Origin: Aliivibrio fischeri
GTDB taxonomy: Bacteria > Pseudomonadota > Gammaproteobacteria > Enterobacterales > Vibrionaceae
DNA: 32,000 nucleotides
Direction of reading: 5' to 3'
NCBI RefSeq assembly: GCF_009727955.1
Contig: NZ_WOBR01000003.1
Span: 86,069-118,068 of the forward strand
In this document: positions 1 to 32,000 of the stretch, one piece after another
Numbering within the stretch: the first letter of the stretch is position 1
How the letters are laid out: every line of letters starts with the position of its first letter
Translations under genes and position numbers: made by a program
The notes under the pieces: generated by a model
What the model was told of the DNA's origin: nothing
Databases searched by the model: none
Seen by the model: the letters and a program-made list of their open reading frames with translations, nothing else

Positions 1-15
1 TCCAAAGAGATCAAA

Positions 16-618
16 ATGATCCAAAGAGGACTGCTTCAATTCTTTATTCAATGCGTCGTTGTTGCCATTGCTTATCTTGTTATTCGTACTGACATTATCA
101 CATTAAAAGATGGGGTAAGTGAGCAATCACTGACTGAATATTACCAACAATTTTTACTTTTAATTGTTATCTTATCATTCAGTTACATAGCAAAAATAAA
201 TCCTAAAGCTCGTTCATTTGCTATCTTAGTCGTCGGTTTTTTCAGTTGCATGTTCATTAGAGAATGTGATGGTGTACTTGATAAAGTTTATCATGGCTTT
301 TGGCTTGTACCTGCACTTGTCGTCACCTTTGTGTGTATCTTCTTTGCTCTAAAAGATAAACAAGGCCTACTCTCTACATCAGCAAAATTCTTTGATAGCC
401 GTTATTTTTACACTATGAGTTGTGCATTGGTTGTAGTTCTCGTTTTTTCTCGCTTAGTTGGTATGAACCACTTATGGCAAACCCTGCTACAAGGGCAGTA
501 CATTCGAACAGTTAAAAATCTTGCTGAAGAAGGGACGGAATTACTCGGATATTCTTTATTAGCATACAGCGCATTAGGTTTTGGGTATCAAGTACGAAAA
601 ATACAAGTATCAGAATAA
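16..618 (+). CDS. hypothetical multi-pass inner-membrane protein (200 aa)
   Basis: Intact ORF with several hydrophobic stretches (FLLLIVILSFSYIA, ALVVTFVCIFFAL, SCALVVVLVFS); followed by a terminator-like hairpin. Confidence 0.7.
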   Translation: MIQRGLLQFFIQCVVVAIAYLVIRTDIITLKDGVSEQSLTEYYQQFLLLIVILSFSYIAKINPKARSFAILVVGFFSCMFIRECDGVLDKVYHGFWLVPALVVTFVCIFFALKDKQGLLSTSAKFFDSRYFYTMSCALVVVLVFSRLVGMNHLWQTLLQGQYIRTVKNLAEEGTELLGYSLLAYSALGFGYQVRKIQVSE

Positions 619-623
619 CAAAA

Positions 624-660
624 AAAAGCTAATTGATAGGGGGAGGTTCAATTAGCTTTT
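624..660. terminator. rho-independent terminator, probably bidirectional
   Basis: Perfect 13-bp stem AAAAGCTAATTGA (624-636) / TCAATTAGCTTTT (648-660), preceded by A tract. Confidence 0.75.
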
Positions 661-669
661 ACTTAAAAT

Positions 670-819
670 TTATTCACTCAAGGCTTCTGTTTTTTTAATA
701 AAATAACTCAACATACGTATGATATCAGCCTTGCTAATATCTTTGGCTACCAATGCTAATTCAAGGTCTTTTTTCATCACTTTCACTAGCACTTGCTTTT
801 CTAAGTCATATTTATTCAT
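670..819 (-). CDS. small hypothetical protein, 49 aa (MNKYDLEKQVLVKVMKKDLELALVAKDISKADIIRMLSYFIKKTEALSE)
   Basis: Intact short ORF read from the minus strand (below the length cutoff of the supplied track), with ATG start and charged, folded-looking composition. Confidence 0.4.
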   Translation of the reverse strand: MNKYDLEKQVLVKVMKKDLELALVAKDISKADIIRMLSYFIKKTEALSE

Positions 820-1122
820 CAATTACTGCCTCAAAATTGGTTTAGAACGATTATAAATACCTACTAGAACTGGGGGGATAGCATCTGAAATTTAGTTCAT
901 ATCCTATATGCCTAATTCCCTTCAATTTATAGAACAAACACTTAGTTTGATTATCTCTATCATTTTTTATGAATAACTAACCACTTTTAAAATAAACGCC
1001 AAGCGAATGACATAAAAACGACATAAATTTGAAATACTATATACATTACTAATTGATCTTGAGAATACGCTGGAAATTATTCATCAAGGTGCAATATTAA
1101 TTAAAGTTGTAGTAGAAAAGTC

Positions 1123-1521
1123 ATGAATAGAATAAAAGTCGAAAACGTTATGTCCAATACTTACGTTGTGGTTGATGGATTAATGACAGTCGCCGAAGGG
1201 ATCGTATTAGCTAAACAGAAACAAGTCAAAGAACTCATTATCAAAAAACGACATGATAATGATGAATACGGAATCGTATTATTAAGTGATATTGCCAAAA
1301 AAGTGCTCATGCAAAACCGTTCAACAGAGAGAACCAATATTTATGAAATCATGACAAAACCCGTACTTTCTGTCTCACCCGATATGAACATAAAATATTG
1401 TGCTCAGCTATTTGAGCGTTTTGGAATCAGTCGTGCTCCAGTGCTCAGACACGGAGAAATAGTGGGAGTGGTAAGTTACAACAATATTGTACTAAATGGG
1501 ATGACAGGGTTTGGATATTAA
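1123..1521 (+). CDS. CBS-domain-pair protein
   Basis: 132 aa with two CBS-like units: VENVMSNTYVVVDGLMTVAEGIVLAKQ... and IMTKPVLSVSPDMNIKYCAQLFERFGISRAPVLRHGEIVGVVSYNNIV. Confidence 0.8.
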   Translation: MNRIKVENVMSNTYVVVDGLMTVAEGIVLAKQKQVKELIIKKRHDNDEYGIVLLSDIAKKVLMQNRSTERTNIYEIMTKPVLSVSPDMNIKYCAQLFERFGISRAPVLRHGEIVGVVSYNNIVLNGMTGFGY

Positions 1522-1524
1522 ATA

Positions 1525-1556
1525 AGTGACTTAAAGAACTAAGCCTTTAAGTCACT
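1525..1556. terminator. terminator-like hairpin between convergent genes
   Basis: Perfect 12-bp stem AGTGACTTAAAG / CTTTAAGTCACT with 8-nt loop, followed by CTTATT. Confidence 0.6.
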
Positions 1557-1573
1557 CTTATTAAAGTAATATA

Positions 1574-2710
1574 CTATTGAGTTTTTTGAATAATTAACGG
1601 TGCAAAATCTGCAGTTGCGTTGTTTCCAGCGCCTGAGTGTTCCGTGTATTCTGTATCTTTCATAATGGTATAAAATACATCAACAAAATCGTCATCGTTA
1701 ACGAATAAATCATCAGGAAGTAACGCGATAATTGCACTCGTCATTTGAGGAATAATCAAATACGCTTGCGCTTCCTTATCAGGAATTGTAGCTAAAAAAT
1801 CACTAGCAGCTTTTAAGATCGTTTGTGCTAACTGCTTATAATCTGTTTTATCATCTTGTTCCATTAGAATAATATCAGCGGCACCCCAACGGTAGCGATC
1901 CCAAAAAACCATGATCTGATTAGCTGGATATGATTGCTCAGCATAATCCAAGTAAGGCATTTCAATCACATCAATCGTTGGTTCGTCTCTTGAAGGACTG
2001 ACGCCAGATACAATTGCGTATATTTCAGCCTTACCAGAGATCCAAGGTTCATGATCATCTTTTAACTGAATTTTCTTTAAGATGGTGGTATTAATTTCAG
2101 TTGGTTCCGCAGCAGCTCTTAACATCGCATAAGGGGCCGGCTTCGCTTTTTCACTTGGTTCACTAGATTGCAGCGCTTTAAACTCATCACGCATTAATGC
2201 TAAACCAGCTTTCAGCTCTTCACGGTTATTAGTATCAACCACTAATACAGGTTGCTCAGGAACATCGTAAACATCTAAATAATGAAGATTACCATCGATA
2301 TCATAAGCTTCGATGTATTGCCATTCGCTCTCTGCCCCTTCTGGCTCAAAGGCAAATAATGGACTTTGACCGGCTTGCCAACGAGCTAACATACTTGGAT
2401 CAGCTAAGCGCAATTCAAGCAATTCATCAGTATATTTTTCTAAACCACGAGCTTGGATCTCAGTTTTATTGGCTGTTGTCATTGCAGCCATAAAAGTGCG
2501 AACTTGTGGTTGAGGTTTAGTTTGAGTTGATAAATCAGATAATGATGCACTCATTTGATACTGATTAATGGTACTTTTTAAATTGTTTTCTAATTGTGGA
2601 AAAGCACGGCTTAACTCTTGTGCCAAAGCACGCTTAGACACATCATCTTGTGCTGCAGCCATAGCAGGAGTCATCAAGCAAAATACGAGTAGCGCTGTTA
2701 ATTTGTTCAT
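1574..2710 (-). CDS. secreted hypothetical protein (possibly DUF3103 family)
   Basis: The ORF track starts at 2779, but an internal Met at 2710 gives a clean Sec signal peptide (MNKLTALLVFCLMTPAMAAAQDD). Family name is from memory. Confidence 0.6.
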   Translation of the reverse strand: MNKLTALLVFCLMTPAMAAAQDDVSKRALAQELSRAFPQLENNLKSTINQYQMSASLSDLSTQTKPQPQVRTFMAAMTTANKTEIQARGLEKYTDELLELRLADPSMLARWQAGQSPLFAFEPEGAESEWQYIEAYDIDGNLHYLDVYDVPEQPVLVVDTNNREELKAGLALMRDEFKALQSSEPSEKAKPAPYAMLRAAAEPTEINTTILKKIQLKDDHEPWISGKAEIYAIVSGVSPSRDEPTIDVIEMPYLDYAEQSYPANQIMVFWDRYRWGAADIILMEQDDKTDYKQLAQTILKAASDFLATIPDKEAQAYLIIPQMTSAIIALLPDDLFVNDDDFVDVFYTIMKDTEYTEHSGAGNNATADFAPLIIQKTQ

Positions 2711-2959
2711 ACAGCATTCCTTATTTATAGTTATTGTATTGATTTTGAATCCATTCAAATTTGTCCTTATCCCAACCATACCAAAAATGAGACAAAATTA
2801 AAGTCAATACTCTAATTTATCTTTCGAATATCAAAAATCAAAAGTGAGACAGTTTTTCGGTGGAATGAGCTGTTATTGACTACGATTGATATTAACTTGG
2901 CAATTTGTATAAAAGTAGACCAGACTACTTTGTAGATGCAGATAAAATGAGGCGATAAA

Positions 2960-3439
2960 ATGACATTAACTTCGTGGCTAGCTTCCATTTCAAACTGGTA
3001 TCAGACAAAACACGATAAGTCGCTTGATTCACTTGAGCAATTGGTTTATTCGGCACCAACATCTATTTGGGGGCCAGAATTAACCGATGACCGAAGTAAA
3101 GCGATTGCTTGTTGGCTAGATGGATGCCTACGAGTTTTTGAGCACGCTAAGTATCATAATACTGCAAAAGCATTTCAAACATTACAATACATCAGCTCAA
3201 AATTAGAAATGGTCGCTTTTAGCTCTGCAGCAGATATCGAGATCAAAGATTGGTGCATTAAACGACTACAGCACATTACTGTATTAAGTTTAGAGTTCTG
3301 TAACCAGCAACATGATCAACCCACATGGAATATCGAAGCTAACACATTAATTGAAAATCACGTTAAATTAATGGCAAGTGTGGCTTGGAATGAAACACAG
3401 ACTCCTTCAAATATTCACAATTCAAATTCACTGCATTAA
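2960..3439 (+). CDS. hypothetical cytosolic protein (159 aa)
   Basis: Intact ORF, no recognised motif. Confidence 0.6.
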   Translation: MTLTSWLASISNWYQTKHDKSLDSLEQLVYSAPTSIWGPELTDDRSKAIACWLDGCLRVFEHAKYHNTAKAFQTLQYISSKLEMVAFSSAADIEIKDWCIKRLQHITVLSLEFCNQQHDQPTWNIEANTLIENHVKLMASVAWNETQTPSNIHNSNSLH

Positions 3440-3463
3440 ACAATATTCATTAATGGTTATAAT

Positions 3464-3494
3464 AAAAAAGCAGCGTTGAACGCTGCTTTTTTTA
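3464..3494. terminator. bidirectional rho-independent terminator
   Basis: AAAAAAGCAGCG-TTGAA-CGCTGCTTTTTT between convergent ORFs. Confidence 0.85.
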
Positions 3495-3503
3495 TTAAGT
3501 GGA

Positions 3504-4685
3504 TTAACCTTTAATCTGCCTCATTTGAGACAAATATTGTATCCACCCTTTTGCTTCATTAGATGGTTTAAACTCATTAGCTCTTTTGGCATTAACAAGC
3601 GCTAATTCCAGTTGATTTAACTTATAGTAAGCGCGAGTTTTAGCTAACGCCACATCATCAGTTTTATTGTAATCCTTTACTTTATCTAAACTTTTTAGCC
3701 CTTGTTGATAATACCCTTCTTGAATCTGAAGCTGAGCAACTTGCCAATAATATTGGCCATCAAATTGTGCTGCTTTTTGCCAAACCGCAATCGCTTTATC
3801 CCACTCTTTTGCGGCCTGCCAGTAAGTTGCTTGTGTAATTATTATGTCTTTATCCGTTTCATAATCCGCTAATTGCGCCATCACTTGCGCCGCTTTTTCA
3901 GGAATGCCACGCTGTGCATATAACTGCGCTAATATTTTCAATTCAGATTGACTTAACACAATGCCTTGACGCTGTGCTAACACCAAGGTATCCAACGCAT
4001 TGCTTGGTTGATTCAATTGCAGTTGAATACTTGATAATTGCTGCCACCACCCTGCTTGCTCAGGTTCTAATTCAATCAGAGCAGTTAATGTTGGTATCGC
4101 TGATTTCCAATACTTACGTTGTAATTGTGCACCAAGCTTTAAAACTAATACTTGTCGTTTATCTTGTTTTTTATCAATTTTCACTACTTTTTGGTGCATA
4201 TTTAATGCAGATAGCACCTTATCCCATTGTGATATTTGATAATGTGTTTGAGCAATTCGAAACCATAAATCCCCTATTTTTTGATTTTCGGGTACGGTTT
4301 TGGTTAATTGGTAATAATGAGGTAATGCCTCTTTAAATCGTTGCTCAGTTAATAGCAGATCTGCCAGCATTCGCTGTGTTACCCACGCTTGTTCATCAAC
4401 TAATTGTTGGCTGCTGACAGCGGTTGAAAGGTATTTTACCGCCGCTTTACTGTTCCCATTTTGCCAATGAAAAACACCTAACATTCGCTGTACATAGGCT
4501 TTATCATAAGCCTGTGATGGCGTTAGTTTAGAAAGAATATCAATAGCATCCACTATTTTATCTTGTTGCTGCAATTGAATTGCGCGCTGTACTTTTGCCG
4601 CATTATATTGAGTTAGTTGTTGCGCTTGAGCAACCCCACTGAACATCAAAATAACACCAAAAAGAGGGGCGATAAATTTCATCAT
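3504..4685 (-). CDS. periplasmic tetratricopeptide-repeat protein of TonB2 cluster
   Basis: Signal peptide (FGVILMFSGVAQAQQ), repeated TPR-like helices; overlaps tonB by 4 nt; same position as the TPR gene in known Vibrio TonB2 loci. Confidence 0.8.
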   Translation of the reverse strand: MMKFIAPLFGVILMFSGVAQAQQLTQYNAAKVQRAIQLQQQDKIVDAIDILSKLTPSQAYDKAYVQRMLGVFHWQNGNSKAAVKYLSTAVSSQQLVDEQAWVTQRMLADLLLTEQRFKEALPHYYQLTKTVPENQKIGDLWFRIAQTHYQISQWDKVLSALNMHQKVVKIDKKQDKRQVLVLKLGAQLQRKYWKSAIPTLTALIELEPEQAGWWQQLSSIQLQLNQPSNALDTLVLAQRQGIVLSQSELKILAQLYAQRGIPEKAAQVMAQLADYETDKDIIITQATYWQAAKEWDKAIAVWQKAAQFDGQYYWQVAQLQIQEGYYQQGLKSLDKVKDYNKTDDVALAKTRAYYKLNQLELALVNAKRANEFKPSNEAKGWIQYLSQMRQIKG

Positions 4686-5302
4686 TTTGCTAACGTAAAC
4701 TCCAATTTCACGGTTTGTCCGATTTGAGCAATGGTTTTACCATCAATCACTTTTGGCTGATATTTCCATTTTTTCAATGCCTTAACCGCTTCTCTTTCAA
4801 ACATTCTACGAGGTTTTGCGTCCGTTACTTTTACATCTATAGGGCGTCCTTGTTCATCAATCGTAAACGACATCACAACAAAGCCCTCAGCCCCTCTTTT
4901 CATCGCTTTAGAAGGGTAACGAGGTTCAACACGATACAATGGCATCGCTTGCTGATTACCCGTAAAGTCCGAAAAATTTGGCGCACTAATGGCTAAGCCA
5001 GAAATACTTGAATCTAACTCAATCAGTGGCATTGAACTTTGGGGTGTAACCATTGACGTTTGAGTTTGAGCGGCCATTGGGGTCGCTTGTGGCGGAGGTT
5101 CCGGCGTATCTGGCTTTTCTGGCACACGGCGTTGGCGACGCTGTACATCTTGTTCTTGCTCAGCCATCACCATATCAAAACGAACCGTTTCACTGCTTTC
5201 TGGCTTATCTTGAATGCCGTTATCTACCATCCAAGCCATGAATGTGAATATGCCAAACGTCATGGATATTGCGATTGGCATAGCTAAAAATAAACGCCAC
5301 AT
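4682..5302 (-). CDS. tonB2: TonB energy transducer (TonB2 type)
   Basis: N-terminal TM, proline-rich linker (PEKPDTPEPPPQATPMAAQ), C-terminal TonB domain YPSKAMKRGAEGFVVMSFTIDEQGRPIDVKVTDAKPRRMFEREAVKALKKWKYQPK. Confidence 0.93.
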   Translation of the reverse strand: MWRLFLAMPIAISMTFGIFTFMAWMVDNGIQDKPESSETVRFDMVMAEQEQDVQRRQRRVPEKPDTPEPPPQATPMAAQTQTSMVTPQSSMPLIELDSSISGLAISAPNFSDFTGNQQAMPLYRVEPRYPSKAMKRGAEGFVVMSFTIDEQGRPIDVKVTDAKPRRMFEREAVKALKKWKYQPKVIDGKTIAQIGQTVKLEFTLAK

Positions 5303-5706
5303 TAGCCTTTCTCCGCAGCTAAAGCGATACCTTTAACACCAGCACCTTTCGCTGCATCCATCACTTTAATAACCGTACCGTTATACGCATGTTCATCCGC
5401 TTGAATAACTAATGATGCTTCTGGCTGTTCAAGTAATAAATGCTCTAAAGTTGCTTGCACTCGCTCTGCATCTACCATGCGTTTATCAATAAAAATATCA
5501 TTTGATGCAGTGATAGCCACAAATATACCCGCGTCTTTTTGGCTTGATACATTACTGGCTTGAGGACGATTAACCTCTACGCCAGATTCGCGCACAAATG
5601 AACTCGTTACAATAAAAAAGATCAACATGATAAATACGATATCTAGCATGGATGTTAGATCAATTTGTGCTTCTTCTTGATGTGAAGAACGACGGCCAAG
5701 TCTCAT
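5302..5706 (-). CDS. exbD2: ExbD biopolymer transport protein
   Basis: IDLTSMLDIVFIMLIFFIVTSSFV, the ExbD/TolR TM with conserved Asp. Confidence 0.93.
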   Translation of the reverse strand: MRLGRRSSHQEEAQIDLTSMLDIVFIMLIFFIVTSSFVRESGVEVNRPQASNVSSQKDAGIFVAITASNDIFIDKRMVDAERVQATLEHLLLEQPEASLVIQADEHAYNGTVIKVMDAAKGAGVKGIALAAEKG

Positions 5707-6212
5707 GACTGACTCCTTAATGCTTTTTCTAATTGGTGTTCTTTACGACGACAAATTTTAGCGAGACGAGCATGAACAAACATCCCCGCCAAGGCTGCAA
5801 CCATTCCAGCCATAGTCGGTAATGTTGCTAATGAAATCCCTGATGCCATTAATTTAGGTTGGCTGCTTCCTTGATTTGCCATTACATCAAATACCGATAT
5901 CATTCCAGTAACCGTACCTAACAAACCTAACATAGGGCATATTGCCACTAACACCTTGATGAAATTCAAATATTGATTTAGTTGTAGATGAGCTTCACTG
6001 ATCCACCCATCTCTAATGGTTTTGGCATACCAAGACTCATGATCACTGCGTTGCTGCCATTGCTCAACCCATCGTTTTCGCTGTATTGGAAAACTAAACG
6101 ATATGAAAAATATTCGCTCGATAACCAACAACCAACACAAGGCAACTACAGCAGCCAACCACCATAAAATGGGGCCGCCTTGAGCCATAAAATGTGAAAG
6201 AAAAGCCGTCAT
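5703..6212 (-). CDS. exbB2: ExbB MotA/TolQ/ExbB-family proton channel
   Basis: VAICPMLGLLGTVTGMISVFDVMANQG...ISLATLPTMAGMVAALAGMF; ATGA overlap with exbD. Confidence 0.93.
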   Translation of the reverse strand: MTAFLSHFMAQGGPILWWLAAVVALCWLLVIERIFFISFSFPIQRKRWVEQWQQRSDHESWYAKTIRDGWISEAHLQLNQYLNFIKVLVAICPMLGLLGTVTGMISVFDVMANQGSSQPKLMASGISLATLPTMAGMVAALAGMFVHARLAKICRRKEHQLEKALRSQS

Positions 6213-7567
6213 TACGCTGCCATATCCATTGCGTTAGGTTGCACTACTTTTTCAGCTTGTTCAGCAACTAACCCTAGCCCTTGTTTTTCAAGAATAGTAC
6301 GAATACTTTCTGCTTGTGAGCTTAAAATATTATGCGTAAGTAATAGTGGCATTGCCGCAACTAAACCTAAAACCGTAGTAACAAGTGCCATCGAAATACC
6401 CCCCGCCATCACTTTTGGATCACCATTACCAAACTGCGTAATCACTTGGAATGTTTCGATCATGCCGGTAACCGTACCTAAAAGCCCTAACATTGGAGCC
6501 AAAGCAGCTAATAGTTTAAGCATAGACAACCCTTTTTCTAGCCCTTGCTGTTCATCAACAATGGTTTCTAATAAACGCAGTTCTAATGCTTCAACTGAAC
6601 GTTGTTTTTCTGCATCGTAAACGGCAAGTACACGGCCTAGTGGGTTTTGACCAAGCTCTTGTGGTTGCTTTAATTGCTTTCTAATTTGTTGGCGAATAAC
6701 AAACAATCTCACGCCATTAAATAATGAAATAATCAATCCAATCAGTAATAAACCAATAATGATTTTACCAACCACACCACCCGCTTGAAGACGCTCTTTC
6801 ATTGTTGGCGTATTAGCTAATTGCTCTAGCATGATGCCACGTGAAGGATCACTTGCCATCATGATGACGTGTTTGTTTGACATCTCAGATAAGATAGTTG
6901 TTGTAGGAATCAGTTTTGGCTGTTGAGCATAGTAAGTCGCTACTTGCTTTTTATTGTCCCATTGCAAAAAACCATCATCACCAACCAATGCCATATTACC
7001 TAAGCGATAAGCATTGATCGATTGGCGATGACCAGAGCCATTAATCATGGTTACCGTCGTTAATTCTAATTCAGAACTTGCATTAATTTGCTGAGCCATG
7101 GTTTGCCATAACCCCGTTAATTGCGTCATAGAAGGCAAAGACTCAGCTGCAACGATATCCGAAATTAACTGACGATGTTCTACATTCGTCGCTCCTGAAA
7201 CCGAGCTTTTTAACTCCGAATCCAAATCTTTTGCTGTCTGTCTTACCACACCAAACAATTCACCTAAGCTGCCTGTTTCTAAATGCAACTGCTGCTCCAA
7301 TGTTGCTAGTGTTTTTTCATTTTTGCTGAAAGTAGCACTTAATTGATCGCTTTCTTTTTGCAGCTTTTTACGCTCTGCAATCAATGCGTTTCTTTGGGCT
7401 TTTAAGCTTTGTTCTGTTTGTTTAAAACCAGACTCTCGTTGTGCATCCTGCTGTTTTTGTACATGACTTGCTTGTTTTGTCTCTTTCAACAACTCTGTGT
7501 TTGCAGTCGCTGTATTCATCGAAAGACCAAGCAGTGAAATAGCTAAAATCAGTGGCTTAATTGTCAT
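6212..7567 (-). CDS. ttpC: TtpC-like TonB2-associated ExbB-family protein
   Basis: Large periplasmic N-terminal coiled coil plus C-terminal ExbB domain LLAALAPMLGLLGTVTGMIETFQVITQFGNGDPKVMAGGISMALVTTVLGLVAAMP. Confidence 0.85.
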   Translation of the reverse strand: MTIKPLILAISLLGLSMNTATANTELLKETKQASHVQKQQDAQRESGFKQTEQSLKAQRNALIAERKKLQKESDQLSATFSKNEKTLATLEQQLHLETGSLGELFGVVRQTAKDLDSELKSSVSGATNVEHRQLISDIVAAESLPSMTQLTGLWQTMAQQINASSELELTTVTMINGSGHRQSINAYRLGNMALVGDDGFLQWDNKKQVATYYAQQPKLIPTTTILSEMSNKHVIMMASDPSRGIMLEQLANTPTMKERLQAGGVVGKIIIGLLLIGLIISLFNGVRLFVIRQQIRKQLKQPQELGQNPLGRVLAVYDAEKQRSVEALELRLLETIVDEQQGLEKGLSMLKLLAALAPMLGLLGTVTGMIETFQVITQFGNGDPKVMAGGISMALVTTVLGLVAAMPLLLTHNILSSQAESIRTILEKQGLGLVAEQAEKVVQPNAMDMAA

Positions 7568-7568
7568 G

Positions 7569-8345
7569 TTATTTCACCTCTTTTAGTGATAAAGATACAG
7601 GTAGAGTCAATAAGCTTGGGGCAACTTGTTTATAAGCGACTGAATAGGCTTTCGCTAAATCATCATTAAACTCAGAATCCAGAGCCTCCCATTGATTGGT
7701 GTACGTATTCCAACTCCAATATTGAGAAGCATCAAGACGACGAGCGAGTAAAGATACGCGTCCTAAATGCAGCATATCTGCATCTATTTGTTCATTATTT
7801 TCAACAATGATCTGTGTTTGGTATGTACCTAGCTTTGTGCCGTAATCCATTTCGATCTGGTAGGCTTCGAGGAGTCGACGATATTTTTCAGCATCACTTA
7901 CGTCCGCTCTAGTCATCATATGTTCAAGCTTGGCAATGCGATGTAAACGCTCTTCCGTTTTAATTGGCTGATCTTGTTCAACTACTGTCGATAAACCAGA
8001 TAACATCTTATACATTAAAGGAACAACACCTTGTCTGGTCTCTTTAATGGTCTCAATTTGGTCATTTAAACTTACCATCTCTTGCTGCTGACTATTCACT
8101 AAACCTGTTAAATGATCACGATATACTGCCAAGTTTTTTACTTCTTCTTGGAGCTGCTCAATTTCGGCTTTATAAGCTAACGTCGCTTCTGCACTTTTAT
8201 CGATTTTCTTCTGACTTATCGCTGAAGAAGTATTTGATTTATTTTCAATTACTCGTGCTTGATCAAGCGCAGTTGCCTGAGCGGTTGTGATCACGGTTGC
8301 TAATGCAATACCGATACTGATTTTTAGAATATTCATATTTATCAA
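7569..8345 (-). CDS. DUF3450-like periplasmic coiled-coil protein of TonB2 cluster
   Basis: Signal peptide, coiled coil, RVSLLARRLDASQYWSWN; adjacent to ttpC as in known Vibrio clusters. Confidence 0.75.
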   Translation of the reverse strand: MINMNILKISIGIALATVITTAQATALDQARVIENKSNTSSAISQKKIDKSAEATLAYKAEIEQLQEEVKNLAVYRDHLTGLVNSQQQEMVSLNDQIETIKETRQGVVPLMYKMLSGLSTVVEQDQPIKTEERLHRIAKLEHMMTRADVSDAEKYRRLLEAYQIEMDYGTKLGTYQTQIIVENNEQIDADMLHLGRVSLLARRLDASQYWSWNTYTNQWEALDSEFNDDLAKAYSVAYKQVAPSLLTLPVSLSLKEVK

Positions 8346-8407
8346 TTTCTTAACTGTTTATTTTTAAGAACGAGCTCTTAAAAATTTGTATTCAAATAAA
8401 CGCACTA

Positions 8408-8429
8408 AAGGGAGACCGAAGCCTCCCTT
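8408..8429. terminator. weak terminator-like hairpin between receptor and DUF3450-like gene
   Basis: AAGGGAG / CTCCCTT stem, 8-nt loop; no strong U tract in the minus-strand direction. Confidence 0.4.
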
Positions 8430-8446
8430 ATTTTTATTACAATAAA

Positions 8447-10549
8447 TTAGTATTTAACTTGCAGTGTCGCCATGTAGTTTCGGCCTTCACCAATAACAAC
8501 ATTCGATGCCCCATCGGTTGCGTAACCATTCTTACCAGTTGAACCACCACCTGCTAAGTAGTCAGTATCAAACAAGTTTTCAACATTAAAACGAGCGACA
8601 AAGGTTAAATCTTGGTCATATTTGATGGTATGAGATAACCCTAAATCGAAACGTGCATAGCCATCTTTTTTAAAGGTATTCGCTGCATCACCGTAACGCT
8701 CACCAACATAAATAGCGCCTAAGTTTGCATCGGTACTATTAGTAAATGCATAGCGAGTCCATACACTTGCAGTATATTCAGGCACATCCGCAGGACGGTT
8801 ACCTTCATACTTTTCATCTTTCGCATATTCAGCATCTAGATATGTCGCTGAACCGCTCATTGATAACTGCTCAGTAATAAAGCCTTGCATCGCTAACTCG
8901 ACACCACGGTGAACACGTTCACCTGATTGTGTTTTCTCTTTCTTACCACCACCTAAATCAACATCAATCGTTGAGTTTTCTTGGGTAATATCAAATACAG
9001 CACCAGATACAAACAGCTGGTTATCCATTAATTCCCATTTAGTACCTAGCTCATACAGCTTGCCACGTAAAGGGTCCAATTTTTGACCGTCATTCACGTA
9101 TTCACTGCCTGATACTTCACCTTGCATTTCAAAGCTTTCAGAATACGTTGCATAGATAGAACCAATGTCCATCGGATGATAAATTACAGCAAACTTAGGT
9201 GATACCGCTTCTTCTGCTAAACCTTCCTCAACTTGGCGATCTAAACGAACACCAACTAATGCTTGCCATTGATCATTAAACGTAATCATATCCTGAGCAT
9301 AAAAACCCCATGTATCGTACTTAGATGTTGTATCTCTAGGGTCTTTATTTGGATTACGCTCTGGAGCGGGAGCTGGCTCGCCAACTTGGCCGACAGAACT
9401 ATTAAATGAATACTCTAAACGGTCATAACGATAACCTAACCAGTTACTACCAAATAGCATTTGATGGCTTACGCCTAACGCATCAAATTCACCGATTAAA
9501 TCAATGCTTGCTGTTTTAAATACCCAGTTATCTTTACGATCACTACCGCCTTGAACGTATTCACCCGTTGCTGGATTATAAGTTTCTTCTTTAGGGAAGC
9601 TCTCTACGTCATGACGATTAAAATCTTGATGATTAAAGCTTGCGTTAATGCGCCATACATCAGTTAAATTTGCAGTAACATCAACACCAATGTTTTCTAC
9701 ATCATTTTCGATTTTTGACCACTGAGCATCCCAAATGTATTTATCATTAACAACCGTTTTGCCATCTTTAATGTAAGCACCAGAATCCACGCTACCTTCA
9801 TCAATTGTACGGTCATAATGGAATGACACAGTGATATCATCATTGATGTCATAATCTAAGAATAAACCACCTACAAAACGCTCTGTAGAAGGCACCGTTC
9901 CATCACTGTATTGACGCCATGAGTTGTAAGTTTGCTTTGATACAATGGCACGACCACGTAATGTTTGGTCATCATTCAATGCACCACTTACATCCGCAGT
10001 TGTTCGAGAATCATTATTTGAGCCTAGATCTTGACTCACACTCACTTGAGTTTCATAGGTCGGTTTTTTAGCAACCATATTAACCAAGCCACCCGGAGCT
10101 GACTGGCCATATAACAGACCTGAAGGACCTTTTAGTATCTCAACACGCTCTAATAATTCAATTGGTTGACGATAATGAGACCAATGTTGTTTTCCATCAC
10201 GTAAGAAACCAGAGCTACTGCTTAGTGAAAAGCCGCGCAATGTAAATTGCTCACGGTTACGTGTAGTTGCACCAGCACCGATACTTGCATCATTCTTTAG
10301 AACTTCACCAAGCGTACTGGCACGTTGTTCATCAATAAGTTGCTCATCAATAACACTCACTTGTCCTGGAGTTTCTAATTGAGTTGCCTCCATTCGCATG
10401 GAGCTTGAATTTGTATCTGCCTTGTAACCATAGTCACGACCAGTAACAACCATGTGCTCATCAGTTGTTGATGCATCTGTTTCAGCGTAAGCAAAAGGCG
10501 TTGATAAAACGGCGCTAATAACAAGAGCTAACTGACTTTTAGAAAACAT
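8447..10549 (-). CDS. TonB-dependent siderophore receptor
   Basis: Signal peptide, TonB-box-like EHMVVTG, plug domain (GFLRDG..., ERVEILKGPSGLLYGQSAPGGLVNMVAKKP), barrel ending in aromatic-rich NYMATLQVKY; substrate not determinable. Confidence 0.92.
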   Translation of the reverse strand: MFSKSQLALVISAVLSTPFAYAETDASTTDEHMVVTGRDYGYKADTNSSSMRMEATQLETPGQVSVIDEQLIDEQRASTLGEVLKNDASIGAGATTRNREQFTLRGFSLSSSSGFLRDGKQHWSHYRQPIELLERVEILKGPSGLLYGQSAPGGLVNMVAKKPTYETQVSVSQDLGSNNDSRTTADVSGALNDDQTLRGRAIVSKQTYNSWRQYSDGTVPSTERFVGGLFLDYDINDDITVSFHYDRTIDEGSVDSGAYIKDGKTVVNDKYIWDAQWSKIENDVENIGVDVTANLTDVWRINASFNHQDFNRHDVESFPKEETYNPATGEYVQGGSDRKDNWVFKTASIDLIGEFDALGVSHQMLFGSNWLGYRYDRLEYSFNSSVGQVGEPAPAPERNPNKDPRDTTSKYDTWGFYAQDMITFNDQWQALVGVRLDRQVEEGLAEEAVSPKFAVIYHPMDIGSIYATYSESFEMQGEVSGSEYVNDGQKLDPLRGKLYELGTKWELMDNQLFVSGAVFDITQENSTIDVDLGGGKKEKTQSGERVHRGVELAMQGFITEQLSMSGSATYLDAEYAKDEKYEGNRPADVPEYTASVWTRYAFTNSTDANLGAIYVGERYGDAANTFKKDGYARFDLGLSHTIKYDQDLTFVARFNVENLFDTDYLAGGGSTGKNGYATDGASNVVIGEGRNYMATLQVKY

Positions 10550-10612
10550 ATTCCATTATCTCCAAATCTTTTTATTTATTAAACGGGTGATAAAAATCTG
10601 AGATGGAATATA

Positions 10613-10631
10613 AATGATAATTGTTACCATT
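10613..10631. promoter_or_regulatory. candidate Fur box upstream of siderophore receptor
   Basis: AATGATAATTGTTACCATT: 9-1-9 imperfect palindrome (7/9 symmetric positions) similar to the TGATAAT-N-ATTATCA Fur core, 64 nt from the receptor start. Confidence 0.6.
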
Positions 10632-10915
10632 TGCATTAAATTTACATTCTTTGCATTCGTAAAGAAAGGTAAAGATGGCGTTACGCATAAAAAATATTTT
10701 TCAACAAAATCAAACTGAAGGTTCAACAATTAATGAACAGATTTTCATGAGTATGGCAACGAAATATAAAACAGCTTATTAATAGAACTCTCATTTTTGA
10801 GCATTAGATTACATTTTTTGAAATATTTTATTTTTTACTTATATACCGCTAACCCCAAAGTGGTAACATTGCGATTGACCACACATAGAATGTGGCTAAA
10901 TTAAGGATCATTATT

Positions 10916-12007
10916 ATGAACAAACGCTATATCGCTTTAATCGCTGCTATCGGTATTGCCATTGGTTGGTTAACCTTTGGTGGTACACAAGCAGTTCTTC
11001 ACGCCACTTCTAGTACTGAATTTTGTGTTTCATGCCACACGATGGAAAAACCACTGCATGAATATCAAGGCTCCGTTCATTTTAGTAACCAAAAAGGCAT
11101 TCGTGCTGAATGTGCAGACTGTCACATTCCTCAAGAACCAATTGATTACCTAATTACTAAAATCCGTGCCTCTAAAGACATCTATCATGAATTCGTTACG
11201 GGTAAAATTGATACGGATGAAAAATACGAAGAGCATCGTTTAGCTATGGCTGAAACGGTGTGGGAACAAATGCGTGAAAATGATTCAGCGACATGTCGTT
11301 CTTGTCATAGTTTTGATGCAATGGAAACCTATGACCAATCAGTAAGCGCACAGAAAATGCATGTTTATGGACAAGAAAACAACCAAACCTGTATTGACTG
11401 TCACAAAGGTGTTGCTCACTTTGCTCCTCAAGCTAAGTTAGATACGTCTGCATTTGATCATTTATTTGATATGGCGAAAAACACAAAGCTTGATGCTGAA
11501 AAGGTTTACCCTATTGAAAATATTAAGATGTCTGATCTTGCCATCATCAACCCAACGGTTGAACTTACAACAGTAAGCGCAAAAGATGAAACTCGTACAG
11601 TAACAGTTTCAGGCTTCCAAATGAAAGGAGCTGAATCAGTTATTTACATGGGTGAAGGCCAACGTTCAATCATCGCGACGCTAACAGAAAAAGGCATTAA
11701 AGCATTAACTCTAGGTGAAGCAACTACCGATGCTTACGGCAATGAATGGCGCAGCGCCGAGTTAACAGGCACAATCGATGCACCTGTTCTAGCTTCAAAC
11801 CAACCTTTATGGGATTACGCTGAAGAGCTTGATAATGTGTACTGTTCAACATGTCATGCCAAAATTCCAGCAAATCACTTCACAGTGAACTCTTGGGGTC
11901 CTGTGGCTAAAAGTATGGGTGCACGTACTGATATTTCAGCACTGAACCTTGAAATCCTAACTAAATTCTTCCAAAACCACGCTAAAGACGTGGCTAATCA
12001 TAAATAA
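10916..12007 (+). CDS. torY: pentaheme c-type cytochrome, TorC/TorY family
   Basis: Five CXXCH motifs (CVSCH, CADCH, CRSCH, CIDCH, CSTCH), N-terminal TM anchor; length 363 aa; directly upstream of the TMAO reductase. Start moved from the track's 10892 to the ATG at 10916. Confidence 0.85.
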   Translation: MNKRYIALIAAIGIAIGWLTFGGTQAVLHATSSTEFCVSCHTMEKPLHEYQGSVHFSNQKGIRAECADCHIPQEPIDYLITKIRASKDIYHEFVTGKIDTDEKYEEHRLAMAETVWEQMRENDSATCRSCHSFDAMETYDQSVSAQKMHVYGQENNQTCIDCHKGVAHFAPQAKLDTSAFDHLFDMAKNTKLDAEKVYPIENIKMSDLAIINPTVELTTVSAKDETRTVTVSGFQMKGAESVIYMGEGQRSIIATLTEKGIKALTLGEATTDAYGNEWRSAELTGTIDAPVLASNQPLWDYAEELDNVYCSTCHAKIPANHFTVNSWGPVAKSMGARTDISALNLEILTKFFQNHAKDVANHK

Positions 12008-12019
12008 GAGAGAGTGACT

Positions 12020-14473
12020 ATGACTAACATTTCTCGTCGCGGCTTTTTAAAAGGCGCAGGTGCATCAGCAGGTGCACTAGCGATTACGTCTATCGCTCCT
12101 TTATCTGTTAATGCCGCTACTGCTGGTCGCACAGATTCATTGGTTTTAACTGCTGGTCGTATGGGCCCATTACTTTGTGAGGTAAAGGATGGCGAGCTGC
12201 TATCAACTAAAAGTGGTTTAGCTCAAACCGTACCAAATAGCTTACAACAGACGGGGCCATCACAAGTTTATACAAAAGCTCGTGTAAAATACCCAATGGT
12301 TCGAAAAGGTTACTTAGAAAACCCAAGCGACCCTCAAGGCGTTCGTGGTAATGATGAATTTGTACGTGTTTCATGGGATGACGCATACAAACTAATTCAC
12401 GAACAGCATATGCGTATTCGTAAAGAAAACGGGCCTGAATCTATTTTTGCCGGCTCTTACGGTTGGCGTTCAAGTGGTGTTTTACATAAAGCACAAACGC
12501 TACTGCAACGTTACATGAGTATGTCTGGTGGTTATGCTGGTCACTTAGGCGATTACTCAACAGGTGCAGCTCAAGTTATCATGCCGCACGTTGTTGGCTC
12601 TATCGAAGTGTATGAACAACAAACTACTTATCCTGTTATTTTAGAAAACAGTGAAGTGGTTGTGTTATGGGGTCTAAACCCATTAAACACACTAAAAATT
12701 GCATGGTCTTCAACAGACGGGCAAGGCCTTGAGTTTTTCCATCAACTGAAAAAATCAGGAAAAACCATCATCATTATTGACCCAATGCGTTCAGAAACCG
12801 CTGAATTCTTTGGTGATAATGCACAATGGATTGCTCCTAACCCGCAATCAGATGTGGCAATGATGATGGGTATTGCTCATCAATTAGTCAAAACACAACA
12901 GCACGATACTGAATTCCTTGCTAAATACACAGTAGGCTTTGAACAATTTGAAGCATACCTAATGGGTAAAGAAGATGGTATTGAGAAATCACCACAATGG
13001 GCAGAAGCGATTTGTGGCGTACCAGCAAAACAGATGGAGCTGCTGGCTAAGATCTTCAAAGAAAACCGCACTATGCTTATGGCTGGTTGGGGTATGCAAC
13101 GTCAACAACATGGTGAACAACGCCACTGGATGTTAACCGTTCTTGCTTCTATGCTTGGTCAAGTCGGCCTACCGGGCGGTGGTTTTGGTTACTCATACCA
13201 CTACTCTAATGGCGGTAATCCAACACGTGATGCTGGTGTATTACCAGCAATGTCAGCGTCATTAGGCGGTGGCTCATCGGCAGGCAACGACTGGGCAGTT
13301 CAAGGTTCTGTAACCGCTTTCCCTGTTGCTCGTATTGTTGAATGTTTAGAAAAACCAGGGACACAATATCAACACAATGGTCATACATTAACCTTCCCTG
13401 AGTTAAAAATGATCTGGTGGGCAGGTGGCGCTAACTTTACTCACCACCAAGATACCAACCGTCTGATCAAAGCATGGCAAAAACCTGAACTGATCGTTAT
13501 TTCTGAACCGTACTGGACAGCAGCAGCTAAACACGCGGATATCGTTCTTCCAATCACTACCTCATTCGAGCGTAATGATATGACGATGACTGGTGATTAC
13601 TCTAACCAACATCTTGTTCCAATGAAGCAAGTTGTCGAGCCACAACATGAAGCACGTAATGACTTAGATGTTTTCGCAGATATGGCTGAACATTTAAAAC
13701 CAGGTGGTCGTAATGTGTATATGGAAAACAAAACGGAGATGGAATGGCTTCGTGATTTCTATAAAGCAGCACAACAAGGTGGGCGTAATGCACGTATTCC
13801 TATGATGAACTTTACTAAGTTCTGGGAAGCGAACCAACTTATCGAAATGAAATGGAATGCGAAGAACGCTGAGTTTGTTCGTTTTGGTGACTTCCGTAAA
13901 GATCCAATCATGAACCCACTAGGCACACCAAGTGGTAAAATTGAGATCTTCTCAAAAACCATCGAAGGCTTTAAGTTAGATGATTGCCCTCCACACCCAG
14001 TATGGATGGAGCCAACGGAGTGGATGTTTAACTACACAGATGGCGAACTTCAATTAATGACGTCGCACTCTGCACATCGCTTACATAGTCAATTTAACTA
14101 TGCTGATCTTCGTAAAGAGTATGCAATCCAAGATCGTGAGCCTATTACGATTCACCCAGAAGATGCAAAAGCTCGTGGTATTAAAGATGGTGATTTAGTT
14201 CGCGCTTACAACCAACGTGGTCAAGTTTTGGTTGGTGCACATGTTTCTGATGGTATTAAAAAAGGCAGTGTATGTATCCACGAAGGTGCATGGCCTGATT
14301 TAGACCCGAAAACAGGTATGTGTAAAAACGGTGGTCCAAACGTATTAACAATGGATATTCCAACGTCTCGTTTAGGTAATGGCAACTGCGGTAACTCAGG
14401 TGTAGTGAAAATTGAAAAATTCACAGGTGTTGCACCAACACTTACAGCGTTTACTCCACCAATGAATGGGTAA
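12020..14473 (+). CDS. torZ: periplasmic molybdopterin trimethylamine-N-oxide reductase (TorA/TorZ family)
   Basis: TAT signal [28 protein letters not shown]; molybdopterin oxidoreductase motifs ([55 protein letters not shown]). An alternative GTG start lies at 12014. Confidence 0.9.
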
Positions 14474-14520
14474 TCTTATATAATTCATAGGATGTGATAA
14501 GCATTCATTTCTTATAAAAA

Positions 14521-14546
14521 AAGCGCTCTATATTTAGAGCGCTTTA
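14521..14546. terminator. rho-independent terminator between convergent torZ-like and motB-like genes
   Basis: AAAGCGCTCT-ATATTT-AGAGCGCTTT perfect 10-bp stem with flanking A and T tracts. Confidence 0.85.
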
Positions 14547-14577
14547 CTTTATTTACAGCTAGCCAGCTATTGTTGTT

Positions 14578-15219
14578 TTAATTTCTTTTAATATAAATCA
14601 CAACACGTCGATTTAATTGACGCTGTTGTTCTATCGGTAACGCTTTGTCCGCTCGAGGTTGTGCATCCGCATACGCCACCGCTCTTAATTGTGATTTATC
14701 CACATTAAATTTGATCAATTGCTTAGTCACTTCTATAGCTCTTGCTCCAGAAAGCTCCCAGTTACTATCAAACTGTTTGGTATGAATAGGTAAATCATCA
14801 CTATGCCCTTCAACGATAATAGAGCGACCGTTCAAATCTACTTCTTTCATTGCTTCTGCGAATTCGGAAATAAGAGCTTTACCTTCAGGCTTTAAAGACG
14901 CAGAGCCTGAGTCGTACAAGTTTTCACTATCAAGATCAATTCGTATACCATCGGTGACAGCAGTCACTACCACAGAATCCAAATTCTTCTGCTCCACTAT
15001 CTCCTGAATATCGGCGGTTAACTCTTGCATAGGCAGATGAGCTGCAGTATCAACCACTTTTCCCCATCCATCTTTTAGCTCTTCTAACTTGCCTTCATTC
15101 ACTTGAGAGACGGCAACAATTAGAACAAAAAAAGCCAATAATAATGTGATAGCGTCACTGTATGTCATCATCCAATCATTGTCGTCTTTCAACTCAACTT
15201 TGGGTCTTGCTCTATTCAT
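14578..15219 (-). CDS. MotB/PomB-like stator protein with OmpA peptidoglycan-binding domain
   Basis: 213 aa; single TM with conserved Asp (DWMMTYSD22AITLLLAFFVLIVAVS); OmpA-like VEGHSDDLPIH...SNWELSGARAIEVTKQL...NRRVVIYI. Confidence 0.9.
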   Translation of the reverse strand: MNRARPKVELKDDNDWMMTYSDAITLLLAFFVLIVAVSQVNEGKLEELKDGWGKVVDTAAHLPMQELTADIQEIVEQKNLDSVVVTAVTDGIRIDLDSENLYDSGSASLKPEGKALISEFAEAMKEVDLNGRSIIVEGHSDDLPIHTKQFDSNWELSGARAIEVTKQLIKFNVDKSQLRAVAYADAQPRADKALPIEQQRQLNRRVVIYIKRN

Positions 15220-16002
15220 TTAAGACGCTAACCTTTTCTTAAACGGCAAATGTACATTCATTGAATCTTGTAAGTACAAATCAGGACGTTTTTCTGTCAT
15301 TAACACAAACGCATTAATTTGCATTTCACGATTATCAAAATTGGTATTTACTCGACGACTAATACGAATCGCTGCAGGTTTGAAAAACACCTGAGCCAAT
15401 AAAATCCCATAAAGTGTCGTTAATAAAGCAACAGCTAAACCATTACCTAGAGCAGCCATATCACCATTTAAATTATCAAGCATAATGATCAAACCAATCA
15501 ATGTACCTATCATTCCAAAGCCTGGTGCATAGGTACCCATTGAGTTTAAAACCTCGGCTTGAGTCATTTCTTGTTTATATTGGCTATGATTGCTTTCATC
15601 TAATAATTTTTTAAGCTCTTCACCTTTATAACCAGTACCGATAAGTTCGACACCTAAACGGATAAATGGATCATTTTTTTCATTATCATTCAATGAATTT
15701 TCTAAACCTGACATACCACTAGATCGAAAAATCTGATTCCACTCGACCGTTCTTTTTATTGATGCATGTTTAAACTTCGTCACGTTTTTCTCATCAAGCA
15801 AGTTAACAAGTAAACCTTTAAACGAAGACAAAATAAGTGGGTATGAATAACTGATTAACGCCGCAGTTAATGTTCCACCTAGTACAATAAGAAAACTCGA
15901 TAAACTCACAAATAACATGTATTTATCGGTACTCATTGTTACGGCACCAATTAACACACCAAACGCCATCAACAAGCCGGTAATAGTACTGAATGAGATC
16001 AT
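15220..16002 (-). CDS. MotA/PomA-like stator protein
   Basis: 260 aa; ITGLLMAFGVLIGAV, FLIVLGGTLTAALISY, and TM3 Pro motif TYAP160GFGMIGTLIGLIIML...NGLAVALLTTLYGILLAQVFFKPAA. Confidence 0.9.
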   Translation of the reverse strand: MISFSTITGLLMAFGVLIGAVTMSTDKYMLFVSLSSFLIVLGGTLTAALISYSYPLILSSFKGLLVNLLDEKNVTKFKHASIKRTVEWNQIFRSSGMSGLENSLNDNEKNDPFIRLGVELIGTGYKGEELKKLLDESNHSQYKQEMTQAEVLNSMGTYAPGFGMIGTLIGLIIMLDNLNGDMAALGNGLAVALLTTLYGILLAQVFFKPAAIRISRRVNTNFDNREMQINAFVLMTEKRPDLYLQDSMNVHLPFKKRLAS

Positions 16003-17735
16003 GCTACAGACTCCAATTCATTCATTGTAAATTGTTTATTTTCAATAGCTTGACGCATTAACATCACAACTTGTTGTTTTGCCGAGTTTTGCTCATCATA
16101 TGATGCATCTTTACAACGAGTCATTTCAGCTTTGATCATTTCAATCATACGTTCAGGGAACCCTGAAAGAATGACTGCGACTTGTTCATCGTCTAAATTA
16201 GTCAACGCTAATGCTAAAATTTCAGGATTCATACTGCGTAATATATTGCTTAAAATGACCGTTGACGTTCTAAGCACGTCATCAAAAATGTAGTACACCT
16301 TACGTAGATTTAAGTACGCTTCTGGTGAAGACACTTTTAGCTGATCTAACAAATCGTTTTGCTGACGTAAATTCATTCCATCAAGTAACGACATCAACAT
16401 TTGATTACCATCGGTTCTTACAGTTTCAAAATCAGGTACCGACTGAGCTTTAGCAGCAAGTGATGAGGCAATCTCACCAAATGTCGCCATTGGCATGGAA
16501 TCAAACTGAACTATCTCTATTGCTATTAATGCTTGCTCTTCAGCCGTAAACGTTGATAAGAACTTAGCTGAGCTTTCTGATGGTAATTGGCTTAAGACTA
16601 ATGCTTTAATGCGCAATGGCTCATCATCTAATACCCAACGAATTTGATTAATACTCAACTTATCTAAAAACGAAAATGGTCGACTGCGATGTTCAAATTG
16701 CTCAGAAGAAACCGCATCAACTAATAAATAATGTAAATCCGTTAGATCTCTCACCAAGCGGTCATAATCAGCAGGGTTCGTTTCTAAATACTTCAAATAC
16801 GCTGGAATATGTTCATTTAACGCAGGAAACATTGAAGTAAATAACGAACGTCCTAGTTCCTGATAACAAGAAGCGAACATAGGGATATTTTGTTCATTCA
16901 AACTTAAACGACGAAGTACCGCATCTACTTTTTGAGGTTCACTCAAACTGTACTTAACCAATTGTTGTCGACACGCTTTCAGTTCGCCTTTTTTCGTATC
17001 TAACAATTGCTCAGGCGTTGGAGGTAATGAACTCACTTCATTAACACCCACTTCTTTTGTAGGTACTTTACGATTACGTGCAAGTAAGTAACCAATAACT
17101 AATAGTAATAATAGAACCAACACCCACCAATATTGTGCGATAAATGATCCCGTTACTTCTGATACAGGAACCATATCCATCCGAATAATCTCAAGACGAT
17201 CCCCTCTCATTGGGTTGTATTCCAACTTCTCAAGTAACAGATTTCGAATAAGCAACTCTGTATCTTTATCCACACTATTATCTAATAATAATGTAGTTGA
17301 TAAAGAACGGATCATTTTCTCCGTTTTAGGTGCTTGTTCATTACCTAACACACCTTCTTGCTGCTCTACTTCCTCACTTGGCGTCGACACTTTTGCAGCA
17401 GTATTCTGATTAAAAGCAGACATACCCGCTAAGCCAGGAAGTTCTGGAGCATCATCAATAATAGCGGTTTTTACTTCTGGTTGTTGTTTAACAACTGTCG
17501 GTTTAGATGTTAAAGCATCAACCTCCTCACGAATAAACTCAGCTTGAATAGAAAGCACATGTATATTCTTACCCGCGATTCGTTCAATGTCGCTGTTAAG
17601 TCGTTGCTCTAACTCCGCAGTAAAAGACATTTGGTCCAACTGCAACGACGTTTGTGCGAATACAATTGAGGTAATAAATAAAAAGCTAATGCATACAAAA
17701 CGAATACACGATTTCATTCTTATTTTTCCAACCAT
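15999..17735 (-). CDS. FliF(RBM3 + C-terminal TM)-FliG(middle + C-terminal) fusion-like rotor protein
   Basis: 578 aa. Signal-like N-terminus; aa 36-190 resemble the FliF RBM3 domain (ELEQRLNSDIERIAGKNIHVLSIQAEF...RSLSTTLLLD...LEYNPMRGDRLEII); TM aa 203-219; aa 355-430 resemble the FliG middle domain (WVLDDEPLRIKALVLSQL); aa 440-570 resemble FliG C-terminal (IFDDVLRTSTVILSNILRSMNPEILALALTN...PERMIEMIKAEMTR...KQQVVMLMRQAIE). ATG at 17735 or 17717. Confidence 0.8.
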   Translation of the reverse strand: MVGKIRMKSCIRFVCISFLFITSIVFAQTSLQLDQMSFTAELEQRLNSDIERIAGKNIHVLSIQAEFIREEVDALTSKPTVVKQQPEVKTAIIDDAPELPGLAGMSAFNQNTAAKVSTPSEEVEQQEGVLGNEQAPKTEKMIRSLSTTLLLDNSVDKDTELLIRNLLLEKLEYNPMRGDRLEIIRMDMVPVSEVTGSFIAQYWWVLVLLLLLVIGYLLARNRKVPTKEVGVNEVSSLPPTPEQLLDTKKGELKACRQQLVKYSLSEPQKVDAVLRRLSLNEQNIPMFASCYQELGRSLFTSMFPALNEHIPAYLKYLETNPADYDRLVRDLTDLHYLLVDAVSSEQFEHRSRPFSFLDKLSINQIRWVLDDEPLRIKALVLSQLPSESSAKFLSTFTAEEQALIAIEIVQFDSMPMATFGEIASSLAAKAQSVPDFETVRTDGNQMLMSLLDGMNLRQQNDLLDQLKVSSPEAYLNLRKVYYIFDDVLRTSTVILSNILRSMNPEILALALTNLDDEQVAVILSGFPERMIEMIKAEMTRCKDASYDEQNSAKQQVVMLMRQAIENKQFTMNELESVA

Positions 17736-18262
17736 TTAATAATGTCAGAGACTTCTGTAAGTGATGGATCAAGTTCTAATGCTTTTTTCCATGACACTAT
17801 CGCCAATTCAACTTGATTCAACTTGTAGTGAACACTGCCTTTCATTGACAGAACTTTTGCAGGGTTTTCTGTTAGCACTTCGGCTTCATTTAATAAAGCA
17901 AGGGCTCCCACAAAATCACCATTAGCCGCTTTCTCTTTTGCTTCTACACGTAAAGCTAATGATTTAGGCTCATTAAATGCCGAAACTTGAGCTTCTTCTG
18001 AATCATTTAATTCAGGTAACAAAGCATCAATGTCTTCCTCAGGAATAAGATCAGTATCAATAGTCAAAATCAAATTTGGATCAGACAAGTCAATTTGAAA
18101 CGCCGAACGATATTGCTCTCCATTCAATCGGATAGATAATTGATTCTTTTCAAAAGGAATATTCTCTACTGTTTGCTGAGATGTAATATCATTAGCCAAT
18201 GCGATTGAAGTCATCATGCATTGAGTAGTAATGGCTGAAACAAATAAGATACGCTTTTTCAT
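17720..18262 (-). CDS. periplasmic tetratricopeptide-repeat protein
   Basis: 180 aa; signal peptide MKKRILFVSAITTQCMMTSIALAND; C-terminal TPR helices (AKEKAANGDFVGALALLNEAEVL, VLSMKGSVHYKLNQVELAIVSWKKALELDPS). Confidence 0.75.
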   Translation of the reverse strand: MKKRILFVSAITTQCMMTSIALANDITSQQTVENIPFEKNQLSIRLNGEQYRSAFQIDLSDPNLILTIDTDLIPEEDIDALLPELNDSEEAQVSAFNEPKSLALRVEAKEKAANGDFVGALALLNEAEVLTENPAKVLSMKGSVHYKLNQVELAIVSWKKALELDPSLTEVSDIIKWLEK

Positions 18263-18271
18263 AACAGCCCC

Positions 18272-19324
18272 TTAGAAACGAAAACCAATAGTAAAATCAA
18301 CAGCTGCACCGCCAAACTTGCCAGTCACAACATCACCTTGGTGCTTACTCTTGTAAGAGTTCTTTTCAATATAAGCAACACCGATATCAAAAAAACCATT
18401 CTTCATATAGGCAAATTCAACACCTGAACGCATAGCGAAACTGTTCTTGCCTTCAACGAATTGAGAACCAGCACTGATATATACACTAGGAGCTGGCCAA
18501 GAAGGAGTTAAGGTGTATAAAACACGCCCTTCAATACCACCACCTTCAACATTGAATAAGTTATTTCTATCAGAATTTTGGAAGTAATTTGCAATAACAG
18601 CAAAATGCAAACGTTCACTAGGTAAATGACGAGTGTAATAACGAAGACTAAAATCAGTTACATTATTAAAAGCATCATGGCTTTCTCCATTAACTTTAGC
18701 ATCACCACTTAAGTCAATATAACTCATCGCAAATCCAAATTGATGTGGGTTTAATTCCTTCTTAATTTCTTCTTCCTTTTTAGTCATTAAATAACCATCA
18801 GCCCAAATCGTTTCGTTATTTTCGACCTGAACTAAAGAAAGGGTAATATTTTGAGAAGAATCACTTAGACCCATTCGCCACATTAAAAATGCATCAGATT
18901 GAATTTCTTTACCTAATAAACGCAACTCTTTATTACTTTCAAGTCCACGTTGATATTTAATGGATGTTTTTGTTAAATGAAGTCGAGTCTTATTACACTC
19001 AAGACAATCACGAACCAATAAACCTGATTCTTGCATCTTCGTGGTTAATAACGCATTGATATCATCAACTTGACTTTGAGTTACGTTATTATCAATCTTT
19101 CCTTGAAAGTAGATAGTTACAGAATTAATGTTTTTCTTCTCTGCAATATCTTTAATTGCAAACCAAGATTCATCACGTTCCAAAAAATCATAAATAGAAG
19201 AAGTTGATAATGAAAGTTCTGATGATGTCTTTATATTAGAAGACGCCACGGCCATATTACAAAAAATAACACCGCACAAAGTAATTAACAATTTTCTAAA
19301 CAAAATTTTACCTAAAATATACAC
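18272..19324 (-). CDS. putative outer-membrane protein with CsgG/FlgO-like N-terminal domain and C-terminal beta-barrel
   Basis: 350 aa. N-terminal half ends in LLGKEIQSDAFLMWRMGLSDSSQNITLSLVQVENNETIWADGY; C-terminal half has alternating strands and ends GKFGGAAVDFTIGFRF (terminal aromatic). The upstream end codon is GTG; a TTG at 19303 preceded by AGGTAAAAT is an alternative start. Confidence 0.6.
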   Translation of the reverse strand: MYILGKILFRKLLITLCGVIFCNMAVASSNIKTSSELSLSTSSIYDFLERDESWFAIKDIAEKKNINSVTIYFQGKIDNNVTQSQVDDINALLTTKMQESGLLVRDCLECNKTRLHLTKTSIKYQRGLESNKELRLLGKEIQSDAFLMWRMGLSDSSQNITLSLVQVENNETIWADGYLMTKKEEEIKKELNPHQFGFAMSYIDLSGDAKVNGESHDAFNNVTDFSLRYYTRHLPSERLHFAVIANYFQNSDRNNLFNVEGGGIEGRVLYTLTPSWPAPSVYISAGSQFVEGKNSFAMRSGVEFAYMKNGFFDIGVAYIEKNSYKSKHQGDVVTGKFGGAAVDFTIGFRF

Positions 19325-19343
19325 TAGCCAAATAATCCGGCGC

Positions 19344-19371
19344 AGTATACATTAAGTTTTAAATGCAACAA
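19344..19371 (-). promoter_or_regulatory. candidate sigma70-type promoter for the 14578..19324 operon
   Basis: Minus strand TTGTTG-N16-TATACT just upstream of the first gene. Confidence 0.4.
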
Positions 19372-19474
19372 CTAGCATAATCATCATGAAAACCCTCTTA
19401 CGAAAACAATAACAAAATAATATTAGATATCCGTGAAATATATTTATTTAATATATATTATTGATGGATATTAC

Positions 19475-19515
19475 AAAAAAAGGCCAATTCTGATTTTACA
19501 AAATTGACCTTTTTT
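19475..19515. terminator. terminator-like hairpin downstream of the sensor kinase gene
   Basis: AAAAAAAGGCCAATT ... AATTGACCTTTTTT, one mismatch in the GC part of the stem. Confidence 0.7.
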
Positions 19516-19538
19516 ATTAATGCTAGAGTCTGTATTTT

Positions 19539-20927
19539 TTAAACAGGAAACAACAACGATACTCTTAAACCGCCTTGTTTACGGTTTTCTGCAACAACTT
19601 GGCCTTTCATTACGGACATCGATTCTTTGACAATGGCTAAACCAAGTCCATACCCACCAGATTGCTTATCTCTGGCGGACTCTAGACGTGTGAATGGTGA
19701 GAATATATTTAAAAGCTGATCTTCTGGTATGCCCGGTCCATTATCTTCAACAATAATTGCAACGTGATTTTTCTCATTGCTCCGATATTCTGTGATAACA
19801 ACTTGAATAAGCGCATTATCGCCAGCGTACTTAATCGCATTTGTGATTAAGTTTTTAACCACTCGAGTTACTAAGCGAGGTTCAGCATGAACAACTGGAG
19901 CTTCTTTAGAGCAGATAAAATCCAAACATTGTGTCGGTCCTAAATCCATGCGGCTTTGAATCACTTGTGCGGAGATACAACTTTCAAGTAATACAAGTTC
20001 TAGCTTGGTGTTATAGCGAGAATTCTCTAATCGACTAAATTCTAAGATTTCTCCAACTAAATCATTCATCTCATTAGATTCATTTTCCAAACGGTTAACT
20101 AAGTGAATATAATCAGGATCAACCTTCTTTTTTAATAAATGAAGCGCAAGATTATGCCGAGCTAATGGGGTTCTTAACTCATGCGAAACATCACGAATAA
20201 GTCGCTGTTGCTTTTCTGCTAGCGAGTGAATTTCATGCGTCATGTTATCAAAATCATGAGCTAATTCACTGAACTCTCGAACCGAATTTCCAATTTCGTC
20301 ACTCACCTTTACGTCAAAATCACCTTGAGCAAGCTTATGACTAACCTCTCTCAACTTATCTAAAGGTCGCTGTAAATATCGTGCAATAACCCAAGAGAAT
20401 AACCCTAATATCAATACAGAAATAACTAGCTTAATAATCCCAAAATAAAGAGGAAAATTATTAGCAGGGTGATATTGATACGGCATTTGAATCACAATAG
20501 TTAATCCGTTTTCTAATGGAATACCAATAATGGGTTGATTAACTTCATTATCCAATTGCGTATTTAAAGGGCGTAAAAATTTCAGTTTAAACTCAAAATG
20601 AGGATGCATATCGCGGTGTGTAATTGGGCGGTTATTTTGGTCCAAAACAAATAAATAGTACTCTTGTGCACTCGCCCAATCCGCTAACTCATCCATATCC
20701 CCTTCTTCGATCAAGATATTTGCCTGCTCGGCCAAATCCAACATCTTAGTCTGAATAGAGCTAGGAATACGGAGCATAGATTTCATCAACGCAATTTCGG
20801 CCAAGCTCTGCAAAGAGATAATTAAAAATAAACTCACAGCAAAAGCACTAAATAGACGAAATGCTAGGCCATTTTTATATTTGCAAATAAAAGAGGGACA
20901 CGACTCAAACCATCGAAGCAACGTCAT
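19539..20927 (-). CDS. sensor histidine kinase (CpxA-like)
   Basis: Two TMs, HAMP, RDVSHELRTPLARH H-box, NLITNAIKYA N-box, DNGPGIP, GGYGLGLAIV. Confidence 0.88.
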   Translation of the reverse strand: MTLLRWFESCPSFICKYKNGLAFRLFSAFAVSLFLIISLQSLAEIALMKSMLRIPSSIQTKMLDLAEQANILIEEGDMDELADWASAQEYYLFVLDQNNRPITHRDMHPHFEFKLKFLRPLNTQLDNEVNQPIIGIPLENGLTIVIQMPYQYHPANNFPLYFGIIKLVISVLILGLFSWVIARYLQRPLDKLREVSHKLAQGDFDVKVSDEIGNSVREFSELAHDFDNMTHEIHSLAEKQQRLIRDVSHELRTPLARHNLALHLLKKKVDPDYIHLVNRLENESNEMNDLVGEILEFSRLENSRYNTKLELVLLESCISAQVIQSRMDLGPTQCLDFICSKEAPVVHAEPRLVTRVVKNLITNAIKYAGDNALIQVVITEYRSNEKNHVAIIVEDNGPGIPEDQLLNIFSPFTRLESARDKQSGGYGLGLAIVKESMSVMKGQVVAENRKQGGLRVSLLFPV

Positions 20928-20932
20928 TCCGC

Positions 20933-21598
20933 CTATCCATTAACCACTTTGATAAAGCTATAACCACGTCCGCGAACCGTTTTAATATGCTGTTTCGATA
21001 AGCCTGATTGCAATAGTTTGCGGCGAATATTGCTGATATGCATATCCAAATTACGATCAAATGGACATAACTCTTTTTTCAAAATATTGGTTTGTAAATC
21101 GGCTTTAGATACGACAACGTCCGTATTTTTAATTAAATATTGCAGTAACTCTGATTCCGTTTCAGTTAAAGGTAAACGTAAGAATTGTTCCGCTAAATCT
21201 TCTGTTGCACCTACATAGCTTTGACGCTGACGTTCAAGTCCTACACGACGTAAAATCGCAGTGATCCTTGCAAGCAACTCTGGCACATTAAAAGGTTTTG
21301 CAATGAAATGATCTGCACCCGCTTGTAATCCATCAAGCATAGACGCTTCATCGCCTAAAGCCGTAAGCATAAGGATAGGGGTAGCAAAACGCTGACATAT
21401 ACGGCGAGCCACTTGGTAACCATCTAGCTTTGGTAACATTACATCAAGCAAAACGAGATCTATGGAGTGCGTTTGAATAAATTCCAGAGCACTTTCGCCA
21501 CAATGTACGCAATCGACATCATAGCCTTCATCTTGTAATACTTCTTGCAACAAATTGCATAACTCAATGTCGTCATCAACAACTAAAATACGGGACAC
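20933..21598 (-). CDS. OmpR/PhoB-family response regulator (CpxR-like)
   Basis: Receiver (ILVVDDDIELC, DLVLLDVMLPKLDG) and winged-helix (VSKADLQTNILKK...RNIRRKL-type HISNIRRKLLQ...TVRGRGYSF); paired with kinase. Confidence 0.9.
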   Translation of the reverse strand: MSRILVVDDDIELCNLLQEVLQDEGYDVDCVHCGESALEFIQTHSIDLVLLDVMLPKLDGYQVARRICQRFATPILMLTALGDEASMLDGLQAGADHFIAKPFNVPELLARITAILRRVGLERQRQSYVGATEDLAEQFLRLPLTETESELLQYLIKNTDVVVSKADLQTNILKKELCPFDRNLDMHISNIRRKLLQSGLSKQHIKTVRGRGYSFIKVVNG

Positions 21599-21697
21599 GT
21601 TTATTTACCATTTAAATGAAAATCGTTCGCATTCTAGTCGTCAGCAATTAAGAGTGCAATAGCGAATTGAATTAAGCGACGGAACACAAAAATAAAG

Positions 21698-21713
21698 ATG
21701 ACAAAAATGTCAT
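21698..21713. promoter_or_regulatory. candidate operator in divergent intergenic region
   Basis: Inverted repeat ATGAC-N6-GTCAT between the cpxR-like gene and the divergent small secreted protein gene. Confidence 0.3.
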
Positions 21714-21792
21714 TCAATAGACCCTTTGTTGTCACCATCACTCGATTATGATGAACCTACTTAAACAAGAAAAGCTCATTAAGGAGTCTATT

Positions 21793-22173
21793 ATGAAATC
21801 ATTCAAATCACTTGCTTTAACTACTCTAATTATTGTTGCAAGCTCAAGCGCAATGGCAAATCCAGTAATCACAAGCGGTAATTACATTAGCAAAAGTAAC
21901 AGTACTGTAATTCATACTGATAACCTATCAACAAAACAAGCGGCTTATAATCAAGCATTAACAAAATTGAATCAATTAGATAAAAGTACGCCAAAAGAAC
22001 TGAAAAAAGCCCTAAAAGTCGCATCATTTGAATCAACAACAACGCAAAGCATTAGCTTAGATGATAATAGCTATATTACCGTTCAAGAAACAATGAACAT
22101 GCAAGGGCAAATACAATACACGGGATTAATTCATGCGAGTTATCATTATTTAGAACGTAACTCAAATGACTAA
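21793..22173 (+). CDS. small secreted protein, possibly DUF3316 family
   Basis: SD AAGGAG upstream of ATG 21793; signal peptide MKSFKSLALTTLIIVASSSAMANP. Family name is from memory. Confidence 0.65.
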   Translation: MKSFKSLALTTLIIVASSSAMANPVITSGNYISKSNSTVIHTDNLSTKQAAYNQALTKLNQLDKSTPKELKKALKVASFESTTTQSISLDDNSYITVQETMNMQGQIQYTGLIHASYHYLERNSND

Positions 22174-22277
22174 TTTTTTATGTTATTTTATTTAAATCAA
22201 CGTGTCATCTAAGAACGATACGTCTATATTGTATTGATAACCATTGATTATTCTCCACGCATTAAAGAAGTAAGAAT

Positions 22278-22961
22278 ATGAAACTACTTATTATTGAAGA
22301 TGAAACTAAAACAGGAGAATACCTAAAAAAGGGGTTAACAGAATCAGGCTATACTGTTGACCTATCACAAGATGGTGCTGACGGTCTATATAATGCGACC
22401 ACCAATCAATACGACTTAATCATCTTAGATGTCATGTTACCTAAGCTAAATGGTTGGCAAATTCTACAAACACTACGAAATTGTGAAAATAATACGCCAA
22501 TCATTATGCTAACTGCCAAAGATCAAATTGACGATAGAGTAAAAGGGTTTGAGTTAGGAGCAAATGATTACCTTATTAAACCCTTTGCTTTTGCTGAACT
22601 AAAAGCCCGCATTGAAAATGCCCTTCGCGCAAAATCCGTAACATCACAAGCTTCATTATCAAATCAATTGGTCTTACTTGATTTACAACTGGATCTATTA
22701 AAACGAACCGCAACAAGAAACCAAGACAACATTACCCTTACAGCGAAAGAGTTTTCATTACTCGAACTGTTTATGCGTAAACAAGGGGAAGTATTATCAA
22801 GAACAACAATCGCTTCCCTGATTTGGGACATGAATTTTGATAGTGATACCAATGTCATTGATGTCGCGGTGAAACGACTTAGAGCTAAAATAGATAAGCC
22901 CTACGACACGCCACTAATTCATACTGTTCGCGGTATGGGCTATAAAATGGATGAATGCTAA
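22278..22961 (+). CDS. OmpR-family response regulator, CusR/CopR-like
   Basis: MKLLIIEDETKTGEYLKKGLTESGYTVDLSQDGADGLYNATTNQYDLIILDVMLPKLNGW; C-terminal wHTH ending VRGMGYKMD. Confidence 0.9.
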   Translation: MKLLIIEDETKTGEYLKKGLTESGYTVDLSQDGADGLYNATTNQYDLIILDVMLPKLNGWQILQTLRNCENNTPIIMLTAKDQIDDRVKGFELGANDYLIKPFAFAELKARIENALRAKSVTSQASLSNQLVLLDLQLDLLKRTATRNQDNITLTAKEFSLLELFMRKQGEVLSRTTIASLIWDMNFDSDTNVIDVAVKRLRAKIDKPYDTPLIHTVRGMGYKMDEC

Positions 22962-24306
22962 TTATATGAAAAAACATTACTTATCAATGAAACTAAAACT
23001 GACATTAATGTTTTTCTCTACCTCGGTATTTGTCTTTATTGGCTTAGGTTTCGCCATTCAATATCTCGTCCAATCTCATTTTTATGAAGAAGATCTTCGC
23101 TTAATTAACGCCAACCGTACTTCCATTTTTGTTTTATTAGAAAACGAAGGAATCACCAGCAGCGAAATTTTTGCTTCATTAAAAAGTCGTGGCATTAATA
23201 TTTGGATTGCCAATGATAATGGCACATTGACACAAAATACCAATGTGATCCCCAATGACAGTGCGTTTAAACAATCAAAGAAAATCAACGAATGGACTTA
23301 TGCAGGAAGTACATTTAGAACACTCTACTACCCACTAGAAAATGAGAATAATTATACTGGGCTGCTTATTGGAATTAATATTGATCACCACATTGAGTTC
23401 AATAAAAGACTAAAAGGCATTTTAATATGGTCCATTAGTATCGCGAGTCTCCTCTCTTTCATTTACAGCTTTATCATCGTAAATATGGGCTTTAAACCTC
23501 TGCAATATTTACAAGATCGCATCAAGCAAGTGCAACCAAATAAGTTAAGCATTCGGTTATCCGATGAACACTTACCTAATGAGTTAATTGAACTTGCTAA
23601 AATACAAAACCAAATGCTGGACAGGTTAGAGCTTGGATTTGAACGTCTCAGCGATTTTTCATCCGATATTGCTCATGAGTTAAAAACGCCGCTCTCAAAT
23701 ATGATGACTCAAACCCATGTCACCTTATCGCAACCAAGAACACCTTATGAATATCAAGAGATCTTATCTTCAAACTTAGAAGAATTAGAACGCATTAATA
23801 AAACCATTAACGATACCTTGTATCTTGCTAAATCTGAAAATGATTTATTATTAAAAGACAATATGCAATTAGATCTGAAACAGCTCTTCTCCCCTATTAT
23901 CGAGTATTACAGCATTGTCTCTGAAGAGACAGGAGTAACGATTCATCTATCGGGAAATGGCTCTCTTTGGGGCGATAAATCCATGATTCAACGCGTAGCA
24001 AATAACCTACTCTCTAACGCTATACGTCACTCTGCGCCCGATAGCGATATTCAAATTAAGATTGAAGAAAACCAAAATAACATCGTGCTATCTATCTCGA
24101 ATATGGGTGATGAAATTCCTGATAAAGATTTACCTTTTATTTTTGAACGCTTTTATCGAGCAGATAAATCCAGACAACATTCAAGTAGCACTGGAGCTGG
24201 CTTAGGACTAACCATTGTACGCTCAATTGTGAACCTACATAACGGTGATATTTCCGTTCAATCGGAAGGAAAGAAAACCACCTTTTTGCTTACCTTTCCT
24301 TTATAG
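22951..24306 (+). CDS. sensor histidine kinase, CusS-like
   Basis: Two TMs, SDIAHELKTPLSNMMTQ, NNLLSNAIRHS, GAGLGLTIVRSIV; overlaps the regulator gene. Start may be ATG 22966. Confidence 0.9.
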   Translation: MNANYMKKHYLSMKLKLTLMFFSTSVFVFIGLGFAIQYLVQSHFYEEDLRLINANRTSIFVLLENEGITSSEIFASLKSRGINIWIANDNGTLTQNTNVIPNDSAFKQSKKINEWTYAGSTFRTLYYPLENENNYTGLLIGINIDHHIEFNKRLKGILIWSISIASLLSFIYSFIIVNMGFKPLQYLQDRIKQVQPNKLSIRLSDEHLPNELIELAKIQNQMLDRLELGFERLSDFSSDIAHELKTPLSNMMTQTHVTLSQPRTPYEYQEILSSNLEELERINKTINDTLYLAKSENDLLLKDNMQLDLKQLFSPIIEYYSIVSEETGVTIHLSGNGSLWGDKSMIQRVANNLLSNAIRHSAPDSDIQIKIEENQNNIVLSISNMGDEIPDKDLPFIFERFYRADKSRQHSSSTGAGLGLTIVRSIVNLHNGDISVQSEGKKTTFLLTFPL

Positions 24307-24323
24307 CTCTTAAATCAATATAC

Positions 24324-24797
24324 CTATTTATTTGACTCTAATGCCAATAATTTTTCTTTAATATCAACGCCACCAGCATAGCCAGTTAAGCTACCATTCT
24401 TACCAATCACACGATGGCAGGGAACAATAATGGAGATAGGATTTTTGCCATTAGCACCACCCACCGCTTGAGACGCTTTTGGATTACCTACCGCAATGGC
24501 AAGATCTTTATAACACCACGTTTCACCATAAGGGATTGTAGTTAGTGCTTTCCATACCTTATTTTGAAACTCCGTTCCTTTAGCCGCTAACGGAATAGAA
24601 AATTCACGACGTTCACCACAAAAATATTCTTGTAACTGAAGAACGGTAAGTTTCAGAATAGGATGATCATCTACTTGCGTTCCAAAATCACTTAATTCCA
24701 TCTCATGGCTTTCAAACCAAACACCAAGTAAGCCATCATCATTCGCGTTAGCAGTCACAAGACCTAATGGACTTTCAAATTGAGTATAAACATTCAT
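24324..24797 (-). CDS. ogt: methylated-DNA--[protein]-cysteine S-methyltransferase
   Basis: Active site motif IIVPCHRVIGKNGSLTGYAGG. Confidence 0.95.
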   Translation of the reverse strand: MNVYTQFESPLGLVTANANDDGLLGVWFESHEMELSDFGTQVDDHPILKLTVLQLQEYFCGERREFSIPLAAKGTEFQNKVWKALTTIPYGETWCYKDLAIAVGNPKASQAVGGANGKNPISIIVPCHRVIGKNGSLTGYAGGVDIKEKLLALESNK

Positions 24798-24821
24798 TTA
24801 ATTATTCCTTTTTTGTATTAA

Positions 24822-25133
24822 CTACTTATTCTCATTAGCATCACTGGCTTCATCAAAACAACATTCATCTTGCAAGAAATCGATTACCGAAGTGAGCTTT
24901 TCATATTCAGCAACACAAAATAAAGTACGACCTTCTCGGCGCTGTGTAATTAATCCAGCAGAGACTAATCCTGATACATGATGTGACAATGTAGAACCTG
25001 GAATATTCAATTTTTCTTGTAATCCACCCACAGCAATTCCTTGATAACCCGCACGTACAACCCCTTTATAAATAGCCAAACGTGTCGGATGTCCTAATTC
25101 TTTCAATGCTTTAGCAACAATTTCGATATCCAT
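24822..25133 (-). CDS. ArsR-family transcriptional regulator
   Basis: ALKELGHPTRLAIYKGVV...LNIPGSTLSHHVSGLVSAGLITQRREGRTLFC; C-terminal Cys pair (DECC). Confidence 0.88.
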   Translation of the reverse strand: MDIEIVAKALKELGHPTRLAIYKGVVRAGYQGIAVGGLQEKLNIPGSTLSHHVSGLVSAGLITQRREGRTLFCVAEYEKLTSVIDFLQDECCFDEASDANENK

Positions 25134-25156
25134 GATTTATTCCTCATCAAGTTTAT

Positions 25157-25229
25157 ATTTCGATATTACTAGAAATAAGTTGATCACGCTAATTTAAAAG
25201 CGTATATTTCGATTATTCCAGAAATATAG
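25157..25229. promoter_or_regulatory. two tandem operator-like repeats, probable ArsR-family binding sites
   Basis: TATATTTCGATATTACTAGAAATA (25157-25180) and TATATTTCGATTATTCCAGAAATA (25206-25229): 20/24 identical, each with TATTTC-N10-GAAATA dyad. Confidence 0.6.
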
Positions 25230-25240
25230 AGATTTGAGTT

Positions 25241-26161
25241 ATGTTCACAATTACACAAGACATGGTGATGGATACCCTAAATATGTTTGCATTTTTAGCA
25301 GCAGAGCTAACCGTGCTTTTTCTTTTAATTAGTTACCTCGTTGGCGTTTTGCAGGAGTACATTCCACCTTCAAAAATCCAAAGTATCTTGAGTGGTAAAA
25401 ATGGCAGAGGTTATTTTGTTGCGGGTTTATTAGGTGCGATTACCCCATTCTGCTCATGCTCAACGATTCCTTTCTTAAAAGGTTTACTTCGAGCAAAAGC
25501 TGGATTTGGTACCATGATGGTATTCTTATTTGCAAGCCCGCTACTTAACCCTATTATTATTGGGTTATTCACCGTTACTTTCGGTATTAAAGTGACCGTT
25601 TTCTACTTTGCTATTGCAATGGGTGTATCAGTCATTGCTGGTTACTTACTAGAAAAACTTGGTTTTGAAAAATACGTAAAAGAAAGTGCCTACATTGCAC
25701 CAGAACCAAAATGTTGTGGTTCAACTTGTGGCGGAGAGAAAAAAGCACCTCAAAGCAAATGGATGAGAATTTGGAACAGTACATGGAGTGATTTCAAAAA
25801 AGTACTGCCTTATTTAATCGGTGGTATTGCTCTTGGTTCGATGATCTACGGTTTTATGCCAACAGAGTTTGTCGCTAAAGTGGCAAGTGAAAATAACCCA
25901 TTTGCTATTCCTGTGGCTGCGGTTATTGGTATTCCACTATACATTCGAGCTGAAGCGGTTATCCCTCTGAGTGCGGCATTAGCAGCAAAAGGGATGAGTC
26001 TTGGGGCGGTTATGGCACTCATTATCGGCAGTGCTGGTGCAAGTTTAACTGAAGTGATTTTATTGAAATCTATCTTCAAAAATCAAATGATTATTGCCTT
26101 CCTAACCGTAATTTTAGGAATGGCAATGGGTGCAGGCTTCTTGTACCAATTTATTTTCTAA
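25241..26161 (+). CDS. permease, ArsP / DUF318 family
   Basis: FCSCSTIPFLKGLLRAKAGFGTMMVFLFASPLLNPIIIGLF, duplicated TM halves, Cys-rich cytoplasmic loop PEPKCCGSTCGGEKK. Confidence 0.88.
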   Translation: MFTITQDMVMDTLNMFAFLAAELTVLFLLISYLVGVLQEYIPPSKIQSILSGKNGRGYFVAGLLGAITPFCSCSTIPFLKGLLRAKAGFGTMMVFLFASPLLNPIIIGLFTVTFGIKVTVFYFAIAMGVSVIAGYLLEKLGFEKYVKESAYIAPEPKCCGSTCGGEKKAPQSKWMRIWNSTWSDFKKVLPYLIGGIALGSMIYGFMPTEFVAKVASENNPFAIPVAAVIGIPLYIRAEAVIPLSAALAAKGMSLGAVMALIIGSAGASLTEVILLKSIFKNQMIIAFLTVILGMAMGAGFLYQFIF

Positions 26162-26180
26162 TCACTCTTAAACTTAAACG

Positions 26181-26213
26181 AAAAGCCATATCATAGACTT
26201 TGATATGGCTTTT
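26181..26213. terminator. rho-independent terminator
   Basis: AAAAGCCATATCA-TAGACTT-TGATATGGCTTTT perfect 13-bp stem, T tract. Confidence 0.85.
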
Positions 26214-26310
26214 TTATTCCCCTTAGATAATTACAATGTTGATCTGTATCAATAGCTTTCAAGGTGTGTTTTAATTCACAACAACACCATCGACATCAAT
26301 AAGGAACGAC

Positions 26311-27189
26311 ATGGAAATCACTAACGTTAGTTTTATCGGTTTGGGCGTTATGGGCTACCCAATGGCTCGCCATCTTAAAAATGCAGGTTATTCTACGACG
26401 GTTTACAATCGCACCGAGGCGAAGGCAAAACAATGGGCTACAGAATACAACGGACAATCCGCTCCTACTCCACGTGAAGCCTCTGAAGGCTCAGATATCG
26501 TATTTGTTTGCGTGGGAAATGATAACGATGTTCGTAGCGTAATTTATGGTGACGATGGTGTACTGGCCGGGCTAAAACCTGGTGCCATCTTAGTAGATAA
26601 CACAACAACATCAGCGACACTAGCAATCGAATTAGCAAAAGCCTGTGAAGCACAAGGTAACCAATTTATTGATGCTCCAGTCTCTGGAGGACAAGCTGGT
26701 GCTGAAAATGGTGTATTAACCGTAATGTGCGGTGGTAATGAAGCGGCTTTCAATATCGCAAAACCCGTTATTCAAAGTTTTGCAAAAGCCATTACACTTC
26801 TCGGTGAAAACGGTCAAGGCCAACGCTGTAAAATGGCAAACCAGATCTGTATTGCTGGTGTATTAAAAGGATTAAGTGAAGCATTGATCCTTGCTGAAAA
26901 ATCCAACCTAGATATTGACCTTGTTGTTGAAACATTAAAACACGGTGCAGCAGGCTCTTGGCAGATGGAAAATCGCGCAAGTACCATGGCTCAAGATAAA
27001 TTCGATTTTGGTTTTGCCATTGACTGGATGCGAAAAGATCTTGGTATTTGTCTAGATGAAGCGAAAGCTAATGGTATTTCACTTCCATTAACGGAAGAAG
27101 TAGATAAAGAATACCAAAGCTTACAAGAACAAGGCTTAGGCAGAATGGATACATCAGTATTAATTAAAGCCATTAAAGATAAAATTTAA
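26311..27189 (+). CDS. NAD(P)-dependent beta-hydroxyacid dehydrogenase family (3-hydroxyisobutyrate DH / tartronate semialdehyde reductase-like)
   Basis: Rossmann start VSFIGLGVMGYPMARHLKNAGY; DAPVSGGQAGAENGVLTVMCGG; KMANQICIAGVLKGLSEAL. Confidence 0.9.
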   Translation: MEITNVSFIGLGVMGYPMARHLKNAGYSTTVYNRTEAKAKQWATEYNGQSAPTPREASEGSDIVFVCVGNDNDVRSVIYGDDGVLAGLKPGAILVDNTTTSATLAIELAKACEAQGNQFIDAPVSGGQAGAENGVLTVMCGGNEAAFNIAKPVIQSFAKAITLLGENGQGQRCKMANQICIAGVLKGLSEALILAEKSNLDIDLVVETLKHGAAGSWQMENRASTMAQDKFDFGFAIDWMRKDLGICLDEAKANGISLPLTEEVDKEYQSLQEQGLGRMDTSVLIKAIKDKI

Positions 27190-27229
27190 ATCTTAATACC
27201 AAGCAGTGTAAATATAAGAATATAAAAAA

Positions 27230-27247
27230 GGAGATCAAATGATCTCC
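27230..27247. terminator. terminator-like hairpin between convergent genes
   Basis: GGAGATC-AAAT-GATCTCC, preceded by AAAAAA and followed by TTT. Confidence 0.65.
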
Positions 27248-27275
27248 TTTCTAGTTTCTAGTTTCTAGTTTCTAG
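27248..27275. repeat. short tandem repeat (TTTCTAG)x4
   Basis: Four exact consecutive heptamers. Confidence 0.95.
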
Positions 27276-27307
27276 TACAAACTAACTTAATTCAATGACT
27301 CGTCAAA

Positions 27308-28933
27308 TTACACTTTAAAGCGTGATAGAGACTGCTGAAGAGTTGAAGCTAATTGCGCTAACTCAACACTTGATTGAGCCGTTTGCTCTGCACCTAGTGC
27401 AACTTCGCTTGCAGATAGGCTCATGCTTTGAATGTTGCGACCAAGTTCTTCTGTTACTGAATCTTGTTGGCTACATGCACTTGCAATTTGAATACTCGTA
27501 TCCGTTACTTTCATCATGGTTTCTTCAATCATTTGAATTGAGTTACCCGTTTGAACGCTTTGCTCTACACAAACACGGATCTTAGAACAACTTTGATCCG
27601 TTGCATTCTTGGCATGTGCAGCACTTGCTTGTAACTTTTCAATAATTTCAACGATTTCACTTGTTGATGATTGAGTACGACCTGCAAGAGAACGAACTTC
27701 ATCGGCAACAACCGCAAAACCACGACCTTGCTCACCAGCACGTGCCGCTTCAATCGCTGCGTTCAATGCTAATAAGTTAGTTTGGTCAGCAATTCCACGG
27801 ATAACTTCAACAACTACGCTGATGTTATTTGATTCACGTTCTAACTCTTCAACCAACTCACCTGCTTGCTCGATATCACGAGAAACAATCTGAATTTGCT
27901 CAATGTTAGATTGAACGTCTTGGTTACCTTGCTTCGCTTCTTCTGACGCTTCTAGAGCAGACGTTGATGCTGTTTCAGTGTTGTTTGCCACTTCTGCAAC
28001 CGTTGCCTTCATCTCTTCCATTGCAGCGGCAACCATTGTGATGTCTGATTGTTGCTGCTGCATACCACGTGAAGATTGCTCAGAGATCGCGCTCATCTCT
28101 TCAACCGCAGCTGAAAGTTGAGTAACAGCAGAAATCGTATCTTCAATCAAAATACGTAACTGGTGTTGCATTTCAATGTTAGTATCCGCTAGCGCGCCTA
28201 GTTCATCATTACCAATTTCACTACGACGGAGTTCAAACGTTAAATCACCCGCTGCAATCGCTTTAGACTGTTCAACCACCAAGTTTAATGGACGACAAAT
28301 TTGACGAGCTAAGAAGAAAGTAATGAAGATCATAAATGCAATTAATGCACTGAACGATACTTTTGTTGCCAACGTTACGTTATTAACACTGCTCATGATT
28401 GATTGGCGATTATTCGTAACAAAACCAAGGTTTGTTTGAACTAATCCATCCATTGCCGCGCCAACTTCCTCAAATTGAGAGAATGAATCCAACAATTCCT
28501 GTTGGGCTAACTTAAGATCTTTATTCGCAACTAAGCCGTTAAATTCTTTTAATTCAGTTAAATACTTATTCCAACCATTTGCAACGCGGTCAAAAACACG
28601 GCGTTCATCAGCACTTGCTACCGTTGCTTCATATGCATCAAGATCAGATTTAATTTGAGCTTCTTGTTTAGACAACGTTGATAATAAGGTTGGTAAATCT
28701 TTTTCTTGATAAGTTAATGCAGCGTATTGGTTACGACGATACGCATTCATTTCATAATATATGTCTTCAACTGACAACACACTTGGAACCGTAGAATCTG
28801 TAAAGTTAATTACTTCTGACTCTACTTTGTTTAATTCTTGTAATAGGAAAAAAGCAAACGCAATCATCACCAAACCAATGGCCGAAAAAACAACTGCAAT
28901 TTTCTTTTGCACTGCTAAATTTTTGTAACTCAT
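27308..28933 (-). CDS. methyl-accepting chemotaxis protein
   Basis: TM + 4HB-like sensor + HAMP + signalling hairpin tip [40 protein letters not shown]. Confidence 0.95.
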
Positions 28934-29238
28934 GATATTTTACAACCTTATAAATTATTCTTTTCACTCGTTCCATGAGCATTGCTATTTGAGTCAACGA
29001 ATTAACTCATTCTGCGAACGTTATCGGCAGATGTTCAAGAAAATAAAATAAAATACGTAAAAAGTCACATAGTTTTATAATTGCAATAAAAGTTAAAAAA
29101 ATTAATCAGTTATTAACTTTTACAACAAGCAAACCATTGCGTTAATCAAAAAGAAAGAAAAGTAAGTGAAGTGTTATTGATAAGAATAACAATTTAACCA
29201 CCTTTAATGGAAAAATGTAAAAACACTTTCACTCTGGC

Positions 29239-29263
29239 TCAAAAGTCAAAATTATACCGTCAA
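29239..29263. repeat. intergenic 25-mer also found at 31289..31313 (23/25)
   Basis: TCAAAAGTCAAAATTATACCGTCAA versus TCAAAAGTCAAAATAATAACGTCAA. Confidence 0.7.
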
Positions 29264-29347
29264 CAAACAAAGCGCCAGTGCAATTTTTTTAAAAAAATTT
29301 TTATTCATTCCTTAAATTATTATTGTTCTCCAATGAATTCATAAAAA

Positions 29348-29373
29348 AAAGTGATGACATTTGCCATCACTTT
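29348..29373 (-). terminator. terminator for the second MCP
   Basis: AAAGTGATG ... CATCACTTT stem; in the minus direction followed by a T tract. Confidence 0.75.
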
Positions 29374-29395
29374 ACTCTTTAAATTCAATCAAAAA

Positions 29396-31021
29396 TTAAA
29401 CTTTAAAATACGATAAAGAAGTTTGTAATTTATTTGCTAGTTGCGCTAATTCAATACTAGATTGAGCCGTTTGCTCTGCACCTAACGCAACTTCGCTTGC
29501 CGATAAACTCATGCTTTGAATATTACGGCCTAGCTCTTCTGTTACTGAGTCTTGTTGACTACATGCACTTGCAATTTGAATGCTCGTATCCGTTACTTTC
29601 ATCATGGTTTCTTCAATCATTTGAATTGAGTTACCCGTTTGAACGCTTTGCTCTACACAAACACGGATCTTAGAACAACTTTGATCTGTCGCTGATTTAG
29701 CGTGTGCAGCACTTGCTTGTAACTTTTCAATAATCTCAACGATTTCACTTGTTGATGATTGAGTACGACCAGCAAGAGAACGAACTTCATCGGCAACAAC
29801 CGCAAAACCACGACCTTGCTCACCAGCACGAGCCGCTTCAATCGCTGCATTCAGTGCTAATAGGTTAGTTTGATCAGCAATACCACGGATAACTTCAACA
29901 ACTACGCTGATGTTATTTGATTCACGTTCTAGCTCTTCAACCAACTCACCTGCTTGCTCGATATCACGAGAAACAATCTGAATTTGCTCAATGTTAGATT
30001 GAACGTCTTGGTTACCTTGCTTCGCTTCTTCTGACGCTTCTAAAGCAGACGTTGATGCTGTTTCAGTGTTATTTGCTACATCAGCAACCGTTGCCTTCAT
30101 TTCTTCCATTGCAGCGGCAACCATTGTGATGTCTGATTGCTGTTGTTGCATGCCACGTGAAGATTGCTCAGAGATCGCACTCATTTCTTCAACCGCAGCT
30201 GAAAGTTGAGTTACCGCAGAAATCGTATCTTCAATTAAAATACGCAATTGGTTCTGCATCTCAATATTAGTATCAGCCAATGCACCTAATTCATCATTAC
30301 CAATTTCTTCTCGATTAAGTTCAAAAGTTAAATCACCTGATGCTATGGCTTTAGATTGCTCAACCACTAAGTTTAATGGACGACAAATTTGGCGAGCTAA
30401 AAAGAAAGTAACAAAGATCATGAATGCTATTAATGCACTGAATGAAACTTTTGTTGCCATTGTTACACTATCAACACTACGCATAATTGAAGAACGGTTG
30501 TTAGCAACAAAACCCAAATTAGTTTCAACCAACGCATCCATCGCATCACCTAATTCAAGAAACTGTGTAATAGATTTAGAAAGCTCTAATTGTGCTTGCT
30601 CAATATCTCTATTTTGAATCAACACAGGGAAGTTTTTTAAAAGATCTTCATACTTTTTCCAATGTGTTAAAACGCGATCAAAAACTCTACGTTCATTATC
30701 ACTACTTACCGTACTTTCATATTTTGCTAACTCTGCATTTATCATACTTTCCTGAGATGCCAATGTCGCAATCAAGTTTGGTAAGTCTTCTTGCTTAAGT
30801 GTTAATCCTGCATATTGATTACGTCGATGCGTATTCATATCAAAATACAAATTTTCAACAGAAATAACACTAGGAACCGTTGAATCAGCAAAATTAACAA
30901 CCCTTTCCTCAACTTTATTTAATTCCTGCAATAAAAAAGTAGCAAATGCTACAATAACTAATGCAATAACTAAAAATACAGCGGCAATTTTATTACGAAC
31001 CGCTAAATTCTTATAACTCAT
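29396..31021 (-). CDS. methyl-accepting chemotaxis protein (paralog of 27308..28933)
   Basis: 541 aa, signalling domain nearly identical to the neighbour; intact tip motif. Confidence 0.95.
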
Positions 31022-31288
31022 AATTCACAACCTTTGGTTTAATTTATATTTTTATTGTCATTATTTTTATTAGATATCTGACAAGGGCGCGGAAGGTATA
31101 CGAAATGAGTATAAAAGTACACCACATTATAAATGTGATAAATATCAACAATTAAAGTAAATTAAGTAAAAACATTAATTCAATTGAAATATTGGGGTAG
31201 GTATGTAAAAAAAGTGAACAATTCATCACATCTAATATAATAAATTATTCACTTTAAATAATATAATTGTGAAATTACTTTTTTAAAC

Positions 31289-31313
31289 GTTCAAAAGTCA
31301 AAATAATAACGTC
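31289..31313. repeat. intergenic 25-mer, second copy
   Basis: See 29239..29263. Confidence 0.7.
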
Positions 31314-31341
31314 AAATAACATTACATCCATTATTATATAG

Positions 31342-32000
31342 TTACACTTTAAAATAAGATAAAAATGTTTGTAGTGTATTTGCTAATTGAGATAATTTTA
31401 TTCTCGATTGCTCTATGTTTTTATACGTCATATTTTCTTGCAATGATTCTATAAACGTCACTGCTTTTTTCGTTGAGAGTTGAGTATGACTAGCAAGAGC
31501 ATGAGCTTCAGTAACCATCACTTCAAAACGAGTATTCTGCTTATCCAAATTAGAAGCTTCATTCGCAATATTCGTAGCAAATGTATGCGTTGCTTCAGCA
31601 ATATTGTTCATTATTTCAATGATGCTATTTAATTTAATTGACTCTTTTTTAGGCTCATCAATAGCTGTTTTTATATCGTCAATTGCAGCCGCAACAATCG
31701 TAATATCAGCAGGAGTTGTCGTATTAGTAAACGATTTTTCCGAGCTGTCATTCATTTCTTTAACTTCGATGGAAAGTTGAGTTACCGCTGAAATTGTATT
31801 TTCAATTAACGTTCGTAATTGATGTTGCATTTCAATATTTGTATCCGCTAATGCACCTAGCTCATCATTGCCAATTTCTTCACGACGAAGTTCAAAGGTT
31901 AAATCTCCCGCTGCGATCGCTTTAGATTGCTCAACAACCAAATGTAATGGACGGCAAATTTGACGAGCTAAAAAGAAGGTGATAAAAATCATAAATACAA
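31342..32000 (-). CDS. partial, degenerate methyl-accepting chemotaxis protein (N-terminal part beyond the window)
   Basis: TM2/HAMP region near-identical to neighbours, then a shortened and diverged signalling domain; the reading frame runs off the window edge. Confidence 0.75.
   Translation of the reverse strand, partial: VFMIFITFFLARQICRPLHLVVEQSKAIAAGDLTFELRREEIGNDELGALADTNIEMQHQLRTLIENTISAVTQLSIEVKEMNDSSEKSFTNTTTPADITIVAAAIDDIKTAIDEPKKESIKLNSIIEIMNNIAEATHTFATNIANEASNLDKQNTRFEVMVTEAHALASHTQLSTKKAVTFIESLQENMTYKNIEQSRIKLSQLANTLQTFLSYFKV

Follow-up and report, generated by a model that had tools for sequence, protein, structure and literature searches.

A five-gene operon on chromosome II of Aliivibrio fischeri (VF_A0183 to VF_A0187) appears, with a probability of roughly 0.6, to encode a self-contained rotor-stator machine that is derived from the flagellar motor, but would be non-flagellar, probably driven by Na+ and coupled to the outer membrane. 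Although two of its genes, V. fischeri motA2/motB2 (VF_A0186/VF_A0187; Brennan et al. 2013, PMC3948606), are identical with the genes at 14578-16002, a literature search found no published description of the five-gene cassette, and the accessible text of PMC3948606 is silent on the three upstream genes, on VF_A0185 being a FliF-FliG protein and on how widely the cassette is distributed. The published motA2 primers map to gene 4 with 1-2 mismatches.

Organization of the operon

The cassette covers positions 14578-19324 of the analysed stretch of 32,000 nucleotides (the window) with five closely packed minus-strand genes (Table 1). The five ORFs listed by the initial annotation are all present, with junctions as it had described them, and the genes are translationally coupled and terminator-bounded. 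The TAA stop of the outer membrane protein gene is followed by 9 nt with GGGG and the ATG of the TPR gene, while the TAA stop of the latter lies 2 nt from ATG 17717, which is Met7 of the listed fusion ORF and the equivalent of the residue where homologues of the fusion start; the longer fusion ORF (start 17735) has a 16-nt overlap with the TPR gene. Fusion and motA genes share an ATGA overlap (GCATGATC), and the motA and motB genes abut in TAAATG. For gene 1, TTG 19303 is preferred to GTG 19324 as the likely true start because of the homologue lengths.

Terminators had been claimed for each end of the operon, and hairpins are found at 14520-14545 and ~19470-19521. The upstream hairpin, overlooked by the terminator scanner and recognised by folding (-21.3 kcal/mol, z = -5.4 versus shuffles), sets the cassette apart as its own transcription unit. 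Upstream of gene 1, the block 19328-19356 is kept in four Aliivibrio sequences while the surrounding intergenic DNA diverges, and may constitute a promoter or operator. Its GCCG(A/G)ATT is similar to a sigma-28 -10 element; a sigma-28-like -35 element is not conserved in the four-sequence alignment.

Table 1. Genes, domains and flanking signals of the cassette in window coordinates
Feature	Position	Strand	Basis or remark
Gene 1, outer membrane protein	18272..19324	-	VF_A0183 position; ORF list
Gene 2, TPR protein	17720..18262	-	ORF list
Gene 3, FliF-FliG fusion	15999..17735	-	ORF list; likely start ATG 17717
Gene 4, motA2 (VF_A0186)	15220..16002	-	ORF list
Gene 5, motB2 (VF_A0187)	14578..15219	-	ORF list
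FliF RBM3-like periplasmic domain, aa 28-186 of fusion	17178..17654	-	AF2, profile alignment, Foldseek
Transmembrane helix, aa 195-222 of fusion, FliF TM2 equivalent	17070..17153	-	AF2 helix, FliF alignment
FliG middle domain, aa 364-434 of fusion	16434..16646	-	PF14841; alignments to T. maritima and A. aeolicus FliG
FliG C-terminal (torque) domain, aa 465-569 of fusion	16029..16343	-	PF01706; hhalign to canonical FliG
Intrinsic terminator, bidirectional, 11-bp hairpin with T-runs	14520..14545	.	shared with convergent torA-like gene
Intrinsic terminator of upstream histidine-kinase gene	~19470..19521	-	hairpin then U7
Conserved intergenic block CTTAATGTATACTGCGCCGGATTATTTGG, candidate promoter or operator	19328..19356	-	alignment of four Aliivibrio sequences

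The FliF-FliG fusion protein

The 578 aa product of gene 3, composed of a signal peptide, a FliF RBM3-like periplasmic domain, one transmembrane helix and the middle and C-terminal domains of FliG, is a genuine FliF-FliG chimera. Pfam FliG_M (PF14841, 66.9 bits) and FliG_C (PF01706, 63.6 bits) both score above their gathering thresholds, while the FliF-like part, not detected by Pfam, is detected by the family profile and by structure. The family profile matches FliG at 8.6e-30 and residues 233-552 of Salmonella FliF at 7e-8, the N-terminal half alone matches FliF with E = 6.3e-8, and Foldseek with the AlphaFold (AF2) model (pLDDT 84.6) returned FliG first and FliF MS-ring RBM3 chains next. 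The similarity to FliG and FliF proposed in the initial annotation is real, and its FliF-FliG-like fusion stands for the FliG M and C domains and for RBM3 and TM2 of FliF; RBM1, RBM2 and the beta-collar of FliF are absent, however, and no FliG N-domain was detected by sequence (hhalign to canonical FliG).

According to AF2 secondary structure and pLDDT, the RBM3-like domain has the topology alpha-beta-insert-beta-alpha-beta, and in its disordered insert (aa 79-132) LPGL (aa 99-102) is an almost invariant motif. The FliF "RGD" motif (aa 177-179) ends this domain immediately before the membrane helix, to which a hydrophobic segment corresponds in the homologues. The profile alignment to Salmonella FliF 233-503 takes in 'RGDTLNVVNSPF', and Foldseek aligned the domain to the FliF S-ring/RBM3 chains 8z5v_A, 8z4d_1 and 6scn. 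On the cytoplasmic side, the FliM-binding EHPQR motif is lost (EHPQ to DEPL, E372 being the sole residue kept). The torque domain superimposes on isolated FliG_C domains at rmsd 1.3-1.6 A; its R529 and E537 correspond to R281 and D289 of E. coli FliG, and the equivalents of K264, D288 and R297 are missing. Position 529 is R/K in 58/65 family members and position 537 E/D in 34/65, with the D289-equivalent acid missing in the cassettes L013-15 and L018.

The MotA2/MotB2 stator

The MotA-like and MotB-like character initially assigned to the remaining two inner membrane proteins is borne out by Pfam domains and key residues. MotA2 (260 aa), with Pfam MotA_ExbB above the gathering threshold and PDB matches to C. 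sporogenes MotA, B. subtilis MotA and Vibrio PomA, is a flagellar-type stator A subunit; in NCBIfam it scores best with flagellar stator models, each under its equivalog cut-off, and the tolQ and exbB models reach 13-17 bits only. Its residues R93/E101, P160/P209 and T167/T195/T196 align to PomA R88/E96, P151/P199 and T158/T185/T186, and the R and E/D pair is kept in 13/13 aligned cassette homologues. R529 and E537, the FliG partners of the charges R93/E101, are retained in the fusion. MotB2 (213 aa) combines Asp22 in its transmembrane helix, conserved across all cassette homologues, with a plug and an OmpA-type peptidoglycan-binding domain (Pfam MotB_plug and OmpA above gathering thresholds; best NCBIfam match MotD, under cut-off). 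The ion is probably Na+, given that MotA2 retains the three threonines of the PomA Na+ site; that C. sporogenes MotA has these three residues too weighs against this assignment.

The TPR and outer membrane proteins

Gene 2 encodes, as proposed initially, a periplasmic TPR protein, secreted and 180 aa long, with repeats at its C-terminal end (Pfam TPR_11, TPR_1 and TPR_2 above gathering). Several distant homologues are lipoproteins, and among the aligned cassette homologues those of L008-L010 have signals with a Cys lipobox-like end. At almost every locus, the family HMM places the protein adjacent to the fusion.

The secreted gene 1 product (350 aa; 343 aa from TTG 19303), whose homologues hold the same position in other cassettes, has no matching Pfam or NCBIfam family. 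An invariant CxEC motif (C107, C110) marks its N-terminal alpha/beta domain, and a small beta-barrel at the C-terminus has the last residues GFRF. The AF2 model reaches a mean pLDDT of 65.4, a moderate confidence only; within the N-domain (about residues 41-180), most 10-residue blocks lie at pLDDT 74-91. As judged from the Foldseek matches of this model to the 8-stranded barrels NspA (2.3e-5), OmpW, OmpA and OmpX and to TolB-N (TolB 4e-5), LpoB and GNA1162, the protein is predicted to combine a TolB-N/LpoB-like domain with a small barrel of OmpA/OmpW type. Of its earlier description as an outer membrane, CsgG-like protein, the outer membrane barrel holds, whereas the likeness to CsgG fits loosely and is not demonstrable with Pfam or Foldseek.

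Distribution and genomic context

Outside A. fischeri, 11 loci carry all five genes. They show three gene orders and lie in unrelated genomic surroundings, and their fusion identities go down to about 25-30%; hosts of the full set are Aliivibrio, Vibrio, a Saccharospirillaceae MAG, a Gammaproteobacteria MAG and unassigned metagenome contigs. The fusion profile retrieved 190 clusters at 50% identity (E <= 1e-30). The RGD motif followed by a transmembrane helix is present in 113/141 long cluster representatives, so that at least 113 clusters have the fusion's architecture. Four loci (L004/5, L011, L016, L017) carry the fusion without adjacent MotAB, three with the TPR protein and one with the fusion alone.

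As the initial annotation had noted for FliM, FliN, rod, hook, filament and export genes, the window ORFs of at least 120 aa include no gene for flagellar structure, switch or export. The cassette does not belong to a lateral flagellar cluster, as no other flagellar gene lies in the window and, in the accessible text, motA2 and motB2 are not activated by FlrA (PMC3948606). The same text reports normal soft-agar motility for motA2/motB2 insertion mutants.

Discussion

Like the flagellar motor core of Salmonella and Vibrio alginolyticus, the cassette possesses the FliF RBM3 fold, RGD-x8-F motif and TM2, FliG M and C domains with R281 and D289 equivalents, and a stator of PomA/MotC type with R/E loop, both prolines, MotB Asp, plug and OmpA domain. 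Unlike it, the cassette is devoid of RBM1, RBM2, beta-collar, EHPQR motif and sequence-level FliG_N and of FliM, FliN, export gate, rod, hook and filament genes, carries a signal-peptide-like N-terminus in place of FliF TM1, adds a TPR protein and an outer membrane barrel as partners that flagella lack, and is dispensable for swimming. FliF and FliG in one chain are otherwise present in engineered fusions, for which ring formation is described in the accessible parts of PMC10941966 and PMC6079021.

In the proposed machine, MotA2/MotB2 would form a flagellar-type 5:2 stator unit held on the peptidoglycan via the MotB2 OmpA domain and powered by the flow of ions, probably Na+, through Asp22. The fusion would be assembled into a membrane ring by its RBM3-like ring-building domain and FliG armadillo domains; the MotA2 cytoplasmic loop (R93, E101) would push against the torque helix (E537, R529) in the FliG-like C-terminal domain, and the ring would turn one way, without FliM, FliN or CheY input. 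In flagella, the FliF beta-collar surrounds the rod. In its place the fusion carries the flexible loop with the conserved LPGL peptide, which may be held by the periplasmic TPR protein, itself possibly in contact with the TolB-N/LpoB-like domain of the barrel, whereby ion-motive force would reach the outer membrane or periplasm. The initial reading as a dedicated rotor reaching the outer membrane is supported to this extent, and none of the refuting findings named with it emerged. Homology of all parts, retention of the key residues, co-occurrence of the genes and normal motility of the mutants are shown, with ring formation, rotation, ion type, the contacts of the TPR protein with loop and barrel, the outer membrane link and the output being what we infer. 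It is hard to see how a large complex rotates through the peptidoglycan while tied to an outer membrane barrel.

Ion motors in other envelope machines offer parallels. Tol-Pal (TolQRA, TolB, Pal, CpoB) equally combines a 5:2 ion motor of the inner membrane with a TolB-N-like domain, a TPR protein in the periplasm, a peptidoglycan-binding domain of OmpA type and a partner in the outer membrane, and spends ion-motive force on outer membrane work, as proposed for the cassette; the cassette motor, however, is flagellar-type rather than TolQR-type, a FliF/FliG chimera replaces TolA as transducer, the peptidoglycan-binding domain resides on MotB2 instead of an outer membrane lipoprotein, and a beta-propeller is missing. 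GldLM with GldKN and SprA of type IX secretion/gliding is alike in concept only (inner membrane 5:2 motor, periplasm-spanning assembly, outer membrane link): the transducing parts lack homology, GldM is a long periplasmic dimer, and cassette torque would act on the cytoplasmic face, via the FliG domain. Zorya (ZorAB) exemplifies MotAB-family proteins serving outside motility, and MotB2 matches ZorB models by general MotB homology, but MotA2 lacks the long ZorA tail (marginal ZorA scores, E 0.0016-0.01), ZorC, ZorD and ZorE are missing, and PADLOC found no match for the fusion, TPR protein or barrel.

The Tol-Pal-like parts, namely the 5:2 motor, the TolB-N-like domain (TolB 4e-5), the CpoB-like TPR protein and the OmpA-type anchor, also suit a less probable non-rotary force transducer of Tol-Pal/TonB style, in which single copies or small oligomers of the fusion, rather than a closed ring, are pushed by a spinning MotA2 pentamer and pass the resulting movement on, by way of their periplasmic domain, to TPR protein and barrel, for example in envelope maintenance, uptake or export. 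The missing RBM1, RBM2 and beta-collar are consistent with this, as is the argument that a full ring tied to the outer membrane through peptidoglycan would hardly be able to turn; a Wza/Wzc/Wzy polysaccharide-export cluster immediately downstream of the cassette points the same way, but is found in one locus only (L018). Against it stand the RBM3 fold and FliG M and C domains, ring-forming elements of the flagellar rotor in a high-confidence model, and a stator that is flagellar-type and not Tol/Exb.

That MotA2B2 are alternative stators of the polar flagellum, used under particular conditions, with fusion, TPR protein and barrel as extra ring, stator depot or brake at its pole, is unlikely. 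MotA2 does retain the residues contacting canonical FliG, and motA2 and motB2 drop along with fliA and cheV2 in an RscS-overexpression biofilm model (bioRxiv 10.1101/2023.08.07.552283), but the cassette has its own FliG-like partner; the sigma-28-like GCCGAATT of the upstream block comes without a conserved -35 element, and the Vibrio agarivorans cassette adjoining flgT, flgOP, flgMN and flgA (L006) is set against neighbours unrelated to flagella in all other loci. A functionless, decaying remnant of a second flagellar system, as might be suspected from an operon without known phenotype and a FliF reduced to a fragment, is highly improbable in view of five intact, translationally coupled ORFs, conserved catalytic and interface residues, a reduced architecture found in over 100 clusters at 50% identity, and a gene set that survives rearrangements of its order.

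The rotor-stator reading assigns the operon a job other than turning a flagellar filament, as initially suggested and as supported by the normal swimming of the mutants (PMC3948606, as far as accessible). Since many other bacteria have this set of genes and swimming does not require it, the operon probably powers another job of the cell envelope.

Layout, identity and surroundings of the operon

The cassette, an operon of five minus-strand genes whose parts are located in the table below, has its reading frames and tight junctions as initially annotated. Genes 1 and 2 are joined by TAA + 9 nt + ATG, genes 2 and 3 by TAA + 2 nt + ATG at 17717 (a longer gene 3 frame starting at 17735 overlaps gene 2), genes 3 and 4 by an ATGA overlap and genes 4 and 5 by TAAATG. 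The terminators expected at both ends were found. In 19301-19324 and 17715-17735 (-), the mechanical calls probably extend the frames too far at their 5' ends; the most likely start of gene 1 is TTG 19303, because its homologues have 343 aa, and that of gene 3 is ATG 17717, which is Met7, the residue at which its homologues begin.

An Aliivibrio fischeri protein matches the 578-aa product of gene 3 with 100% identity, and the region has its counterpart, with 95% identity at protein level, on chromosome II of strain ES114. Since the motA2 primers of Brennan et al. 2013 have their sites inside gene 4 (1 and 2 mismatches), genes 4 and 5 are referred to here as motA2 and motB2. From the locus tags of motA2 (VF_A0186) and motB2 (VF_A0187) (bioRxiv 10.1101/2023.08.07.552283) and the gene positions, it follows that the five genes are VF_A0183 to VF_A0187.

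Upstream of gene 1, a block on the minus strand, CTTAATGTATACTGCGCCGGATTATTTGG, is kept in four Aliivibrio sequences and the remaining intergenic DNA diverges. It holds GCCG(A/G)ATT, which is like a sigma-28 -10 element, and a sigma-28 promoter is plausible on this sequence ground, with the -35 element unconserved and the genes independent of FlrA.

The base composition of the window is not remarkable, and its remaining genes are non-flagellar, which bears out the claim that no other flagellar gene is present. Neighbours of the cassette include a TonB2-type cluster, a TonB-dependent receptor, a TorCA-like pair, two OmpR-type two-component systems and three MCP genes. The TonB2-type cluster is complete (TonB-dependent receptor, DUF3450 protein, ExbB, ExbD, TonB and TPR protein, together with a 451-aa, TtpC-like MotA_ExbB protein) and only 4 kb separate it from the cassette, so that a second 5:2-motor system, likewise with a TPR partner, is found nearby. 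The two-component system directly upstream was considered as part of the cassette because a Saccharospirillaceae metagenome-assembled genome (MAG), L019, also has one nearby, and was rejected because identity to the counterparts in L019 is no more than 26-31%, the sensor domains cannot be aligned and a strong terminator stands between system and cassette; the similarity is at the level of paralogues only.

Coordinates of the features in the window and in related loci
Feature	Sequence	Position	Strand	Remark
Gene 1, outer-membrane protein	window	18272-19324	-	
CxEC motif of gene 1 (C107, C110)	window	18995-19006	-	
Gene 2, TPR protein	window	17720-18262	-	
Gene 3, FliF-FliG-like fusion	window	15999-17735	-	
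LPGL(P/S) motif, fusion residues 99-102	window	17430-17441	-	
Gene 4, motA2	window	15220-16002	-	
Gene 5, motB2	window	14578-15219	-	
motA2 primer sites	window	15956-15979; 15777-15800		
Bidirectional terminator	window	14520-14545		
Terminator just past the upstream kinase gene	window			17-bp hairpin then U7; -21.3 kcal/mol, z = -5.4
Conserved block 5' of gene 1	window	19328-19356	-	
TonB2-type cluster	window	3504-10549	-	ExbB/ExbD/TonB set proper at 4682-7567
Two-component system upstream of the cassette	window	19539-21598		rejected as cassette part
DUF3316 gene	window	21748-22173		between two facing OmpR-type two-component systems (19539-24306)
Tandem 541-aa MCP paralogues	window	27308-28933; 29396-31021	-	same layout: 4HB_MCP, HAMP, MCPsignal
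Third MCP frame	window	31342-31992	-	probably cut by the window end
Counterpart of the region	ES114 chromosome II	198812-216548		
Cassette beside polar flagellar genes	L006, Vibrio agarivorans	1-13127		
Cassette with polysaccharide export genes	L018, Gammaproteobacteria MAG	5191-19415		
Second match to fusion HMM	L013	3804-5165		
Second match to fusion HMM	L014	4617-5969		
Second match to fusion HMM	L015	4679-6025		
Second match to fusion HMM	L011	2660-3952		
Divergent secreted protein 5' of cassette	L008, metagenome contig	1086-1418	-	
Divergent secreted protein 5' of cassette	L009, metagenome contig	4703-5053	-	
Divergent secreted protein 5' of cassette	L010, metagenome contig	472-864	-	
Stand-alone PilZ-domain gene	L016, Deltaproteobacteria MAG	8456-8797	-	

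The FliF-FliG-like fusion protein

Gene 3 encodes what it was thought to encode, with the FliG part recognized by Pfam (FliG_M 66.9 bits, cut-off 25; FliG_C 63.6 bits, cut-off 23.3) and the FliF part by a family profile and Foldseek. Fusion residues 349-570 align to residues 102-323 of canonical FliG with a probability of 99.4 (hhalign), and isolated FliG_C and FliG_M domains match the AlphaFold model of the fusion (input alignment of 65 sequences, mean pLDDT 84.6) with an rmsd of 1.3-1.6 A. The score against the FliG equivalog model TIGR00207 of NCBIfam, 58.6 bits, is far under the cut-off of 226.7. Residues 241-350 form a confidently modelled helical domain, and Foldseek shares about 330 columns between the model and full-length FliG. 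Since hhalign aligned nothing before residue 349, covering only FliG 102-323, the proposed equivalence of fusion 241-348 to the FliG N-domain has the modelled structure as its sole basis. In flagella, the N-terminal domain of FliG binds the C-terminal tail of FliF.

The FliM-binding EHPQ motif of FliG is DEPL in the fusion, with only the Glu kept across the family, and genes for FliM and FliN, noted as absent from the window, were found in none of the related loci either. Among the torque-helix charges compared (E. coli FliG K264, R281, D288, D289 and R297), the equivalent of R281 is fusion R529 (58 of the 65 family members have Arg or Lys there) and that of D289 is E537 (34 of 65 have Glu or Asp), while K264, D288 and R297 are not kept, being replaced by T512, A536 and a Ser. 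Stator-rotor contacts of E. coli are R90-D288/D289 and E98-R281 (PMC12505986), and for both pairs both partners are encoded in the operon. The two MotA-contact pairs of the torque interface are in place in the cassette and the switch interface is gone.

A family profile built from 13 sequences and searched against PDB sequences retrieved FliG (3hjl, 8.6e-30) and Salmonella FliF (6scn_A, 7e-8, FliF residues 233-552), the latter also with the N-terminal half by itself (6.3e-8, FliF residues 233-503); Vibrio FliF matches the profile at 0.0022-0.0027. The family motif RGDxLxIVRTxF aligns on RGDTLNVVNSPF of FliF, directly before TM2. Pfam YscJ_FliF and YscJ_FliF_C did not match the fusion at E <= 0.1. 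The model has a helix-strand unit, a disordered insert (aa 79-132), a strand-helix-strand unit, a TM helix (195-222) and an all-helical cytoplasmic part, and the modelled periplasmic topology is that of RBM3 with a flexible loop in place of the beta-collar of FliF. Full-length FliG (8umx_B, 7.9e-9) is the top Foldseek match, followed by FliF MS-ring/RBM3 chains, with E values of 2.5e-3 to 2.5e-2 and TM-scores on the target of at most 0.59 for the RBM3/S-ring chains. RBM1, RBM2 and the beta-collar are absent from the periplasmic part, a stretch of about 170 aa in which a disordered insert of 55 aa occupies the collar site; only one of the two FliF TM helices has a counterpart, the N-terminus of the fusion resembling a cleavable signal peptide. 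The FliF MS-ring has about 34 subunits.

An exhaustive profile search was needed because a word-indexed search, which gave an identical 21 close matches from the fusion alone and from the 65-sequence alignment, understated the family. It collected 190 clusters at 50% identity (E <= 1e-30), mostly of 550-730 aa; of 141 long representatives, 113 have RGD followed by a hydrophobic helix within 110 residues and 92 the LP[GAS]L motif. LPGL(P/S) is nearly invariant inside the variable disordered loop at the beta-collar position and is a candidate ligand of the TPR protein.

The stator pair MotA2/MotB2

The products of genes 4 and 5 proved to be MotA-like and MotB-like as annotated. MotA2 matches MotA_ExbB with 82.6 bits (Pfam) and has four TM helices, the Arg/Glu pair in a cytoplasmic loop and the two conserved prolines, its key residues aligning to PomA as R93 (PomA R88), E101 (E96), P160 (P151), T167 (T158), T195 (T185), T196 (T186) and P209 (P199). 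No NCBIfam equivalog cut-off was reached (best PRK09109, 143.9 against 237; PomA, 126.2 against 341). The nearest relatives are flagellar stators, namely MotA of C. sporogenes and B. subtilis, Vibrio PomA and the PRK09109 and PomA models. The threonines of the T158/T185/T186 type presumably constitute the Na+ site of PomA; in B. subtilis MotA, which belongs to an H+-driven stator, two of these positions are Ala, and C. sporogenes MotA has all three threonines. Going by these residues, coupling of MotA2B2 to Na+ is likely. MotB2 has the plug (MotB_plug, 51.2 bits), the OmpA domain (65.3 bits, Pfam) and Asp22 of the TM helix, a residue shared by each of the 10 cassette homologues in the alignment; against NCBIfam MotD it scores 156.4, with the equivalog cut-off of 283 not reached. 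Covariation of charges was suspected in the distant loci L013-L015, where the MotA Arg seemed to be lost along with the FliG-like Glu; the idea was dropped because in a better alignment these MotA proteins retain the Arg and an acidic residue.

The envelope proteins

Gene 2 encodes, as annotated, a periplasmic TPR protein, which is secreted and begins with a small conserved region, followed by an acidic linker and, at the C-terminus, by the TPRs; homologues in several distant cassettes have a lipoprotein-type signal. To gene 1 no family was assigned by Pfam or NCBIfam, including a CsgG family domain, and its C-terminus is GFRF. A model made from a shallow alignment has an alpha/beta domain and a small barrel (overall pLDDT 65.4, with the N-domain better and the barrel mediocre); Foldseek matches the barrel to NspA, OmpW, OmpA and OmpX and the N-domain to TolB-N, LpoB and GNA1162. 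Of the initial description as a CsgG-like outer-membrane protein, the model retains the outer-membrane barrel and not the CsgG channel: CsgG is a lipoprotein forming a nonameric 36-strand channel, whereas the C-terminal half of gene 1 is modelled as a small monomeric barrel, and only the N-domain appears, with moderate confidence, to have the broad TolB-N/LpoB/GNA1162 fold. A CxEC motif in the periplasmic domain is present in 11 of 11 homologues, the most distant included, and may form a disulfide, bind a metal or act as a redox motif.

Related loci

Related loci were searched with the window proteins and then with family HMMs, a search of genome contigs with the single fusion protein as query having given three Aliivibrio loci only. 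The five genes do co-occur elsewhere, the complete set being found in A. logei, A. finisterrensis, A. fischeri ES114, V. agarivorans and Vibrio sp. SCSIO 43136, in the metagenome contigs L008-L010, in the MAGs L018 and L019 and in contigs L020 and L021. Three gene orders occur (OMP-TPR-fusion-MotA-MotB, MotA-MotB-OMP-TPR-fusion and fusion-OMP-TPR-MotA-MotB), and the flanking genes are unrelated between loci. A more distant variant (L013-L015) comprises MotA-MotB, an OMP-like protein, a TPR lipoprotein, a 450-aa paralogue of the N-terminal half of the fusion, a second TPR protein and the fusion. Four loci (L004/5, L011, L016 and L017) have the fusion without adjacent MotAB, three of them with a TPR protein. 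A search for a plasmid-borne copy of the cassette found none.

Several loci have features of their own. The distant cassettes of L011 and L013-L015 each encode a further protein, of 430-453 aa, that the fusion HMM recognizes (E 1e-27 to 1e-35), the one in L014 also having a weak YscJ_FliF_C match; this protein resembles an additional FliF-like subunit that lacks FliG domains. L018 has a Sel1/SPOR protein before the cassette and BBP2 barrel, Wza-like, Wzc-like and Wzy-like polysaccharide export genes directly after it, and L011 a Sel1-repeat protein after the fusion. L006 is the sole locus with a flagellar neighbourhood (polar flgT, flgOP, flgMN, flgA, cheVR and flgBCDE). The divergently transcribed gene of L008-L010 encodes a conserved secreted protein of 110-130 aa with conserved cysteines and is absent from Vibrionaceae cassettes, and the PilZ-domain gene of L016 adjoins a TPR-fusion pair.

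Discussion

Apart from the softened CsgG likeness, every part of the cassette is what had been proposed for it, and the parts constitute a conserved functional unit. We consider it possible, with a probability of roughly 0.4, that they represent a widespread and previously unrecognized class of bacterial rotary machines, a free-standing FliF/FliG-type ring with flagellar-type, probably Na+-driven stators and a TPR adaptor to an outer-membrane barrel, which would perform non-motility work in the envelope without secretion apparatus or axial structure. The fusion would assemble into a ring through RBM3 and FliG stacking, MotA2B2 would turn this ring, and the output would reach the outer membrane by way of the conserved LPGL loop, TPR protein and barrel. 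Such a machine would either have arisen by reduction of the flagellar motor or be a relative, surviving to this day, of a rotor-stator pair older than the union with the type III export apparatus. Searches of the full-text literature, the coverage of which is incomplete, brought up neither an account of the five-gene cassette nor one of a non-flagellar FliF-FliG protein, and an earlier description is possible.

The main rival to a rotating ring is a non-rotary transducer of the Tol type. All uses of FliG-MotA torque generation known to us are inside flagella, and the other 5:2 motors we know of (Tol, Ton, Gld, Agl and Zor) have different transducers. Compared with the energizers of Tol-Pal and ExbBD-TonB, MotA2 is far from TolQ and ExbB, reaching 17.2 bits with tolQ and 13-17 bits with exbB against NCBIfam cut-offs above 135. 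Zorya or another defence system was rejected, as ZorA matches over 60 residues only (E 0.0016-0.01), PADLOC gave no match for the other three cassette proteins and, unlike Zorya, the cassette has neither the long cytoplasmic tail of ZorA nor ZorC/D/E effectors.

An accessory role at the flagellum is less likely than Tol-like transduction. In a biofilm model with RscS overexpression, motA2 and motB2 go down together with fliA and cheV2 (bioRxiv 10.1101/2023.08.07.552283). In soft agar, insertion mutants of motA2 or motB2 move like the wild type, whereas the loss of motility is complete in motA1 and motB1 mutants, and FlrA does not activate motA2B2 (PMC3948606); the cassette is dispensable for swimming. 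That it is a dead relic is very unlikely for a unit conserved to this extent.

If the rotary reading is true, the cassette would be a minimal natural system for torque generation and for the origin of flagellar rotation, whichever its ancestry, and would mean that the flagellar torque interface has been reused for another task of the cell. Structural and single-molecule studies would gain a minimal rotor-stator system of five proteins, and the cassette would bear on a long-standing question, the coming together of the rotor-stator pair with the type III export core. The interest of the cassette is high because flagellar torque generation is here separated from the flagellum in a tractable organism, and an explanation would be at hand for the 'silent' motA2B2 paralogues in the genetically tractable squid symbiont V. 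fischeri.

Follow-up and report, generated by a model that had tools for sequence, protein, structure and literature searches.

A natural FliF–FliG fusion protein within a conserved five-gene cassette of Aliivibrio fischeri

What kind of machine, if any, is built by a protein that joins part of FliF to FliG in a single polypeptide and is encoded outside any flagellar gene set? The question is raised by an open reading frame in a 32,000-nucleotide stretch of A. fischeri DNA (NZ_WOBR01000003.1, positions 86,069 to 118,068; hereafter the window), which lies at 15999..17735 on the minus strand, encodes 578 amino acids and is the third gene of a five-gene operon. The product is 100% identical to an A. 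fischeri protein that bears generic names alone ("hypothetical protein" and "FliG C-terminal domain-containing protein"), and in the literature we found neither a prior description of the fusion module nor a reported phenotype. A preliminary description of this DNA had proposed that FliF RBM3 and a transmembrane segment are joined to FliG in one natural frame, and this is borne out by profile matches, by the predicted fold and by Pfam matches to FliG_M and FliG_C. We confirmed the frame as a collinear, end-to-end FliF–FliG fusion whose domains run in the order signal peptide, RBM3 with a shortened disordered β-collar loop, TM2, FliG-binding helix, a probable FliG N, and FliG M and C. The peptides cited in that description are all found in the frame: FTAELEQRLNSDIERIAGKNIHVLSIQAEF at aa 39-68, KMIRSLSTT...EIIRMDMVP at aa 140-190, the transmembrane segment YWWVLVLLLLLVIGYLLARNRK at aa 202-223 and FLDKLSINQIRW... 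from aa 356, with the FliG-like C-terminal stretch running to aa 578. Translation probably begins at Met7 (nt 17717), as NCBI annotation includes 572/573-aa forms too and Met7 is nearly invariant in the fusion family.

The FliF-derived half opens with a predicted Sec-type signal peptide (aa 1-27; 17655..17735, minus strand) that has a basic n-region and a hydrophobic core and would be cleaved between VFA and QT; the hydrophobic segment at aa 9-27 is found in most members of the fusion family. Alignments to FliF begin at approximately residue 230 of FliF, which agrees with the proposal that a signal-peptide-like N-terminus replaces FliF TM1, RBM1 and RBM2, and the Pfam family covering RBM1 and RBM2 (PF01514, YscJ_FliF) had no match in the fusion or its close relatives. 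RBM3 itself is present in two parts. The first, RBM3a (aa 29-72; 17520..17651, minus strand), consists of a helix and a long strand (H2-27 and E32-45 in the AF2 model of the N-terminal region, pLDDT 94-98), aligns with Salmonella FliF starting at residue 233, and shows a dN of 0.000 against a dS of 0.30 in comparison with A. logei. The second, RBM3b (aa 138-190; 17166..17324, minus strand), is a strand-helix-strand unit (E110-125, H130-143 and E153-159, pLDDT 96-98) with a near-invariant RGD at aa 177-179 that is common to FliF in HMM alignments (12dr_A, 6scn_A and 9yh6). Between them, at the position of the FliF β-collar loop, lies a variable disordered insert (aa 73-137; 17325..17519, minus strand; pLDDT 53-69) that had been described as low-complexity. 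Its placement between the RBM3 halves was correct, but it is not featureless: it carries a P-x-LPGL motif (aa 97-102) in which LPGL is invariant among seven close relatives and L99, P100 and G101 are each at least 90% conserved in alignments of 40 and 47 members. Selection is relaxed in the insert (dN/dS ~0.3), and a full β-collar is absent, the 65-aa insert being modelled as a disordered loop between two elongated strands with LPGL alone conserved.

Beyond RBM3b, a predicted transmembrane helix (aa ~199-221; 17073..17141, minus strand) aligns with FliF TM2 and coincides with a hydropathy peak at aa 197-215. Profile alignment then places the equivalent of the C-terminal FliG-binding helices of FliF (QQLVKYSLSEPQKVDAVLRRLSLNE) at aa ~240-281 (16893..17018, minus strand); in the family profile these residues align with the final residues of canonical FliFs (..ENPQKAAELIRTWL, ..EKPEQVAEIVKSWLTED), and Salmonella FliF is aligned up to residue 558. 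FliF was the sole match of the N-terminal profile in the PDB, and a search of 1.84e9 proteins with the N-terminal family profile recovered canonical FliF at 1.9e-13 to 1e-7, those at 1.9e-13 to 5.5e-11 being verified as carrying both YscJ_FliF and YscJ_FliF_C. Searched alone against Pfam, the fusion had no match to YscJ_FliF_C (PF08345) at E ≤ 1; four of seven close relatives did match it (best E 0.0067), and more distant members of the family exceed its gathering score at 24-40 bits. The window protein itself falls below the Pfam reporting level; its RBM3 homology is drawn from the profile searches and the modelled fold.

That fold was obtained as an AlphaFold model of aa 28-222 built from 47 family sequences with canonical FliF left out (pLDDT 84.5), and it has the form alpha-beta-loop-beta-alpha-beta followed by the TM helix. 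A comparison of predicted structure with RBM3 had been suggested as a check on the initial assignment; in a Foldseek search the top 18 PDB matches were all FliF MS-ring, RBM3 or S-ring structures (E 8e-6 to 4e-4), and the next match, PrgK, came at 2.7e-2. Structure predictions throughout this work are of monomers, while the matched solved RBM3 structures are 33- to 35-mer rings by their titles; we infer that the fusion may assemble into a ring as well.

The FliG-derived half had been taken to comprise the middle and C-terminal domains only. Both are indeed present, but the fusion is more complete than that, with the FliG-binding helix of FliF and a probable, diverged FliG_N lying ahead of them. 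The middle domain (aa 352-434; 16434..16682, minus strand) matches PF14841 at 66.9 bits (cut-off 25; 1.9e-18) and aligns to 1lkv, and the C-terminal torque domain (aa 465-569; 16029..16343, minus strand) matches PF01706 at 63.6 bits (cut-off 23.3; 2.3e-17), while MgtE_N, raised earlier as a generic alternative, scored 18.7 bits and was under its cut-off. The sequence on its own matched FliG-MC in the PDB at 9e-10, and the family profile matched T. maritima FliG-MC at 1e-40. Resemblances to FliF and FliG of this strength lie well outside chance. The model of FliG_C gave TM-scores of 0.84-0.88 against isolated FliG_C structures, including that of FliG bound to MotAB (8ucs_H), and 307-325 columns of the full-length model were aligned to full-length FliG structures by Foldseek. 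The putative N-terminal domain (aa ~284-340; 16716..16886, minus strand) gives a weak sequence signal: profile nodes 313-369 align with residues 8-65 of canonical FliG at a domain E of 2.5e-5 in an 11-sequence search, residues 10-71 of A. aeolicus FliG were also aligned to this region, and as a separate domain it matched the PDB weakly (E 0.76). The junction is collinear, in that FliF continues up to its last residues and FliG then starts from about residue 7; this collinearity and the long Foldseek alignments to full-length FliG both favour the presence of FliG_N.

At the torque helix the core charged pair is kept and peripheral charges are lost. Arg529, the equivalent of E. coli R281, is R/K in 30 of 40 family members, and Glu537, the equivalent of D289, is E/D in 25 of 40; A536 aligns with D288, a position at which 15 of 40 members have D/E. 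The equivalents of K264 and R297 are Thr and Ser, respectively, so that two of the five classical charges are missing. The EHPQR motif for FliM binding is also not kept, EHPQ being DEPL in the fusion. With a score of 58.6 bits, far under the cut-off of 226.7 for the NCBIfam fliG equivalog TIGR00207, the FliG part is a homologue of the flagellar FliG and not its orthologue.

Downstream of the fusion, with a start that overlaps the fusion stop by 4 nt, is motA2 (15220..16002, minus strand; VF_A0186 in strain ES114), whose product matches Pfam MotA_ExbB at 2.6e-23; motB2 (14578..15219, minus strand; VF_A0187) encodes a stator B subunit with the channel residue Asp22, a plug (MotB_plug, 9.6e-14) and a peptidoglycan-binding domain of OmpA type (OmpA, 6.7e-18). 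The best NCBIfam matches of MotA2 are MotC/PomA/MotP/MotA (1e-42 to 1e-20, against ~3e-3 for TolQ/ExbB) and those of MotB2 are MotD, the best at 1e-45, and MotS; all are under the equivalog cut-offs. Among cassette orthologues the rotor-facing Arg/Glu pair of MotA2, spaced 8 residues apart, is well conserved (R93 in 23/25 and E101 in 24/25), as are P160 and P209 (25/25 each), and D22 of MotB2 is present in 23 of 23. Judged by these residues and matches, MotA2/MotB2 is a flagellar-type stator.

The first gene (18272..19324, minus strand) encodes a 350-aa protein with a predicted signal peptide, in which a periplasmic N-terminal domain is followed by a C-terminal half whose last residues are ...GFRF. 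Endings of this kind are typical of outer-membrane β-barrels, and the product may be such a barrel. An alignment of 12 orthologues contains an invariant CxxC (C107/C110) and terminal F, and the N-terminal domain carries a weak FlgO/CsgG/LpoB-like signal; Pfam returned a weak FlgO match in 6 of the 12 orthologues (best E 1.2e-3) and CsgG and OMP_b-brl in one each, and a search against PDB sequences gave no match. Both the FlgO-like and the β-barrel assignments are weak. The second gene (17720..18262, minus strand) encodes a 180-aa exported TPR protein (TPR_11/TPR_1/TPR_2, aa 135-168) that is probably a lipoprotein, with a lipobox Cys in most of 11 orthologues aligned with a Cys of the window protein. 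The genes of the operon are translationally coupled. A bidirectional terminator-like hairpin (14520..14545; 11-bp stem, T-runs on both strands) between motB2 and the convergent torA marks the operon end. A weak sigma-70-like promoter (9/12 positions; 19493..19520, minus strand) lies in the 214-nt gap upstream of the first gene, and is a candidate only, as sites of this kind are no more numerous in the region than chance would give. The window also contains a TonB2-type set at 3504-10549.

The fusion is not a lone oddity but belongs to a conserved five-gene cassette and to a large and diverse family. Gene order is identical in all 22 gammaproteobacterial loci that contain the whole gene set, which come from Aliivibrio, Vibrio, Shewanellaceae, Bermanella, Oceaniserpentilla and metagenomes and have unrelated genomic contexts; the putative barrel gene is always first and the TPR gene always second. 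Of 146 new clusters at 50% identity, at least 78 have the fusion architecture, usually with MotAB adjoining, and relatives with only 17-20% identity still adjoin MotA-MotB; three sampled lineages (P0020, P0026 and P0092) have no adjacent MotAB, the nearest pair in P0092 being 6 kb away. Across many A. fischeri strains the frame is intact and 95-100% conserved, and its dN/dS of 0.09-0.19 indicates purifying selection, with the RBM3 core most constrained. No FliM or FliN gene was present in the 34 loci examined; the fusion may bind the cell's own FliM.

We propose, with a probability of roughly 60%, that the fusion is a one-polypeptide MS-ring/C-ring rotor subunit of a self-contained, flagellum-derived five-gene module. 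In such a module the exported RBM3 domains would assemble, at the periplasmic side of the inner membrane, as a ring resembling the S-ring, and this ring would hold an equal number of FliG units as a ring on the cytoplasmic face. MotA2(5)B2(2) complexes, tethered to peptidoglycan by MotB2, would pass ions through Asp22 and push the FliG_C torque helix by charge pairs, R93/E101 of MotA2 facing E537/R529 of the fusion. The TM helices would carry the resulting movement to the ring in the periplasm, whose conserved LPGL loops could contact the TPR lipoprotein, the outer-membrane protein or both. The module includes neither FliM/FliN nor a gate for type III export, a rod, a hook or a filament, and so what it delivers is not flagellar swimming and would instead be some envelope or surface process. 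In flagella the β-collar grips the rod; reduction of the collar to a disordered loop, in an operon that holds nothing axle-like, counts against a rotor, as do the floppy FliG ring of engineered fusions without FliM/FliN, the two missing torque-helix charges and the three lineages with no adjacent MotAB. In favour of a rotor, an engineered Vibrio fusion of the two proteins is competent to form rings. A broader version of the proposal, which we consider less likely than not, is an autonomous rotary nanomachine without filament or type III export, widespread in bacteria, in which private flagellar-type stators spin a ring of one-polypeptide MS/C-ring subunits that drives the TPR lipoprotein and outer-membrane barrel in place of a rod and filament. 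Were it true, the module would be either a flagellum drastically pared down and put to a new use at the envelope or surface, or a surviving analogue of a rotor-stator core that predates union with the export apparatus.

One may postulate a different scenario in which nothing rotates and the fusion, as a monomer or small oligomer without a complete turning ring, serves as a TonB/TolA-like force transducer. MotA2B2 would then pull or crank FliG_C, and force would reach the TPR lipoprotein and outer-membrane barrel by way of the single TM helix and the periplasmic domain, with, for example, channel gating, outer-membrane remodelling or surface sensing as the output. The reduced collar and the lack of either an axle or FliM/FliN would suit a device of this kind, and the cassette spans the envelope (stator, inner-membrane adaptor, periplasmic TPR protein, outer-membrane protein) in the layout of ExbBD-TonB-receptor; we nevertheless consider it unlikely, given that the periplasmic domain is specifically the ring-building RBM3 of FliF, is under stronger constraint than the rest of the protein and matches structures that are large rings, that the stator is of flagellar and not ExbB/TolQ type, with its rotor-facing R/E pair, and that known encounters between FliG_C and MotA always occur within a ring. 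Outright loss of function, with the frame a frameshifted fliF-fliG remnant or an annotation or assembly artefact, would fit the generic annotations and the lack of a reported phenotype, but the evidence on conservation already contradicts it: the intact frame and low dN/dS, the recurrence of the architecture across clusters, the gene order kept across genera and the retained functional residues together leave this reading with next to no weight.

A conditional role as an accessory of the polar flagellum, either as an alternative rotor/stator set or as an extra ring around the MS-ring (e.g., on surfaces, at high load or in the host), seems improbable, more so than the force transducer. In its favour, all recognisable parts are flagellar homologues, the cassette of V. 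agarivorans directly adjoins flgT/flgO/flgN/flgM/flgA, a FlbD-MotA-MotB set lies near P0092, and in an RscS-overexpression biofilm model motA2/motB2 fall about 2-fold alongside some flagellar genes. ES114 mutants with an insertion in motA2 or in motB2, however, retain wild-type soft-agar motility, FlrA does not activate motA2B2, and A. fischeri has separate, complete canonical fliF and fliG genes (VF_1852/VF_1851) (PMC3948606). In most genomes, moreover, the cassette is found in unrelated, non-flagellar contexts. RBM1 and RBM2 of FliF house the export gate, and a fusion that lacks both would therefore be unable to nucleate a flagellum.

The proposed rotor module can be set beside several known systems. 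ExbBD-TonB and TolQRA resemble the cassette in that genes for an ion-driven motor of the inner membrane go together with those for partners that span the periplasm or lie in the outer membrane, but their subunits are of ExbB/TolQ type, their adaptors are helical or of TonB type, and none has FliG or an RBM ring. The cassette also recalls the stator scaffolds that complex flagellar motors have in the periplasm and outer membrane, namely the Vibrio H-ring (FlgO/FlgP/FlgT) and the TPR proteins MotC/MotK (PMC13023049), in that a periplasmic TPR protein and a protein with a weakly FlgO-like domain accompany its stator; the homology is weak (best E as given above), and in the cassette the FlgO-like domain, with its invariant CxxC, is joined to a putative β-barrel. 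Comparable too are the MotAB/PomAB/MotCD stators, a "FIT" clade that a 2025 survey calls flagellar-associated (PMC12505986), whose hallmark residues, plug and OmpA-like domain are all found in MotA2/MotB2; unlike these, MotA2/MotB2 are dispensable for swimming, lie outside the flagellar regulon and have a private FliG encoded alongside. In Chlamydiaceae a natural fusion of ~330 aa comprises TM1, an RBM2-like domain, a second RBM, TM2 and only a FliG_M-like piece, and is thought to act with the T3SS (bioRxiv 10.1101/023564 / PMC4768692). Both are natural FliF::FliG proteins with a reduced periplasmic region in a non-flagellar setting, but the window family has RBM3 only, an apparently full FliG with torque domain and a link to MotAB instead of the T3SS; an assignment of the window fusion to the Chlamydiaceae type was rejected, as TM1 and RBM2 are lacking while RBM3 is kept and FliG is apparently full.

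Engineered or spontaneous fusions in Salmonella and Vibrio alginolyticus (PMC10941966, PMC11481574; 8z4d/8z4g) join the two proteins end to end at 1:1, as in the window fusion. An engineered Vibrio FliF-FliG fusion makes MS-rings in E. coli (PMC10941966; PDB 8z4d), the FliG ring of engineered fusions without FliM/FliN is floppy (PMC10941966), and Salmonella fusions still allow flagellar assembly and rotation (Bergeron preprint). Such laboratory fusions keep full-length FliF and act inside a complete flagellum, whereas the window fusion is natural, N-terminally truncated, ancient as judged by its large and diverse family, and outside any flagellar gene set. From the canonical FliF and FliG core (Salmonella 6scn/7bk0; T. 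maritima 1lkv; A. aeolicus 3hjl) it differs in being one polypeptide and not two, with a signal peptide in place of TM1/RBM1/RBM2 and a β-collar shrunk to a disordered loop, in a sequence identity of about 10-27%, and in being encoded without an export gate, rod, FliM or FliN. What it has in common with that core is the fold of RBM3, motifs containing RGD and PG, TM2, the FliG-binding helix, FliG M and C with a probable FliG N ahead of them, and the central Arg and acidic residue of the torque helix; like that core, it is paired with a flagellar-type MotAB.

The open reading frame at 15999-17735 (-) encodes 578 amino acids and contains all of the peptides quoted in the preliminary description, each where it had been placed; its product is 100% identical to A. 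fischeri database entries, the window belongs to chromosome II of this species, and the locus is likewise present on chromosome II of strain ES114. Translation likely begins at Met7 (nt 17717): almost every family member has this residue, and the NCBI annotations include forms of 572/573 aa. The C-terminal half had been assigned to FliG, and Pfam bears this out, with FliG_M (aa 364-434; 1.9e-18, 66.9 bits) and FliG_C (aa 465-569; 2.3e-17, 63.6 bits) both well over their gathering scores; a generic MgtE_N/ARM identity was rejected, as MgtE_N reached 18.7 bits, under its cut-off, versus 64-67 bits for the FliG domains. In a phmmer search of the PDB, aa 352-565 aligned to the T. maritima FliG-MC crystal structure (9e-10), a match that a 40-member family profile lifted to 1e-40. 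FliG structures also topped the Foldseek list for a full-length AlphaFold model (pLDDT 68), and the isolated FliG_C domain superposed on them at TM-scores of 0.84-0.88, with the FliG chain from the MotAB-FliG complex 8ucs among the matches. Because the protein scores 58.6 bits on TIGR00207 against a cut-off of 226.7, it is a FliG homologue rather than the flagellar orthologue.

The single sequence falls short of Pfam YscJ_FliF_C, so we turned to profiles and a predicted structure for the N-terminal half. Built from seven relatives, the aa 1-221 profile matched only FliF across the whole PDB (12dr_A at 5e-5, residues 233-477 of Salmonella 6scn_A at 2e-3, and two more). An exhaustive search of 1.84 billion representative proteins with this profile returned 693 matches at E<=1e-3; among the 150 matches listed, 146 were new and the other four were known before. 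At least 78 of these 146 have the fusion architecture, and at least 37 others of them have the size of FliF and align at about residues 230-450 (E from 1.9e-13), four of which were checked and found to be bona fide FliF (YscJ_FliF + YscJ_FliF_C). More distant fusion proteins exceed the Pfam YscJ_FliF_C threshold themselves (24-40 bits), together with FliG_M and FliG_C. The listed matches also include short proteins, namely P0054 (295 aa; YscJ_FliF_C score of 120 bits), P0075 (303 aa) and about 28 others, which carry an N-terminal RBM3/YscJ_FliF_C region and a TM helix and no FliG part; these could represent fragments of genes, or independent 'half-FliF' proteins whose FliG partner is separate.

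We also predicted the fold from a 47-sequence alignment of fusion-family N-termini from which canonical FliF had been left out on purpose. The resulting AlphaFold model (pLDDT 84.5, pTM 0.62) runs through a helix, a long strand, a disordered 65-residue loop, a second long strand, a helix, a strand and a TM helix. Its first 18 Foldseek matches in the PDB were all FliF MS-ring, S-ring or RBM3 structures (E 8e-6 to 4e-4, probability 1.00), in agreement with the RBM3 identity that had been proposed; PrgK (2.7e-2) and OsmC-like folds came next, after a gap in E. The similarity lies in the RBM3 core: TM-scores to FliF were only 0.34-0.54, with large rmsd, because a flexible loop stands in place of the real beta-collar.

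The junction between the two halves could be placed from the 40-member profile, which is collinear with canonical FliFs from about residue 230 through their very last residues. At the FliF end, the window's QQLVKYSLSEPQKVDAVLRRLSLNE aligns to ...ENPQKAAELIRTWL and ...EKPEQVAEIVKSWLTED of canonical FliFs; three profile positions on, canonical FliG is aligned from residue 7-8 (NIPMFASCYQELGRSLFTSMF... versus GRQKAAVLLISLGPDVAAKVY...), and the alignment continues through FliG_M and FliG_C. This collinearity with a FliF end followed by a FliG start indicates a clean gene fusion, FliF(RBM3 to C-terminus)::FliG(N-M-C), in which FliG_N is probably present, its signal being weak by itself. The preliminary description was thus right in seeing a natural fusion, but it understated the extent of both parents, which are more fully represented than it had proposed. 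FliF TM1, RBM1 and RBM2 are indeed missing, and a signal-peptide-like stretch of 27 residues takes their place. Recent derivation from the host's own canonical fliF and fliG (VF_1852 and VF_1851; PMC3948606) can be set aside, since 34/36 canonical FliFs formed a pure clade with no fusion protein inside it in a rough neighbor-joining tree of the RBM3 core; this tree is crude and carries no weight on rooting.

The fusion gene is the third of five tightly packed genes on the same strand. It follows a gene for a 350-aa exported protein (gene 1; 18272-19324, -) and one for a 180-aa TPR protein (17720-18262, -) and precedes motA2 (15220-16002, -), the start of which overlaps the fusion stop by 4 nt, and motB2 (14578-15219, -), which begins at the next nucleotide after motA2; a bidirectional terminator-like hairpin (14520-14545), shared with a convergent reductase-like ORF, closes the unit. 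When all fetched loci were searched with the five window proteins, the gene order was identical in 22/22 loci holding the whole set, drawn from Aliivibrio, Vibrio nigripulchritudo, V. agarivorans, Vibrio sp. SCSIO 43136, a Shewanellaceae MAG, Bermanella, Oceaniserpentilla and metagenomes, with unrelated genes on either side. The relative P0036, at 29% identity to the fusion, has the same cassette. One locus (L026), from a MAG labelled Crocinitomicaceae (Bacteroidota), is nearly identical in layout and scores to those of Bermanella, and its assignment is possibly a binning error rather than a sign of cross-phylum transfer. As 18 genome loci were found with a single peptide pattern from a 12-member alignment, the family is under-sampled at this level, and its breadth comes from the exhaustive search of 1.84 billion representatives; a word-indexed protein search with the 40-member profile added nothing to 21 proteins found before.

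Relatives at 17-20% identity (P0071, P0058) still adjoin MotAB. The P0071 context (L029 7311-11223) reads fusion-MotA-MotB-MotB-TPR, the MotB paralogues being a tandem pair, and upstream there are three genes for multihaem c7-type cytochromes. In the P0058 context (L030 6894-10142), the order MotA-MotB-fusion continues with two unknown proteins of small size and then a pair of single-domain CheY-like response regulators, which hints that some versions of the module are under phosphorelay control although they lack FliM/FliN. In two other cases, P0020 and P0026, the gene-1 and TPR partners are retained with no adjacent MotAB; of the P0020 loci (L001/L002), L002 runs fusion, 454-aa TPR-containing protein, gene-1 homologue, and at the P0026 locus (L009) a 470-aa TraF_2/PorP-like barrel comes after the cassette, together with two large unknown proteins. 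A further subfamily (P0074, P0092, P0100, P0117, P0131, P0141) carries a cytoplasmic C-terminal TPR domain after FliG_C; for P0092, FlbD-MotA-MotB lies 6 kb away on the opposite strand, and the neighbors are a 544-aa TPR protein, a 1190-aa unknown protein and a GGDEF protein.

Judged by sequence, MotA2 and MotB2 are flagellar-type stators: among NCBIfam families they match MotC/PomA/MotP/MotA and MotD/MotS best, as against only ~3e-3 for TolQ/ExbB, and MotB2 has MotB plug and OmpA-like domains. The residues expected of a working stator are largely retained in MotA2, in which R93 (equivalent to E. coli R90) is R/K in 23/25 cassette orthologues, E101 (equivalent to E98, 8 residues past R93) is E in 24/25, and P160 and P209 are invariant in all 25; MotB2 D22 is invariant in 23 orthologues. 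On the rotor side, R529 (R281 equivalent) is basic in 30/40 fusion proteins, E537 (D289 equivalent) is acidic in 25/40 and the D288 equivalent in 15/40, and the K264 and R297 equivalents are not retained in the fusion. Most orthologues of the TPR protein carry a lipobox cysteine. Gene 1 has a weakly FlgO-like N-domain (6/12 orthologues, best E 1.2e-3; CsgG, LpoB and OMP_b-brl were matched once each among the 12) and a C-terminus ending in ...GxRF, a terminus typical of outer-membrane barrels, and we tentatively regard it as a FlgO-like N-domain joined to such a barrel; its profile had no match among PDB sequences. Its periplasmic domain also contains a Cys-x-x-Cys (aa 107-110, CIECxKT; gene at 18272-19324), invariant in 12/12 orthologues and with no FlgO counterpart, which suggests a structural disulfide, a redox site or a metal site.

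Given its architecture and homology, its conserved operon, the ion-pathway and interface residues on both partners and its purifying selection, we favor the interpretation of the cassette as a rotor-stator module, to which we assign a probability of roughly 60%. In such a module, the RBM3 domains would form an S-ring-like ring that sets up a 1:1 FliG ring, MotA2B2 would turn this assembly, and its periplasmic face may act, via the conserved LPGL loops, on the TPR lipoprotein, the outer-membrane protein or both; such outputs as mechanosensing, surface movement and outer-membrane or vesicle dynamics are speculative. An engineered Vibrio FliF-FliG fusion makes MS-rings in E. coli, with the FliG region floppy without FliM/FliN (PMC10941966), and Salmonella FliF-FliG fusions are functional (Bergeron, bioRxiv 10.1101/023564 / PMC4768692). 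One may postulate instead that the same proteins act as a non-rotary, TonB-like force transducer, which we consider unlikely.

A still less probable scenario makes the cassette a conditional accessory of the polar flagellum. In V. agarivorans, alone among sampled genomes, the cassette lies next to a flagellar gene cluster (L004 240-11127), directly after cheR, cheV-like, flgA, flgM, flgN, flgO and flgT. Brennan et al. 2013, who named motA2/motB2 (VF_A0186/VF_A0187 in ES114 numbering), found that insertion mutants in either gene swam normally in soft agar and that the genes are not FlrA-activated; published work thus shows the motA2B2 module to be independent of swimming. That study noted the pair as then unique among complete Vibrio genomes and did not discuss its FliG-like neighbor (PMC3948606), which from its place upstream of motA2 would be VF_A0185. 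In a 2023 transcriptome of an RscS-overexpression biofilm model, motA2 and motB2 were lowered about 2-fold. We can all but exclude a functionless relic: the fusion has dN/dS of 0.10 versus A. logei and 0.09 versus A. finisterrensis, with the RBM3 core most constrained (dN 0.000-0.016 at dS 0.30-0.66) and the collar-loop insert most relaxed (dN/dS ~0.3). A pseudogene or assembly artefact is likewise ruled out by this low dN/dS, the identity to database entries, the conserved five-gene order and the relatives of fusion architecture.

The remainder of the window provides further context. A complete TonB2-type energy-transduction cluster occupies 3504-10549 (-), comprising a TonB-dependent receptor (8447-10549), DUF3450, a 451-aa ExbB-like protein, ExbB, ExbD, TonB and a 393-aa TPR protein. 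Ion-driven 5:2 motors of two distinct families therefore lie within 10 kb, each with a TPR partner. At 10892-14473 (+), a NapC/NirT-type tetrahaem cytochrome gene precedes a reductase-like ORF of 819 aa, putatively torA-like as judged from its sequence, whose N-terminus is of the twin-arginine type and which converges on motB2. Two OmpR-type two-component systems (19539-21598, -; 22278-24306, +), one kinase with an HK_sensor domain and the other with a CusS-like sensor, lie on either side of a DUF3316 gene immediately upstream of the cassette; the adjacent system was rejected as a module member, and a regulatory link is at most putative because neither system is found beside the cassette elsewhere. 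Two tandem 541-aa methyl-accepting chemotaxis proteins of identical layout (4HB_MCP + MCPsignal; 27308-28933 and 29396-31021, -) probably reflect a recent duplication.

Flagellar-type stators and FliG are considered specific to the flagellum, and a 2025 stator phylogeny described the entire MotAB/PomAB clade as flagellar-associated (PMC12505986). The non-subscription full-text literature searched contained no account of the fusion family or the cassette. Here, a complete rotor-stator pair stands apart from the export gate, rod, hook, filament and switch and is packaged with envelope proteins, under purifying selection and spread over many lineages; it explains why A. fischeri carries an 'extra' motA2B2 pair, long a puzzle, and its genomic context makes the original interpretation, which holds, more interesting than had been proposed. 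If it is a motor, no simpler natural FliG/MotAB machine would be known, with two to three torque proteins and a fixed 1:1 FliF:FliG, and so an attractive minimal system for structural and single-molecule torque work; it would also point to an unrecognised ion-driven envelope process in a well-studied symbiont with readily manipulated genes. It would then bear on flagellar motor evolution as well, by showing that an RBM3-FliG-MotAB core can exist as an independent unit.

Among known systems, the natural FliF-FliG fusion of Chlamydiaceae differs in being RBM2-type and carrying FliG_M only (bioRxiv 10.1101/023564 / PMC4768692). In complex flagellar motors, periplasmic TPR proteins (MotC, MotK) and FlgO-type proteins serve as stator/outer-membrane scaffolds (PMC13023049), to which the TPR protein and gene 1 may be likened by analogy only. 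The cassette is a widespread, undescribed, T3SS-less FliF::FliG-MotAB set, a variant of the flagellar rotor-stator kind, and could constitute a distinct class of envelope motor if rotation is demonstrated.
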